Made by a program: the position numbers and the translations under genes. The notes beneath the pieces were generated by a model. It did not search any database and was not told the DNA's origin. It saw only the letters and a program-made list of their open reading frames with translations. A stretch of 63,203 nt of DNA, filler included. It is 4 parts of 4 records of this genome, joined end to end, with 100 filler letters (N's around TTAATTAATTAA, not from the genome) between each part and the next. Parts side by side here need not be neighbours in the genome. Positions count along the whole stretch, not along the records: positions 38,002 to 59,659 come from SRR20825010_3568; 3 more parts are not named here. One strand, given 5' to 3'. Numbering within the stretch: the stretch's first letter is position 1; each line of letters starts with the position of its first letter. Positions 1 to 63,203 of the stretch are shown here, in pieces.

Positions 1-210
1 GCCGTAATCCATGATTCGGCAAACCGGCGGTTCTGCACCAGGGGAGATTTCCACCAGATCCAGCTGTTTAGAGGTGGCCTTTTCCAAGGCATCCTGCAGG
101 CTGACGATACCGACCTGCTCACCGTCCACATCAATCAACCGAACTTCGGTTGCCTGGATTTGCTGATTTGTATTGGCGCGCTGCTCGCGGCCTTTGCCTC
201 CACGCTTAAT
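1..210 (-). CDS. infC: Translation initiation factor IF-3, N-terminal part (runs off window), ATT start
   Basis: Manual translation from ATT at 210: (M)[69 protein letters not shown], the classic IF-3 N-domain; GGAGG 8 nt upstream; absent from the ORF track. Confidence 0.96.
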
Positions 211-271
211 GTCGTGAACCTCCAATCTGTGATCGAAAACGAGGCGAGTAGCCTCACCGCCTCAGTAAATA

Positions 272-307
272 GGCGCGCATTGTATGCCACCACAACGGGC
301 ACAACAA
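272..307 (-). promoter_or_regulatory. Sigma70 promoter for infC with GC-rich discriminator
   Basis: Minus strand TTGTTG-17 nt-TACAAT followed by GCGCGCC. Confidence 0.55.
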
Positions 308-490
308 CCCCGGCCCTTATCTGGCCGGCGTACGCAACTGACTGAAACGGAATGATTTCTACCCGGCAATTAGATCGGATGCCTTGAAAGCTGGCCCCAA
401 CTCCCGGGAAGGGTGCGTATTTTAAGCAAATCCGGTTACTTTTCAAGCATCCCGAGCCATTTACCCCATCAAGGCCCGGGGAAACCGATC

Positions 491-519
491 TTGCACGGTA
501 GCGCCCCACTCAATATAGT
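491..519 (+). promoter_or_regulatory. Sigma70 promoter for marR
   Basis: TTGCAC-17 nt-TATAGT. Confidence 0.65.
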
Positions 520-532
520 TGCCAGTAACAAC
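518..532. promoter_or_regulatory. Putative MarR operator 1
   Basis: Imperfect palindrome GTTGCCAGTAACAAC overlapping the -10; near-identical copy at 1038-1052. Confidence 0.7.
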
Positions 533-556
533 GTAATTTGTCCAGGCTCACAACAC

Positions 557-1003
557 ATGACCTCCAGTCCAAATCGCGCCGAAGAGCTATACGAAGCCGT
601 CAACCAGCTTATACGGGTTCACCAGTTCCGTGATCGTGACTATATCTGCTCTCATGATGTATCAGTGGCCCAGTGCTACGCACTCGAAACCCTGGTAAAA
701 CGCGGTCCTTTGCGGCTGCAGGCGCTGGCTTCCGAGATGTACCTGGACAAGAGCACCACCAGCCGTGTGGTCGACTCCCTGCTACGAAAAAAATATGTGC
801 TGAAGGCCCCTGATCCAGCAGACCAACGTGCAGTGCAACTGTCGCTGACTCCTGAAGGAAGAGAGCTGTATCAGACCATTCGCCAAGACCTGGTCACTGA
901 GGAGGCATCGATGATCAAGAACCTGTCACCGGAAGTTGTCGACGGTGCACTTGCCTTGATTCGCCAGCTGACCGCCGCAGCGCGCGCTCGCCTGGGCCCA
1001 TAG
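557..1003 (+). CDS. MarR-family regulator, resembling the arsenic-responsive MarR subfamily
   Basis: Winged HTH (LASEMYLDKSTTSRVVDSL, DPADQRAVQLSLT); DRDYICSHDVSVAQC motif; ATG at 557 lies downstream of the promoter. Confidence 0.85.
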   Translation: MTSSPNRAEELYEAVNQLIRVHQFRDRDYICSHDVSVAQCYALETLVKRGPLRLQALASEMYLDKSTTSRVVDSLLRKKYVLKAPDPADQRAVQLSLTPEGRELYQTIRQDLVTEEASMIKNLSPEVVDGALALIRQLTAAARARLGP

Positions 1004-1037
1004 CTCTATTTGTTAACTATTTTTGTTTGACCATTTT

Positions 1038-1052
1038 GTTGTCAGTAACAAC
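1038..1052. promoter_or_regulatory. Putative MarR operator 2
   Basis: GTTGTCAGTAACAAC, 14/15 identical to operator 1, just upstream of the AAGGA RBS. Confidence 0.7.
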
Positions 1053-1071
1053 CAAATAAAAGGATAGAAAC

Positions 1072-2307
1072 ATGCGCAATACCGCCCCCTCACTGCCTGT
1101 CGCCGTCATTGGCGCTGGTCCGATCGGCCTCAGCGCCGCGGCTCATCTTCTTAACCGCGGTTACACCCCCATTATCTTTGAGGCCGGAGCTCAAGCTGGC
1201 ACTCACCTGGCTCACTGGGGGCATGTCCGCATGTTTTCACCCTGGTCGTACAACATCGATCCTGCCGCCGCCGAGCTGCTAAAAAAAGATGGCTGGCTCG
1301 AACCAGACCTAACGCATTTCCCCACGGGAAACGAGTTACTTGAGCACTATGTGATTCCGCTCGCGACCCATTCGAACATCGCTCCGCACCTTCAATTAAA
1401 CAGCCGGGTGCAACATGTGAGCAGACGCAACCATGATGTGCTGCGCAACAAGGGGCGAGACAACACCCCTTTTGTTCTCCGCATTGCGGGGCCTGATGGA
1501 GAACACGACATAACCGCCCAAGCGGTTATTGACGCCTCCGGCACCTACCAAACACCCAATTGGCTGGGCACACACGGCATTCCCGCACTGGGAGAGAATG
1601 CTGCTGCCCATGCCATTAGCTACGGCGTGCCAGATATCCTTGGCAGTGCCCGCGCGCACTACACCAACAAATCGGTACTTGTGGTTGGCGCCGGTCACTC
1701 GGCGTTTAATGCCTTACAGGATCTGGTTCGGCTTGCAGAGCAAAGCACCGGCATGCGTGTTCATTGGGCCGTACGCAGCGAATCGGTAACCAACGTGGTT
1801 CGCTCACCAGCGAATGATGAACTCCAGGAACGCCGAGAGCTGGAAGTGCATATACAAGAGTTGCTCGAACAAGGTCGAATTGACGTTCATACCGGGATCG
1901 AAATCGACGCCATTACCCAAAACCAGAACGGCGTCACCGTGCACAGTAATGGCCAGCAATTGCCACCGGTTGACCGAATCATTGCAGCTACCGGGTTTCG
2001 CCCCGATCTCAGCTTACTATCCGAGCTTCGCACCACCATCGATCCGGCCACACAGAGCCCCTCCCGGCTGGCCCCCTTGATTGACCCGAACCTGCACAGT
2101 TGTGGCTCTGTCCCGGAGCATGGTGCAGCCGAGCTCTCCCACCCCGAACCGAATCTCTATACCGTTGGCATTAAAAGCTATGGTCGGGCCCCCACGTTTT
2201 TACTGCGCACCGGTTACAAGCAGGTTTTATCAGTGATCCGCGCGCTGGACAGTGAGGAAGAACTCACACCAGTTCAACCCTGCCCGGCCCCTACGTGTCA
2301 GGGATGA
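1072..2307 (+). CDS. FAD/NAD(P)H-dependent monooxygenase, ArsO/ArsV-like
   Basis: GAGPIG and GAGHSA Rossmann motifs, WGHVRMFSPW, ATGFRPD, HSCGSV, KSYGRAPTFLL, Cys-containing tail. Confidence 0.8.
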   Translation: MRNTAPSLPVAVIGAGPIGLSAAAHLLNRGYTPIIFEAGAQAGTHLAHWGHVRMFSPWSYNIDPAAAELLKKDGWLEPDLTHFPTGNELLEHYVIPLATHSNIAPHLQLNSRVQHVSRRNHDVLRNKGRDNTPFVLRIAGPDGEHDITAQAVIDASGTYQTPNWLGTHGIPALGENAAAHAISYGVPDILGSARAHYTNKSVLVVGAGHSAFNALQDLVRLAEQSTGMRVHWAVRSESVTNVVRSPANDELQERRELEVHIQELLEQGRIDVHTGIEIDAITQNQNGVTVHSNGQQLPPVDRIIAATGFRPDLSLLSELRTTIDPATQSPSRLAPLIDPNLHSCGSVPEHGAAELSHPEPNLYTVGIKSYGRAPTFLLRTGYKQVLSVIRALDSEEELTPVQPCPAPTCQG

Positions 2308-3515
2308 ACCAACAAGCAGCTACAGCTAAATATGGCTTTGTTGCGGCTCTGGGCCTTGGTCAGCTGGTGTCTTGGGGGGTGCTGTATTACAGCTTCCCCC
2401 TGATCGCGGAAGCGATAGTCAACGACACCGGATTGGATCGCAGCTCCCTGTACGGTGCAGCCACTATCGGCTTGTTGGCCGCAGCCGCCATGGCTTACCC
2501 GGTGGGCACACTGATTGACCGAGGTCATGGTCGCAAGATTATGGTGGCGGCAACCATCGCCGCATCACTGACCACAGCATTCTGGTCGCATGCTGCAACA
2601 GCGCCGGCATTTTATGCAGCCATCATTACACTGGGCGGGCTTCAAGCAGCATTGTTGTATGAACCTGCTTTTGCCGTGGTGGTTCGGCAATTGAATACTC
2701 AACAGGCTCGCTCGGCAATCACAGCAATAACCCTTTGGGCAGGCTTTTCCAGCACCCTGTTCGTACCTTTGGTTCAGTCCATGCTGAATACATTTGACTG
2801 GCGCGGCACCTTAATGGGTCTCGCGGCCATCAACGTTTCCATCGCCACACCGCTGTACCTCTGGGCCATTCCGCCAGCCACAACAGCAGGTAACGCCACA
2901 CAAACAAAAACACCCGACGCAAATAAACCCTCTTTTTTACCCATCTTGCGTCAGCCAAAATTTTATCTTTTAACCGCATCGTTTTGTGCTTACATGGCCC
3001 TCTTTTCAGGCTTTACGTATCACATCTACCCTTTGCTTATTGCGCTCTCCGATGACACCCAGTCTGTGGTCATGGCCATAGCGCTTATTGGCCCTGCCCA
3101 GGTCGGGGCACGGGTACTGATGCTGTTTTTCAAAAAGGTCACGATAAGGCAACTGGGCCTGCTCACCGGGATCACCTTCCCGGTCGCGATTCTATTACTG
3201 AACGCTCCGCCCAGCCCCCTGACACTGGTTGTACTGTGCCTGCTCTACGGCGGCGCCAATGGCATCTTCACCATCGTCCGCGGCATGGCCGTTCCTGAAC
3301 TACTGTCCCGACACCACTACGGAAAAATTAACGGCATCATGCTGGTCCCCATGTCATTGGCACGGGCAGCGGCCCCCTGGGCGATCGCCGCCTACTGGAC
3401 GCATACAGGAAGCCCGCAAGGGGCTATAAACCTGATGCTCGGACTGGCACTGCTAGTGCCTGTGCTATTCGGTTTGGCGATCTACAACAAGGGCGACAGA
3501 AAAAAAATCAAGTGA
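2304..3515 (+). CDS. MFS transporter, ArsK-like
   Basis: About 12 hydrophobic segments, LGLGQLVSWGVLYYSF, GTLIDRGHGR motif A; ATGA overlap with the upstream gene. Confidence 0.8.
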   Translation: MNQQAATAKYGFVAALGLGQLVSWGVLYYSFPLIAEAIVNDTGLDRSSLYGAATIGLLAAAAMAYPVGTLIDRGHGRKIMVAATIAASLTTAFWSHAATAPAFYAAIITLGGLQAALLYEPAFAVVVRQLNTQQARSAITAITLWAGFSSTLFVPLVQSMLNTFDWRGTLMGLAAINVSIATPLYLWAIPPATTAGNATQTKTPDANKPSFLPILRQPKFYLLTASFCAYMALFSGFTYHIYPLLIALSDDTQSVVMAIALIGPAQVGARVLMLFFKKVTIRQLGLLTGITFPVAILLLNAPPSPLTLVVLCLLYGGANGIFTIVRGMAVPELLSRHHYGKINGIMLVPMSLARAAAPWAIAAYWTHTGSPQGAINLMLGLALLVPVLFGLAIYNKGDRKKIK

Positions 3516-3673
3516 TGCGTACAACGTCAAACAACATTGCAGCCGCTGTGGGGACAGAGATTTCAGTATTCAAAAAACGGCGGAATCAAGCAGCGCATGC
3601 AAAGACCTGATAGGACGCCTTCACGAAGGTCACAACCTGTCAGGGCATCCCAACAGGTCGTGCCCTTAATCGC

Positions 3674-5245
3674 TTATTCCCACTCAATCGTGGCAGGCGG
3701 CTTGGAGGAAATATCGTAGGTCACCCGACTGATGCCCGGGATCTCATTGATGATACGGCTGGAAACCAGCTCCAGGAAATCATAGGGCAGATGCGCCCAG
3801 CGGGCCGTCATGAAGTCGATGGTTTCCACTGCGCGCAGGGCTACCACGTATTCGTAGCGACGGGCATCGCCTACCACGCCCACTGACTTGACCGGCAGGA
3901 ACACCGCGAAAGCTTGGCTGGTCTTGTGGTACAGACCGGCGGCTCGCAGTTCCTCGATAAAGATATGGTCCGCCAGACGCAGGGTGTCGGCGTATTCCTT
4001 CTTCACTTCCCCCAGAATACGCACGCCCAGACCCGGCCCCGGGAAGGGGTGGCGGTAGACCATGTCGTAGGGCAGACCCAGTTCCAAACCAATCTTGCGC
4101 ACTTCATCCTTGAACAATTCACGCAGAGGCTCAACCAGCTTGAGCTTCATGTCTTCCGGCAGGCCGCCCACGTTGTGGTGACTCTTGATCACATGCGCCT
4201 TGCCAGTCTTGCTGGCGGCAGATTCGATCACGTCCGGGTAGATGGTGCCCTGAGCCAGCCAGTTGGCGTTTTTCAGCTTGCCAGCTTCATCATCGAAGAT
4301 CTCGATGAAGGTGTTGCCGATAATCTTGCGCTTCTTTTCCGGATCGGCTTCGCCGGCCAGCTTGCCGAGGAAATTATCTTCCGCATCCACGCGGATCACC
4401 TTAACGCCCATGTTGTCGGCAAACATTTCCATGACCTGGTCACCTTCCTGGTGACGCAACAGGCCGTTATCGACAAACACACAGGTGAGCTGATCACCGA
4501 TCGCCTTGTGCAGCAGCGCCGCAACCACCGAAGAGTCCACACCGCCGGACAACCCCAGGATCACCTCGTCAGTGCCTACCTGGTCACGAATGGTATCGAT
4601 GGCATCGCTGATGATATTGCTCGGGGTCCACAAGGCTTCACAATCGCACAGCTCACGAACAAAGCGCTCCAGCAGACGGCCGCCCTGCAGCGTATGCGTC
4701 ACTTCCGGGTGAAACTGGATACCATAAAAACGTTTTTCATCGTTGGCCATGCCCGCAATGGGGCAGCTGCCCGTGGTGGCAGTGGCCACAAACCCTGCCG
4801 GCATTTCGCCGACACGGTCGCCGTGACTCATCCACACATCCAGAAATTCCTTGCCCTGCTCTTCGTGATCGACAATGCCATCCAGCAGCGCATTGGATTC
4901 CGCTTTTTCCACACGGGCGTAACCGAATTCGTGCTTCTCACCGGCAATCACCTTGCCGCCAAGCTGTTCGGCCATGGTCTGCATGCCGTAACAGATTCCC
5001 AGCACCGGGATACCCGCATCAAACACGGCCTGCGGAGCACGCGGTGTTTCCGTTGCAGTCACTGACTCCGGCCCACCAGAAAGGATGATGCCCTTGGGCG
5101 CAAACTCGCTGAGTTCTTCAGCGGTCATGTCGAAGGCACGAATCTCACAGTACACGCCAATTTCCCGCACGCGGCGAGCAATCAGCTGAGTGTATTGGGA
5201 ACCGAAGTCCAGAATCAGGATGCGCTGGGCATGGATGTCTGTCAT
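3674..5245 (-). CDS. guaA: GMP synthase (glutamine-hydrolysing)
   Basis: [37 protein letters not shown]. Confidence 0.99.
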
Positions 5246-5301
5246 GGGGATCTATCCCGGTGATTGCCGGCGATATTACAGCCGGATCTTGTTAGAACGG
5301 G

Positions 5302-5403
5302 CCTGACGCCAAATACCTGGCGCCTGACGCTTTAAAAACAAAAATCGGTCGAGCGCCGCTCGACCGATTTCAGCATCTGGCATCTGGCTCCAAGCACCAT
5401 GCT
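5302..5403. repeat. Degenerate 7-nt tandem arrays flanking a hairpin
   Basis: cctgacg-ccaaata-cctggcg-cctgacg (5302-5329) and ttcagca-tctggca-tctggct-ccaagca-ccatgct (5369-5403). Confidence 0.5.
5334..5370 (-). terminator. Intrinsic terminator after guaB
   Basis: Stem AAATCGGTCGAGC/GCTCGACCGATTT with T tract on the minus strand. Confidence 0.7.
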
Positions 5404-5429
5404 CTTAACCAGTTACACCAAAGTCCGAA

Positions 5430-6959
<1,530 letters not shown>

Positions 6960-7069
6960 CTAGAATGAGACAGGCACCCCGTTAAATTAAGCGGGCGATT
7001 ATACGACATTACCGGCTAACCACACAATCACCGCTGGCAGGGTACAAAAAAACGGGCTACCCTCCCGCG

Positions 7070-8416
7070 ATGACCATTTCATCCCGCGCCGAACCACTGT
7101 CTATCAGCCAGTTGAACCTGGATGCCCAGGGCCTGCTGGAAAGCTCTTTCCCTCTGATCTGGTTACAGGGCGAACTGTCCAATTTTTCCCGTCCGGCATC
7201 CGGCCACTGGTACTTCAGCCTGAAAGACTCGCGTGCCCAGATTAATGGGGCCATGTTTCGAAATCGCAACAGGCTGCTGGATTTTGCTCCCCAAAACGGC
7301 CAACAGGTGCTGGTGCGAGCCAAAGTCACCCTGTATGTGCCCCGTGGCAACTTCCAGATTGTGGTCGAACACATGGAACCTGCCGGCCAGGGCGCCCTCA
7401 AGGCCCAGTTTGACGCGCTCAAAGCCCAGCTTCAGAGCGAAGGATTGTTCGCCCAAGACCGCAAACAGGCACTACCGGCCTGGCCCAGCCAAATTGGGGT
7501 GATCACCTCACCCAGCGGCGCGGCCATTCGCGATATTCTGCAGGTACTGCAACGCCGCTGCCCGTCTATCCCGGTAGTGATTTATCCGGCAGCGGTTCAG
7601 GGGGCAGAAGCGCCGGCACAGCTGCGCCAGGCGCTGGAATTGGCCGTGACACGCAACGAATGTGACGTCCTGGTTATTGGTCGGGGCGGCGGGTCTCTGG
7701 AAGATTTGTGGGCCTTCAACGACGAAGCCCTGACCCGGGCGGTTGCCGAGTGCCCCATTCCCATTGTCTCGGCCGTGGGCCATGAGGTGGACACCGGGCT
7801 GACCGATTTTGCCGCCGATCTCCGCGCGCCAACCCCTTCCGCCGCCGCAGAACTGGTGAGCCCGGATCTGTCGGTGGTCAGCCAGCGACTGGCCGGCCTG
7901 CATCGGCGGTTGCGATGGGTCATGGCACAACAGCTTCGCACCCCGCAGGAGCGCCTGCGCCATCTGAGCCAGCGGCTTCGCTCTCCCCGCCAGCACCTCG
8001 AACAGAGTAGCCAGCGACTGGATGAATTGCACAATCGCCTGCAACGACAGATGCAGCACCGTCTCACTCTGCTCCAGAGCCGCCTGCAGCCCAGCCAGCA
8101 ACGCCTGGCGCGGCTATCGCCAGAGCGGCTTCTGCTGGACCGCCAGCAACAGCTGACAGCCTTGAACAAGCGATTGCCGCAACCGATACAACGGCAGATT
8201 CAACAACAGCAAGTGCAGCTGGCCGGGCTGAGTAAGCGCCTGCAAACAGCCAGCCCACTGGAAACCCTGGCGCGAGGTTACAGCATTACCTTTAAAGGGG
8301 ATGAGGCGGTACGCTCAGTGAAGCAATTACAGGCCGGCGACACCCTGACCACGCGCCTGGCTGACGGCGCGGTTACTGCCCGGGTGGAACACGTCCAGGA
8401 GTCAGATACGGACTGA
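7070..8416 (+). CDS. xseA: Exodeoxyribonuclease VII large subunit
   Basis: [41 protein letters not shown]. Confidence 0.98.
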
Positions 8417-10313
8417 GTGCCCGCGCCAACTGCTGACGTCGGAACGGCTTGGCCAGGTGGGAGTTCATGCCCACCGCCAGGCATCGCTCACGCTCTTCAT
8501 GCATGGCATTGGCGGTCAACGCCACCACAGGCATAGGCGCCCGGCCCTGTTCCCGCTCCCACTGTCGCAGCCGCCGGGTAGCCTCCAGGCCATCCATCAC
8601 CGGCATCTGCACATCCATGAGGATGCAATCAAAGTCACGCTGGCGCGCTTTTTCCAATGCTTCCTCACCATTGCTGGCCGTCACCACGGTAACGCCCATC
8701 TGCTCAAGAATACGCCGCGCCACCATGGCATTGACCACATTGTCTTCCACCAGCAACACCAGCCCATGAAGGGCCTGCTGCTCCGGGTCAGCCAGACCGT
8801 GCCGCCCCGCCGACCCACTGGCCGCCGTCTGTTCGCGGAAGAACAGCCGCAACGACAGCGTAAAGACACTGCCCGCGTCCTCCTGACTACCAACGGTCAA
8901 AGTGCCGCCGAGCATCTCGCTGAGCTTGCGCGCAATCGCCAACCCCAGACCGGTGCCGCCGAAACGGCGCGAGGTAGAAGAATCGATCTGCGAAAACGCC
9001 TTGAACAGGCCCGAGATTTTCTCTTCCGGAATACCAATACCTGAGTCGGCCACGGCAATACTCAAATCCAGCCAGTCCCCACGAACCGGCTGCACCGATA
9101 CGGTGACAGTGACCCCCCCTTCCTGGGTAAACTTCACCGCATTGGAAATCAGATTGCTGAGCACTTGGCGCAGCCGCGTGGGATCACTCCGCGTCACCTT
9201 GCCCGCCAGCACCTCATCGCCTTCAAGCCGCAGATACAGCCCCTTGCTTTCCGCCACATAGCGAAAGGTGGCAACACAGTTCTGCAACAGAGGCTGCAGC
9301 TCGAAGAAAGACGGGTCCAGGTCCATGCGCCCTGCTTCGATGCGAGAAAAATCGAGAATATCGTTAATCACATCCAGCAGATGGCCGGTGGATTCCAGCG
9401 CCGCCTCGGTGTACTCCTGCTGCTCCCCGTTCTGGGCGGTTTCTTCCAGCAATTGCAGCATCCCCAGCACACCATTCATGGGAGTGCGCAGCTCGTGGCT
9501 CATCATGGCCAGGAAATCGCTTTTCGCCTGGCTGGCGGTTTCCGCCTGACGATGGGCTTGTTGCAATTCAGTCATGGCTGCCTGCTGCTTGTGCCGGGCG
9601 CCTTCCAGAGCGCCAGCCAACTCGTTGATGTTGTCCTGCAGTTCGCCCAACTCCCCCTGCAAGCGGCTGTTGCCTCGCACAGAATATTCGCCCTGGCGCA
9701 GGGTCCGTAGCAGACCGGACAGATACCCCAAAGGCGTAGCGATCTGACGCGCCAGATAGTGGGCGATCCATAGCCCCAGAATCATGGCAAAGAAGGCGGG
9801 AATCATACTGGCCAGCAAAATTTCCTTTTGCCGTGCCAACAATCTGGCACTGGACATCCCAAGCACCACCTCACCAATGCGGTCGGGCCTGCCCTCACGC
9901 TCCACCGCGCCTCCCAGCATGCCTTCCGGTGCCACAGACTGACGATAAATGCCGGAATGAAATTCGATGATTTCGTTGCTTTTTTCCTGATGATCTCGCC
10001 CCTCGTACAGCAGCACCTGACCATCCCCATCGCGGAACACCACGTACTGCAGATCCGCCCGCTGCATGGCCAGCTGCGCCTGACGGCGCAAGTCTGTGTA
10101 ATTACCGGCCAGTACGCCGTATTCCGACGCCGAGGCAATCTGCTGGGCCAGAAAACGGCCCAGCTCGTGCAGGTCCCGATCGGCATCCTCAAAGCGCTGC
10201 CAGGTCAACGCCACCAGCAACAGCCCCAGCATGAACAGGGCAGGCACCAGCCCCAGCACTTGCAACTGCTTGCGAATTCCCGGGCCTTTGCGCGGTACAC
10301 CGTCACGCGTCAT
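8373..10313 (-). CDS. Hybrid sensor histidine kinase (2 TM, HAMP, HisKA, HATPase, REC)
   Basis: [11 protein letters not shown]-box, [35 protein letters not shown]. Confidence 0.95.
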
Positions 10314-11179
10314 AGCGCCTCCCCGGCATTGTTCAGCGCATCCTCAAGTGCTCCGCTTTCCCGGTAATGCATGTCGAAACTGCTGGCGACGTGCTCGTTG
10401 ACCACCACGGACGGGCGAGACACAAAGGCAGAAGCCCCCCACTCGCCCGTGTCAGCAAAAACACGCAACCGCTGAACCGCTTCGCTGACCAGATCGCTGC
10501 CGCTGGCATAGTACGATGCCACACTGCCCGCGTTCACAAACGTCAGGTCCGGGCCAAATACGGGCCGGCGCTGACGGTAACTGGTCAGCAACACCAGCTT
10601 GGCTGCGTCCGGCCCCAGCAGGGAATCGTCCACGGGAAGCACAATCGCATCGAGATGATTGAGGTTTTCACGCAGGGTGTCGCCCAGCGCCCGGGTATCT
10701 TTTACCGACAGCAACTCCAGCTTGATCGGCCCGCGAAAACCACGCACCACCTCCGGCGGCCAGACACTGTCCGGCCCCAGCACCACGCCAATGCGGCGCG
10801 CCAGAGGCATGATTGTGTGCACCAATTGCACCTGATTCGCCAAGCTGACCCCCGCCCAAATAGCCGCACACTGACACCCCAGCCGCGCGGCCTTTTCACT
10901 CAAGGCGCGGCTGACATGCACGCCCAGTAGCGGTTTTTCATGGTTCATGGCACGGGTAAAAGCGACATCACCGAGGGCAACCAGTAAATCAGCCGCGTCA
11001 GGCTCATCGACCACACGCAGATTCGCCGGCAGATCCTGCGCCAGCGACAGAACAAACACATCCTTGAAGGGGCTGGGCTCAGCCAGTACGTGTACGGTTT
11101 GCGTCGGCGCGGACAGCGCACCACCAGCCGTTGCCAGCAGCAAGAGAAAAACCAGTATGTGTCCATGCTGACTCCGCAT
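10310..11179 (-). CDS. Periplasmic ABC substrate-binding-like protein
   Basis: Signal peptide; [10 protein letters not shown] and [13 protein letters not shown]...VNAGSVAS motifs; 4-nt overlap with the kinase start. Confidence 0.7.
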
Positions 11180-11183
11180 CCGG

Positions 11184-13301
11184 CTATATCCTCACCGTCA
11201 CGCCCAGCCACATTCGGTCTTGCTGGTAGTCATTTTCTGCAAAAACCACCGGGGCGCCATTCAACCTATGCTGAACAACCGCCCGCCATTCCAGCTCCGT
11301 GGGCCCGGCGCGGTGGCGAAAGCGAAATTGCACGTCCGCTCGCTCAAAAACGTTGTCGTTATAATCATTGGACAGATAATAGGCGGATGAAAACGCCCAA
11401 TGGGGGCTGAATTGCCAGGACCACAAGGCGCTGCCGGCATCCCGGGCGGCCAGGCGTTGCTCAGTCTTCACATTCGTCCGCGTGTGTATGTGCGAGCCGG
11501 TAACGCGGAACAGGTGCGATACATTCGGCCGCCAGGAAAGCTGGGCTTCTGTGCCCTGATGGTTCACCCGCCCGTCATTGCTCGGCTCAAACTCAAACGG
11601 ATTCAACGCCGTGCTCAACAGGTCGGTCAGGGTTTCCTGGAAATAGCGCACATCCAGCTCTACCGCAGAAAACTGCCCGTAGTAGCCCGCCTCCCAGGAA
11701 CGGATACGCTCCGGCTCGAAAGTGCCGGGGCTTTGCTGGGTCACAAAAAAGTACGCCGGCGCCCAGCCCAGCAATGCCTGAGTGTTACTGGCAAACGGTG
11801 GCGACAGGGTTTGCGCCTGAATATTGATATTGGCGCGCTCTTCATAGATATCCGGTGTGCGCAGCGCTTCGGAATACACATAACGCAGGTGATGGCCCGG
11901 CAGCACCCGCCAGTTCACGCCGGCGCGGGGACTAAAATGATCGCCGCTGATCTGGTCTCGCTCCCAATAGCCTCCCAGATTCACCGTTACCGGATCCAGA
12001 ACATCCAGTGCCAGATTGCCAAAGAACCGGTAGCTGATATTGTCTTGTGTGCCCCCGAGATAACTGTCGGACTGAACCCGGTCATGGCGAATTTCAGCAC
12101 CACTGACCAACCGTGCCCAGCGAGTCAGCTGCAGGGTGTCCTGGATTTCCAGGTCATAACGCACCTCCTGTATATCCAGCTCGCTACCAGCACAGAAAGG
12201 CGCACCCGCACCCTGCAAGGTCAGATAACGGTTAGTGGCATCAGCATCAGACGGAAAAGCGGCAAAAGTGGCCGCCATGTCACTGCCATTCTGCAGATAC
12301 AAATCCCGCAGTTCCTGACTGAAAAACAGGCCACCACCGGGCCCGGTCTGGCCGGTTACAGGGTCGAGATAACAAACCTCAAAATCGGTAATTTCCTGGT
12401 TGTACTGACCGTAAGTATGCACCTGCAGCTGGTGAGTCCGGCTAAAACTATGCTGCCATTGCAACGATACAAACGCCCGTTCGCCTTTTTGCACCGGGTC
12501 ACCCTGATACTCACCAATATCAGCCACACCTGCTTCCTGCTGGCGCTCCAGCCGACTGCGGCTGCCACCGGCCTGCACCGTGAACGTATTGCGCGCATCC
12601 GCGTCCCAGACCCACTCGGTGTTGAGCGTATCGATGCGCTTGCCATCCGGCAGGGTTTCGCCTTCGAAGGGTTCGTCATAGCCGTTATCTCCCCGACTCG
12701 ACACGGAAGCACGCAGCGCCCCGTTTTCCAGCTGGCGAACACCGACCAGATGCGCATCGCGAATACCGTTATTGCCACCCTGTACGGTCACACCGCTCTT
12801 GCTGATATCCCTGGGGTCACGGGTAATGATGTTGATCACGGCGCTAAAGGCGTTGGCCCCGTAAGCGGCCGCCGCCGGGCCACGGGTGACTTCGATGCGC
12901 TCTACGTCACGAATATCCACCGGCATGGCGTTCCAGCTCACTCGGGACAAGCCCGGTTGATACTGGCTACGACCATCGAGCAGCACCAACATGCGCCGTT
13001 GATCACGGGCCTGGGTGGGGTGGTAGGCCACCGAAGGGACATTGCCATCCACTTTCACGGCGGTCATGCCCGGGACCAGCTTCAGCACTTCATACAGCTC
13101 GCGGGCACCGCTGGCTTCGATCAGAGTGCGGTCGATAACGGTAACGCTGGCGGGGGCTTCAGACTGGGGCTGGCTGACACGGGCAGGGGTCAGCACCATG
13201 GCGGGCTGCTGGGCCGGTTCCATCATTGGTTCTATCGCTTGCGCAGACGCGCAAAACACGCCTAAGTAACCGGCTGCTCCCCAATACCCCCAGCGTTTGA
13301 T
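11184..13301 (-). CDS. TonB-dependent receptor (probable ATC start at 13301; ORF track starts at GTG 13259)
   Basis: Plug motifs ASVTVIDR and VERIEVTRGPAAAAYGANAFSAVINIIT; C-terminal WLGVTVRI strand; in-frame upstream signal peptide and GGAGG. Confidence 0.9.
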   Translation of the reverse strand: MKRWGYWGAAGYLGVFCASAQAIEPMMEPAQQPAMVLTPARVSQPQSEAPASVTVIDRTLIEASGARELYEVLKLVPGMTAVKVDGNVPSVAYHPTQARDQRRMLVLLDGRSQYQPGLSRVSWNAMPVDIRDVERIEVTRGPAAAAYGANAFSAVINIITRDPRDISKSGVTVQGGNNGIRDAHLVGVRQLENGALRASVSSRGDNGYDEPFEGETLPDGKRIDTLNTEWVWDADARNTFTVQAGGSRSRLERQQEAGVADIGEYQGDPVQKGERAFVSLQWQHSFSRTHQLQVHTYGQYNQEITDFEVCYLDPVTGQTGPGGGLFFSQELRDLYLQNGSDMAATFAAFPSDADATNRYLTLQGAGAPFCAGSELDIQEVRYDLEIQDTLQLTRWARLVSGAEIRHDRVQSDSYLGGTQDNISYRFFGNLALDVLDPVTVNLGGYWERDQISGDHFSPRAGVNWRVLPGHHLRYVYSEALRTPDIYEERANINIQAQTLSPPFASNTQALLGWAPAYFFVTQQSPGTFEPERIRSWEAGYYGQFSAVELDVRYFQETLTDLLSTALNPFEFEPSNDGRVNHQGTEAQLSWRPNVSHLFRVTGSHIHTRTNVKTEQRLAARDAGSALWSWQFSPHWAFSSAYYLSNDYNDNVFERADVQFRFRHRAGPTELEWRAVVQHRLNGAPVVFAENDYQQDRMWLGVTVRI

Positions 13302-13354
13302 GACTCACCCTCCGTGTTGCCGCCCCGGTCCCCTTCCTTGTTCAGCGAGGCGGA

Positions 13355-14770
13355 TTATTTTTTCATTCGCTTGATCATCCGTTTGCGCTTATGCACCTGT
13401 CGGTCGGTGAGCACATTTTTGCGCCCTTCATACGGATTCGTACCAGACTTGAATTCCAGCCGGATCGGCGTGCCTTCCAGTTTCAGCAGCTCACGGAAGC
13501 GGTTCTCCAGAAACTTCTTGTAGCTGGCTGGCAGGGCTTCCGTGCGATTGCCATGCAACACCAGTGTCGGCGGATTGTTGCCGCCCAGGTGAGCATAGCG
13601 CAATTTTGCCCGGAAGCGCCCATTGCGGGGCGGCGGATGACCATTGGTGATTTCTTCCATCATGCGGGTCAGCTCGTTGGTGCCGATCTTGATAAAGGCG
13701 CTGTCCCAGGCCTGTTCCACCATGCCCCAGAGGTCCCCCACCCCGGTGCCATGCAGCGCAGAAATAAACTTGATCTTCACCCAGGGGGCGAATTCCAAGC
13801 GCCGACCCAGGTTCACCCGTACCCGCTCTTTATGGTCCGCTTCCAGGCCATCCCACTTGTTCACGGCGATCATCAGGGCCCGGCCACTGTCCAGGGCATA
13901 GCCCAGCAGATGCAGGTCCTGATCGGTAATGCCTTCGCGGGCATCGATCACCACGACGACCACCTGGGCCGCTTCCATGGCCTGCAGCGCCTTGATCACG
14001 GAAAATTTCTCGACCATTTCGTAGACTTTCCCGCGGCGGCGCACCCCCGCGGTGTCGATCAGGGTATAGGCCCGGCCCATGCGCTCGAATGGCACTTCAA
14101 TGGAGTCCCGCGTGGTCCCGGCATGGTCGAACACCACCACCCGTTCTTCGCCGAGCATGCGGTTGATCAGGGTGGATTTGCCCACATTGGGGCGCCCCAG
14201 TACGGCCACACGAATGCTGTCTTCGCCGGGCTTCTTGGAAGTGCGATGCTCGCCTTCCGGCAGCAGCTCCAGATCGGTAAAGCCTTCCAGAATATGCTCG
14301 ATCATGCTGGTCACACCGCGACCATGGGCCGCCGCGATCGGCAGCACCTCGGTAAGACCCAGCGCAAAAAACTCGGACATGGCCGAATCCGCATCCACCC
14401 CATCGGTCTTGTTGACGATCAGGTAAGTGGGCTTGGGCAGCTTGCGCAACTCGCTGGCAATCTGCTCATCGGCGGCGGTCAGGCCCGCGCGGCCATCCAC
14501 CATAAACAACACCACATCAGCTTCGCCCACGGCCTGCAGGGATTGGCTGGTCATCGGCACGTCGATGCCGTCATCGTTCTCGCCGATACCGCCGGTATCC
14601 ACCACCGTGTACAAATAGCCGCCCAGCTGGCCATCCCCGTATTTACGGTCACGGGTAAGCCCCGGGAAATCGGCCACCAGGGCGTCCCGGGTACGGGTCA
14701 GTCGGTTGAAGAGTGTGGATTTGCCCACATTGGGCCGCCCCACCAGGGCGATTACCGGCTTCATAGTCAT
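13355..14770 (-). CDS. der: Ribosome biogenesis GTPase Der
   Basis: Two GRPNVGKS G-domains, DTGG/DTAG, NKTD/NKWD. Confidence 0.99.
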
Positions 14771-14820
14771 CTCAACGAGGTTTCAACGGCGCTATGGTAA
14801 CGCCAAAGGGGGATTCAAAC

Positions 14821-14850
14821 GAAAAAATCTGCGCGGGGCGCAGATTTTTC
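14821..14850. terminator. Hairpin terminator between bamB and der
   Basis: AAAAATCTGCGC-GGG-GCGCAGATTTTT. Confidence 0.65.
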
Positions 14851-14872
14851 AGGCATCGAGAAACCGGACCGG

Positions 14873-16015
14873 TTATTTGGGGCGTACCGTGTAGGCCGCC
14901 AGTTTGCCGTCGTAACTCAACACATAAAGGGTGTCTTCATAGCTGACCGGGGTGCCCGCAAAGCCGTCACCGTCGTGCTTCTTACGAGCCACCAAGGTGC
15001 CGTCATCCGCATCCATCCAGTGCAGGTAACCTTCAAAATCACCCACCACCATCAGGTCGCCCTGCACGGCAGTGCCGGTCAGCCGGCGGCCGTACAGCTT
15101 GTCCTGCTGCCAGAGCACGCTACCGGTGCGCTGGTCCACAGACCGCACCACACCCACATCATCCGCCACAAACAAGCGGCCACCGCTGGCACTGATTACC
15201 TGGGCACTGGACATTTCCTTGCCCCAGTACTGGCGACCATTGATCTGGTCCGCCACGGCAACCTTGCCCTGGAAAGCCACGGCGAAAACCCCGCCACCTT
15301 CCACAATCATGTTGCCATCCACATCGGTAAGACGATCCAGCTCGGAGCGGCCAGTGGGTTCGGCAATGCGCTGCTCCCAGGCCGGCACGCCAGTCTCAGC
15401 GTCCAGGGCCGCCAGTTTGGCATTGGCAAAACCGGCATACACACGCCCATCCGCAATGGCAGGCTGGGCCAGGCCACGCAGGGTCAGGGTGGGCACCGGG
15501 GTTTCATAATCCCACACCTGATCGCCCGTGCTGGCATCCAGTGCCGTCACATGGCCATCCTGAGTCTGGAATACGGCGATGGTGCCGTTGCTGTTGGGAA
15601 TCGCCAGCGCTTCACCGGAAAGCTGGGTACGCCACAGCTCTTCGCCACTTTCCATGGACAGGGCCACGGCCATCCCTTCACGGGTGCCGTAGAGCACCAT
15701 GCCGTAACCGGCGTAAAAACCACCGCCGATACGGTCTTCGGTTTTCACCCGCCACTGGCGTTTGCCCTTGTCACGGCTGATGGCATACACCTCACCGAAC
15801 ACATCACCGGCAAATACCTGTTGCTGGGTAACGGCCGGGCGCAGGGTCAGCTGGCTGTCTTCCACCCCATCGCCAACACCTTCTTTCCAGAGCCGTTTTA
15901 CCTTGTAGCTGGCATCAAAATCCGGCAGGTCATTGGGCTCAATGGCATTTGGGTTGGAGCTACAACCGGCCAGCAGCATGCTGGCCAGTACGAGGGGGAG
16001 AAGGAAATATTTCAT
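14873..16015 (-). CDS. bamB: Outer membrane assembly lipoprotein BamB
   Basis: Lipobox LLAGC, PQQ-like propeller repeats, synteny with yfgM and der. Confidence 0.95.
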   Translation of the reverse strand: MKYFLLPLVLASMLLAGCSSNPNAIEPNDLPDFDASYKVKRLWKEGVGDGVEDSQLTLRPAVTQQQVFAGDVFGEVYAISRDKGKRQWRVKTEDRIGGGFYAGYGMVLYGTREGMAVALSMESGEELWRTQLSGEALAIPNSNGTIAVFQTQDGHVTALDASTGDQVWDYETPVPTLTLRGLAQPAIADGRVYAGFANAKLAALDAETGVPAWEQRIAEPTGRSELDRLTDVDGNMIVEGGGVFAVAFQGKVAVADQINGRQYWGKEMSSAQVISASGGRLFVADDVGVVRSVDQRTGSVLWQQDKLYGRRLTGTAVQGDLMVVGDFEGYLHWMDADDGTLVARKKHDGDGFAGTPVSYEDTLYVLSYDGKLAAYTVRPK

Positions 16016-16651
16016 TTAGCTCTTCAGGTCATCCAGTTTCATCTGCACACGGTCTTTTTCACCGTTGTCCTGCAGGGTTTCCAACGCCTGGGTATACGCC
16101 TCTGTGGCGGCCTGCTGGTCGTCACGGGCTTTTGCCAGGTCGCCACGCAGCTCCAGAGCCATGCCGTTAAAGGCAGCCGGGAAGCTGTGATCCAGCTCGG
16201 TGGCAGCTTTGTCGTAGGCCTGCTGCTGCAGCAACACACGCACCAGACGCAGACGTGCGGTGTAAGTCAGCGCATCGGTGGCGCCATCGTCAGCCACACC
16301 TTGCAGCAGGGAAGCGGCTTTATCGTACTCCCCCGCTTGTACCGCCAAACGCGCTTGGGCCAGGCTGGCATAGTCCGCATAGGCACTGCCGGGGAAATCG
16401 TCTTTCAGGGCTTCAGCCTGTTTGTTCACTGCCGCTTCATCCACTTGCTGTGCGGTCAGCGCTTCCACCATCACCTGATACTGCTTGGAAGCTTCGGAGG
16501 ACTGCTCGCCTTGGTGGCCCTGCCACTCACGCCAGCCAATCAGGGCTGCCACGGCCAGTACCACGGTAATAATCGCGGCGGTGCCGTTCTTCTGCCACCA
16601 CTCTTTAAGCAGCTCCGCCTGTTCGTCTTCATCGCGCATGTAATCTGCCAC
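16016..16651 (-). CDS. yfgM: YfgM-family TPR protein
   Basis: EQAELLKEWWQKNG, single TM, ELRGDL; position between hisS and bamB. Confidence 0.92.
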   Translation of the reverse strand: MADYMRDEDEQAELLKEWWQKNGTAAIITVVLAVAALIGWREWQGHQGEQSSEASKQYQVMVEALTAQQVDEAAVNKQAEALKDDFPGSAYADYASLAQARLAVQAGEYDKAASLLQGVADDGATDALTYTARLRLVRVLLQQQAYDKAATELDHSFPAAFNGMALELRGDLAKARDDQQAATEAYTQALETLQDNGEKDRVQMKLDDLKS

Positions 16652-16668
16652 CCTGCTCTCCTTTCTTA

Positions 16669-17943
16669 TTAATTGTCCGCCAGGAGCGCTACCAGCTCAC
16701 TGGCAACCTGATCCCGGGATACTTGCTGCTGCTCGGCCTGGCCGCGCAGGGGTTTGACCATAACACTGTTACTGGCCAGTTCATCCTCGCCGATAATCAA
16801 GGCCACCGCAGCACCGCTGCGATCGGCTTTTTTCATCTGGCTTTTGAAGCTGCCACCACCGCAGTGCAACTGGATTGCACGGCCGGGCAAAGCATCGCGA
16901 AGCTGTTCGGACAATGCCATGGTGGACGCCAATACATCCCCCATGGCCATCACATAGACGTCCACTGGCGCCGACAGTTCCGGTTTTTCCTGCTCAATAA
17001 GCAAAATCAGCCGCTCGACCCCCATAGCAAAGCCCACTGCCGGGGTTGGTTTACCGCCCAGCTGCTCCACCAGACCGTCGTAGCGACCGCCGGCACAGAC
17101 GGTGCCCTGAGCGCCGAGGGCATCGGTGACCCACTCGAAAACGGTCTTGCCGTAATAATCCAGCCCACGCACCAGATACGGGTTCACTTTATAAGCAATG
17201 CCACTGGCATCGAGCAAGGCTTTCAGCCCTTCAAAATGGGCGACAGCCTCGTCATTCAGGTAATCGGCCAGCTGCGGCGCGTCCTTGAGCACCTCGCGGG
17301 TACCCGGGTCCTTGCTGTCCAACACGCGTAACGGACTGCGCTCCAGACGTTTCTGGGAGTCCCCATCCAGGGCATCAAAGTGTGTTTTCAGATAATCCAC
17401 CAACGCATCGCGATAGCGCGCCCGGTCCGCACTGTCACCCAGGGAGTTCAACTCCAGTGTGACCTTGTCGGCCAGGCCCAGGGCTTTCCACAGACGTGCC
17501 GTGAGCAGGATAACTTCAGCATCAATATCCGGGCCGGTCATGCCGAAGGTTTCCACCCCAATCTGGTGGAACTGGCGATAGCGGCCTGCCTGGGGGCGCT
17601 CATGACGGAACATGGGCCCGGTGTACCACAACCGCTGGGTCTGGTTGTACAACAGACCATGCTGCTCGCAAGCGCGAACGCAGCTGGCAGTGCCTTCCGG
17701 ACGCAGGGTCAAGCTGTCACCGTTGCGGTCGTCGAAGGTGTACATTTCTTTTTCGACGATATCGGTCACTTCACCGATGCTGCGCTTGAACAAATCGGTC
17801 TGTTCCACGATCGGCATGCGGATTTCCTGATAGCCGTAGCTGGCCAGTACGGCCCCCACTTTTGCTTCCAGCCACTGCCACAGCCCCGTCTGCTCCGGCA
17901 GGATATCGTTCATCCCGCGGATGGAGGTGATTTTCTTGCTCAC
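16669..17943 (-). CDS. hisS: Histidine--tRNA ligase
   Basis: [37 protein letters not shown]. Confidence 0.99.
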
Positions 17944-17961
17944 GAAAATTCCTTAAAAACC

Positions 17962-17996
17962 CAGAACGCTGGACACCTAACGCCGGACGCTAAACC
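17962..17996. repeat. Degenerate 7-nt tandem array
   Basis: cagaacg-ctggaca-cctaacg-ccggacg-ctaaacc in the ispG-hisS spacer. Confidence 0.45.
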
Positions 17997-18021
17997 ACGC
18001 CCGACCAAGATCCCTCGCCGT

Positions 18022-19140
18022 CTATTCACTACGGGCAATAATGCCCCTCTCTTCGTCTTCGCGCTGCTTCTTGACCTTGGCGCGCACCATTCGCTCAAGC
18101 TCGTCGACCAGATCGTCAGCGGTAATGTGATGGCTTTTTTCACCGTCGCGGTAGGCCAGATTATTGGGCGTGCCGCCGGTCAGGCCCACATCCACTTCGC
18201 GGGCCTCGCCTGGGCCATTTACCAGGCAGCCAATCACGGCCAGGTCCACAGATTCGTTGATGTCTTCCAGCCGCGCTTCCAGTTCATTCACCGTCTTGAT
18301 CACATCAAAGTTCTGACGCGAGCAGCTGGGGCAGGCAATGATGTTCACGCCTTTCTTGCGCAGGTTCAGGCTTTTCAGAATATCAAAACCGACTCGAACT
18401 TCTTCCACCGGATCTGCGGCCAGAGATACACGAATGGTGTCGCCAATACCTTCCATCAACAGCGAGCCCAATGCCACCGCGGATTTCACCGTGCCGGAAC
18501 GGAACGTGCCTGCTTCGGTAACCCCCAGATGCAGCGGCTGTTCCAGTTGAGAAGACAGCTTGCGATAGGCCTGTAGCGTCATGAACACATTGGAGGCCTT
18601 GACGCTGACCTTGAAATTCTGGAAATCGTAACGGTCGAGAATGTCTGCATGGCGCAAGGCCGATTCCACCAGCGCATCAGAGGTGGGCTCGCCATATTTG
18701 CGTTGTAGCTCTTTTTCCAGCGAACCGGCGTTAACACCGATACGAATGGGCAACCCCTTGTCCTTGGCACACTGAATCACCGCCTTGATACGGTCTTCAC
18801 GGCCAATATTGCCGGGGTTGATACGCAGACAATCGACGCCCTGCTCGGCCACCGCCAAGGCAATCTTGTAGTCGTAATGGATGTCCGCCACCAGCGGCAC
18901 GTCCACCTGCTTGCGGATCTTGCCAAAGGCTTCGGCGGCATCCATGGACGGCACCGACACCCGCACGATATCCACACCGGCATCCTGTAAACGGCGGATC
19001 TGGCCAACGGTGGCGTCTACATCACAGGTTTCGGTATTGGTCATGCTTTGTACGGAGATCGGGGCATCGCCACCGACAGGGACATTGCCCACCATGACTT
19101 GGCGGGTTTTACGACGTTGGATTTTAACTTCCGGTTCCAT
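18022..19140 (-). CDS. ispG: HMBPP synthase
   Basis: [38 protein letters not shown]. Confidence 0.99.
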
Positions 19141-19161
19141 GGTGTTTTCTACCCTCGCGAA

Positions 19162-20067
19162 TCAGGGAGCGGAGATTCGCACAACTTTACCGGGGGAATC
19201 CGTCGGTAAGGTGACAGCAGTGCCGTTAACCAGCAACTCGTCTACCGCACCGGCGTTACCGAGAGTCAGGCTGAACGGCGCTTCGCCATCCAGCATCAGG
19301 GATGCGCCACCGGATTGCTCGCCCTGGCGCAGGGTGCGCCCGGTGGCATCCGTAACCTTGATCCAGCAATTGCTGGTGAAACTGAGCAGCAGGCGGTCCA
19401 GACCGTTGGCTGCAAGCATGGACGAACCGTCATCAGCCTGCTCGGCCTGGCTGCCCTCAGCCTGGGTATCGCTGGCGGCGCTGGCATCAGTCTCATCGTC
19501 CTGCATACCGTCGCCAGTGATCCCTTCGCCGTCAAGCTCCGCGCCACCCGGGGCGCTATCGGAGCCCATGCCATCGAACCCGCCAACAGTGTCTTCAGCA
19601 GGCTGGCCACCGGCACTGTCATTCATGTTCTCCGGCTCAGCGCCTTGCTCTGTCGCCGGTGTTTTTTCCGGCAGCGCAGGCAATTCGCCACTGGCAGGCC
19701 AGAACGCCCACAGCAGCGCAACCAGTGCCGCCAGCGCCAGTGCGATCAGCACCGGTTTGCGCCAGACCGAAGGTGGCGGCGCAATGGACGGCAACTGCAG
19801 CGGCTTATCCAGCACATCGTCGTTGACCATCTGCTGAAACGTATTGGCAATTTCATCCGCCGGCAGCCCGAGAAGACGCGCGTAGTTACGCAGGTAACCT
19901 TTCACGAAGGTCGCCTCCGGCAAGCGCTCATAATCGTCCGCATCCAGGCTTTGCACATAGGTCAGCGACAAGTGCAAACGCTGGGCCGCCTGTGCCTGGG
20001 TCATACCTTGGGCTTCACGGGCTTTGCGACAACGTTCGCCGGGTAAGACCACCATGTCATCGCTCAT
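19162..20067 (-). CDS. rodZ: RodZ-family protein
   Basis: N-terminal HTH (FVKGYLRNYARLLGL), TM, acidic linker, C-terminal DUF4115-like domain. Confidence 0.9.
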   Translation of the reverse strand: MSDDMVVLPGERCRKAREAQGMTQAQAAQRLHLSLTYVQSLDADDYERLPEATFVKGYLRNYARLLGLPADEIANTFQQMVNDDVLDKPLQLPSIAPPPSVWRKPVLIALALAALVALLWAFWPASGELPALPEKTPATEQGAEPENMNDSAGGQPAEDTVGGFDGMGSDSAPGGAELDGEGITGDGMQDDETDASAASDTQAEGSQAEQADDGSSMLAANGLDRLLLSFTSNCWIKVTDATGRTLRQGEQSGGASLMLDGEAPFSLTLGNAGAVDELLVNGTAVTLPTDSPGKVVRISAP

Positions 20068-20849
20068 TGCTGCGCTCCTTTTTCTTGCTCAGCTTTCCAT
20101 TCCTGCCACTGACGGTACTCGCCAGAACGGCGGTACAAATTATCCAGCGCCAGCTCATAGCTGGATTGCTGGTTGCGGTAGCCCAATGAATTGGACAGTT
20201 GAATCCCCAGCCACAGGGCCCGGGCACTCTGACGACCGGTACGCTGCACATATTGCTGGTAATAATCCCAGGCAAGACGGCCACGGTCTTCATCAAAATA
20301 CAGTTGCGCCAGTTCCAGGCTAGGCTGAACGGAACGCGGGTTCAGACGCAGCGCTTTCACATAAGCACTACGTGCATCCTCATCGTTACCCAGCTTCTGA
20401 TAACAACGCCCCATGTTTTCCCAGGCGCTGCCGCGACCTTCATAGGACGGGTCATTGGCGGCTCTTTTGAAATGCTTGAGTGCTTCCTGATACTCGCCAC
20501 GGGCGTAAAGCAAGGTACCGTAGTTGTTCAATGCCGGGGAGTAATGGCGATCCGCATCCAGCGCCTTGCGGTAGTGATATTCTTCCTTGGTGGGGTCCTG
20601 CTCATACTTGTAAAGCAGCGCCATGGCATTGTGTGCGACGGCACTGTCATCATCCAGGCTCAACGCGCGGGAGAAATGACGCCGCGCTTCCGACGGGCTG
20701 CCCTGCTGCAGGTACTGCAAGCCGGCAGCCACACGGCTATTCACCGCTTCATCCACTTTTACCTGTGGCCCATCGTCCACCGTCACACACCCGGCGGCAA
20801 AAAATCCTGCAAGAAGCAGGATAGAAATAACCTGAAAAAAACGTCTCAT
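20064..20849 (-). CDS. pilW: Type IV pilus pilotin PilW/PilF (TPR lipoprotein)
   Basis: Lipobox AAGC, TPR repeats (NNYGTLL, ENMGRC), synteny rlmN-pilW-rodZ. Confidence 0.92.
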   Translation of the reverse strand: MRRFFQVISILLLAGFFAAGCVTVDDGPQVKVDEAVNSRVAAGLQYLQQGSPSEARRHFSRALSLDDDSAVAHNAMALLYKYEQDPTKEEYHYRKALDADRHYSPALNNYGTLLYARGEYQEALKHFKRAANDPSYEGRGSAWENMGRCYQKLGNDEDARSAYVKALRLNPRSVQPSLELAQLYFDEDRGRLAWDYYQQYVQRTGRQSARALWLGIQLSNSLGYRNQQSSYELALDNLYRRSGEYRQWQEWKAEQEKGAQQ

Positions 20850-21991
20850 TAGGTCTGCGCTGTGTTGTTATCGGTTTGTTCGGCGCGGTGAAAAATGGAT
20901 TCCTTCCAGCGCTCACTGCGCCGGGTGCGATCCTTCACCTGCCCCACTAGCTGACCACAAGCGGCATCAATATCATCGCCGCGCGTTGTCCTGACCGTGG
21001 TCATTACTCCATTGTCATTCAGGTACTTGTGGAACTCCAAAATATCGTTCTTGCGTGACCGCTCATAACCGGCATGCGGAAAGGGATTAAACGGAATCAG
21101 ATTAACCTTCACGGGAATGCCGTTAAGCAATTTAACTAGTTGGCGGGCATGTTCTGGTTTGTCGTTCACATCCCGCAACATCACATATTCCATGGTGATG
21201 GTGTTATGGCGGTGGGTAATATTCTTGCTGTAACTCTTGCACGCCGCCATCAGGTCCTTGAGCGGATACTTGCGATTGAGCGGCACCAGTTGATTGCGCA
21301 GTTCATCGTTGGGTGCGTGCAAGCTCACCGCCAGCGACACATCCAGATCCTCGCTGAGCTGATTCATTTTCGGAATCACCCCGGACGTGGACACGGTGAT
21401 GCGCTTTTTACCAATGCCGTAACCCAGATCATCTTTCATGATCCGCATGGCCGTAAGCACCTTGTCGTAATTCAGCAGGGGCTCGCCCATGCCCATCATC
21501 ACCACATTGGTAATCGGGTGCTGACCCAGGTTACGGCGCGGGCCGAAAGCGCGGCTGGCCTGCCACACCTGACCAATAATCTCGGCGCTGGTCATGTCGC
21601 GCTGAAACCCCTGCTTGCCGGTGGAACAGAAGCTGCAATCCACTGCACAGCCCACCTGGGACGACACACACAGGGTGCCGCGACGACCATCGGGAATAAA
21701 TACGGTTTCCACGGCACCGCCGTTATCCATTTCAAACACCCATTTACGGGTGCCATCGCGGCTAATGCTCTCGTGGGTCACCTTCGGGCCGCGGATTTCC
21801 GCCACCTCGGATAATTTCTGGCGCAATGCCTTACCCACATCGGTCATTTGCTCGAACGAATCCGCCTGGTGGTGATGGATCCATTTGAGCACCTGCTGGG
21901 CACGGAACTTCTTCTCCCCCATGGTCAGGAAGAATTCTTCCATTTGCGGGCGAGAAAGGCCGAGCAGATTTACCTTCTGTTGGGCAGTCAT
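20849..21991 (-). CDS. rlmN: Dual-specificity RNA methyltransferase RlmN
   Basis: [30 protein letters not shown] at 21991 with GGAG RBS. Confidence 0.98.
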
Positions 21992-22028
21992 AGCATTCTC
22001 CAATAGGAAACCGGGTTTCCTTTAAACG

Positions 22029-22055
22029 CCAGCCACGGCCCGGGGCCGTGGCTGG
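22029..22055 (-). terminator. Perfect 12-bp hairpin after ndk
   Basis: CCAGCCACGGCC-CGG-GGCCGTGGCTGG; only a short T run. Confidence 0.5.
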
Positions 22056-22074
22056 TATTGCACGCAAGCTGAAA

Positions 22075-22506
22075 TTAGCTGGCGCGCGGGCACAGTTCTT
22101 CGTCAGAGAAGAAGTAGGCCAGTTCGCGTGCGGCAGATTCAGTGGAGTCAGAACCATGGACCGCGTTTGCGTCGATTGTTTCCGCAAAATCTGCACGAAT
22201 AGTGCCGGCTTCCGCTTCTTTCGGGTTGGTAGCCCCCATCAGGTCACGGTTTTTGGCAACCGCATCTTCACCTTCCAGCACCTGTACAACGACAGGACCG
22301 CTGGTCATGAAACCGACCAGATCCTTGAAGAAAGGACGCTCTTTGTGCTCAGCGTAGAAGCCGCCCGCCTTTTCGTCGCTCAGGTGTACCATTTTCATGG
22401 CAACCACGCTCAGGCCAGCCTTCTCGAAACGGGTAACGATTTCGCCGATCACGTTCTTGGCCACGGCATCAGGCTTGATGATAGAGAGTGTGCGCTCAAC
22501 AGCCAT
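22075..22506 (-). CDS. ndk: Nucleoside diphosphate kinase
   Basis: [20 protein letters not shown]. Confidence 0.99.
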
Positions 22507-22755
22507 CAGTCAGTTCACTCCAGATTTGCGTTAAATGGTCCTCGGGAACAGCAAAGGCTGTCCGGGGCAATGACAGGGGTGATCGCTGGCCGGTCAAAGC
22601 CGCCAGTTTCACCACCCCTTGGAACCGGCGGATTATACGCAAGCGGGGCGAATTATGATACCGTTGCCGCCCCGTCGGAGACGCCCAGGTCCTGCTGTTG
22701 CCGGGGGCGTCCATTTTCTTCCTCGCCCCCTATTCGACAGCGCCCTGTAATGGCG

Positions 22756-22784
22756 TATAATACCCGACTAAATTACTCTGGTAT
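22756..22784 (+). promoter_or_regulatory. TATAAT -10 overlapped by an IscR type-1-like box
   Basis: ATACCCGACTAAATTACTCTGGTAT (22760-22784) resembles the IscR type-1 consensus ATA..GACT....AGTC...TAT and lies upstream of an Fe-S assembly gene. Confidence 0.7.
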
Positions 22785-22817
22785 TTCTAACACCACCTGA
22801 ACCGCAGGCCCTGATCT

Positions 22818-23684
<867 letters not shown>

Positions 23685-23784
23685 NNNNNNNNNNNNNNNN
23701 NNNNNNNNNNNNNNNNNNNNNNNNNNNNTTAATTAATTAANNNNNNNNNNNNNNNNNNNNNNNNNNNNNNNNNNNNNNNNNNNN
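23685..23784. other. Artificial contig spacer
   Basis: 44 N + TTAATTAATTAA + 44 N. Confidence 0.99.
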
Positions 23785-23786
23785 AT

Positions 23787-24287
23787 GCTGAACTGACCCG
23801 GCATTACATGAAACAGGCTGCTGATTTGGGCGATCCGAATTCGGCGTATCACCTGGCGCTTGAACTGGAAGGTGCTGCCAATCCGGATTTGGAGCAGGCA
23901 TTTAAATATTTCGACAAGGCCGCCCAGGGTGGTTTGTCGCAAGCCATGCACAATGTGGGTGTGTACTACCTGCAAGGCAAAGGGGTGGCAAAAAACATGA
24001 CACTTGCTTTGGCTTATCTTGCTGAGGCGGCCAAGCTGGGTTCGCCTTTGTCCATGCTGAGCTTGTCGCTGTTGTACCTGGACGGTGCCGAGGTTCAGAA
24101 AGATCGGGGCGTGGCTCTAAGCTGGCTTTACATTTATCAGGTTCTTTTTCCGGAAACGGACATTCCCGACCAGCTTCAGTTGCTGCTGGACGATGTGTCT
24201 GCCGAGGAAGAAAACTTTGCGCGCGCGGCAGCCCAAAATTTTGTGAATCATCAATTGAACAAATCCCCGACGGGCACTTTGCATTAA
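23787..24287 (+). CDS. Sel1-like repeat protein (probably 5'-truncated)
   Basis: Repeats QAADLGDPNSAYHLA, KAAQGGLSQAMHNVGVYYLQGKGV, AAKLGSPLSM; frame is open to the contig edge. Confidence 0.85.
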   Translation, partial: AELTRHYMKQAADLGDPNSAYHLALELEGAANPDLEQAFKYFDKAAQGGLSQAMHNVGVYYLQGKGVAKNMTLALAYLAEAAKLGSPLSMLSLSLLYLDGAEVQKDRGVALSWLYIYQVLFPETDIPDQLQLLLDDVSAEEENFARAAAQNFVNHQLNKSPTGTLH

Positions 24288-24370
24288 TACGGCATTGGGT
24301 CTTGGCTGAATGGGCTACACCTGCAATACTGAAAGCGGGAGTATTCCCTTAACCAGAAACGAGGATCGAC

Positions 24371-24499
24371 ATGACTGTTTGCCCGATTGCGATTGCTGTT
24401 GGTTGTAAAAAATGTCCTGCCTTTAACATTTGTCCTGCCAAATCGATCTTGGGTGATCAACCCAAAACCCCTGAAAAGCAGCCTGAAAAGAAACAGTAA
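24371..24499 (+). CDS. 42-aa four-cysteine microprotein
   Basis: GAGGA RBS 5 nt before ATG; MTVCPIAIAVGCKKCPAFNICPAKSILGDQPKTPEKQPEKKQ; terminator immediately downstream; below the ORF-track size cutoff. Confidence 0.8.
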   Translation: MTVCPIAIAVGCKKCPAFNICPAKSILGDQPKTPEKQPEKKQ

Positions 24500-24518
24500 G
24501 TTGCGACACTTTTTCTTC

Positions 24519-24547
24519 AAAAACCCCGACTTTGTTCGGGGTTTTTT
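24519..24547 (+). terminator. Intrinsic terminator
   Basis: AAAAACCCCGA-CTTTGT-TCGGGGTTTTTT. Confidence 0.8.
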
Positions 24548-24583
24548 GTTGAAAAATTGCTAAATTTGTTAAAAAAGGTTGCT

Positions 24584-24600
24584 TGGGCACGCTGCTTGCG
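24584..24600 (+). promoter_or_regulatory. Sigma54 (-24/-12) promoter
   Basis: GGCACG-CTGC-TTGC with exact spacing, about 70 nt upstream of the symporter ATG. Confidence 0.7.
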
Positions 24601-24672
24601 TACTAAGATGCAATTGCAATACCAAAGCCCCAAGTTGGCGCATCGCTTTTCACACAACAAGGAGAACAAGGC

Positions 24673-26016
24673 ATGGAAGCACTTACGCAGTTTGTTAACG
24701 CAGTCAACGGCATCGTGTGGGGCCCCCCCATGTTGATTGCCATTCTGGGTACTGGCTTGTACTTGCAGCTACGCTTGAAGTTGATGCCAATTTTCAAGAT
24801 TGGTTTGGGTTTCCGCTGGATCTGGAAAAGCCGCACACCCGAAGCCGGTGCCAAGGGCGACATCACCCCTTACGCCGCGCTGATGACGGCACTTGCTGCC
24901 ACCGTGGGTACCGGTAATATTGCCGGGGTGGCCACAGCCATTGCCTTGGGTGGTCCGGGTGCCTTGTTCTGGATGTGGATGACCGCCCTGGTGGGTATGG
25001 CCACCAAATATGCTGAAGTGTTGCTGGCGGTGCATTACCGCGAAACAGACGAGTTGGGTCAGCAGGTGGGTGGCCCCATGTATGCCATTAAAAATGGCTT
25101 GGGCAAAAACTGGAAATGGCTGGGCATTGCCTTTGCCTTGTTCGGTGGGTTGGCTGGTTTTGGTATTGGCAACATGGTGCAATCCAACAGCGTGGCCGAT
25201 GTACTGAAAGTGACTTTCGGCATCGACACCTGGATTTCCGGCGTTGTAATGACCGTGCTGGTGGGTTTTGTGTTGATCGGCGGGGTCAAGCGGATTGGTG
25301 CCGTGGCCCAGAAAATTGTGCCATTCATGTGCATTGCCTACATCATCACTTCGCTGATTGTTCTAGCCATTTATATTCAGGAAATTCCCGCCGCGTTCGC
25401 ACTTATTTTCCACAGCGCATTCAATCCGGTTGCCGCCACAGGTGGTTTCGCGGGTGCTGCCATTATGCTGGCCATTCGTTACGGTGTGGCACGCGGTATT
25501 TTTTCAAATGAAGCCGGTTTGGGCACAGCAGGTATTGCGCAGGCTGCGGGCCAAAGCAAGAACCCCGTTGAATCTGGCATGGTGGGCATGATGGGTACAT
25601 TCATCGACACCATCATCGTGTGTACCATGACAGGCTTGGTGATTGTGGTGACAGGGGTGTGGAACAGCGGTGTGAACGGTGCGGCGCTCAGTTCAAGTGC
25701 CTACGCCGCAGGTCTGCCTGGGGTTGGCGAATACATTCTGGCCATCGCCTTGGCGTTTTTCGCGTTTTCAACCATCATCGGCTGGTCTTATTTTGGCGAG
25801 AAATGCTGGGAATTCATTGCTGGTGCCGCCATCATCAAACCCTACCGCGTGTTGTGGACAGGTTTTGTGCTGGTGGGGGCCGTAACACAGCTTGATTTCG
25901 TTTGGCTGGTTGCCGACACTTTGAATGCATTTATGGCACTGCCCAACCTGATTTCCCTGATTTTGCTGTCGCCCGTCATTGTCAAACTGACCAATGAATA
26001 TTTCGCCAACAAATAA
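24673..26016 (+). CDS. Alanine/glycine:cation symporter (AGCS family)
   Basis: TVGTGNIAGVATAI, GGPGALFWMW, GGPMY, RGIFSNEAGLG. Confidence 0.96.
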   Translation: MEALTQFVNAVNGIVWGPPMLIAILGTGLYLQLRLKLMPIFKIGLGFRWIWKSRTPEAGAKGDITPYAALMTALAATVGTGNIAGVATAIALGGPGALFWMWMTALVGMATKYAEVLLAVHYRETDELGQQVGGPMYAIKNGLGKNWKWLGIAFALFGGLAGFGIGNMVQSNSVADVLKVTFGIDTWISGVVMTVLVGFVLIGGVKRIGAVAQKIVPFMCIAYIITSLIVLAIYIQEIPAAFALIFHSAFNPVAATGGFAGAAIMLAIRYGVARGIFSNEAGLGTAGIAQAAGQSKNPVESGMVGMMGTFIDTIIVCTMTGLVIVVTGVWNSGVNGAALSSSAYAAGLPGVGEYILAIALAFFAFSTIIGWSYFGEKCWEFIAGAAIIKPYRVLWTGFVLVGAVTQLDFVWLVADTLNAFMALPNLISLILLSPVIVKLTNEYFANK

Positions 26017-26284
26017 TTTTTGATCGTGTTTTGATCATCACCAGCCCCTGCAAAATGGGGCTGGCTCAACTTCCCTGCCTGTTTTCTATCCAGATTCCAC
26101 CCAGAACGGAACTACTTAGTTTTTTTCTGTGCATCCAAACGTTACCCAAATGGTTAGTAGGTTAAATACATATTTGTAGCTGTAACAATTGTTATTGTGT
26201 GAATAATTGGCGAGCCATATACTCAAACGGTAATGATTGTAGTTTAGTTTTTGTAGTTCCAATTTGAAGTGAGGATGAGGAAAA

Positions 26285-27898
26285 ATGAATACATCAAGGA
26301 AGACAAAAGCACCGAATAACAAGAAAAGTTTCAACAGAAAAATTCTAATGGGTGGTCTCTTGGCCACCATCAGTGTGGCGGCAATTGCCTCTAGCCACCG
26401 TGAAGCGCCCTCAATTACCACCACGCCGAAAGCTGACGGAACCGATTTTTACATGTTCCGAAGCTATGAAACCGACCGGTCGGATTTCATCACCGTGATT
26501 GCCAACTACCAGCCTTTGCAGGATGGGTATGGCGGACCAAATTATTTCTCGATGGACCCCAATGCCCTGTATGAAATTCACATCGACAACGATGGCGATG
26601 CGCAGGAAGAAATTACATTTCAGTTCAATTTCAAAAACAATTTGCGCGACCTGAAGCAAACCATTGGTGGCGAGTCGGTCAGCATTCCCCTAATTCAGCA
26701 AGGTGGTGTTTCCACCGTGGGCGACACCGACCTGAACCTGAATGAAACCTACACCATGACGGTGGTTCGCGATGGGCGCCGCAACAACAACCGCACCGCT
26801 GTTGCCAAAACCAGCGGTGGCAGCACCACGCTGGAAAAGCCGGTGGACTACATTGGTGAAAAAACCCTGGGCAATGCAGCGGCGTACCAGGCCTATGCAG
26901 ATGCACACATTCACACAGTGACCATTCCCGGTTGTGCAGCCGGCACCAACCAGGCCCGCGTATTTGTGGGGCAACGGCAGGAAGGTTTTGCGGTGAATTT
27001 GGGCACAATTTTCGACTTGGTGAACGCCGATTTTGCAACCATTTCCAATCGCGCCAATGAAAATGCAGCCGCTGCCAATTCCATTCAAGACAAGAACATC
27101 ACCAGCATTGCGCTGGAAATTCACAAAGATTGCCTGACCCCCAGTTCCGAGAACGTGGTGGGTGGGTGGACCACAGCCAGCGTGCGCCAGGTTCAAATTG
27201 GCGACGGCGTACCTGGGCAGGGCCATCAGAAAGCTGCCAAAGTTGGTGGTGCATGGGTGCAGGTTTCGCGCCTTGGCATGCCTTTGGTGAACGAAGTTGT
27301 TATTGGTTTGAAAGACAAAGACCGCTTTAACGCCTCCAAGCCAAGCGGCGATGGGCAGTTCCTAACCTACGTTTCCAACCCCACCTTACCCCAGCTGATC
27401 AGCCTGGTTCTTACAGGCAACGCTGGTGCAGCACCCACCAACTTCCCGCGTACAGATTTGCTCAACGTGTTTCTTGCCGGTATTGGTGGTGTAAACCGCC
27501 CAGCCAACCTGGTGTTGTCTGAAATGTTGCGCTTGAACACTGAAACAGCACCCACACCGATTGGATCGCAGAACAAGCTTGGCTTGGCTTTTGGTGATGC
27601 AGCCGGATTCCCCAACGGTCGCCGACCCATTGACGATGTGGTCGACATTTCGCTGGTGGCTGTTATGGGTGGTTTGTGTGTGGCCAACGGCAGTGGCAAT
27701 ACCTTGGGTTTGAATACCGTGCCCGGCACCACATTAAGCTCCGATTGCAGTTCAAACAGCGTGCCTTTGGGCAATACCTCGCTGAACATTCACGACGCAG
27801 TGGATCAGGGCCGTGTGCCATTCATGTCGCGCTTTCCGTTCCTGAGCACCCCTACACCGGGTTCAGGCACACCCGCGCCAACTCAAACAGCACCTTGA
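26285..27898 (+). CDS. Secreted DUF4331-domain protein
   Basis: Signal peptide then SSHREAP, DGTDFYMFRSYE, QVSRLGMPLVNEV, GFPNGRRPIDDVVDI, FPFL. Confidence 0.9.
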   Translation: MNTSRKTKAPNNKKSFNRKILMGGLLATISVAAIASSHREAPSITTTPKADGTDFYMFRSYETDRSDFITVIANYQPLQDGYGGPNYFSMDPNALYEIHIDNDGDAQEEITFQFNFKNNLRDLKQTIGGESVSIPLIQQGGVSTVGDTDLNLNETYTMTVVRDGRRNNNRTAVAKTSGGSTTLEKPVDYIGEKTLGNAAAYQAYADAHIHTVTIPGCAAGTNQARVFVGQRQEGFAVNLGTIFDLVNADFATISNRANENAAAANSIQDKNITSIALEIHKDCLTPSSENVVGGWTTASVRQVQIGDGVPGQGHQKAAKVGGAWVQVSRLGMPLVNEVVIGLKDKDRFNASKPSGDGQFLTYVSNPTLPQLISLVLTGNAGAAPTNFPRTDLLNVFLAGIGGVNRPANLVLSEMLRLNTETAPTPIGSQNKLGLAFGDAAGFPNGRRPIDDVVDISLVAVMGGLCVANGSGNTLGLNTVPGTTLSSDCSSNSVPLGNTSLNIHDAVDQGRVPFMSRFPFLSTPTPGSGTPAPTQTAP

Positions 27899-27908
27899 GG
27901 AGGGCATC

Positions 27909-28148
27909 ATGAAACTTAAAAACAAACTTGGACTTGCAGCAGGCGCAGCACTGTTGCTTGTGCTGGCTGCGTGCGGTGGTGATGGTTCGTTTTTTAACCT
28001 CGGTTCGGCTGGCAGTGATGGAAACATCAGCTCAACCGAAGCGGCTACTTTGTTGAGCACCACTTCAGAAACGGGCGATCCCGAAGATGTAAGCAATTTG
28101 ACTTTGGCCACATCGGAAACAGCAGAGCCATTTGATTTGCCTGATTAA
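27909..28148 (+). CDS. Small acidic lipoprotein
   Basis: GAGG RBS, lipobox LAACGG, TSETGDP/TSETAEP internal repeat. Confidence 0.8.
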   Translation: MKLKNKLGLAAGAALLLVLAACGGDGSFFNLGSAGSDGNISSTEAATLLSTTSETGDPEDVSNLTLATSETAEPFDLPD

Positions 28149-28174
28149 CTTAAAGAAATAATTGTTGTTTTAAG

Positions 28175-28207
28175 ATCCCGCCGCTTAAAAGGCTGCGGGA
28201 TTTTTTT
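28175..28207 (+). terminator. Intrinsic terminator
   Basis: ATCCCGC...GCGGGA followed by T7. Confidence 0.75.
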
Positions 28208-28256
28208 GTTTACAGTGCAATGCAGCTTTGATTAACAGTACTCTCTGGACTATTTA

Positions 28257-30338
28257 ATGAAATTTGTTCGATTTTTTCTGTGGTCTGCTGGCCTTGTTTC
28301 CAACAGCGTTCTTGCACATGGTGAGCACTTTGAAGCCGCAGAACTGGATGAGGTTTCAGTCACCGAGGATATTGAAGCTATTCATACACTGGGTGGCATC
28401 ACCAGTTCCCAAGGCATATTAGGCCCTAAGCGTTTGCTCAACCAAAACCCGGCAAGATCATCGGATGTGCTAGAGGCGGTACCCGGTTTGAATGTCACTC
28501 AACATTCTGGAGGTGGTAAGGCCAATCAGTATTTTTTACGAGGATTTAGCCTGGATCACGGTACTGATCTGTCCATTAATTTTCTGGGTGCTCCTTTGAA
28601 TTTGCCCGGGCATGCGCATGGTCAAGGGTATGCCGACTCCAACATGATTATTCCCGAATTGTTGTCGCGGATTGAATATCGCAAAGGTCCGTATTTTGCT
28701 CAAGACGGGGATTTCAGTTCCGCTGGGTCATTGAATATTGATTACGTCAGCGAACTGAAACGTGGGCTGGCCACTGTTTCTGTTGGGGAATTTGGTTACC
28801 GTCGGGGTTTGCTGGCGAATTCCTTACGGTTCAATGAAAATCAAACCAGTTTTTTATATGCACTTGAGCTGGCGGAGAATGATGGTCCTTGGGAAGTAGC
28901 AGAGAACCAATATAAGCACAACATGCTGTTTAAGCTGAACCATCGAATTGATGCCAGCAAGAAGTTGGAGGTTCAGTACACGGCTTATGAGTCTGCATGG
29001 ACATCAACCGACCACATACCGGTCGAGGCAGTTGATCGTGGTGTGGTGAATCGTTTTGGGAGTTTGGATCCAACGGCAGGCGGTTATACGCAACGGCACG
29101 CAATTTCCGGCAATTTCACTGCGGTTTGGGACCAGTCAATTACTCAGATTCGAGCTTATGTTTCAGACTACAAACTCGATTTGTACAGTGATTTCACCTA
29201 TGGCCTTCGCGACAATGCGGCTTTGGGCCGTCCCGGCGTGAAGTCAGACCAGTTCAATCAATTTGACAGCCGAACAACCTACGGCGGTGGCATTACCCAC
29301 ACTGTGTTTGAAAACCTGTCTTTTGTGCGCTCTCAGTTGGCAGCGGGTGTCGATTATCGCGTGGACAGTGTGAAGCCTGCCGGTTTGTATGAAAGTATCA
29401 GCAGAGAGCGATTGGCCACGCGCAATGAAGACGAGTTCGAACAAAGTAATCTGGGTCTTTTCGTGTCACAACAGTTGTTGCCGGTATCCTGGTTGAAGTT
29501 GACCGGTGGTTTGCGGTACGACCAGTTCGATGTCAACTTGAGCGGCCAATTTGATAACGATGAAGACCCCTCTACACCCAATATGCTCCGAGCGGGGTCT
29601 CGCAATGACTCACAAGTCAGCCCAAAACTTACGGCCAGTATCACGCCGTTCTCACACAACACCGAACTATTTTTTGCGACGGGTCGCGGTTTTCACAGCA
29701 ACGATCCGCGGGGGCTATTTACTGCTAACCCCGTCGATTATCTGGTGAAAACCAAAGGTTCCGAATTGGGTATTAAATCGAGTAATGCTAAAAAGAATCT
29801 TAGCGCTTCTGCAACTTTGTTTCAGCTTGAAAGCGATTCTGAACTGGTATTCGTTGGCGACGCAGGGACAACCGAGCCTAATGGCGCAACCAAGAGAAAT
29901 GGACTTGAATTTATTGCGAGTTACTTTAATAGAGACGGATTTGAAATTGATGGCTTCTTGACGCTTGTTGATGCTCGATTTGTAAATGCTGCTGAGAACG
30001 GCATACCCAACGCAATTGAAGAATCTGCTGCAGTGTCCACGAGCCAAACATGGGGCAACATCAAATTGGGCTATAAGCTGAAGTATGTTGGTAGCGCGCC
30101 TTTGACAGAGGACAAAAGCATCCAGTCCGATTCGGTTATCAACTCAGATTTGTTTGTCAATTTTCGAGTGAATAAAGATCTGAGTTTGAACCTTTCAATA
30201 TTTAATCTTTTTGACCGGGAAAACAGCGATATTCAGTATGCACAAGACTACTTTCTGGCAGGGAATCAAAAATTCGGGAAAACTTTTCATCCATCCTTGC
30301 CAAGGCATGTGCGTCTGACTGCTAATTTTCAATTTTGA
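28257..30338 (+). CDS. TonB-dependent receptor
   Basis: LEAVPGL, QHSGGGKANQYFLRGFSLDHGTD, HAHGQGYAD, terminal Phe. Confidence 0.93.
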   Translation: MKFVRFFLWSAGLVSNSVLAHGEHFEAAELDEVSVTEDIEAIHTLGGITSSQGILGPKRLLNQNPARSSDVLEAVPGLNVTQHSGGGKANQYFLRGFSLDHGTDLSINFLGAPLNLPGHAHGQGYADSNMIIPELLSRIEYRKGPYFAQDGDFSSAGSLNIDYVSELKRGLATVSVGEFGYRRGLLANSLRFNENQTSFLYALELAENDGPWEVAENQYKHNMLFKLNHRIDASKKLEVQYTAYESAWTSTDHIPVEAVDRGVVNRFGSLDPTAGGYTQRHAISGNFTAVWDQSITQIRAYVSDYKLDLYSDFTYGLRDNAALGRPGVKSDQFNQFDSRTTYGGGITHTVFENLSFVRSQLAAGVDYRVDSVKPAGLYESISRERLATRNEDEFEQSNLGLFVSQQLLPVSWLKLTGGLRYDQFDVNLSGQFDNDEDPSTPNMLRAGSRNDSQVSPKLTASITPFSHNTELFFATGRGFHSNDPRGLFTANPVDYLVKTKGSELGIKSSNAKKNLSASATLFQLESDSELVFVGDAGTTEPNGATKRNGLEFIASYFNRDGFEIDGFLTLVDARFVNAAENGIPNAIEESAAVSTSQTWGNIKLGYKLKYVGSAPLTEDKSIQSDSVINSDLFVNFRVNKDLSLNLSIFNLFDRENSDIQYAQDYFLAGNQKFGKTFHPSLPRHVRLTANFQF

Positions 30339-30342
30339 GATG

Positions 30343-31041
30343 TCATTGTTGCGGCTCCAAAATCACTGACAAAAACTGGCTTTTGTAGAAATCACCGTGG
30401 TCTTGTGTCACCAGCGTACGCAGCAAAGCGCGACTTTTTGGTTGCAAGAGTAAGGTGACTTTGCCGTTGTCGTCCGTATTTGACCACAATGTGATAGGTG
30501 TCTCTGGATACTCCAGCCCCACGGGTTGATTAGCCAGTGGTTTGCCGTTTCTGTACACATAGATCGATTCGGGGTCGTTTGCCTTCATCACAAACTGCGC
30601 AACATTTGCGTTATAAAGTGCGCTGTCGATCAGAATTGGCTTGATTTGAGCCAGTTTGAAATATTCTTCTTCAAATTTTTTACTGGCCCGAACCTTGTCG
30701 ATCAGGCTTTTGCTGACCTTGCTTTCTTCGAAGTGTTGCACCCCTTGGCGCGGCGACAGTTCGATCAAACTGGTTTTCAGTTGGGCCACGCAGTTGACCG
30801 GTTTTTGCGGGTAAATGTAGCGAATGCTTTTGGGGTCAAATGCAAGATTGAACACGTTCTGGCTTGCATCCATGCATTGAATGGATTGAACGTATTCGCC
30901 CTTCACTGTAATTTCTTTTGCCGGGAAATTGTGCCCTGTGGACAGCCCCATGCTTTGCTCGCCAACATCGATCCAGGTCAGGTGTGCCATGGCTGGAGCA
31001 GCTGCACTAATAAAGTAGAGGGCAATCAGTTTCTTGATCAT
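30343..31041 (-). CDS. DUF4198-like periplasmic protein
   Basis: AMA-HLTWI mature N-terminal His, GHNFP, NGKPLANQPV, TDDNGKVT. Confidence 0.65.
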   Translation of the reverse strand: MIKKLIALYFISAAAPAMAHLTWIDVGEQSMGLSTGHNFPAKEITVKGEYVQSIQCMDASQNVFNLAFDPKSIRYIYPQKPVNCVAQLKTSLIELSPRQGVQHFEESKVSKSLIDKVRASKKFEEEYFKLAQIKPILIDSALYNANVAQFVMKANDPESIYVYRNGKPLANQPVGLEYPETPITLWSNTDDNGKVTLLLQPKSRALLRTLVTQDHGDFYKSQFLSVILEPQQ

Positions 31042-31098
31042 GGGGGTTTTGGCGCTGCAGGTTAGAATCGTTCAACATTACTACACATCGGGGCGATC

Positions 31099-32133
31099 AT
31101 GGTGAAAACAAACGAGGCTTTGCCCAGTGATCTGGCGGCACAATTGATGGAAGCCGAGGTTGCTTTCTGGCTTCAAAATCTCAAGGGAAAAAAATTCCAT
31201 GCCATGCTGGCCGATGAAGCAGGGCGCATTCTGGATCGCTTCGAACACATCAAACTTCGCGATGCAGTGGATCAAAAAAAGGTCAAGGCCACTGCCCAAC
31301 GCTATGCCGTGGAAATGGAAATTGGTGGAGCCATTCCCGAGCTGTTTGGTGAAATTGCCAATCGAATTTTTGAGTTCCCCGCCAGCCAGACGACAAAAAT
31401 TGGTGAAGTAATTTCCGACTCGATCGCGACTGATTTCATCGAAAAGATTTTTGAGCAAGACGGGGTGCTTGACCACGCGGTCACCAACATTCGCAACAGC
31501 ACGCCATTCCGTCATTTTTTGTCCGATGTCATTTTCACGGTGCTCAAAGGTTATGTGTTTGAGCAAAATAATTTGATGAAGTTTTCAACCGTGGCCAGCA
31601 GCACGCGCAAGGTGCGCGAGTGGTTGAGCACCAAAGCGCCCGATTTGTCGGAAGGCCTTGAGGACCGCGTTCGAAACCTGATGGAAAGTGGGGTGAAAGG
31701 TTCGCTGGAAATGGTGGACGAAACGCTGGACAACGAGCAGTACCGCGAAACCGCGATGAACAGCGCCCTTGTATTTTGGGACGTAGTGCGCGAGTGGCCC
31801 TTGACCGCCTATCGTGACTATTTAAGCGAACAGGACCTGCAGGAATTCATGGTCATGGGTTACGAGTTCTGGCTTGAATTCCGCAACACGGATTATTTGA
31901 AATCGTGCATTGATCTGGGCGTTGATTTCTTCTTCGAGAAGTATGGTGATCAGTCGCTTCAAGACCTGCTCGACGACATTGGCGTAAGCCGGGAGATGAT
32001 TCTCGATGAACTGGACCACTACATTCCCGACCTGGCTGCCTTGATGATCAAGGAAGGTGTTGCCGAAGGATTTTTGCGCCGTCACCTTCAGCGTTTTTAT
32101 AGCAGCAAGAAGGTGCTGGATATTCTGGCCTAG
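31099..32133 (+). CDS. Hypothetical acidic alpha-helical protein
   Basis: 344-aa ORF with coding-like codon usage; no recognised motif. Confidence 0.75.
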   Translation: MVKTNEALPSDLAAQLMEAEVAFWLQNLKGKKFHAMLADEAGRILDRFEHIKLRDAVDQKKVKATAQRYAVEMEIGGAIPELFGEIANRIFEFPASQTTKIGEVISDSIATDFIEKIFEQDGVLDHAVTNIRNSTPFRHFLSDVIFTVLKGYVFEQNNLMKFSTVASSTRKVREWLSTKAPDLSEGLEDRVRNLMESGVKGSLEMVDETLDNEQYRETAMNSALVFWDVVREWPLTAYRDYLSEQDLQEFMVMGYEFWLEFRNTDYLKSCIDLGVDFFFEKYGDQSLQDLLDDIGVSREMILDELDHYIPDLAALMIKEGVAEGFLRRHLQRFYSSKKVLDILA

Positions 32134-33017
32134 GAACTGCTGGCCAGTATTTGAAAGTCTGTCGCCCAACCTGCTGCGCGCTCAGCGGCATTGTCGCGTT
32201 GTTGCGGCGTGGCTGTGTTGAGCACATCCACAATCAGTGCAATCGTGGCTTTTTGACGTTGCTCGCTTTCCTGCTTTTCAGCGGCGCTTGTCGGGCTTTG
32301 CCATTCATTGAGCAGCCGTGCAATCTCGCGGGTCAGTGTGGCCTGGTCAGTTTGTCGATTGCTGGCTTGCTTTACCAAACTCATGAAGTATTGTTGCCGT
32401 TCCAGTCGTTTTTGATATCTTGATTCTGCACGGTGTGTCTCTGCGCGTGCCCATGCTTCAACCCGTTTTTGTTGGACGGGGGTTAATGTGCCAAGCCACC
32501 GCTCGAACCGTTCGTCCATACGCTGCGCAGACGCGGCCACCCGTTGGTCGGTGCTTTGCATCAAACGTTCTTCCCTGTACTTTTTGTTGGATTTGTCCAG
32601 CGCCTCTTGAATATCCTGAATTTGGTTTGGCCACAGGCCCAGCATGTTTTTTGCAATGATGGGGGCAGCTTGGTTCGCAGTGCGTCGCAGCGAGATGCGC
32701 AGGGCTTGGTTCAAGGCTTGCACCTGCGACGCAGTGACTGGCTCAACAATTCCATTGCGCGGCAGCAGCGCCTGTTGAACATTTGTTAGCTCGCGCGCAA
32801 GCAATGGCAGTTCCTGATTGCGGTGCCATTCAACAATTTCCACAAGGCTGGTTTTCAGCAAACTGGATTGATCTGAGTCAAAGTCGACTTTGCTGGTGAG
32901 ATAGGTGTGCGCAAAGGTGGCTGAGTTGTTGTAGCCCAATTTGATGGCGCTGCACGCGCTGATTAACGCAATACTGGCAATCAGCAAAAAGGTTCTGGGT
33001 CGAATTCCAAGTTTCAT
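32130..33017 (-). CDS. Lipoprotein, DUF6279-like
   Basis: Lipobox ISAC then SAIKLGYN, WHRNQELP, ERWLGTLT. Confidence 0.75.
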   Translation of the reverse strand: MKLGIRPRTFLLIASIALISACSAIKLGYNNSATFAHTYLTSKVDFDSDQSSLLKTSLVEIVEWHRNQELPLLARELTNVQQALLPRNGIVEPVTASQVQALNQALRISLRRTANQAAPIIAKNMLGLWPNQIQDIQEALDKSNKKYREERLMQSTDQRVAASAQRMDERFERWLGTLTPVQQKRVEAWARAETHRAESRYQKRLERQQYFMSLVKQASNRQTDQATLTREIARLLNEWQSPTSAAEKQESEQRQKATIALIVDVLNTATPQQRDNAAERAAGWATDFQILASSS

Positions 33018-33082
33018 CGTTGATTCGTACCACTCACGGAAGTTTATAGGGCCCAGTTAAGACCAAGCGCGTTGGCTTTCGT

Positions 33083-33652
33083 TCATTGTGTTTGGAACGC
33101 CTGCGCCCAATCTGGAAGCGGATTGATCAATGCGTGCAAATGACCTGCCTGTATGCGCAGCACCTTTTTGAATGGATCCACAGCACTTGAATTGTCGAGC
33201 ACCCACACATCGTCGCACAAGGGCAGGGCGTTCAGTACATTCTTTACTGTACGTGGGATGCGGCTTTCAACTTTTTCATCAGGCACCGCATGCCCACCCG
33301 TCTCAATGCGTTGATGCACACGGGCCTTGTTCAGGCTTGTTTGCTCAAGGTGTATGAATACCATCACCACTTGATAGCCCAGGGCCTTGGCCTTGGCCAC
33401 AAAGTCGATTTTCGATGGGTGAGAAAACACGGTTTCAAAGCAAAAGTTTTTGCCCTGTTCAAGCAGGCTGTTGCGCAGGTTCTCCGCAATTTTTGCGGCC
33501 TCGTAGCTGTGTTCTTCTGGGGCTTGGGGAAATACATCGCGGGCAATGTCGTCGGCATTCACAAACGGCATACCCAGGGGCTTTAGTTGGGTGCGGTAGA
33601 AAGTTGATTTGCCAGCGCCATTGCCACCCACCAGCAACCAAAGTTGCTTCAT
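33083..33652 (-). CDS. Short zeta-toxin-like P-loop kinase/ATPase
   Basis: GGNGAGKS, VNADDIA, FETVFS, RVHQRIETGGHAVP, DNS. Confidence 0.85.
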   Translation of the reverse strand: MKQLWLLVGGNGAGKSTFYRTQLKPLGMPFVNADDIARDVFPQAPEEHSYEAAKIAENLRNSLLEQGKNFCFETVFSHPSKIDFVAKAKALGYQVVMVFIHLEQTSLNKARVHQRIETGGHAVPDEKVESRIPRTVKNVLNALPLCDDVWVLDNSSAVDPFKKVLRIQAGHLHALINPLPDWAQAFQTQ

Positions 33653-34059
33653 GCCAGTTTGATGGGCTTGAACACACCGTTCTCGAACTGCCCAAACTTC
33701 ACTTTGCCTTTGCTGTCAATTTGCTCCAGCAGGCCGGGGTGGGTTGCACTGGCTTGGTAGCGTACCTTGCTTTGACTCACTTCACTGGTCAGTTCACCCG
33801 TGCTGCGTTTCATGTCCAGGTTGCCAAACACCATGTCGGCATTCAGGGCTGGGGCGTTGACTTGCTCCAGCTTCACCCGCAATAAACCCGCCTTGATTTG
33901 AAGCAGGCTTTCCGGGTCAAGCAGGCTTTCCACTTTCTGGCCAATGCTGGCCCAATATTCAATTTGCTCGGCCGCACTGCGGTGGTTGAGTTTGCCCAAC
34001 ACGGCAGCATTGCTCATCAAATCGGACTGAATTCGGATGGGTGACGAGGCCTTGGCCAT
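33649..34059 (-). CDS. ParD-like ribbon-helix-helix antitoxin
   Basis: SPIRIQSDL, HRSAAEQIEYWASIG; ATGA overlap with the downstream P-loop gene. Confidence 0.8.
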   Translation of the reverse strand: MAKASSPIRIQSDLMSNAAVLGKLNHRSAAEQIEYWASIGQKVESLLDPESLLQIKAGLLRVKLEQVNAPALNADMVFGNLDMKRSTGELTSEVSQSKVRYQASATHPGLLEQIDSKGKVKFGQFENGVFKPIKLA

Positions 34060-34096
34060 GGTGTGCTTCCTTGATATGTTCCTGTTAGTGCCTTTA

Positions 34097-34125
34097 ATTG
34101 TAGCAAAATGCTACAAAATCAGCAA
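34097..34125 (-). promoter_or_regulatory. Promoter with embedded palindromic operator for the TA pair
   Basis: TTGCTG-17 nt-TACAAT; perfect inverted repeat TTGTAGCA-AAA-TGCTACAA at 34098-34116. Confidence 0.75.
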
Positions 34126-34143
34126 GTCGCAGTGAATCACCCT

Positions 34144-35157
34144 TCAAATGTTCCGAAGCACGAATTCCTTGATGGCCTGGGCGCACAGATAAGGCGCTTC
34201 AATCATCGGCAAATGCCCAACACCGTCAAACAGGTGCATTTCTGACCGTTTGATCAGGCGTTCAAATTCAAAAGCGCAGCTTAGGTGAAGCACTTCGTCT
34301 TCCTTGCCCCACATCACCAGCGTGGGCGCTGCAATGTTCTCGAACGTGGCCTTTCTGTAATCGGGGCGGCGACTCAGCATTTCCTGAAACAGAAAGCCAT
34401 TGACGTCGCGACGGTGTATCAATTCAGAGGCTGAAAAAAATGCGGCAGACGCGGCCAGCGCGCGGTTGTGAAATACCAGGTCGGTCAGTTTCATCACGTC
34501 CATGGCGTCGCGTGGTACAAGGCGGTTTTTACCCCGCAGTACCTCGCGGATGAAGTCGGTTTCCTCCGTGCCGGGCAAACCCAGTGCGTCCATCAACACC
34601 AAGCTGGTAACCATTTCCGGAAAACGTGCGCTTAACAAACCCGCAAGTGCACCACCCATGGAATTGCCCACCACGTTGACTTTGCTCACGCCGATGCCAG
34701 TCAGCCATTGGTGCAAACGTTCTGTTTGGTCCTCAAGCCCATAGTGGCGATCCGCATTGAATCCGCTTTCACCCCAGCCGGGCAGGTCGGGAATCAGAAT
34801 GCGAAATTGCCCGGCGAAGAAGGGCAACAGCGGCAACCAGTGTTCCTTGGCCGCAGCAAACCCGTGCATCAACAGCAAGGCTGGGCTGGATTCGTTGCCG
34901 ATCTCAAGCCACACCAGTTTGTCTTTGCCCACACCAATGCGTTTGCGGTGAACACCCACCAAGCCACCATACCAAGGGTTCAAGCGCGTAAAGCTGAACA
35001 ACTTGGGTCGCCAGTCCTGCAGTTTCTTTGGATCGATTTCGGGTGCGTGGCGCAAAAACGCCTCACCGACATGATCAAAATATTGATCAACCAGTTTTGC
35101 GCCTTCGCTAATCGGTGTGATTTCTTTGCCTTTGGACTTCCGGACAGGTTTGACCAA
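34144..35157 (-). CDS. Alpha/beta hydrolase (lipase/esterase)
   Basis: HGF oxyanion motif, GNSMGG, WGKED, GHLPMIE; start uncertain (TTG). Confidence 0.9.
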   Translation of the reverse strand: MVKPVRKSKGKEITPISEGAKLVDQYFDHVGEAFLRHAPEIDPKKLQDWRPKLFSFTRLNPWYGGLVGVHRKRIGVGKDKLVWLEIGNESSPALLLMHGFAAAKEHWLPLLPFFAGQFRILIPDLPGWGESGFNADRHYGLEDQTERLHQWLTGIGVSKVNVVGNSMGGALAGLLSARFPEMVTSLVLMDALGLPGTEETDFIREVLRGKNRLVPRDAMDVMKLTDLVFHNRALAASAAFFSASELIHRRDVNGFLFQEMLSRRPDYRKATFENIAAPTLVMWGKEDEVLHLSCAFEFERLIKRSEMHLFDGVGHLPMIEAPYLCAQAIKEFVLRNI

Positions 35158-35258
35158 GTTGAACCTTTTATTTTTAGTATTGATGCATGATTACCAAAGC
35201 ATACAATATCGGGGGCAACGCTTACACTGTCCTTGCAAGCGTGCCCAGCTTGGTTTTT

Positions 35259-36749
35259 TTAGCTCACAGCCCTGAATTGCTCCGGAATACTCAATTCATA
35301 CGTAACACCCGTGCCGGGCAGGTTGGGCATGCCGGGCAAGGCCGGTACGTTGGGTCCGCGTTGTGAACTGAAGTACAGCCTGGATCCGTCCTCAGTAAAT
35401 GCAGGGCCCACCAGTTCACTTCCTCCACCGGTAATTTGAAGCAAAATTTTCGCTGGCTGGTTTGGAATCATGACCATCAGGCGCATGCCATCGCCGTCTT
35501 CCGCCACAATCACGTCGCCCGCAGGGCTGATCACCAGGTTGTCAACATCGTCAAAGCCCATGCCTTCACCAAGCTGGCTGTTGTCAAACACCACCTCGAT
35601 CAGGTCGTTGTCAATGTCCAGTGCGTACACGCGGTTGTCGCCTTTGCAGGCAAAGAATGCCACGGCACGCATGGGTTTGGCCACGCCACTAACCGCTGGT
35701 GCTTGCCCTTGCGGGAATTCCTGAATCCAGATGCCTTCGCCACCACGAAACACGGTGCCTGGAACCTGCAAACCTGCGGCGCTGGTGCGGGTGCGCACCT
35801 CGGCTTGTGGATTCTCGGGTTCCAGGGCGTCCACCCACTTCACACGGTGAACACGTTGTGCAACTTCAATGTCTTCTTGGTAAGCGCCTGCTTCGAAGCC
35901 GACAATTTCAAGCACCTGCAATTTGCCCTGTTCCATGTTCAGGCCCATTTGTCCATTCACGGCTGGGCGAAGTTCGCCTTCCGATACAAAACGGTACAGG
36001 CGGCCATCGCCTGCGTCTTCTGTCAGGAACAACATTTTTGATGACATGTCAACCGCCACCGCTTCGTGATTGAACACGCCCAGGGCGGGCAGGGCGCGCG
36101 CCGTGTCGGGGCTGCCCATCGGGTCGCATTCCCAGGTCACGCCTGTGGCTGTCTCTTCGCAACTTAACCACGTGCCCCATGGTGTGGCCCCACCAGCACA
36201 ATTTCTCGAGGTGCCATTCAAAATTCGATAAGCGGAGGTCACTGCGCCTTGAGCATCAAAACGCAAAGCTCCGACACCACCTTGCGGTGCATCTGTTTCG
36301 CTGTTGGACACATAGACCCAACCACCATCCTCGGCGGGGAATACTGCTCCGCCATCTGGAAATGTATGCCAGTTGTAGCCGGTCAATCCAAGTGGGTCGG
36401 GCGTGCCCAGAACCGGGTTGCTGAAGTGCCGTGCTACTGCGCGCACGGTGAACCCTGCCGGTGCAAATATGTTGTCCAGCCCTGTTGCTACCAGTTCGCC
36501 GATGTTGGCCAGTGGCCCGGCTTCCAAAGGCAGTTCCATGGCCAGTGGCCCAAGCTCGGGCGGGTTGTTCACCGGGTTTGGCGTACTGCCATTTTCGTTG
36601 GGGGCGGTTGGGCTTGGGCTGGCATTGGTGGAATTGGAATCTGATCCACAGCCACCAAGTGCCAAGGGCAGTGCGCTTGCACCCGCACCCAGAAACATGG
36701 CGCGAAGCAAGGCTCGACGTTTGAATGAAGGAATAATTGATTGATTCAT
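35259..36749 (-). CDS. phoX: PhoX-family alkaline phosphatase (Tat lipoprotein)
   Basis: FKRRALL Tat motif, LGGC lipobox, FPDGG, NCAGGATPWGTWLSCEE, HEAVAVD, DNL. Confidence 0.88.
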   Translation of the reverse strand: MNQSIIPSFKRRALLRAMFLGAGASALPLALGGCGSDSNSTNASPSPTAPNENGSTPNPVNNPPELGPLAMELPLEAGPLANIGELVATGLDNIFAPAGFTVRAVARHFSNPVLGTPDPLGLTGYNWHTFPDGGAVFPAEDGGWVYVSNSETDAPQGGVGALRFDAQGAVTSAYRILNGTSRNCAGGATPWGTWLSCEETATGVTWECDPMGSPDTARALPALGVFNHEAVAVDMSSKMLFLTEDAGDGRLYRFVSEGELRPAVNGQMGLNMEQGKLQVLEIVGFEAGAYQEDIEVAQRVHRVKWVDALEPENPQAEVRTRTSAAGLQVPGTVFRGGEGIWIQEFPQGQAPAVSGVAKPMRAVAFFACKGDNRVYALDIDNDLIEVVFDNSQLGEGMGFDDVDNLVISPAGDVIVAEDGDGMRLMVMIPNQPAKILLQITGGGSELVGPAFTEDGSRLYFSSQRGPNVPALPGMPNLPGTGVTYELSIPEQFRAVS

Positions 36750-36856
36750 GGCAAGACCTACAGCGTTGGGGACTAAAAGCATTTCCTTGTTGTACTTGCC
36801 CATCCGCTACATGGTTTGGGTAAACCACTCTGTATGAATTGCCTTGCAACTGACAC

Positions 36857-36879
36857 ATGACAAAGCAGCGACATGTCAT
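36857..36879. promoter_or_regulatory. Possible Pho box
   Basis: Minus strand ATGTCGC-TGCT-TTGTCAT (11-bp period) plus a plus-strand ATGTCAT half-site, between two phosphatase genes. Confidence 0.45.
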
Positions 36880-36959
36880 GTAGAAGGACTGTTTCAATCC
36901 TGTTGAGGCAAAACGAAGTACAAGCAGAAACAGCGAATAACAAGCAACAGGTGGTCAGA

Positions 36960-37901
36960 ATGAAGCGGCGTGATGTATTGAAAGTGATGGCGGCAAGTAC
37001 CCTGGTGGGTTGCGGTGGTGAGGATGTATTTATCAGCAACCCCGCCGGGCCAGTGAACCCGTCTGAACCTGGCCCAGGCACATCCGTTTCAAGCAATGAA
37101 TTCGGGCAGGCTTTGCCGCAACCAGGTTTTGAGCCAGCAGGTTTTGATTTCCCCATGGTGTTGGCCATGCCTTTTGCACATGGCGTAGCCAGCGGCGATC
37201 CCTTGGCCGACCGCGTTATTTTGTGGACTCGAATCACCTTGCCCGAATACCCAACCCAAGGCGTGCAGGTTCGCTGGCTGGTCAGCACCACTGCCGACAT
37301 GCAAAATATTGTGCGCCGTGGTACCCAGCGTGTGGTGGCTGAAAACGATTACACCTTGAAAGTGGATGCGCAGGGTTTGCAGCCCGCAACAACTTACTAC
37401 TATCAATTCAAAACCGGGTCGCACAGCAGCATCGTGGGGCGCACGCGCACTGCACCGGCTGACATGGTTTCAGCCATTCGGCTGGCGGTAGTTGCATGTT
37501 CAAGTTACTGGTCCAGCACCTGGAGCGGTTACGGCGCAATCGCCCAGCGTGAAGACCTTGATTTGGTGATTCATTGTGGCGATTACATTTACGATTTTGT
37601 GGATGAAGACGAGCAGGTTCGCGCACGGCGAAACATTGCAGACACAACGTATGTGGACTATCGCGACTGGTTGAATATTGACGAGTGCAGAAGGCGTTAT
37701 GCACTGTTTCGTTCAGACCCCAACTTGATGGCAGCCCACCAGCAACACCCCTGGTTTATTACCTGGGACAACCACGACATTGACCCGGGGTTCGGCAATG
37801 AACTGCCCACCACCTTGCCCGAGGGTGTTGCGTCGACTTGTACTTTGCAAGACACCACGCGCGCCTTTTGGGAATGGACACCTTCACGCCCCGTGAAGGC
37901 C
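36960..37901 (+). CDS. phoD: PhoD-family alkaline phosphatase (Tat lipoprotein; truncated by contig end)
   Basis: MKRRDVLK, LVGC, FAHGVASGDP, ILWTR, HCGDYIY, WDNHD. Confidence 0.92.
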
Positions 37902-38001
37902 NNNNNNNNNNNNNNNNNNNNNNNNNNNNNNNNNNNNNNNNNNNNTTAATTAATTAANNNNNNNNNNNNNNNNNNNNNNNNNNNNNNNNNNNNNNNNNNN
38001 N
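37902..38001. other. Artificial contig spacer
   Basis: 44 N + TTAATTAATTAA + 44 N. Confidence 0.99.
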
Positions 38002-38002
38002 G

Positions 38003-38128
38003 TTGTTGCTGGCTGCGGACATTCTGGCCCGTGGCTTGATTGCGCCGCAGGAAATACCTGTTGGCGTGCTGACCGCCACGCTGGGTGGTGGCTATTTGCT
38101 GTGGCTGATGCACAGAAGGGCAGGGTAA
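38003..38128 (+). CDS. FecCD/BtuC-family permease, C-terminal fragment
   Basis: Manual translation LLLAADILARGLIAPQEIPVGVLTATLGGGYLLWLMHRRAG*. Confidence 0.88.
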   Translation: MLLAADILARGLIAPQEIPVGVLTATLGGGYLLWLMHRRAG

Positions 38129-38133
38129 AGAAC

Positions 38134-38925
38134 ATGAACCAAACTGCTGCTGCATTTGAGGTAAAGGGCCTGTCGGTTTCACTGGGTACAGGCCGCTTTG
38201 CGCGCCCCGTTTTACACCAGCTTGACACGCGCATTGCCGCTGGCCGCTGGACCTGTTTGGTGGGCCCCAACGGTGCAGGCAAATCCACTTTTCTGCGTGC
38301 CTTGGCAGGGCTTGTTCCCACGCAACAAGGCCATGTCAAGGTGAATGGAAAACTGTTGCACGACTATGCACACCGCGAACGCGCCAAAGCCGTGGCCTGG
38401 CTTTCGCAAGGCGGGGCCGATCAGGCCGCCGACGATTTAAGTACCTACGACATCGTAATGCTGGGCCGTTTTCCCCACTTGCCCTGGTTAAGCCCGCCCG
38501 GCCCCGCCGACCACGCAGCCGTGCAGCAGGCCATGGAACAAACCCGCGTGTGGGAATGGCGCAACCGCTTGCTGGGCAGCCTTTCCGGCGGTGAACGCCA
38601 GCGCGTGTTGCTGGCCCGCCTGTTGGCTGTTCAGGCCGACATTGTGCTGATGGACGAACCTCTGGCCAACCTGGACCCACCGCACCAGGCCGACTGGATT
38701 GCACTGGTGCGCAGCCTGGTGGCCGAAGGCCGAACGGTGGTGACGGTGTTGCACGAAATTTCCCTGGCCTTGCTGGCCGACGACCTGTTGGTGATGCAAA
38801 CCGGCCAACTGCACTACGCTGGCCCCAGCCACGAACCGGCTGCGCACCACGCTTTGCAAACCGTGTTTGATCATCGACTTTCCATTCACCAGGTGAACAA
38901 CCGTTGGCTTGTGTTGCCAACCTGA
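38134..38925 (+). CDS. Cobalamin/iron-chelate ABC transporter ATPase (BtuD-like)
   Basis: GPNGAGKS, LSGGERQR, LMDEP. Confidence 0.9.
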   Translation: MNQTAAAFEVKGLSVSLGTGRFARPVLHQLDTRIAAGRWTCLVGPNGAGKSTFLRALAGLVPTQQGHVKVNGKLLHDYAHRERAKAVAWLSQGGADQAADDLSTYDIVMLGRFPHLPWLSPPGPADHAAVQQAMEQTRVWEWRNRLLGSLSGGERQRVLLARLLAVQADIVLMDEPLANLDPPHQADWIALVRSLVAEGRTVVTVLHEISLALLADDLLVMQTGQLHYAGPSHEPAAHHALQTVFDHRLSIHQVNNRWLVLPT

Positions 38926-38943
38926 CCGCGAGAGAAAAACCCC

Positions 38944-39525
38944 ATGCAAATAGAAACGCCCCCCACCGAAAAACGCTACGACCGCCCCGAGGGCGAACGG
39001 CGTGGCCTGATCATCGTGAACACCGGCGATGGCAAAGGCAAAAGTACCGCAGCATTTGGCTTGGCCTTGCGTGCATTTGGCCGCACCCATGTACACGGCA
39101 AACTCGTGAAAATTTACCAGTTCATGAAAGTGCCCAGCGCGCGTTTTGGTGAACACCGGTCATTCGAGCAACTGGGTTTGTCCATCGAAGGGCTGGGTGA
39201 TGGCTTTAGCTGGAAAAGCAAAGACATCGAACATTCCGCGAAATTGGCCTGCGATGGTTGGGCCAAGGCCCGTGACACTATTTTGGGCGGCGAACATTTC
39301 ATGGTGGTGCTGGATGAACTGACCTACGGCTTGATCTACGGCTGGATCCCATTGGAGGAAGTGCTGCAAACCTTGCGCGACCGACCCAAGGACGTGCATG
39401 TGGTCATTACCGGGCGTCGTTGCCCGCAGGAAGTGATCGACATGGCCGACACGGTGACTGAAATGGCCATGGTCAAGCACGCCTTCAAGGCGGGCATCCC
39501 AGCCCAGCGTGGCATCGAAGATTAA
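38944..39525 (+). CDS. cobO: Cob(I)alamin adenosyltransferase CobO/BtuR
   Basis: NTGDGKGKSTAAFG, VLDE, HVVITGR. Confidence 0.96.
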   Translation: MQIETPPTEKRYDRPEGERRGLIIVNTGDGKGKSTAAFGLALRAFGRTHVHGKLVKIYQFMKVPSARFGEHRSFEQLGLSIEGLGDGFSWKSKDIEHSAKLACDGWAKARDTILGGEHFMVVLDELTYGLIYGWIPLEEVLQTLRDRPKDVHVVITGRRCPQEVIDMADTVTEMAMVKHAFKAGIPAQRGIED

Positions 39526-39536
39526 ACACAACGCAC

Positions 39537-40259
39537 ATGGACAAGCCCAAGCCCGCCTTGATTGCAGCCACGCCTTTCACCCCGGGTGAATCGGCGGCGG
39601 TGTACCGTGCCATTCGCGAGCGGCGGGACATGCGCCATTTTTCTGGCGGTCAGGTTGACACCGATGTATTGCAGCGTTTGTTGTGTGCTGCCCACCACGC
39701 ACCCAGCGTGGGTTACATGCAGCCCTGGCGTTTTGTTCGAATTCAGAACCACGACACACGTGTACGCCTGCATGCGCTGGTTGAGGCAGAGCGCATTCAA
39801 ACCGCCCGCGCATTGGGGCAACGCGAAAGCGAATTCATGCAACTGAAAGTGCAGGGTATTCTGGACGCAGCCGAGGTGTTGGTGGTGGCCTTGGCCGATG
39901 GCCGTGAACGCCATGTTTTTGGCAGGCGAACCATGCCTGAAATGGATTTGGCATCGGCCGCATGTGCCATTCAAAACCTGTGGTTGGCTGCACGTGCAGA
40001 AGGTTTGGGCATGGGCTGGGTGTCGCTGTTTGAACCCGCCGAACTGGCCACGTTGCTGTGCCTGCCGGAAGGTGCCAGCCCGGTTGCCGTGTTGTGCCTG
40101 GGGCCAGTCGAGGGCTATTACGCCGAACCCATGCTGGCACAACAGCACTGGGCCCAATGCGAGGCCTTGTCGGGTTTGGTGTTTGACGACACCTGGGGCA
40201 AAACCAGTGCCTTGTTCGGGCACCAGGCCACCCCTGCGCCAGCCAACGGAGGGGCCTAG
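39537..40259 (+). CDS. bluB: 5,6-dimethylbenzimidazole synthase
   Basis: AIRERRDMRHF, APSVGYMQPWRF, CAIQNLWLAARAEGLGMGWVS. Confidence 0.95.
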   Translation: MDKPKPALIAATPFTPGESAAVYRAIRERRDMRHFSGGQVDTDVLQRLLCAAHHAPSVGYMQPWRFVRIQNHDTRVRLHALVEAERIQTARALGQRESEFMQLKVQGILDAAEVLVVALADGRERHVFGRRTMPEMDLASAACAIQNLWLAARAEGLGMGWVSLFEPAELATLLCLPEGASPVAVLCLGPVEGYYAEPMLAQQHWAQCEALSGLVFDDTWGKTSALFGHQATPAPANGGA

Positions 40260-40261
40260 CC

Positions 40262-41221
40262 ATGTGGTTTGCCGCCACCCCCGTTGACATTGTGGCGGCT
40301 GCCGTGCTGGCGGCCCTGCTGGTTGATTTCTGTTTCGGTGAGCCGCCGGTTCGCTGGCACCCGGTGGTGTGGATGGGCAATTATTTGGGGTGGGCAGGCC
40401 GCTTGTTTGCGCCTGAAATTGGCCGCACGCCAAGCAATGTGATGGTTCAATTTGCAGCCGGCACCATGGCGTGGTGCGTGGGTGCGGCGGGTGTGTTTGT
40501 GCTGGCTGCGCTGCTTTCAATGTGGGTGGCGCAGGCACATTGGGTGTTTCAGGTGTTGCTGTTGGGCATGTTGTTCAAACCCATGCTGGCCTGGCGGGTG
40601 CTGCGCGACGAAGTGCGCGCCGTTGAGCATGCACTGCAACGTTCACTGCCTGAAGGGCAACAGCAGGTGGCACGTTTGGTCAGCCGCGATGTGAACAAGC
40701 TGAGCGAGGCGCAGGTTCGGCAGGCTGCCATTTCCACCCTTGCAGAAAATTTAAATGATTCCGTGGTGGCTCCACTGTTCTGGTTTGCCCTGTTGGGTTT
40801 ACCGGGGGCAGCGGTTTATCGCTTTGCCAACACGGCCGATGCCATGTGGGGCTACCACGGCGAACGCGCTGGGCGCGACTGGACCTGGGCAGGCAAGTGG
40901 GCAGCACGTGCCGACGATGTGTTGTCCTGGGTGCCTGCCCGCATCACCGCCATGCTGATTTGCCTGTTGTTCAAAGGCCGGGGTTTGTTTCAGTTGCCCT
41001 GTGTTGCACAACAAACCCCTTCACCTAATGGCGGTTGGCCCATGGGGGCATTGGCTTTGGGAATGGGTATTCGTCTTGAAAAAAAAGGGGTGTATTGTTT
41101 GAATGTGCAAGGCGAAGAGCCACGCAGTGGCCACATCGAAGCCGCCTTGCATACCTGCGCACAAGTAGTCGTATTCATTGCAGTTTTTTGCATGGTAGCT
41201 GTTTTGTGGAGGGTGGTATGA
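40262..41221 (+). CDS. cbiB: Adenosylcobinamide-phosphate synthase
   Basis: GEPPVRWHPVVWMG, LVSRD, AENLNDSVVAPLF, SPNGGWP. Confidence 0.94.
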   Translation: MWFAATPVDIVAAAVLAALLVDFCFGEPPVRWHPVVWMGNYLGWAGRLFAPEIGRTPSNVMVQFAAGTMAWCVGAAGVFVLAALLSMWVAQAHWVFQVLLLGMLFKPMLAWRVLRDEVRAVEHALQRSLPEGQQQVARLVSRDVNKLSEAQVRQAAISTLAENLNDSVVAPLFWFALLGLPGAAVYRFANTADAMWGYHGERAGRDWTWAGKWAARADDVLSWVPARITAMLICLLFKGRGLFQLPCVAQQTPSPNGGWPMGALALGMGIRLEKKGVYCLNVQGEEPRSGHIEAALHTCAQVVVFIAVFCMVAVLWRVV

Positions 41222-42210
41222 ACACACGCATACATGGCGGTACCGATGAACATGGGCCAGTGCCCTTTGATTTTTCCAGCAACGCCAATGCCGTGGGGCC
41301 TTGCCCTGTGGTGTTGAACGCAGTTCAGCAGGCTGACGCACTGCGTTACCCCGACCCGAATTACACGGCCTTGCGCACCGCACTGGCCGACTTTCATCAA
41401 GTGGACGAATCCAGAATTGTGGTGGCAGGCAGCGCCAGTGAATTCATTCAACGCCTGACCACCTGCCAGTGGCGCAAGGGTTGCAATTCTTACTGGGTGC
41501 CGCAACACGCGTATGGCGATTATGCGCATGCCGCGCAGGTGTGGGACATGGAACTGGTTGACGACGTAAGCCAGGCAGGTTTGGTGTGGTTGTGCAACCC
41601 TTCAAGCCCCTTGGGGCAGGCTGAATCGGCCGAGCTACTGAAGATTGTCGAGGATCATCCCGATGTGGTTGCTGTGCTTGATTGCGCCTATGAACCCTTG
41701 TGCCTTGATGAACAGGCCCGCGCAACCGTGCAACAGCGGGATCACCTTTGGCAATTGTGGTCGCCCAACAAGGCACTGGGAATGACCGGTGTTCGGGGCG
41801 CCTACGCCATTGCACCCGTGGGCGAAAGCCGTGCGGTGTGCGCCCTCAATAGCCTGGCACCTTCCTGGCTGATCGGCACGCACGGGCAAGCCATGTTGCA
41901 CGCCTGGACCTTGCCGGAAACACAAGGCTGGCTGGCCGAAAGCCGCAACGTGCTGGCGCAATGGAAACGGGATCTGCTGGATTGCCTTCAGCAGCAGGGC
42001 TGGGAAACCATGCCCAGCATTGCCTCGTTTGTGTGCGCCAAAGCGCCTCGTGAAATTGATGAAATGCACTTGCGCACGCACGGCATCAAGCTGCGCGATG
42101 CATCCTCGTTCGGTTTGCCCGGTTGGTGGCGCTTGTGCGCGCAAGGGCCGCAGGCCATGGCGGCACTTTCAAATGCGCTTGAACTTCATGCACGGCAGGA
42201 CCAGGCATGA
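41218..42210 (+). CDS. cobD: Threonine-phosphate decarboxylase-like PLP enzyme
   Basis: HGG, DFSSNAN, RYPDP, LCNPSSPLG, SPNKALGMTGVRG; position in the cob operon. Confidence 0.8.
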   Translation: MNTRIHGGTDEHGPVPFDFSSNANAVGPCPVVLNAVQQADALRYPDPNYTALRTALADFHQVDESRIVVAGSASEFIQRLTTCQWRKGCNSYWVPQHAYGDYAHAAQVWDMELVDDVSQAGLVWLCNPSSPLGQAESAELLKIVEDHPDVVAVLDCAYEPLCLDEQARATVQQRDHLWQLWSPNKALGMTGVRGAYAIAPVGESRAVCALNSLAPSWLIGTHGQAMLHAWTLPETQGWLAESRNVLAQWKRDLLDCLQQQGWETMPSIASFVCAKAPREIDEMHLRTHGIKLRDASSFGLPGWWRLCAQGPQAMAALSNALELHARQDQA

Positions 42211-43670
42211 CAGCTGTGTGTGTCATGGTATTGGGCACCAGCAGTGGCGCTGGCAAAAGCTGGGTGACCACGGCACTGTGCCGCCATTACGCACGAATGG
42301 GTTTGAAGGTGGCACCTTTCAAGGCACAAAACATGAGCAACAACGCTCGTGTGGTGGCGGGCTTGCGTGGTGATGAAGGCGAAATTGGTTCGGCCCAGTA
42401 TTTCCAGGCGTTGGCCGCGTGTTGCGAACCCCATGTGAACATGAACCCGGTGTTGCTAAAACCTGAAGCCGACACCAAAAGCCAGGTGGTGGTGCTGGGG
42501 CAAGTGGACCGCGCACTGAGCAAAACCCCGTGGCGGGAGCGCAGCGCCCAGGTGTGGCCGCACATCATGGCAGCGCTGGACGCACTGCGAGCCGACCACG
42601 ATGTGGTCGTGATTGAAGGCGCTGGTTCGCCCGCAGAAATCAACCTGCATGCCAGCGACATTGTGAACATGCGCGTGGCCGTGCATGCACAGGCACGTTG
42701 CCTGCTGGTTGCCGACATTGACCGTGGCGGAGCCTTTGCCCACCTGTACGGTACATGGGCATTGTTGCCCACCGAAGAGCGTGCCTTGATCCATGGTTTT
42801 GTGTTGAACAAATTTCGGGGTGATTCGGCGTTGCTGGCCCCCGCGCCCGAACAGTTGCAGCAGTTGACCGGTGTGCCCACAGTGGCCACGTTGCCCATGT
42901 GGTTTCAGCATGGTTTGCCGGAAGAAGACGGGGTATTCGACGATAGCAGCCATTCCACTGGCTGCGTGCACACCACCATTTCGGTGCTGGCTTTTCCGCG
43001 CATCAGCAATCTGGATGAATTTCAACCCTTGAAAAACATGCCCGGTGTGCGTTTGGTGTGGGCCCGCACACCTGCCGATTGTGCGGGGGCGGACTGGATC
43101 ATTCTGCCCGGTTCCAAACACACCACAGCTGACCTGGCCTGGCTGCGTGAACAGGGGTTGGACCAAACCGTGGCATCCCATGCCGAGCAAGGCAAGCCCG
43201 TGCTGGGCATTTGTGGTGGCTTGCAAATGCTGGGCGAAGCGCTGGTGGATGCGCACGGTATTGATGGCAATGCGCCGGGGTTGGGGCTTTTGCCTTTGGT
43301 GACCTGCTTTGAACCCGACAAAACAGTGCGCCGCGCCACACTGCTTTTTGGCGCAGTCCAGGGGCCATGGGCTGCGTTGGCGCAACAACGGGTAAACGGT
43401 TATGAAATTCACCATGGGCGCACAGTGCAACACACCGCGCTTGCGCAAACTGGCCAGCTTGCCCTTGAAGTGCTGCCCGGTTTGGGTTGGCAAAATACGG
43501 CAGGCAATGTGCTGGGTGTGTATGTGCATGGCCTGTTTGAAGACCCTTCAGTATTGACCGCATTGTTTGGCGCACAAGCCCCCACGCTGGAAAGCGTGTT
43601 CAACGGGTTGGCCGATTTTCTGGAACAGCATGTTCAACCGGGCGTGTTGAACGCACTTATCGAACCCTAA
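42207..43670 (+). CDS. cobQ: Cobyric acid synthase
   Basis: GTSSGAGKS, PFKAQNMSNN, IEGAGSPAEINL, GICGGLQMLG, YVHGLF. Confidence 0.97.
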   Translation: MTAVCVMVLGTSSGAGKSWVTTALCRHYARMGLKVAPFKAQNMSNNARVVAGLRGDEGEIGSAQYFQALAACCEPHVNMNPVLLKPEADTKSQVVVLGQVDRALSKTPWRERSAQVWPHIMAALDALRADHDVVVIEGAGSPAEINLHASDIVNMRVAVHAQARCLLVADIDRGGAFAHLYGTWALLPTEERALIHGFVLNKFRGDSALLAPAPEQLQQLTGVPTVATLPMWFQHGLPEEDGVFDDSSHSTGCVHTTISVLAFPRISNLDEFQPLKNMPGVRLVWARTPADCAGADWIILPGSKHTTADLAWLREQGLDQTVASHAEQGKPVLGICGGLQMLGEALVDAHGIDGNAPGLGLLPLVTCFEPDKTVRRATLLFGAVQGPWAALAQQRVNGYEIHHGRTVQHTALAQTGQLALEVLPGLGWQNTAGNVLGVYVHGLFEDPSVLTALFGAQAPTLESVFNGLADFLEQHVQPGVLNALIEP

Positions 43671-43691
43671 TTCTGCAGGTACTCAGCAACC

Positions 43692-44744
43692 ATGCCATTT
43701 GATTTTCCTCTTGTTCGCAACCCCTGCAGTGCTGTGTTGCAAGCACGGCTGCAAACCCTGCTTGACAACAAAACCAAGCCGCTCGGTTCACTGGGTCGGC
43801 TTGAAACGCTGGCTGTTCAAATTGGCATGGCCTTGGGTACTGAAAGCCCGGTTCTGAAACAGCCGCAATTGCTGGTGTTTGCAGGTGATCATGGTTTGGC
43901 GCAGCGCGGGGTGTCCGCATACCCCAGCGACGTGACCTGGCAAATGGTGGAAAACTTTTTGACCGGTGGTGCTGCCGTCAGCGTACTGGCGCGCCAACAT
44001 GGCCTGAATTTGGGTGTGGTCGATTGTGGCGTGCGCCACGATTTCGCGTCCCGCCCCAGGCTTCACCTGTGCAAGGTGGCCCATGGCACAGCCGACAGTT
44101 TTGAAGGCCCGGCCATGTCGATTCAGCAATGTGAGCAGGCAATGCAAAACGGCGTTGAACTGTTGCGTGGCTTGCCCGGCAATGTGGTGTTGCTGGGGGA
44201 AATGGGCATTGGCAATTCATCGGCCGCAGCCCTGTTGATGGCTCGGTTCACAGGGCATGGCATTGCTGAATGCACCGGCGCAGGCACAGGTTTGAATGCC
44301 CTTGCCGTTGAACGCAAGGCAGGAATTTTGCAGCAGGTGTTGAATCAACATGCCAATGCACACACACCGCTTGAAATACTTGCCGCCATGGGCGGGTTTG
44401 AAATTGCAACCATGGTGGGTGCGGTGTTGCAGGCCGCCAGCGAACGCCGCGTGGTGGTGGTCGATGGGTTTATTGCCACGGCAGCAGTGCTGGTGGCACA
44501 TGCCCTGTGCCCCGATGTGTTGCCGTATTGTGTTTTTGCGCATCAATCGGGCGAGCAAGGCCACAGTAAAATGCTGAAGTATTTGAAAGCGCAGCCCTTG
44601 CTTGACCTTGGTTTGCGTTTGGGGGAAGGCTCTGGTGCAGCCTTGGCCTGGCCGCTGTTGGTGTCGGCTTGTTGCATATTGCGCGACATGGCCAGCTTCG
44701 ATTCAGCCAGCGTGTCGCGCGCAGACGATTCAACACAGGCTTAA
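43692..44744 (+). CDS. cobT: Nicotinate-nucleotide--DMB phosphoribosyltransferase
   Basis: KTKPLGSLGRLE, GEMGIGN, RLGEGSGA. Confidence 0.97.
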   Translation: MPFDFPLVRNPCSAVLQARLQTLLDNKTKPLGSLGRLETLAVQIGMALGTESPVLKQPQLLVFAGDHGLAQRGVSAYPSDVTWQMVENFLTGGAAVSVLARQHGLNLGVVDCGVRHDFASRPRLHLCKVAHGTADSFEGPAMSIQQCEQAMQNGVELLRGLPGNVVLLGEMGIGNSSAAALLMARFTGHGIAECTGAGTGLNALAVERKAGILQQVLNQHANAHTPLEILAAMGGFEIATMVGAVLQAASERRVVVVDGFIATAAVLVAHALCPDVLPYCVFAHQSGEQGHSKMLKYLKAQPLLDLGLRLGEGSGAALAWPLLVSACCILRDMASFDSASVSRADDSTQA

Positions 44745-44750
44745 TTTTCC

Positions 44751-45584
44751 ATGCTTCAACTGCTTGCCCAATTCATTCGCCACTACCTGCTTGCCGTGCA
44801 GTTTTTTACACGTATACCGGTTACCGGAAAATTGGCCGCGTGGGTGGGCTTCTCGCCCGCCATGTTGCGTGCCAGTGCAGCACATTTTCCTGGTGTGGGT
44901 TGGCTGGTGGGTGTTGCCAGCGCGGCAGTGTTGTGGGGCTTGGTGTGGGCCTTGCCTGAAGTGCCCGCTGCAAGCTGGGTTGCCGCCGTGTTGTGTACTG
45001 TGTTTAGTGCGATGCTGACTGGTGCGTTTCATGAAGACGGCCTTGCTGACACGGCCGATGGTTTGGGCGGAAGCATGAACCGCGAACGCGCGCTCGACAT
45101 CATGAAAGATTCCCGCGTGGGTACTTATGGTGCACTGGCGCTGGTGCTGATTGTGTTGCTTAAAATCAGCCTGCTGACCATGTTGTTGCAAGTTGCAGCG
45201 TTGCCTGTTGCTGTGGCGGCAGTGTTCGGCGCGCATGTGGTGTCGCGTTTCTTGCCCTTGTGGATCATTCGCAGCTTGCCGCATGTGGGCGACACACTGC
45301 AATCCAAATCCAAACCACTGGCCGATCAAATTGGTAACGGCAGTTTGTTGGCAGCGGCCGTGTGGGCTGCATTGGCATTTGGCCTGCTGTATGTGCTTGA
45401 ACCTGGTATGCCATGGTGGGCAGGTACCTTGGGCGCCGTATTGGCACTGGGTTATATGTGGCGCTTGCTTCAACGCAGGCTGGCTGGTTTTACCGGCGAT
45501 GGTTTGGGCGCTACACAGCAACTGTGCGAGGTGGCTTTTTACCTGGGCTTGTTGTTGGCTTGGCCGTTGGCTGCTGTGTCATGA
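44751..45584 (+). CDS. cobS: Adenosylcobinamide-GDP ribazoletransferase
   Basis: QFFTRIP, TGAFHEDGLADTADG, IMKDSRVG, GFTGDGLGA. Confidence 0.96.
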   Translation: MLQLLAQFIRHYLLAVQFFTRIPVTGKLAAWVGFSPAMLRASAAHFPGVGWLVGVASAAVLWGLVWALPEVPAASWVAAVLCTVFSAMLTGAFHEDGLADTADGLGGSMNRERALDIMKDSRVGTYGALALVLIVLLKISLLTMLLQVAALPVAVAAVFGAHVVSRFLPLWIIRSLPHVGDTLQSKSKPLADQIGNGSLLAAAVWAALAFGLLYVLEPGMPWWAGTLGAVLALGYMWRLLQRRLAGFTGDGLGATQQLCEVAFYLGLLLAWPLAAVS

Positions 45585-46135
45585 AACTGTGGTTGATTCG
45601 CCATGCGCCTGTGCTGTTGCCCGCAGGTATTTGCTATGGCGCAAGCGATGTATTGGCCGATGATGCGGCCAGCTTAAACGCGGCCCGGCAAGCAGCAGAA
45701 CAATTGCCGCTCGGCTTGCCTGTGCGTGTTTCAGGCCTGCAGCGCGCGCAACAACTTGCAAACCATTTGGCGGCGCTGCGGCCCGATCTTCCCGCCGCAA
45801 TTGTAGATACCCGCTTAAATGAAATGAACTTTGGTTGCTGGGAAATGCAGCCTTGGGATGCTGTGCCGCAAGCTGCGTTCGACGCTTGGCTGGCCGCCTT
45901 TGATCACCACTGTTTTGGTGGCGTTGAAAGCACGCATAGGGTGTTGCAGCGCGTGGGGAAAGCATTGCAGAACATGCAAAGCAATGAATTGTGGATTACG
46001 CACGCAGGCGTTGTTCGCGCGGTGCAATGGATTGTTGCGAACGGTGTGGTGCCAGTGCAGCAGGCCGCGAATTGGCCTGCAACGGCGGTGGAGCCGGGTG
46101 GCTTGTGTAGTGTTGAAATTCCAGAACAGGGTTGA
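45581..46135 (+). CDS. cobC: Histidine phosphatase, alpha-ribazole phosphatase-like
   Basis: LWLIRH, ICYGASD, EMNFGCWE, ITHAGV; ATGA overlap with cobS. Confidence 0.85.
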   Translation: MKLWLIRHAPVLLPAGICYGASDVLADDAASLNAARQAAEQLPLGLPVRVSGLQRAQQLANHLAALRPDLPAAIVDTRLNEMNFGCWEMQPWDAVPQAAFDAWLAAFDHHCFGGVESTHRVLQRVGKALQNMQSNELWITHAGVVRAVQWIVANGVVPVQQAANWPATAVEPGGLCSVEIPEQG

Positions 46136-48034
46136 TCAGTTTTTCCAACGCCCCTGCGCTTCAATCATCAACCCCCTTGGCCCACGCACTTCATCCTGAT
46201 TCGCATACGCCCAGTTCAAGGCCTTGCACATTTCATCAGAAAATTCGTTCTCGTTTTGTTGGTGCAATTCCATGAATTGTTTGGACGCAACCATGGCCCG
46301 AAGCTCCTCCAGCAAGCCTGGTTCATTGATGTAGCGCACTACACCATTGACGTAGTTTTCAACGGAATCGGCCACACAATATTCAGCCAGGCCCAGCGAG
46401 GCCAGAATGTCGTAGTCGCTGCGTGAATGGGGTTCTGCGCCAATCAGGCTGACCACTGGCAAACCCAGCACCATGCAATCGATGGTGGATGTGGCATTGC
46501 CAAACGGGAATGGGCTTAAGGCCAGGTGGTTTTGGTTCAACAAATTCAAATAGGCTTCGTAGCCGGTGCGGCGTGCCACCACGGCGGTTGGAAAATATTT
46601 CAGCAAGCGGCGTTCAGTGGACAAATGTCCCACCCCATATTCATTGGGGAAGAACATGAACCGCACAGGCTTGGTCGACAGCCGTTCAATTTCTTTCAGT
46701 GCAGTCACAAAACTCAAATTGATTTTCATGACATTGCAGGGCACGGCAATCGATACAAGGTCGTTACTCAACACAGCGGGCGGTGGCAGTTTCAAGTCCT
46801 GATGCGCTTCGGCCACGTTGCCTATTTCGCTTTCCAGAATCAGCATGTTCTCGTTCACCACCCCTTGGCCGCCGAACACGCGGCTGGTCACAAAGGCCAA
46901 ATCCATTTCCGTGCTGTGGCTGGTGGCTGGGTGGCCAAAGCTCATGGTTTGCAAGGGTGCCCAGCGCAGGTTGGCGAGCGATATGCCCCACGAGCGCATG
47001 CCCACGCTCATGAACCACGCAATGTCGGGTGTGCATTGGTTTAGCAGTGGTTGCAGGTTCATTTCATCGTCGGGCACTTCAATAAATTCATCAAACAGGC
47101 TGATGGATTGTTCGTCCACATCGGCTTTCATCGACACCATTACCAGGTAATAATCGCGCCTCAACCGCTTGATCATTGGGGCGTACCAGCGGTACATGGC
47201 ATGCACCGATTTGAATGTTTCCGCGATCACGGCCATCACCGGTTTGTTGTCCACGTTGCCCGCATGTTTTATGCTGCCCACCGGCTTGGCTTGAATGCCC
47301 TTGGCCTTGTGCACGCGCTTGAACCAGTTGTTCAGGTGTTTTTTGATGTCGTGTTTGCGGGTCGATGTGCTGTAGCTGCACAGCATCCAGATATTCGAAA
47401 TCAATGCGCGGTATTGGTCCAGCGGGCGCAGTGCTTCGTAGGGGTTGTACTCTTCCAGCAAAAAAGTGCGTCCGGCATCGCCAGTCAGTGTCAGGGGCAA
47501 ACGGTCCAGCAACAAACCGATGGCCAGCAGCGCGGCTGTTTCAGAGTTTTCCAGTGTCAGTTCAACCAGGTCGCTTGCTTCCAGATCGCCCACACCGGCC
47601 AGCAACACGGCGCGCACCATGGCAGGGTTGTCGCTCAGGTGTTTGGTTTTTTTGTCGCGTGCTTTTTGCAGCAGCATTTGCAAGGTGGCCCTGTTACCGC
47701 CGTAACCAGACACTTCAAACACATAGCTCATGAAGCGTTTTTGTTTGGTCAGCACCAGCACGCTGTTTAAGCTCAGGGTGTGTTTCAGGTCGGTCAACAC
47801 ATTCACATACAGCGCTGCAAACCGGGTACACAATTCCGTGGTGCCCTGAATGTTCAGCTGCATCAAACTGGCATAGGGCTTGTTCTGGCAATCGTTGACC
47901 AACACGGCCAGTTGGTTGATGGTTTTTTCCGGGTCTTGCCGCTGCAAATACGCACCGTTTTCGATGGTCTGTAACTTGGTGTCAATTTCATTGAACAATG
48001 GTTGCAATTGTTCTTCAAGGTTGGGTGTGGTCAT
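46136..48034 (-). CDS. HMW1C/NGT-like (GT41) cytoplasmic protein glycosyltransferase
   Basis: WMLCSY..KHDIKKHLN, KPVMAV, HAMYR, SVGM, RWAPLQ..GHPATSHS, MKIN, PFPFGN..ID, GAEPH, in the same order as in HMW1C/ApNGT; ATG at 48034 with GAGAG RBS. Confidence 0.88.
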   Translation of the reverse strand: MTTPNLEEQLQPLFNEIDTKLQTIENGAYLQRQDPEKTINQLAVLVNDCQNKPYASLMQLNIQGTTELCTRFAALYVNVLTDLKHTLSLNSVLVLTKQKRFMSYVFEVSGYGGNRATLQMLLQKARDKKTKHLSDNPAMVRAVLLAGVGDLEASDLVELTLENSETAALLAIGLLLDRLPLTLTGDAGRTFLLEEYNPYEALRPLDQYRALISNIWMLCSYSTSTRKHDIKKHLNNWFKRVHKAKGIQAKPVGSIKHAGNVDNKPVMAVIAETFKSVHAMYRWYAPMIKRLRRDYYLVMVSMKADVDEQSISLFDEFIEVPDDEMNLQPLLNQCTPDIAWFMSVGMRSWGISLANLRWAPLQTMSFGHPATSHSTEMDLAFVTSRVFGGQGVVNENMLILESEIGNVAEAHQDLKLPPPAVLSNDLVSIAVPCNVMKINLSFVTALKEIERLSTKPVRFMFFPNEYGVGHLSTERRLLKYFPTAVVARRTGYEAYLNLLNQNHLALSPFPFGNATSTIDCMVLGLPVVSLIGAEPHSRSDYDILASLGLAEYCVADSVENYVNGVVRYINEPGLLEELRAMVASKQFMELHQQNENEFSDEMCKALNWAYANQDEVRGPRGLMIEAQGRWKN

Positions 48035-48053
48035 GGTCTGAAAACTCTCAAAC

Positions 48054-49193
48054 TTAAAGTTGAACAGTGCGCCCGGTGGCAGAAGCCTGCGCAATGGCCT
48101 GGCTTAGGGCCAGCCCTTCGGCGGCAACGCCCGTGGACAGTGTGTAGGTATTCAGTTTTTCATCGCGCATGGCTTGCGCAATGTCGGCGTAGTAATTTGC
48201 AAATGCTTCAATGAAACCGGAAGGGTGGCCTGCCTTGAAGCGGTTGTAGCGGGGCTGCGCGGTGATGGAGCTGTCGGTGGAGATACGATCCAGCAGCATC
48301 CGGTTTCCAGCCTCGTTTGCAGCCTCGATTAGTTCCGGGCTTTCCTGGTGCCATTGCAAACTACCTTTGGTGCCAAACACGCGAATGCGCAAACCATTGC
48401 GGTAACCCAACACGGCTTTGCCATACCAGGCGTTGACCATCAGGTTGTTGCTGTACTGAATCACGGCGTCCACTTCATCGATCAGGCCGGGTGCAACGTT
48501 GGTAATTGCGCGTTGCCAGGCATTCACGGCTTGTGGCGTGTTGCCGCATACAAAATTCACCAGGCTGTGCAGGTGTACAAACAGGTCGAGCGACACGCAG
48601 CTGATGTCGCCATCTTCAAGCCGCCAGGCCTGAATTGCCTTGGTTTTGTTTTGATTGGTCAGCCGCATGTAGGAATCTTGCGGCATTTCAACCATCACCT
48701 TGAACACATGGCCAATGGCACCACTTTCCACGCGGCGCTTCATTTCGCGCACGGCGGGGTAGCCTGTGTAATTGAAAATTGAAAACACCTGGGTGTTGTC
48801 GGGTTCAATGCGGGCCAGCAGTTCTTTGCATTCCTGCACATTGGCCAGCAGGGGTTTGTCGGAAATAACCCGCAAGTTGTGATCGAGTGCCAGGTGGATG
48901 TACTGCGCATGCGACTTGATCGGCGTGGCGATCACCACGGCATCCACTTCATCGGCCACTGCGTCAATCAGTGCTTCCGCGCTGGGGTAAAGCTTGTGCG
49001 CGGGCACATTGTATTGGCGGCCCGATTCAGCATTGAATTCTGCGTTGCGGCTAAAGCAGCCCGCAACCAGGTCAAATTCATTGTCCATTTTCATGGCAAT
49101 TTCATGCACGCGGCCCACGGCTGAATTTACACCGCCGCCTATCATGGCGACCTTGATGGGTTTGCTGATGGCTTTGGGTGTGTTCATGTTCAA
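48054..49193 (-). CDS. Gfo/Idh/MocA-family oxidoreductase
   Basis: VAMIGGG, VVIATP, SDKP, FNYTGYP, AGHPSGFIEAFAN. Confidence 0.9.
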   Translation of the reverse strand: MNMNTPKAISKPIKVAMIGGGVNSAVGRVHEIAMKMDNEFDLVAGCFSRNAEFNAESGRQYNVPAHKLYPSAEALIDAVADEVDAVVIATPIKSHAQYIHLALDHNLRVISDKPLLANVQECKELLARIEPDNTQVFSIFNYTGYPAVREMKRRVESGAIGHVFKVMVEMPQDSYMRLTNQNKTKAIQAWRLEDGDISCVSLDLFVHLHSLVNFVCGNTPQAVNAWQRAITNVAPGLIDEVDAVIQYSNNLMVNAWYGKAVLGYRNGLRIRVFGTKGSLQWHQESPELIEAANEAGNRMLLDRISTDSSITAQPRYNRFKAGHPSGFIEAFANYYADIAQAMRDEKLNTYTLSTGVAAEGLALSQAIAQASATGRTVQL

Positions 49194-49211
49194 TGTCCTT
49201 TGCGTGGGGCT

Positions 49212-50357
49212 TTAACCATTGAAGGTGTAAAGCCTGCGCTGTATGGCGTGGCTGGCCAGTGTTTGAAGCTCGCTTGCGTTGGCGCAGCGCGCGAACAGCA
49301 GCGCCATTCTGCCCACCGGGCTGGGCGCAATGAAATCGCCTGTGGCTGCAATGGGCACCCAACGCTCCATGTGCACTGGGTACTTGAAATGCAAATGTTG
49401 CAGCAAACCTTCGTGTGGCAGTGTCAGCGTGTGGCGCAAAATAAAATTCTGCTTCAATGCGCCGGGGGCGGTGCGCTGGCCCAGAAAGCCCTTGGTGTAA
49501 CTGGCCACATAGGGAAAGCCCGTTGAAAGTTCTATCAGTTGGCTGTACAAATCACCGGGGCAGCGGCGGGTAATTTCCACCAGCCAGAATTGATCGCCTT
49601 TCAGCAAAAACTGGGTGTGTACCAAGCCGTCGCAAAGGCGCAGGTTTTGTGCCAAGTGTTCAATTTCACGGCGAATGCGGGTGTGTATCTCGGCCGGAAA
49701 GTTGATGGCAACGTGGCTGGTGTCCACCACAAAACGGTTGGCCGATCCGTGTTCAATCACCATGAAGTCTTGTACCACGCGGCCATTGGCCACAAAGGCT
49801 GAATGGCTGTACAACTGGCCCTCCACGTATTCTTCCACCAAACAATCGCCACTTTTCGATTCGGTTTTGGCTGTCGCAATGGCGCGTGCAAGTTGTGTGG
49901 TTTCGCCTGCTTGCACCACGGTGATGCCGCGACCGCTGTAGGCGTCCACTGGTTTTACAATCACGGCGCAGGTCGGGGTTTCTTCATTGCTGAATACACG
50001 CGGCACCGATAAACCCTCGCGCAGCGCGTAGCTGCGAAACTTCTGTTTGTGGTTGATGGTCTCAGTAGCCTCCAGGCGGTCAATGCCGGGGAAGTGCAGG
50101 GTTTCAGATACCTCCGCGCAGGAGTAATACGAGCGGTCGTTACAACCGGGTACCAGGTATTCAATGCCAATCCGTGTGCACAAATCGGCCAGTGCCGCAG
50201 GGTCGGAATAATCCAGTTGCTGATAACCGGGTGTGGCCTTGGCCAAAAAGTCGTTGGGCTTGCCACCTGCAAACAGAACCATGTGCCCGGCGTTGCGCAG
50301 GTTGTTCAGGATGGGTCCTGATGAGAAGTTGGTGTCAACCAGCAGCACTTTAGCCAC
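49212..50357 (-). CDS. ATP-grasp ligase
   Basis: HKQKFR, VIVKPVDAYSGRGI, VEEYVEG, HTQF, VEITRRCPGD. Confidence 0.85.
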   Translation of the reverse strand: MAKVLLVDTNFSSGPILNNLRNAGHMVLFAGGKPNDFLAKATPGYQQLDYSDPAALADLCTRIGIEYLVPGCNDRSYYSCAEVSETLHFPGIDRLEATETINHKQKFRSYALREGLSVPRVFSNEETPTCAVIVKPVDAYSGRGITVVQAGETTQLARAIATAKTESKSGDCLVEEYVEGQLYSHSAFVANGRVVQDFMVIEHGSANRFVVDTSHVAINFPAEIHTRIRREIEHLAQNLRLCDGLVHTQFLLKGDQFWLVEITRRCPGDLYSQLIELSTGFPYVASYTKGFLGQRTAPGALKQNFILRHTLTLPHEGLLQHLHFKYPVHMERWVPIAATGDFIAPSPVGRMALLFARCANASELQTLASHAIQRRLYTFNG

Positions 50358-51468
50358 GGCTGGCCTCGTCGATAATCACGCAAATGCGGGCCACGTCTTC
50401 CAGCGAAAGGTCTGGGTAAATGGGCAGGCACAATACTTGTTCAGCGGCTTTGTGCGCATTGGGCAAACGGCGTGGTGCGGCCGAGGGCAGTCCACGGTAC
50501 ATCGGCATGCTGCTGATCAGCGGGAAGAAATAACGGCGTCCATTCACGCCATGTTCTTGAAGCCGCGCATACAGCGCATCGCGTGAAATGGGGTAGTGGC
50601 TATTCACAAAAATCGGGAAGTAAGCACCGTTCCACTCCACGTTTTCAGGTACGGCCATTTGTTGAATGCCGGGCACGTTGATCAGCAATTCGCGGTACAG
50701 GGCTTGTATGCGGTGGCGTTTTTCAATGGCCTGGTCGACGTACTTCAATTGCAACAGGCCGAATGCGGCGTTCAGTTCGCTCATTTTGCCGTTGATGCCA
50801 GGGGCCATCACGGTGACCTCATTGGCAAAGCCAAAGTTTTTCAGGTAATCAATACGCTGTTTTGTTTTTTCATCTTTGCAAACAATGGCACCGCCTTCAA
50901 AGGTGTTGAATACCTTGGTGGCATGCAGGCTAAGCACCGACAAATCACCCGCATTCAAAATGCTCTCGCCGTGTTGTTTCACGCCAAAGGCATGCGCTGC
51001 ATCGTAAATCACCTTCAAGCCGTACACATCGGCAATGCGCTGAATTTCATCGGTGTTGGCGGGTAGGCCATAGCAGTGCACCGGCAGAATTGCGCTGGTT
51101 TGTGGGGTTATGGCTTCCTCAATGCGGCGGGGGTCGAGGTTCAGGGTCACCGGGTCGACATCGACAAAAACGGGTTGCAAGTCGTTCCACAGCAGGGAAT
51201 GGCTGGTGCACACAAATGAATAGGGCGTGGTGATCACCTCGCCTTGAATGCGCAGGGCTTTCAGCGCGGTCATCAGGGCGATGGTGCCGTTGCAAAACAG
51301 GGAAAGGAAAGGCACGCCGAGGTATTCACACAGGGCTTTTTCAAGCTGTTGGTGATAAGGCCCGTTGTTGGTCAGGGTTTTGCTGTCCCAAATCTGTTCC
51401 AGATAGGGAATGAACTCCGCAAGCGGCGGCAGCGCAGGCTGCGTCACAAAAATTTTCCGATCGTCCAT
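50350..51468 (-). CDS. DegT/DnrJ/EryC1/StrS sugar aminotransferase, VioA-like
   Basis: IFVTQPALPPLAEF, TNNGP, CNGTIAL, YDAAHAFG, SLHATKVFNTFEGG. Confidence 0.93.
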   Translation of the reverse strand: MDDRKIFVTQPALPPLAEFIPYLEQIWDSKTLTNNGPYHQQLEKALCEYLGVPFLSLFCNGTIALMTALKALRIQGEVITTPYSFVCTSHSLLWNDLQPVFVDVDPVTLNLDPRRIEEAITPQTSAILPVHCYGLPANTDEIQRIADVYGLKVIYDAAHAFGVKQHGESILNAGDLSVLSLHATKVFNTFEGGAIVCKDEKTKQRIDYLKNFGFANEVTVMAPGINGKMSELNAAFGLLQLKYVDQAIEKRHRIQALYRELLINVPGIQQMAVPENVEWNGAYFPIFVNSHYPISRDALYARLQEHGVNGRRYFFPLISSMPMYRGLPSAAPRRLPNAHKAAEQVLCLPIYPDLSLEDVARICVIIDEASRG

Positions 51469-51677
51469 TCCCAAGCCTTTCTGTTTGATTTTCTTCATTA
51501 TGTGGGCAAGTGCTTGTGATCATTTGTTAAATATCAGGCCTCTTTCCCCTCCAGAAAAATGTTTTCCCCCTTTCAGGCTTGCTATAGTGGCGCATTGAAA
51601 ACGCGCCAACAATGGCCTGTTCCGTTGTGTTTTTGGTGTATTTCGTTCATTTATTCGTCATTTACCAGGAATTTGCC

Positions 51678-52523
51678 ATGTTTGCTGCCGGCAACGGTGT
51701 GGGTTGGTTTGAAGCTGTCATTTTGGGGCTCATTCAGGGGCTGACCGAATTTTTACCCATTTCTTCAAGTGCACACCTTCGCATCCTTGGGCCCATGTTG
51801 CCCTCGGGGCTTGATCCCGGCGCTGCTTTCACGGCCATTACCCAATTGGGCACCGAACTGGCGGTGCTGGTGTATTTCCGGCACGACATTGCCCGAATAT
51901 TCCTGGCCTGGTGTGGTTCGTTCAAGCGCAGTGCGCCCATGGATCCCGATGCCCGAATGGGTTGGCTGGTGATTGTGGGCACGCTGCCCATCGGGGTTTT
52001 GGGCCTGTTGTTTCAAGACATGATTGAAACCTACCTGCGCAATTTGTACCTGACCGCCATCATGCTGATTGTGTTTGGCCTCATCCTCGGTTTTGCCGAC
52101 AAGGCGGGCAAGCGCCAAACCGAACTGCGCGACATGACCTGGCGCGACGGCATTGTGTTTGGTTTTGCGCAAGCCCTGGCTTTGATTCCCGGTGTCAGCC
52201 GTTCAGGCGGTACCATCACGGCGGGCTTGCTGATGGGTTACACCCGCGAGGCCGCGGCGCGTTATTCATTCCTGCTGGCGGTGCCTGCGGTGTTTGCCTC
52301 GGGCTTTTACCAGCTGTACAAAAGCTGGGGCGTGGCGGGCCCGGTCAGCCCGGCCAACACAGCCTTGGCTACATTCATCGCATTCTTTGTGGGCTATGCC
52401 GTTATTGTGTGGTTCTTGAAAATTGTCAGCACACGTGGCTACGGTTTGTTTGTGGTGTACCGGGTTGTGTTGGGCGTGGTGGTGTTGGCGCTGTTGGCAG
52501 CCGGGGTGTTGCAGCCCATTTAA
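51678..52523 (+). CDS. uppP: Undecaprenyl-diphosphate phosphatase
   Basis: [34 protein letters not shown]. Confidence 0.96.
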
Positions 52524-52533
52524 AGGAAGTAGC

Positions 52534-53913
52534 ATGCAGGTGTTGTGGTTCAAACGGGATTTGCGGTTAAGCGACCATTTGCCGTTGTTTGAAGCCATGC
52601 GCCATGCCAAACACCACGGCCTCGTGTTGCCCCTGTACATTCATGAACCCAGCCAAATTGCGGATGCGCACACCGCGCGCCAGCACCAGTTGTTTGTGCA
52701 TGAATGTCTGGACGATTTGCACCAGCAGTTCAACGCCGTAGGTGGTTACCTGCACGAAGAACTGGGCGAAGCCGTTGATGTGTTGGCCGCATTGCACGCA
52801 CAATTCAAGTTTACCCACCTGTGGGCGTATCAGGAAACCACGCAGCTGGCGCAATACAAGCGCGACCAAGCCGTAAAAGCCTGGTGCAAAAGTGTGGGGG
52901 TCGCATTCATTGAATTGCCGCAGAACAATGTGCAGCGTGCGGCAGTTTGGGCAAACCCTCAGGGTGAAAAAGTCAGCTTTCAAACCTATCTTGATCGCGC
53001 CGCGCAAGAGGAAATCAAAAACCCGGCGGGGCGAAATTTACAGGCCTTCTTCGCACCCCAACCCCCGCATGCATTGAACCGCGCCGCAGTGCCATGGGCG
53101 GCGGGCGATGACAAACCCCTGCGCATGAAGGGTGGCCGAACACAGGCAAGGGCGGTGGCTGCAAAGTTTTTCATGCCCGCAAAGTTGAAAAGCTACCCGT
53201 TTTCCATTTCAAGCCCACTGAAGGCATGGAATGGTTGTTCGCGCCTTTCGCCCTACCTGGCATATGGTGCGGTTAGCGATCGTGAAGTGCTGCAAAAACT
53301 AAACGCACTGGTGAACACCGTGCACGGGCAGGGCGACGCGGTATTGATTTCCAAAGTGGAAGATGCGGCCCGGTTTTATGTCGACAGGTTGATATGGCGG
53401 CAAGGCTACTTTCAGCAGTTTGAAAGCCACACGGGTTTGGAAACCGATGCCTTTTATGCAAACGAGCCTGCTGAAACAAATGAACAATTTCTAAGTGCCT
53501 GGCAGCAAGGCAAAACCGGTTTTGCCTACATCGATGCCTTGCAACGTTGCCTGTTTCAAACCGGTTGGCTGAACATGCGGGCGCGTGCCACGCTGGTGTC
53601 ATTTGCCTGTGTTCAACTGGGCTTGCCCTGGCAGCCCGTGGCCTTGTACCTGGCGCAGCAGTTTCTTGATTTTGAACCTGCCATACATTACGGGCAGGTG
53701 CGCATTGCATCGGGCACCAGTCATTTTTCTCAAATGCTGGTGTATGACCCTGTGAAGCAACAGCTTGAGCAAGACCCCAAAGGCGAATTTGTTCGGCGGT
53801 GGTTGCCAGAATTCGGCACGGCGGAGTACCCACAAGCAATTGTCGACAACGCGGATTCGCTGAAGCAGGGCAAGGCGCGCCTTCATGCCATGCGCACAAA
53901 CAAATTGTTATAG
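52534..53913 (+). CDS. Cryptochrome/photolyase-family FAD-binding protein (atypical)
   Basis: VLWFKRDLRLSDH, SRLSPYLAYG, AWQQGKTG, TGWLNMRARATLVSF, FLDFEP, QDPKGEFVRRWLPE. Confidence 0.9.
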   Translation: MQVLWFKRDLRLSDHLPLFEAMRHAKHHGLVLPLYIHEPSQIADAHTARQHQLFVHECLDDLHQQFNAVGGYLHEELGEAVDVLAALHAQFKFTHLWAYQETTQLAQYKRDQAVKAWCKSVGVAFIELPQNNVQRAAVWANPQGEKVSFQTYLDRAAQEEIKNPAGRNLQAFFAPQPPHALNRAAVPWAAGDDKPLRMKGGRTQARAVAAKFFMPAKLKSYPFSISSPLKAWNGCSRLSPYLAYGAVSDREVLQKLNALVNTVHGQGDAVLISKVEDAARFYVDRLIWRQGYFQQFESHTGLETDAFYANEPAETNEQFLSAWQQGKTGFAYIDALQRCLFQTGWLNMRARATLVSFACVQLGLPWQPVALYLAQQFLDFEPAIHYGQVRIASGTSHFSQMLVYDPVKQQLEQDPKGEFVRRWLPEFGTAEYPQAIVDNADSLKQGKARLHAMRTNKLL

Positions 53914-54573
53914 CCTGGTATTTCCTTTCAAACCTGCGCTGACATAATCGTGAAACAGTCTGCGCATTTCTTTGGGACCATCGGCTTGCGTTGCAAAGGG
54001 CAACAGGCGTTCATCGTGCATCACCATTGAAAAATCGGCCAACCCGTGAATGGCGGTGTTCACTGCCAAATGAATTTTGAAGCGCAGTTGGGTTTCAGAA
54101 TAGTGCGGCAGCATTTGCTGCAAGGTGGGGGTGAACACAGCCATGTAGGGATTGAAAAACCGGGTCAGAAAGCGTTGCCCTTGTTCGCCGGTTTGCCAAG
54201 TCAGGCGCGACAAAAACTGAATGCATACCGCCCCGGTTTGGCCGCTGGCGAACAGTTTCAGGAATGGGTCGAAAATCAGTTCGCACAGGCGGATCCATTC
54301 CAGCTGTTCGGGCAGGTCCAGCGCGAACTCGGCATGCGCCTGTTTGCAATACACGTCAAGCTGGCCAGTCACGAAATCCACCACTTCTTCGACCAATCGT
54401 TCTTTGCTTTTGAAATGGTAATGCACGGCTGACCGGTTGCCCTGGCCAGACAGTTGCCTGATTTTGCTCAGTGTCACGCCTTCAATGCCGTGCCGGGCAA
54501 ATTCATTTAATGCAATCCGTAATAGCTGTTCGCGAGTATCAACTATAGGGGCTAGGTCGGCAGGTTGATTCAT
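53908..54573 (-). CDS. TetR-family regulator
   Basis: TREQLLRIALNEFARHG..SAVHYHFKSKE. Confidence 0.92.
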   Translation of the reverse strand: MNQPADLAPIVDTREQLLRIALNEFARHGIEGVTLSKIRQLSGQGNRSAVHYHFKSKERLVEEVVDFVTGQLDVYCKQAHAEFALDLPEQLEWIRLCELIFDPFLKLFASGQTGAVCIQFLSRLTWQTGEQGQRFLTRFFNPYMAVFTPTLQQMLPHYSETQLRFKIHLAVNTAIHGLADFSMVMHDERLLPFATQADGPKEMRRLFHDYVSAGLKGNTRL

Positions 54574-54609
54574 GTGTTTGTTTTCGTGAGTAATTTTCCG
54601 CTTGCATGA

Positions 54610-54629
54610 ATTAATACCTTGGTATTAAT
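54610..54629. promoter_or_regulatory. Putative TetR operator
   Basis: Perfect palindrome ATTAATACC-TT-GGTATTAAT in the divergent spacer, inside TTGCAT-18 nt-TAATCT. Confidence 0.7.
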
Positions 54630-54674
54630 CTAGGGTGATTAGACACACTATAACTACAAAATCAGGAGACATGC

Positions 54675-56123
54675 GTGAAACTTGTTCAAGTATTCACGAC
54701 AGGACTTTCGTTGCTGGCCTTAGCGGCATTGGGTGCCTGTTCGTCCGAAGATGTGCCTGGCAATGGCACGGCAGCTGTGTCACCCAGCTCAAGCAACGTG
54801 CTTAGCAGTGAATCACTGATGCAAGCCATGGGCAGTGAAACCCCCTTGGGGCTGGGTTGCGGTTGGGTTGCTACTTCTGATCCAGACAAAGCCAACATCG
54901 CGTTTCCCGACAGTGAAGCGAAATACTGGGTGGCCGCCGCACCCGTATCGCCACAAACCCGCCTGCGTATTGACGGGCGCTATCCCGATGCGCGTTATTT
55001 CTCGTATAACGTTTACGATGTGGCCCTGCGACCTACCGATGCAATTGCTGATTTTGAATTGAACCCGGCAGGTCGTGGTGGAAATCCCTTCCTGCGCAAA
55101 GGCGCCAAGCCGGGTGGACAGTACACCGCCTACCTGGAATATGGTGTATCGCCCACACAAAATTCGGAAGTACCCAGAAAACAGAATACGTTCTACACCG
55201 GCGAAATTGGTCTTGGTCCGCTGGGAGTGCCCAATGGCCTCGCGCTTTTCATTTACCGGGTGTATGTGTCGAATGTAGGTGAATTCATGGACGGAGGTGT
55301 GGGCTTGCCCACGTTGACGCTTGAGACCTCCGATGGCAGCCGTGAATTGGGCACCCTCCCCAACTGTGCTGAACCGGCCCTGCCCAATGGTGGGGGCGCA
55401 CTGCCTGTGTTGGGCTTGAATGAACGGTTGTTGGGGCTTGACTACCCCAATCAACTGGCGCTGCCGTTTCCAACTGCCACCAACCCGCCCAGCACCGCGA
55501 AATTTTATAGCTTGGGCGACACGGCACTGCGAATTGTGGGCAATGTGACCGGACAAGACACCTCCGCCGTGGGTGAGCGTGTTGATTCGGGTTCTGGTGG
55601 GTTTCTGAGCAATGTGCACAATGCCTACACCAGCACCGCATTTGACCGCAGTGGTGGCAGCATCGCCATGGTTCGGGCCAAAGCACCCACCTATCGTGGG
55701 CAGCCCGGCGTTGAATTCAAGGAAGAACAACTGCGCTATTGGTCACTGTGTGCCAATGAATTTGCGACGCAGCGTTACACTGACTGTGCAGCCGACTACC
55801 AGGTGCCGCTGGATGATTCCGGGTATTTCACCGTTGTCATTTCCGACCCCGCAGACAGGCCCGCCAACGCGACTACAGAAAACGGTTTCGTATGGCTTCC
55901 TTGGGGCCCCTATCCAGATCAGGTTTTGTTGTACCGCCACATGCTGCACAACCCGGATTTTGCTGAGGCAATACAGAATGTCGAGAAGGGGGTTGCACTG
56001 GCTGATGCGATGAAAGATTTCGCGCCTGTCGGCATTTATTGCTCTCCAAACGTTTTTACACAAAGTAACCGCAGTGGTGAGGTGTTCACTCTGTGCGAAC
56101 AAGATCAAAACACCAATCGATAA
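54675..56123 (+). CDS. Uncharacterised lipoprotein
   Basis: AGGAG RBS, GTG start, lipobox LGAC; NIAFPD, YPDARYFSY, RYWSLC, FTVVIS motifs. Confidence 0.82.
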   Translation: MKLVQVFTTGLSLLALAALGACSSEDVPGNGTAAVSPSSSNVLSSESLMQAMGSETPLGLGCGWVATSDPDKANIAFPDSEAKYWVAAAPVSPQTRLRIDGRYPDARYFSYNVYDVALRPTDAIADFELNPAGRGGNPFLRKGAKPGGQYTAYLEYGVSPTQNSEVPRKQNTFYTGEIGLGPLGVPNGLALFIYRVYVSNVGEFMDGGVGLPTLTLETSDGSRELGTLPNCAEPALPNGGGALPVLGLNERLLGLDYPNQLALPFPTATNPPSTAKFYSLGDTALRIVGNVTGQDTSAVGERVDSGSGGFLSNVHNAYTSTAFDRSGGSIAMVRAKAPTYRGQPGVEFKEEQLRYWSLCANEFATQRYTDCAADYQVPLDDSGYFTVVISDPADRPANATTENGFVWLPWGPYPDQVLLYRHMLHNPDFAEAIQNVEKGVALADAMKDFAPVGIYCSPNVFTQSNRSGEVFTLCEQDQNTNR

Positions 56124-56149
56124 CCACTCATTCTTGAGGAGACTACGAA

Positions 56150-57487
56150 ATGGCAGTGCAAAAGTTAAAACACGGTTTGCTGGCAGCAGCAATTATTTTG
56201 GGAAGTGGCGCAGCGCTGGCCAATGACTTGTCCGAGTTGGGCAAAAGCCTGACACCGATCGGGGCTGAGAAGAAAGGCAATGCGGCGGGTACCATTCCGG
56301 AATGGACTGGCGGCTTGGTAACCCCGCCCAAAGGTTTTGACCCGGCCAAAGGCTACCTGAATCCGTTCGCAGACGAAAAACCTTTGTTCACCATCTCGGC
56401 TGCCAACATGGAGCAATACAAAGCCAACCTGACCCCCGGCCAGATGGAATTGATGAAGCGATACCCCACGTACAAAATGAACGTGTACCCAACCCATCGC
56501 ACAGCGGGCTATCGCCAGTCTGTTTATGATCATGCCAAGGCTGAAGCCCCGAATGTGAAGTTGGTTGAGAACGGCAACGGTGTCACGGGCATTAAAAAAT
56601 CAAACGTGCCTTTCCCTGTGCCGAAAAGTGGCATCGAGGTCATCTGGAACCACAACTTCCGCGACCTGGGTGGGGCGTTTACGCGTTACTCCGCCGATTT
56701 TCCTGTTCAAACAGACGGGTCGTTTACCGTGGGCAAACGGATGGAAACGGTGTCGCTGGCTTCCTACATGGACAATCCCGAACCCAACCGTATTCTGTAC
56801 TTCATGAACCAGATCACCGCGCCCGCCAACGCAGCGGGTGAGGTGGCCTTGGTGCACGAACCTATTAATCAGGTTGAGGAACCCCGTTTGGCCTGGCAGT
56901 ACAACCCCGGCCAGCGCCGCGTTATTCGTGCGCCCGAACTGGCCTATGATTCCCCAGGTATTGGTGCAGATGGCCTGCGAACCAACGATGATCTGAACGG
57001 TTTCAACGGTTCGCCAGATCGTTACGAGTGGAAGCTGGTTGGCAAAAAAGAAATGTTCGTGCCTTACAACAACTACAAGCTGGCTGATCAAACCCTGAAG
57101 TACAGCAGCATCATTCAGAAAAGCCACATCAACCCTGACATGGTGCGTTATGAATTGCACCGCGTGTGGGTTGTGGAAGCCACATTGAAACCGGGCAAGC
57201 GCCACATTTATGCCAAGCGCGTGTTCTACATCGATGAAGATTCATGGGGCGTGTTGCATGCTGACCAATACGACAGCCGTAATAGCCTGTGGCGTGTGCG
57301 TGAAGTGTTTGGCACACAGGCATACCAGGCTCCGGCATTTGTGTCTGCGGGTGAGGTAATTTACGACTTGCAGTCGCGCCGCTACCTGGTGGGCGGTTTG
57401 ACCAACGAAGAAAAGTTTGCCGAGTTTGGCAAGAAGTACACACCTGCAGACTTCTCTACGGCAGCCTTGCGCCGCATGGGTCGTTAA
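56150..57487 (+). CDS. DUF1329-domain periplasmic protein
   Basis: LTPIGAEKKGN..IPEWTGG, AWQYNPGQRRV, KEMFVPYN, RYELHRVWVVEATLK, YIDEDSW. Confidence 0.93.
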   Translation: MAVQKLKHGLLAAAIILGSGAALANDLSELGKSLTPIGAEKKGNAAGTIPEWTGGLVTPPKGFDPAKGYLNPFADEKPLFTISAANMEQYKANLTPGQMELMKRYPTYKMNVYPTHRTAGYRQSVYDHAKAEAPNVKLVENGNGVTGIKKSNVPFPVPKSGIEVIWNHNFRDLGGAFTRYSADFPVQTDGSFTVGKRMETVSLASYMDNPEPNRILYFMNQITAPANAAGEVALVHEPINQVEEPRLAWQYNPGQRRVIRAPELAYDSPGIGADGLRTNDDLNGFNGSPDRYEWKLVGKKEMFVPYNNYKLADQTLKYSSIIQKSHINPDMVRYELHRVWVVEATLKPGKRHIYAKRVFYIDEDSWGVLHADQYDSRNSLWRVREVFGTQAYQAPAFVSAGEVIYDLQSRRYLVGGLTNEEKFAEFGKKYTPADFSTAALRRMGR

Positions 57488-57508
57488 TCGGCTTGTAATC
57501 AGCGATAA

Positions 57509-57535
57509 TCGCGGTTTGAATGTTTCAAACCGCGA
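57509..57535. terminator. Perfect 12-bp hairpin between the DUF1329 gene and yaeQ
   Basis: TCGCGGTTTGAA-TGT-TTCAAACCGCGA; weak T tract. Confidence 0.45.
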
Positions 57536-57543
57536 GTCTTCTC

Positions 57544-58077
57544 ATGGCCCTTCGAGCCACCGTTTACAAAGTTCAACTGGATGTGTCCGACCTGGACCGC
57601 AACCACTTCGCGCAATACGCGCTGACCCTCGCTTTGCACCCCTCTGAAACCGAAGAACGCATGATGGTTCGCTTGCTGGCGTTTGCCATGCACGCGGGGC
57701 AAGATGTTCAGTTCGGCAAAGGTTTGTCGGCTGAAGATGAAGCCGCGGTTTGGGAAGTCGACCCCACCGGGCAAATCAAAGTGTGGGTTGATGTGGGCCA
57801 GCCCGATGAAAGCCGAATCAAAAAAGCATGCGGCCGTTCAGACCGCGTGGTGATTTACTGCTACACCCGCTCAGCCGATGTGTGGTGGAAACAAAACCAG
57901 GATTGGTTGAGCAAGCTGGACAAAGTGCAGGTGCTGCAACTGAGCGTGGAAGACGGCACTACACTGGCAAGTCTGGCCCAGCGCAACATGAACCTGGCCT
58001 GCACCATTCAGGAAGGCATGGTGTATTTGGGTGAAGCGGCGGTGCAGCCGCTTATTCTGAAAAATGCCTCTGCGTAA
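57544..58077 (+). CDS. yaeQ: YaeQ-family protein
   Basis: MALRATVYK, SDLDR, HPSETEERMMVRLLAF, GKGLS, WVDVGQPDE. Confidence 0.95.
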   Translation: MALRATVYKVQLDVSDLDRNHFAQYALTLALHPSETEERMMVRLLAFAMHAGQDVQFGKGLSAEDEAAVWEVDPTGQIKVWVDVGQPDESRIKKACGRSDRVVIYCYTRSADVWWKQNQDWLSKLDKVQVLQLSVEDGTTLASLAQRNMNLACTIQEGMVYLGEAAVQPLILKNASA

Positions 58078-58091
58078 GGAGCCAGGCTGTT

Positions 58092-58700
58092 ATGTACTTC
58101 AACACCTCGGAAATCAGCCCCCGCGAAAACTATCAATTGTTGACCGGTGCAGTGGTACCGCGCCCCATTGCTTGGGTCAGCACGCTGAGCGAAAACGGCA
58201 CGGCCAACCTGGCGCCGTATTCATTTTTCACGGTGGCCAGTTGCAAGCCGCCCGTGTTGTGTGTGGTGCAGGTGAACCCTCGCAACCGCGCTGAGAAAGA
58301 CACCTTAACCAACGTGCAAGCCACGCGTGAATGCGTGGTGAACGTGGTGAGCCATGTGTTGGTGGACGCCATGAACACCAGTTGTGGCGACTACCCGCCC
58401 GAAGTGGATGAATTCGAAAAAGCCGGTTTAAAAAAGTCACTGAGCAAAGCGGTGACTGCACCTGGTGTTGAAGATGCACTGGTGCGTTTCGAATGCAATT
58501 TGCGGGAAGTGAAACTTGTGGGTGAGGGCCCCATGGGTGGCTCGATGATGCTGCTGGACGTGCTGGGTGTTGACGTGAATGATGCTGCAATGCGCAACGG
58601 TTTGATTGCCAATGATTTGCTGGACGCGGTGGGCAAACTGACGGGCGATGGCTATTGCACCACCCGCAGCAATTTTGAATTGGCAAGGCCGAAGGTTTAA
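58092..58700 (+). CDS. Flavin reductase-family FMN-binding protein
   Basis: VVPRPIAWVST, NLAPYSFF, KDTLTN, ECVVNVV. Confidence 0.92.
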   Translation: MYFNTSEISPRENYQLLTGAVVPRPIAWVSTLSENGTANLAPYSFFTVASCKPPVLCVVQVNPRNRAEKDTLTNVQATRECVVNVVSHVLVDAMNTSCGDYPPEVDEFEKAGLKKSLSKAVTAPGVEDALVRFECNLREVKLVGEGPMGGSMMLLDVLGVDVNDAAMRNGLIANDLLDAVGKLTGDGYCTTRSNFELARPKV

Positions 58701-59368
58701 GCCGCAGTGCGTGCCTTTAACAAAGGCAGCGAAGCCACCAAATCAGCAAAGCGCTGACCTTGCACCATCACGTGGTTGCGAAGCAGCTCGTTTGCTGTGT
58801 CTCCATCACCGTTCAGAATGGCCTTCACAATTGCATCGTGTTCATCCAGCGAAGTCGGAATTCGCCCGCGCACGCGAAGTTGCAAACGGCGGTAAGGGCG
58901 CAGCCTTCTGCGCAATCCCCAAGCCTGTTCGATCAAAAATTCATTGTGGCTGCCACGGTAAATGACGCCGTGAAACTTGTCATTGAGCTGGTAGTACTCG
59001 TCGGGGTCGCCCCCTTTTTCCATGGCGGCTTTGCATTCCTCATGTGTGGCGACCAGTTCTTCCTGCTCTTCATCGGTTAGCCTGCGCGCGGCAAGGCGGC
59101 CGCACATGCCTTCAAATTCGCCCATTACCTCAAACATTTCGACCAATTGCTGGGCGCTGAACTGTGCCACCACCGCACCGCGGCGCGCACGCAAATCGAC
59201 CAGGCCGGCAGTGGCAAGCTGATTCAGTGCCTCTCGAATTGGGGTTCGGGACACGCCAAACCGTTCGGCCAGCTCGGTTTCGTCAAGATGTTCGCCCGGC
59301 GGTAACTTGCCAAAAGCGATCAACTCTTCGATTTGATCCCGTACGTCTTCCGAGAGTTTTTTCTTCAT
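58697..59368 (-). CDS. GntR/FadR-family regulator (FCD domain)
   Basis: PGEHLDETELAERFGVSRTPIREAL, NDKFH, EHDAIV. Confidence 0.95.
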   Translation of the reverse strand: MKKKLSEDVRDQIEELIAFGKLPPGEHLDETELAERFGVSRTPIREALNQLATAGLVDLRARRGAVVAQFSAQQLVEMFEVMGEFEGMCGRLAARRLTDEEQEELVATHEECKAAMEKGGDPDEYYQLNDKFHGVIYRGSHNEFLIEQAWGLRRRLRPYRRLQLRVRGRIPTSLDEHDAIVKAILNGDGDTANELLRNHVMVQGQRFADLVASLPLLKARTAA

Positions 59369-59397
59369 GGGGCGATAAAAAAAATGAATCAGCGTTA

Positions 59398-59437
59398 TTG
59401 ACAATGTATACGAGCGGAATTAGTCTTGTATACAAGA
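59398..59437 (+). promoter_or_regulatory. Promoter with GntR-type operators
   Basis: TTGACA-17 nt-TAGTCT; perfect palindrome TCTTGTATACAAGA (59424-59437) and a second TGTATAC at 59405-59411. Confidence 0.75.
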
Positions 59438-59538
59438 AATCAAAAAACGCATGCAAAATGCGATGCTCTACATACAATAATAAGAGAGCACAGGCCCAAA
59501 CACAATCAGTTTCGGGTAAACCGACGAGGAGACAGGTG

Positions 59539-59659
59539 ATGAGCCACCCAGCCAGTGCAGTTAAAGCACTTGCATTCGACGTATTTGGCACAGTTGTAGA
59601 CTGGCGGGGCAGTGTCGCCCGCGAGGTGGCCATGATCGCCCGGCACCTGAATATTCAGG
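59539..59659 (+). CDS. Haloacid dehalogenase type II, N-terminal fragment
   Basis: GAGGAG RBS; VKALAFDVFGTVVDWRGS. Confidence 0.85.
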
Positions 59660-59759
59660 NNNNNNNNNNNNNNNNNNNNNNNNNNNNNNNNNNNNNNNNN
59701 NNNTTAATTAATTAANNNNNNNNNNNNNNNNNNNNNNNNNNNNNNNNNNNNNNNNNNNN
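59660..59759. other. Artificial contig spacer
   Basis: 44 N + TTAATTAATTAA + 44 N. Confidence 0.99.
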
Positions 59760-60121
59760 GCTTCTTTCTCTACACCCCCACCACCGCCGTCACCCATACC
59801 TTCCGCGCCGACCTTGGCGCGGGCCATGTCGCCGACACCACCATGCCCGCCGATGAGGTCGCCGCGATCCTTGGCGTCCAACCCGTCGACACCCCGCCAC
59901 CCGCGACACCGCAAACCGCCGCCCCCCTCGCGGGCCTCAGCGCCGCCGACCGGGCCGAAATCGCCCGCATCGTCCGCGATGAAATGCGCCCCCTGCGCCG
60001 CGAAATCGCCGCCTACCGTGAGAAAAACGACCTGCAAACCATCCTCGGAGGCTTGGGCTATATCCTTGGCCTGTTCGGTCTGGCCTTCTACATCGCCGCC
60101 CGGCGCAAGCTGAACGGCTGA
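59760..60121 (+). CDS. Co/Ni ECF transporter accessory component (CbiL/NikL-like), 5'-truncated
   Basis: GHVADTT, EMRPLRREI, ILGGLGYILGLFGLAFY C-terminal TM; directly upstream of cbiQ. Confidence 0.7.
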
Positions 60122-60126
60122 GGCGC

Positions 60127-60915
60127 ATGGCACACGTCCTCTCAAACGGCGACAGCACCCTGACCGACACCGGGGCAGAGCGCAGCGCCAGCCGCCTCGG
60201 CGCGCTGGACCCGCGCGTGCGCATCGTGGCCGCCGTCGCATTTGCCATCACCGTGGTGGCACTCGACACCCTGCCCGCCCTGACCGCCGCCCTCGCCACT
60301 GCCCTCACCCTGCTGGCCCTGTCGCGCCTGCCCGCCGGGCCCACGCTGAAACGGGTCGCCATGGTGGACGGCTTCATCCTGTTCATGCTGGCGCTCTTGC
60401 CCTTCACCGTGCCGGGCGACGTCATCTTTACCCTCTGGGGCTATCCCGCCACATGGCAGGGCGTCGCCCGCGCCATAGAGATCGGCCTGACCGCCAATGC
60501 CGTGGTTCTGGCGCTGATGACCCTTGTCGGCACGCTGGAACCGGTGACGCTGGGCCATGCCCTCTATCGCCTGAAAACCCCCGAAACCCTCGTTCACCTG
60601 CTGATGTTCACCATCCGCTATATCGAGGTGCTGCGCGCCGAATACCTGCGCCTGCGCGCCGCCATGAAGGTGCGCGGCTTTCGCCCCGGCACAAACTGGC
60701 ACAGCTACCGCAGCTTTGGCTATCTCGTCGGCATGATGATGGTCCGCGCCATCGAACGGTCCGAGCGGGTGCTGGGCGCGATGAAATGTCGGGGCTTTTC
60801 CGGTCGCATCCGTCTGCTGCACGACTTTCGCACCACCCGCGCCGACGCGATATTCGCCGGTGCGCTCACTGTCCTATTGATTTCCCTCATCGCATTGGAC
60901 CTAACATGGCGCTGA
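60127..60915 (+). CDS. cbiQ: Cobalt ECF transporter T component
   Basis: LDPRVRI, FTIRYIEVL, AMKVRGF, AMKCRGF. Confidence 0.92.
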   Translation: MAHVLSNGDSTLTDTGAERSASRLGALDPRVRIVAAVAFAITVVALDTLPALTAALATALTLLALSRLPAGPTLKRVAMVDGFILFMLALLPFTVPGDVIFTLWGYPATWQGVARAIEIGLTANAVVLALMTLVGTLEPVTLGHALYRLKTPETLVHLLMFTIRYIEVLRAEYLRLRAAMKVRGFRPGTNWHSYRSFGYLVGMMMVRAIERSERVLGAMKCRGFSGRIRLLHDFRTTRADAIFAGALTVLLISLIALDLTWR

Positions 60916-61556
60916 TCCAGCTTGATGACATCCATTTTGCCTACCCCGGTCAGCCGCCTGTGCTGTCGGGGGCGTCCATGCAACTGGGCGCGGGCGAACG
61001 ACTGTCGATCACCGGAGCCAATGGCGCGGGAAAATCCACCCTGCTGCGGCTGATCCTTGGCCTGCAACGGCCCGACACTGGCACCGTCACCGTGTTTGAC
61101 CACCCCCGCAGCCGCGAAAAAGAATTCCATGAGGTCCGCCGCCGCATCGGTCTGGTGTTCCAGGACCCCGACGACCAACTGTTCTGCCCCACCGTGGCCG
61201 AGGACGTGGCATTTGGCCCCCTCAACCTTGGCAAAACACGGGCCGAGGCGCTGGAAATCACCGACCGCCTGCTGGGCGAGTTGGACCTGCACCACCTGCG
61301 CGACCGCGTCACGCATAAACTATCAGGGGGCGAAAAGCGCCTCGTGACCCTCGCCACCGTCCTCGCCATGGACCCCGAAGTGCTACTGCTGGATGAACCC
61401 ACCAACGCGCTCGACCCGAAAAACGCCGCCCGCCTGACAGAGATCCTGACCGCCCTGCCGCTGCCGATCCTGCTGGTCAGCCACGACCCCGCGTTTCGCA
61501 AGGCCATCGCCCCCTGCGCGCTGGAACTGTCAGAGGGGCAGCTGGTGCCGGTTTAG
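60906..61556 (+). CDS. cbiO: ECF transporter ATPase
   Basis: GANGAGKS, FQDPDDQLFCPTVAEDVAFGPLNLG, LSGGEK, LLDEPT. Confidence 0.93.
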   Translation: MALIQLDDIHFAYPGQPPVLSGASMQLGAGERLSITGANGAGKSTLLRLILGLQRPDTGTVTVFDHPRSREKEFHEVRRRIGLVFQDPDDQLFCPTVAEDVAFGPLNLGKTRAEALEITDRLLGELDLHHLRDRVTHKLSGGEKRLVTLATVLAMDPEVLLLDEPTNALDPKNAARLTEILTALPLPILLVSHDPAFRKAIAPCALELSEGQLVPV

Positions 61557-61573
61557 ACACCTCTGGCGAGGCG

Positions 61574-63157
61574 CTAGTTCTTGCGCGCCGAAACGCTGCA
61601 CCCATTCGAGACGCTCAGACTCAGCGACCGGCCATCCGCCGACAAGGTGCCGTTGGCAGAGTTTGTCACCCAACCAAATGTCTCCGTCCCCGAGAAATTG
61701 CGGCCGCTCAATACGCCCCGCGTGGTGCCTGCGCCGGATGAGCCGCTGATCGTACCGGTAAAGGAATTGCCGCCCGCCGACCGATAAACGGTGGTTCCGG
61801 TTGCCTGCCCCAACGGACAGGTTGCCGTCCAGCGCCATGATCCGGCCATTGAATAGGTTGGCGCGGCGGGCTTGGGCGCCGCGACCGGCTCCGCGTCCCT
61901 AGATACCGGCTTGGGGGCCACCACGACCGGGGCGCAGACCGTCCCGGACCGCGCCCGGATCGCATCCAGCGCCTGCGCCGTGCCCAGATCGCTGACCTTC
62001 AGCGCCACATCGCTCTCCGCCAGAAAGCGGCGAAACGCCTCGCGCGTGCGCGGGCCCATGATCCCGTCCGGTGTGCCCGCGTCACAGCCCAGCGCGTTCA
62101 GTTGTGCTTGCGACTGACGCAGGATGTCACGACGGCTCGCCCCGGTATCAACAGGTTCCGCAACGGGTTCCGCAGCCGGAACCGCAACTGGTTCCGCAAC
62201 CGGCTCTTCAGCAGGCGGGACAAGCGCAGCAGCAGCCCGTTCTCCCCGCAGTTTCTCCAACTCCGCCAGCGCCTCGGCCAGCGCCTTTTCCGCGTCCAGT
62301 TTGTCGGCATCCGCTGCCGCTGGCGGCTGCACTGCCGCCGTCAATACATTGGACTGCGCCAGAATCTCGGCCATCGGCACCGCAAAATTCACCTCACCCG
62401 CACGGCTACCCGCATGGTGCAGCGCAATCACCTTTTGGCTGCCCGCGTCGATCACCGGAGAGCCGGAATTGCCCGGCAACGTATCGCAGGTATGCCGCAG
62501 CCGCTGTTTCGCCAAGGCCGGGCTGTCGGCCTGACATTTTTCGCGACTGATGCGCTGCGCCTCACCCATTGGGTGGCCGATCACCCAGAACGGATCGCGG
62601 TCCTGCGGCGCAGCCGCCGACAGTTCCAGCGCGCCGAATTCCGCATTGGCATCGCCCAGCACTTGCAGAACCGTGTAATCCAGCGCCTCGCTTGTCTCCA
62701 GCGGGACCGGGTTGACGTGGAAGGTCTTGACCCCGTCGTCCAGCCCGTCGCGCAGAAACCCCGCATGGAATTGCACCGCCGCGATACTGGTGGCCCCCTT
62801 TTCGATCATCTGGGGGTTTTTCAGGATACCGGGCACGCAATGGTGGTTGGTGATCAGCTTATTGCCCTCCACCAGAAAGCCGGTGCAGGGCGCGTGGCCC
62901 ACATTGGTCAGGATCTGCAACATCCCCACCGCGCGACCCGTGCGCGCAAAGACCGAATTCGGCCCATAGTTGGAAATGAACTCGTTGTTATAGGCCCCCA
63001 CCTGCGCCTCTAGCTGCACATCGCCCAGCAGGGATTCCGTCTGCGGCGCGACGACCTGCCCGAACGTGGACGGCGGGAACAGCATCAGATCCTGCGCCGG
63101 GGCGGTATTGGCATAGGCAATCAACAAAGCGGCGGCGGCAAGGCGAACAATCGACAT
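61574..63157 (-). CDS. Secreted trypsin-like serine protease with peptidoglycan-binding domain
   Basis: Signal peptide; TNHHC, LDYT, DTLPGNSGSPV triad motifs; QAQLNALGCDAGTPDGIMGPRT PG_binding_1-like domain. Confidence 0.88.
   Translation of the reverse strand: MSIVRLAAAALLIAYANTAPAQDLMLFPPSTFGQVVAPQTESLLGDVQLEAQVGAYNNEFISNYGPNSVFARTGRAVGMLQILTNVGHAPCTGFLVEGNKLITNHHCVPGILKNPQMIEKGATSIAAVQFHAGFLRDGLDDGVKTFHVNPVPLETSEALDYTVLQVLGDANAEFGALELSAAAPQDRDPFWVIGHPMGEAQRISREKCQADSPALAKQRLRHTCDTLPGNSGSPVIDAGSQKVIALHHAGSRAGEVNFAVPMAEILAQSNVLTAAVQPPAAADADKLDAEKALAEALAELEKLRGERAAAALVPPAEEPVAEPVAVPAAEPVAEPVDTGASRRDILRQSQAQLNALGCDAGTPDGIMGPRTREAFRRFLAESDVALKVSDLGTAQALDAIRARSGTVCAPVVVAPKPVSRDAEPVAAPKPAAPTYSMAGSWRWTATCPLGQATGTTVYRSAGGNSFTGTISGSSGAGTTRGVLSGRNFSGTETFGWVTNSANGTLSADGRSLSLSVSNGCSVSARKN
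62151..62210. repeat. Five degenerate 12-bp tandem units encoding an (A/E)EPV linker
   Basis: acaggttccgca-acgggttccgca-gccggaaccgca-actggttccgca-accggctcttca. Confidence 0.75.
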
Positions 63158-63203
63158 CTGAAAAGCGGACTCCGGGCATAGGATTCGCACAGCAGTCTAA
63201 CAC

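Follow-up and report, generated by a model that had tools for sequence, protein, structure and literature searches.

The operon and its flanks

The window, by which we mean the whole 63 kb stretch of DNA analysed and along which all coordinates count, comes from a Limnobacter species. The ORF listing and the sequence contain four minus-strand reading frames in a tight array at positions 46136-51498 (Table 1), in the order DegT aminotransferase, ATP-grasp ligase, Gfo/Idh/MocA oxidoreductase and HMW1C/NGT-fold transferase from the upstream end. The GTG start of the ATP-grasp gene overlaps the DegT stop codon by 8 nt (GTGGCTAA), the ATP-grasp stop codon is followed after 24 nt by the Gfo ATG, which is preceded by AAGGA, and 19 nt separate the Gfo stop codon from the transferase start. 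With intergenic distances of -8, 24 and 19 nt, the four genes look like a single unit with coupled translation. At the other end of the operon, the cobC stop codon directly abuts that of the transferase.

Table 1. Genes of the operon and its immediate neighbours, with positions in the window.
Feature	Coordinates	Strand	Length	Description
DegT	50350..51498	-	382 aa from first ATG / 372 aa from ATG at 51468	DegT/DnrJ/EryC1 PLP aminotransferase
ATP-grasp	49212..50357	-	381 aa	Carboxylate-amine ligase, L-amino-acid-ligase/PurT-like
Gfo	48054..49187	-	377 aa	Gfo/Idh/MocA NAD(P)-dependent sugar or cyclitol oxidoreductase
Transferase	46136..48034	-	632 aa	HMW1C/NGT-fold (GT41) soluble glycosyltransferase, N-terminal all-alpha domain and GT-B
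cobC	45413-46135	+		Convergent with the transferase
uppP	51612-52523	+		Divergent from the operon

The ORFs and the Pfam and NCBIfam matches agree with the four-gene operon, the families, the 8-nt overlap, the gaps of about 20 nt and the cobC and uppP flanks described in the initial annotation. It had placed the upstream end of DegT at 51468, where an in-frame ATG with an AAGG-like motif upstream is indeed found; this is the second in-frame ATG and the reading frame reaches 51498, so both starts are possible. The GC content of the cassette is not atypical (0.539 versus 0.556 +/- 0.032 in segments of the same size taken from the window). No stretch of 19 residues is hydrophobic in any of the four proteins (Kyte-Doolittle maximum <=1.6), which are accordingly predicted to be soluble. 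A Pfam scan of the 54 ORFs in the window, 7 of which have no Pfam family, found no adhesin, autotransporter, TpsA/B, flagellin, Wzx/Wzy or second glycosyltransferase, as previously stated, and no polysaccharide ABC exporter or priming phosphoglycosyl transferase.

The transferase and its three partner enzymes

The transferase is distantly related to the protein N-glycosyltransferases of bacteria. It matches the NCBIfam NGTferase model with 219.7 bits (E 8e-65; cut-off 1000), and phmmer retrieved ApNGT (3q3e, E 1e-52) and AaNGT (8p0q, E 7e-47) from the PDB. Likewise, its AlphaFold model (pLDDT 91.5) aligned over the full length with ApNGT in Foldseek (8j30_A, TM 0.82/0.85, 619 columns, 25% identity); the next best matches, SPY/OGT, gave TM scores of about 0.5. 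The catalytic core of the solved NGTs is conserved: residues were mapped by hand from HMMER alignments against the roles described in PMC10507012, and R177, H276, R280, G369-H370, K440, Y500 and D524 of AaNGT are kept as R178, H278, R282, G367-H368, K437, Y495 and D519. H278, R282, G367 and H368 are invariant (73/73 rows), as is D519 in 72/72 rows (L022 is truncated there), while K437 is present in 72 of the 73 rows, with R in L022.

Other residues have changed. The transferase has lost the Asp/His pair with which the solved NGTs recognise the N-X-S/T sequon, and it probably has an acceptor motif other than this classical one. Furthermore, the donor pocket differs from that of the solved NGTs at seven positions (S277->A279, T437->N434, Q468->N464, H494->R489, S495->T490, T519->A514 and N520->T515). 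Position 434, the equivalent of which is described as setting apart the UDP-GlcNAc-using HmwC (PMC11329713), follows the cassette type: it is N in 20 Limnobacter-clade rows, 17 of which have the Gfo/ATP-grasp cassette, observed or inferred (L013, L014 and L020 being the exceptions), H or S in L018, L019 and L022, the remaining rows of that clade, which have other cassettes, W in 16 Kordiimonas-type rows and I in 5 Halioxenophilus-type rows. The pocket is thus unlike those of both Glc- and GlcNAc-using enzymes and co-varies with the cassette, and we count it as evidence, at the level of aligned residues, that the enzyme may use a different donor from the known NGTs. The earlier assumption that characterised HMW1C/NGT enzymes are limited to Glc or Gal on Asn was too narrow, since the HMW1C-like HmwC of Y. 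pestis is described as an O-GlcNAc transferase (PMC11329713).

The DegT protein (Pfam PF01041, 339 bits) contains the sequence SLHATK, which we take to be the motif with the PLP lysine. Its best PDB match is DesI (2po3, E 7e-65, 223 bits), followed by a scyllo-inosose transaminase (7b0d, E 2.5e-44, 156 bits), and its best NCBIfam models are DesI (301.7 bits) and PseC (215 bits). By sequence it appears nearest to the C4 aminotransferases of 4-keto-6-deoxy sugar nucleotides of the DesI/VioA type. The initial description as VioA-like is no more than a best match: 301.7 bits is well below the DesI cut-off of 650.

The ATP-grasp protein matches the Pfam families ATP-grasp_4 (33.3 bits, cut-off 27) and ATP-grasp_3 (29.6 bits), and an N-terminal MxKVLLVD is kept across 24 homologues. 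Its AlphaFold model (pLDDT 92.4) resembles the L-amino acid ligase of B. licheniformis (3vot, TM 0.82-0.83) and PurT (1eyz, 0.79), and more distantly RizA (0.71) and biotin carboxylases (0.64-0.76). None of its 1719 homologues has an informative name, and the family extends well beyond the clade of the transferase. The Gfo protein has three Gfo/Idh/MocA Pfam domains, each above its cut-off. Its best PDB matches are 3v5n (uncharacterised, E 3e-44), 7d5m/n and 3dty, and its best NCBIfam match, iolG, falls far short of the cut-off (72.8 bits; cut-off 355). 3v5n and 3dty are placed in the scyllo-inositol dehydrogenase clade in PMC5969746.

Recurrence of the gene set in related loci

We compared 70 related loci, 22 from the Limnobacter clade and 48 from outside it, which were gathered with a peptide pattern containing H-A-M and hence sample one motif-defined subfamily. 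Both of the features for which the initial annotation had suggested a survey, DegT/ATP-grasp/Gfo partners and flagellar genes, recur among them. The four-gene order is identical in 10/22 Limnobacter-clade loci, and 6/22 have an extended cassette with FkbM, Methyltransf_24 and a desaturase-like gene; linkage is thereby kept in 16 loci at 60-96% transferase identity. Of the 48 loci outside the clade, 31 have a DegT gene as the immediate upstream neighbour of the transferase, on the same strand; in 1 it is the immediate downstream neighbour, 2 carry it at another place in the locus, and 14 lack it, 4 of these having less than 1.3 kb of sequence on the upstream side. Identity between the Limnobacter DegT and those beside most other NGT-like genes is only 25-32%, so the DegT-NGT pair is shared at the level of families rather than by orthology.

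Of 71 sources, 19 have ATP-grasp genes, 21 have hexapeptide (VioB-family) acyltransferases and just 1 has both; 23 have Gfo, 8 have dehydratase/rmlC/rmlD genes and none has both, although these counts are phylogenetically non-independent, with 16 of the 23 Gfo-bearing sources belonging to Limnobacter. We read both patterns as interchangeable chemistry. The presence of a Gfo enzyme suggests an alternative, dehydratase-free route to the keto sugar.

Flagellar genes flank the transferase in 8/48 outside loci from three phyla, the Pseudomonadota (L032, L035, L041, L061, L065), Planctomycetota (L045, L047) and Gemmatimonadota (L037), and these loci occupy five or more distinct branches in the tree of transferases (the label needs 7 changes). 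One of them, L061, contains all four cassette families in the order flgL-fliC-fliC-flaG-fliD-fliS-104aa-DegT-NGT-MT-ATPgrasp(46% id)-FkbM-Gfo(43% id), with rmlA (glucose-1-phosphate thymidylyltransferase; 474 bits, above cut-off) adjoining. T1SS and/or RTX genes flank the transferase in another set of 13/48 loci, and 27/48 have neither type of neighbour. Neither the window nor the 22 loci of the Limnobacter clade contain an acceptor gene.

Several flagellar loci also encode a second, FlmG-like TPR-glycosyltransferase: a GT61-TPR protein in L045/L047 and perhaps, as a feature-based lead, a TPR protein with a GT9-like C-terminal half in L032/L035 (reference architecture in PMC7591256). The NGT-like enzyme need therefore not be the protein-directed one there, and it might instead add the modified amino sugar to a sugar already present on a protein or other glycan, another enzyme making the protein-sugar bond. 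The loss of the sequon-reading pair would fit, as would the parallel with P. syringae VioT, which adds modified viosamine to the flagellin rhamnose chain. HMW1C itself is described as making hexose-hexose bonds (PMC3983070), and the KAS III and SDR genes beside the NGT-like gene in L062 resemble vioS/vioR of the viosamine island (PMC3927599). We consider such a capping role unlikely, if worth keeping in mind: no other glycosyltransferase was seen in the sequence covered of the window operon, L061, L065 or L037, the confident structural model appears to retain the full peptide-binding all-alpha domain of NGT, and R178, equivalent to the peptide-binding R177, is kept in 22/23 Limnobacter-clade rows.

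The three partner enzymes are not exclusive to the transferase. A Rhizobium plasmid carries a DegT/ATP-grasp/Gfo/MT/desaturase module (DegT 65%, Gfo 40% and ATP-grasp 33% identical to those in the window) together with a GT2 but without an NGT, in the vicinity of LuxR-family and ABC-transporter genes. The module thus does not need the NGT, and together with the breadth of the ATP-grasp family this counts against the earlier view of the tailoring enzymes as the transferase's own. Aminocyclitol and rhizopine pathways pair an inositol dehydrogenase with a DegT transaminase. By analogy, Gfo and DegT could convert a cyclitol or free sugar (e.g., myo-inositol via scyllo-inosose) to an amine that the ATP-grasp enzyme acylates and the transferase glycosylates or uses, the product being a soluble rhizopine-, mycothiol- or aminocyclitol-like osmolyte, signal or cofactor. 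The nearest structures of Gfo, which fall in the inositol/free-sugar dehydrogenase clade and not among the nucleotide-sugar 3-dehydrogenases, its iolG match, the inosose transaminase among the DegT relatives, the Rhizobium module and the lack of a target-protein gene nearby are all in line with this. However, DegT scores 223 bits against DesI versus 156 against the inosose transaminase, all nine NGT-adjacent or NGT-linked DegTs tested matched the DesI model best, the four families lie within the L061 flagellin operon alongside rmlA, and we know of no GT41 enzyme that acts on small molecules; a metabolite product seems to us improbable.

The Rhizobium module could also mean that the three upstream genes make an unrelated product and share no more than a transcript with the transferase, which would be a general N- or O-glycosyltransferase acting on many cytoplasmic proteins with UDP-Glc or UDP-GlcNAc as a common donor, much as ApNGT and HmwC are described as encoded apart from their many targets (PMC3983070; PMC11329713). 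We give this little credence given the gene spacing, the linkage across the 16 Limnobacter-clade loci and L061, and donor-pocket residues that differ from those of Glc- and GlcNAc-using enzymes alike and vary with the cassette.

A destination in LPS, capsule or another undecaprenyl-linked polymer, with uppP functionally related, is if anything more doubtful still. N-acylated 4-amino-6-deoxyhexoses are common in O-antigens, Kordiimonas-type loci carry several GT2/GT4 genes and sulfotransferases, and uppP is the divergent neighbour in 12 other loci (L001, L002, L004-L009, L012, L015, L019, L021). Yet L010, L011 and L017 keep the cassette and have lost the uppP adjacency, the polymer export, priming and second glycosyltransferase genes sought by Pfam are missing from the window, and the modelled fold is that of a soluble protein glycosyltransferase.

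A putative cassette for glycosylation of exported proteins

We hypothesize, at roughly even odds, that the operon is a self-contained cassette whose products attach an N-acylated amino sugar, in the cytoplasm, to a protein destined for export, probably flagellin, where we infer the donor, acceptor and linkage. Gfo is proposed to oxidise a hexose nucleotide or other sugar precursor, and DegT would transaminate the resulting keto group. Alternatively, DegT could take dTDP-4-keto-6-deoxyglucose from an RmlB encoded elsewhere and yield a viosamine-type 4-amino sugar. The ATP-grasp enzyme would acylate the newly introduced amine, using ATP to join to it, through an amide bond, a small carboxylate, which may be an amino acid, or formate or acetate as for PurT. 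The transferase would then move the N-acylated amino sugar from the nucleotide to a cytoplasmic protein before its export.

The acceptor would be encoded outside the window. The genomic homes of the transferase relatives make flagellin the most likely candidate by analogy, or else another protein with single-step export, for example an RTX/T1SS substrate; a polar flagellum is described for Limnobacter thiooxidans (PMC10793337). Cytoplasmic protein glycosylation that uses a tailored amino sugar and has its target encoded elsewhere, as initially suggested, thus gains comparative support from the flagellar and T1SS/RTX neighbours and from L061. To call the system undescribed was too strong, as GT41-family transferases with DegT and FkbM genes were catalogued in enterobacterial flagellin glycosylation islands in 2016 (PMC4875605). 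The relatives beside flagellin and secreted-protein genes point to a little-studied sugar-coating of exported proteins.

The operon and its relatives

The initial annotation had placed a four-gene operon between cobC and uppP, and this description holds: four minus-strand ORFs are packed as one unit at 46136-51498, with names backed by Pfam and NCBIfam, and the same two databases identify cobC and uppP on its flanks. A second possible ATG of the DegT gene lies at 51468, the end coordinate given initially. The TGA of cobC (46133-46135) abuts the stop codon of the transferase gene (46136-46138), leaving 0 intergenic bases between these convergent genes.

Cassette genes and flanking genes in the window
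Feature	Position	Strand	Basis or remark
cobC	45413-46135	+	convergent with transferase gene; stop codons abut
transferase, 632 aa	46136-48034	-	19 nt downstream of Gfo gene
Gfo/Idh/MocA oxidoreductase	48054-49187	-	24 nt downstream of ATP-grasp gene
ATP-grasp protein	49212-50357	-	GTG start, 8-nt overlap with DegT stop
DegT aminotransferase	50350-51498	-	ORF listing, Pfam/NCBIfam
uppP	51612-52523	+	divergent from DegT gene

The reported absence of an adhesin, autotransporter, TpsAB, flagellin, Wzx/Wzy or second glycosyltransferase gene was upheld by a Pfam scan of 54 ORFs across the 63-kb window, which include cobalamin, purine, tRNA-synthetase and TonB-receptor genes; 7 of the 54 have no Pfam family. 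All four cassette proteins lack a transmembrane-like segment. We considered the possibility that the cassette is a horizontally transferred island and set it aside because its GC content is ordinary relative to the window. A functional link to the cobalamin genes was set aside as well, since cob genes adjoin the cassette only in some loci (L001 and L003-L005). A consensus scan of 45300-52000 is uninformative: 0 sites resemble a promoter, and 11 resemble a terminator where 11.1 are expected. The repeats detected at 45900-51800 are short and at chance level, with none of the kind that flanks a mobile element, and neither Rfam at the gathering threshold nor ARAGORN returned anything in the whole window; a cobalamin riboswitch was likewise not found in the 63 kb.

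The cobalamin lower-ligand and salvage operon at 38944-46138 (+) consists of cobO, a BluB-like nitroreductase gene, cbiB, a cobD-like aminotransferase gene, cobQ, cobT, cobS and cobC. In its longest form, the cobC ORF shares 172 nt with cobS, and its true start is probably later because the His_Phos_1 domain begins only at residue 59. At 54675-57487, a 482-aa ORF without a Pfam or NCBIfam match precedes a gene for a DUF1329/LolA-like protein, and many Limnobacter loci keep this pair (ORF clusters c5 and c6) next to the region of the cassette. The ORF at 33083-33652 (-) is that of a 189-aa AAA_33/Zeta-toxin-like P-loop kinase. Three Limnobacter genomes (L002, L006 and L009, at about 12000-17400) encode an AAA ATPase (AAA_14/DUF4143) and a 1350-aa protein without a Pfam family between the transferase gene and cobC, and we therefore take the right cassette border to be an insertion hot spot.

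One profile scan of genome contigs with an 18-sequence alignment yielded 70 related loci, 22 in the Limnobacter clade and 48 outside it; retrieval used the peptide pattern [SET]xHAM[YFH]R[WC]Y[ASG], so a single motif-defined subfamily was sampled. We called and clustered 1021 locus ORFs, assigned Pfam annotation to 52 cluster representatives and 177 further ORFs, hand-corrected the ORFs of L061 (a Pseudomonadales MAG locus) and typed selected partner genes with NCBIfam. This neighborhood survey, which had been proposed initially, identified DegT, ATP-grasp and Gfo genes as recurring partners in the Limnobacter clade and in L061.

The operon is real and conserved. Ten of the 22 Limnobacter-clade loci (L001-L009 and L021) have the identical four genes in identical order, and six (L010-L012 and L015-L017) carry an extended series of DegT, ATP-grasp, FkbM methyltransferase, Gfo, Methyltransf_24, fatty-acid-desaturase-like and transferase genes, with no DegT match in L016. 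Other layouts, without this ATP-grasp or Gfo gene, are found in four loci (L018-L020 and L022), which contain extra DegTs, WbqC, a VioB-type acyltransferase, another ATP-grasp family, or rmlA/rmlC; the last two are contigs with the transferase gene and little else. In a quick IQ-TREE phylogeny of the transferases, all Limnobacter-clade loci form one long-stemmed clade (SH-aLRT 100), the subclades of which agree with the cassette types.

Transferases of the 48 outside loci are 26-37% identical to that of the window. In 31 of these loci, the gene just upstream of the transferase gene and on its strand encodes DegT; DegT is directly downstream in 1, elsewhere in 2 and absent from 14, 4 of which have less than 1.3 kb of upstream sequence. 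The DesI model (NCBIfam) is the best match of all nine outside DegTs tested, each under its cut-off, and the outside DegTs are 25-32% identical to the window protein, except in L036 (38%) and L046 (61%). Finally, plasmid pWSM1274_4 of Rhizobium sp. WSM1274 (L071, 4052-12767) has one cluster with a GT2 gene in place of the NGT-fold enzyme, in the order SAM-methyltransferase, GT2, methyltransferase (39%), desaturase (33%), hypothetical, ATP-grasp (33%), Gfo (40%) and DegT (65% to that of the window), adjoined by LuxR-family, proline iminopeptidase and ABC transporter genes. Five families are common to this cluster and the Limnobacter cassettes. The initial view that the tailoring enzymes are the transferase's own has therefore to be abandoned, since the module also runs with a GT2 enzyme.

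The NGT-fold transferase

The closest PDB sequence matches of the transferase are ApNGT (E 1e-52) and AaNGT (E 7e-47; HMMER). The same two proteins are the best Foldseek matches of its AlphaFold model (pLDDT 91.5), with TM 0.80-0.85 over about 620 columns, compared with only about 0.5 for OGT and SPINDLY. The model superposes on ApNGT over the whole length (TM 0.82/0.85, ~25% identity), and the predicted fold has an all-alpha domain at its N terminus and two Rossmann-like GT-B halves, with no TPR. The full-length superposition and the low OGT/SPINDLY scores argue for an HMW1C-type all-alpha plus GT-B architecture. Against the NCBIfam equivalog NF049992 (UDP-glucose:protein N-beta-glucosyltransferase, cut-off 1000), the transferase scores 219.7 bits, and fourteen relatives are likewise under the cut-off at 172-310 bits.

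Residues were mapped by reading HMMER alignments against the AaNGT residue roles described in the accessible part of PMC10507012. The catalytic and nucleotide-binding core of AaNGT (H276, R280, G369-H370, K440, Y500 and D524) is retained as H278, R282, G367-H368, K437, Y495 and D519. Across 73 transferases from the window and the related loci, H278, R282, G367, H368 and D519 are invariant wherever the residue is present, K437 occurs in 72 of 73 rows (R in the truncated L022 protein) and Y495 in 68 of 72, with F or L in four rows. In AaNGT, R177, H214 and D215 of the all-alpha domain bind the sequon Thr/Ser at +2/+3, and the D215A variant is inactive (PMC10507012, accessible part). R177 is kept in the window protein as R178, D215 is replaced by N214, and H214 is aligned to a gap of one residue. 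All 23 of 23 Limnobacter-clade rows have N214, and the same position varies elsewhere (P 16, N 13, D 7, others). The UDP-hexose pocket contains seven changes, namely S277 to A279, T437 to N434, Q468 to N464, H494 to R489, S495 to T490, T519 to A514 and N520 to T515; A279 was imposed on the related loci by the retrieval pattern, and position 434 is clade-specific and tracks cassette type among the 73 transferases.

Judged from its sequence, the transferase should be active, its donor is probably other than that of known NGTs, and it is probably no reader of N-X-S/T. We do not class it as an N-glucosyltransferase because the equivalog score falls short and neither the sequon reader nor the donor pocket is conserved.

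A word-indexed protein search with the transferase recovered 47 proteins, of which the named ones all belong to Limnobacter or Burkholderiales at 44-100% identity; the next match is at 33%. In L. thiooxidans, a cultured species that has the cassette, the transferase (P0018) is 82% identical. With exhaustive HMMER searching, the number of cluster representatives was 411 at E <= 1e-30 and rose to 4468 at E <= 0.001. The fold family is thus a large one, with the window protein inside a tight Limnobacter clade. The homologue search found no longer, fused forms at E <= 1e-10, which argues weakly against fusions, and the representative search did include NGT-like proteins of 1120-1736 aa (representatives P0060, P0127 and P0108). 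A tblastn search against plasmids gave 92 records, mostly from E. coli and Salmonella, at 26-31% identity.

Most of the listed records of Salmonella and E. coli plasmid NGT/EtpC-like genes (H11-H25; 26-31% identical) carry the label "cobalt ABC transporter permease," which is likely a propagated misannotation. The Limnobacter-clade MAG transferase of L022 (3729-5117) is only 463 aa long and has lost the C-terminal nucleotide-binding part, and is either a pseudogene or an assembly error. The NGT-like locus L029 also encodes a classical TPR-OGT at 14674-16917 (-) (Glyco_transf_41 346 bits, 747 aa) and a sulfotransferase; thus, both GT41 branches occur side by side in this locus.

Tailoring enzymes and genomic contexts

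The DegT protein, which had been called VioA-like, may be of that type: the best match is DesI (PDB 2po3, E 7e-65, 223 bits; NCBIfam model 301.7 bits), the dTDP-4-keto-6-deoxyglucose 4-aminotransferase, followed by PseC, LegC and ArnB. The C3 aminotransferases WbpE and NtdA score 137-138 bits, and scyllo-inosose transaminase 156 bits. The model score is under the cut-off of 650, and neither rmlA nor rmlB is found in the window.

The ATP-grasp protein matches Pfam ATP-grasp_4 (33.3 bits, cut-off 27) and ATP-grasp_3 (29.6 bits, cut-off 23.2), and its model (pLDDT 92.4) is predicted to share the fold of the L-amino-acid ligase 3vot (TM 0.82-0.83) and of PurT (0.79), both of which join a carboxylate to an amine through an amide bond. 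Among the 1719 matches that make up its family, the best 120 are at least 49% identical, and none has an informative name. The Gfo protein has an N-terminal Rossmann NAD(P) domain and a C-terminal alpha/beta domain, with scores above the Pfam cut-offs for PF01408 (55.7 bits), PF22725 (59.3 bits) and PF02894 (50.9 bits). It reaches no NCBIfam equivalog, the best being iolG (72.8 against a cut-off of 355), and its closest solved relatives are uncharacterized members of the scyllo-inositol dehydrogenase clade, as delimited in the available text of PMC5969746.

The Pfam scan identified no hexapeptide transferase or ACP in the window, where the ATP-grasp ligase occupies that place. Of the 18 related loci with VioB-family genes, 17 lie outside the Limnobacter clade and the other is L020; ORF cluster c3 of this family scores 159.2 bits against an NCBIfam cut-off of 160.8. 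Gfo genes occur in 23 of 71 sources, dehydratase, rmlC or rmlD genes in 8 and both in 0; ATP-grasp genes occur in 19, hexapeptide acyltransferases in 21 and both in 1, all counts that are not phylogenetically independent and include a few miscalled ORFs. Our reading of this pattern of gene content is that two steps each have a pair of alternative solutions: the keto sugar would be made either via Gfo oxidation or via RmlB dehydration, and acylation of the amine would fall either to an ATP-grasp ligase or to a VioB-type transferase that works with an AMP-ligase and a carrier.

Flagellar neighbors, which the initial annotation had suggested surveying for, lie beside the transferase gene in 8 of the 48 outside loci, on at least 5 separate branches of the transferase tree (the label needs 7 changes). 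The Alteromonadales/Cellvibrionales loci L032, L035 and L041 share the order flgH-I-J-K-L, sulfotransferase (not found in L041), DegT, NGT-like, FkbM, VioB-family acyltransferase, acyl-AMP ligase, Gfo and a 99-aa protein, and the run ends in L032 and L035 with a TPR protein and then flagellin, neither of which is seen in the examined part of L041. L061 begins with flgL, two flagellins, flaG, fliD, fliS, a 104-aa ORF, DegT and NGT-like genes, continues with Methyltransf_24, ATP-grasp (46% to that of the window), FkbM and Gfo (43%), and has rmlA on the opposite strand and fleQ/fleS-like regulators beyond Gfo. The remaining flagellar loci are from Idiomarina (L065), Planctomycetota including a Kuenenia (L045 and L047) and Gemmatimonadaceae (L037, with two NGT-like genes).

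The 99-aa proteins after Gfo in L032 (16152-16445) and L041 (16701-17000) contain a GLLDS(M/L) motif typical of phosphopantetheine carriers and have no Pfam match; they are probably the carrier for the adjoining acyl-AMP ligase, and an unclustered 99-aa ORF takes the place of the carrier-like protein in L035. In L061, an ORF at 7711-9279 (-) was rejected as a gene, having no real PDB match (phmmer) and being a spurious antisense ORF that covers the genuine DegT gene.

T1SS components and/or RTX proteins adjoin the transferase in 13 of the 48 outside loci, mainly in Kordiimonadales, where the genes encode an ABC exporter, HlyD, DUF6212, GT2, DegT, the NGT-like protein and sulfotransferases. In L028, a 1325-aa RTX protein gene and the NGT-like gene precede ABC, HlyD and TolC genes, and in L042 the gene for a 1001-aa FG-GAP/RTX/cadherin protein is directly upstream of DegT and the NGT-like gene. 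The other 27 of the 48 loci have neither flagellar nor T1SS/RTX context; several are short contigs.

A conserved large cluster is present in L038, L039, L049, L054, L056 and L058-L060 (Kordiimonadales and allies), roughly at 1000-20000. It encodes a T1SS-type ABC exporter, HlyD, DUF6212, GT2, DegT, the NGT-like protein and either a VioB-family acyltransferase or WbqC, together with several sulfotransferases and a pair of giant proteins that are GT2/GT4 fusions; in L038, L049, L054 and L056, rmlA and/or rmlD adjoin the cluster. This content suggests that a sulfated glycan is attached to a T1SS substrate or exported along with it.

Flagellins and RTX proteins exit the cytoplasm in one step, so that glycosylation of either must be cytoplasmic; the acceptors would leave through the flagellar export gate and the T1SS, respectively. 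Flagellin glycosylation is described as cytoplasmic and prior to export (PMC7591256, available text), and one-step export fits with a soluble NGT-fold enzyme.

We also considered the possibility that the NGT-like enzyme extends a glycan begun by another transferase. L045 and L047 additionally encode a TPR-GT61 protein, and the C-terminal half of the TPR protein in L032 and L035 may be GT9-like, which we treat as a lead only: phmmer against the PDB gave TPR matches only for the L032 protein, and a feature search with its C-terminal half led to clusters with Glyco_transf_9 in 14-26% of members. Both kinds of protein resemble the modular FlmG design, as far as described in the available part of PMC7591256, and the NGT-like enzyme of these four loci could therefore add a second sugar, as does VioT of P. 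syringae, a 1173-aa protein that caps a rhamnose chain (PMC3927599, available part). No other glycosyltransferase is seen in the available sequence of L061, L065 and L037 or in the window.

Known systems and the proposed function

The window transferase is like HMW1C, ApNGT and AaNGT in its whole-length fold, solubility and retained core residues, and like ApNGT it is encoded apart from any obvious target. It differs in the lost sequon pair, in the seven donor-pocket changes and in being co-operonic with amino-sugar tailoring enzymes, which is not so for any characterized HMW1C/NGT member. Y. pestis HmwC is an HMW1C-like O-GlcNAc transferase (UDP-GlcNAc donor, O-Ser linkage), the donor preference of which has been rationalized by the residue equivalent to ApNGT T438 (PMC11329713, accessible text). 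Thus, the fold can switch donor and linkage, and the T438-equivalent marker is changed in the window protein too (N434). However, HmwC, at 41% identity to ApHMW1C, is much less distant than the window protein, and its substrate-binding Asp is retained (D217), a position taken by Asn in the window protein; tailoring genes are not mentioned for HmwC in the accessible text. A review of HMW1C enzymes recognizes two categories only, TPS-adjacent genes and the rest, and its available text contains 0 occurrences of either flagella or aminotransferases (PMC3983070).

The viosamine islands of P. syringae and P. aeruginosa PAK contain vioA, vioB, vioM, vioS, vioR, acp and vioT (PMC3927599, available part). 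The logic proposed for the cassette and its relatives is that of such flagellin islands, in which a DegT-type 4-aminotransferase is combined with N-acylation and O-methylation, and a transferase of the island is dedicated to placing a modified 4-amino-4,6-dideoxyhexose on flagellin; island-like partners in the related loci include VioB-family acyltransferases, FkbM, and an AMP-ligase with the 99-aa carrier-like protein, or KAS III with an SDR. The window differs in having an ATP-grasp ligase and not VioB/ACP, in the added Gfo and in its position outside flagellar loci.

The closest prior description of the same gene combination is a bioinformatic catalogue of enterobacteria, in which GT41 (COG3914) transferases, DegT and FkbM are located between flagellar genes (De Maayer and Cowan, 2016; PMC4875605) and aminotransferases occur in the flagellin islands of 242 of 307 strains. 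The available text of this survey is genomic, without biochemical data, and contains 0 mentions of ATP-grasp. The enterobacterial GT41 proteins are mostly fused to methyltransferase domains and are described as SPINDLY/OGT-like. This survey was the only paper we found, from the text available, that links GT41 to flagellin islands; flmQ of B. cenocepacia is a predicted flagellin glycosyltransferase gene (PMC4462625, available part). FlmG and Maf are also soluble and cytoplasmic, combine a helical protein-binding N-terminal domain with GT-B and act on flagellin before export, but belong to another family (TPR plus a different GT-B) with nonulosonic acid donors (PMC7591256, available text). FlmG-like proteins accompany the NGT-like gene in some loci and do not replace it. 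No paper recovered in our literature search places an HMW1C-fold enzyme in a flagellar or amino-sugar-tailoring context.

The adjacent Gfo and DegT genes represent the same family pair as modules that lead to an amino sugar with no need for a 4,6-dehydratase. Pairs of a Gfo/Idh/MocA dehydrogenase and a DegT enzyme include WbpB/WbpE, GnnA/GnnB, NtdC/NtdA and RifL/RifK, and inositol dehydrogenase and inosose transaminase form another two-step oxidation-transamination module. A dehydratase-free route fits with the lack of co-occurrence of Gfo with dehydratase, rmlC or rmlD genes in the 71 sources. The WbpE/NtdA-type modules contain C3 aminotransferases, whereas the window DegT is nearer the C4 type (DesI, PseC); the window Gfo is nearest to free-sugar and cyclitol dehydrogenases.

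Our preferred reading, to which we give about an even chance, is that the operon is a cytoplasmic protein-glycosylation cassette for an N-acyl amino sugar made by its tailoring enzymes; the foremost candidate target is flagellin. A broader hypothesis, which we put forward tentatively and consider rather unlikely as a whole, is that an uncharacterized HMW1C/NGT branch glycosylates one-step-exported proteins (flagellins and RTX proteins) with a bespoke amino sugar in place of plain glucose, which in Limnobacter would be made by Gfo and DegT without a 4,6-dehydratase and N-acylated by the ATP-grasp ligase. If true, GT41 would gain a new donor class and a new acceptor logic without an N-X-S/T reader, and there would be a new way to acylate sugar amines as well as a function for the very large unnamed ATP-grasp family (1719 matches). 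NGT enzymes are prized for lipid-free protein glycosylation, and the donors of known members are only UDP-Glc, UDP-Gal or, for HmwC, UDP-GlcNAc. A natural NGT-fold branch without a sequon reader and wired to amino-sugar genes would broaden the range of both donors and acceptors, and the cassette is a defined, portable four-gene set in a genus that is culturable and non-pathogenic. The broader hypothesis would also explain the decoration of flagellins, and possibly of RTX proteins, in many environmental bacteria.
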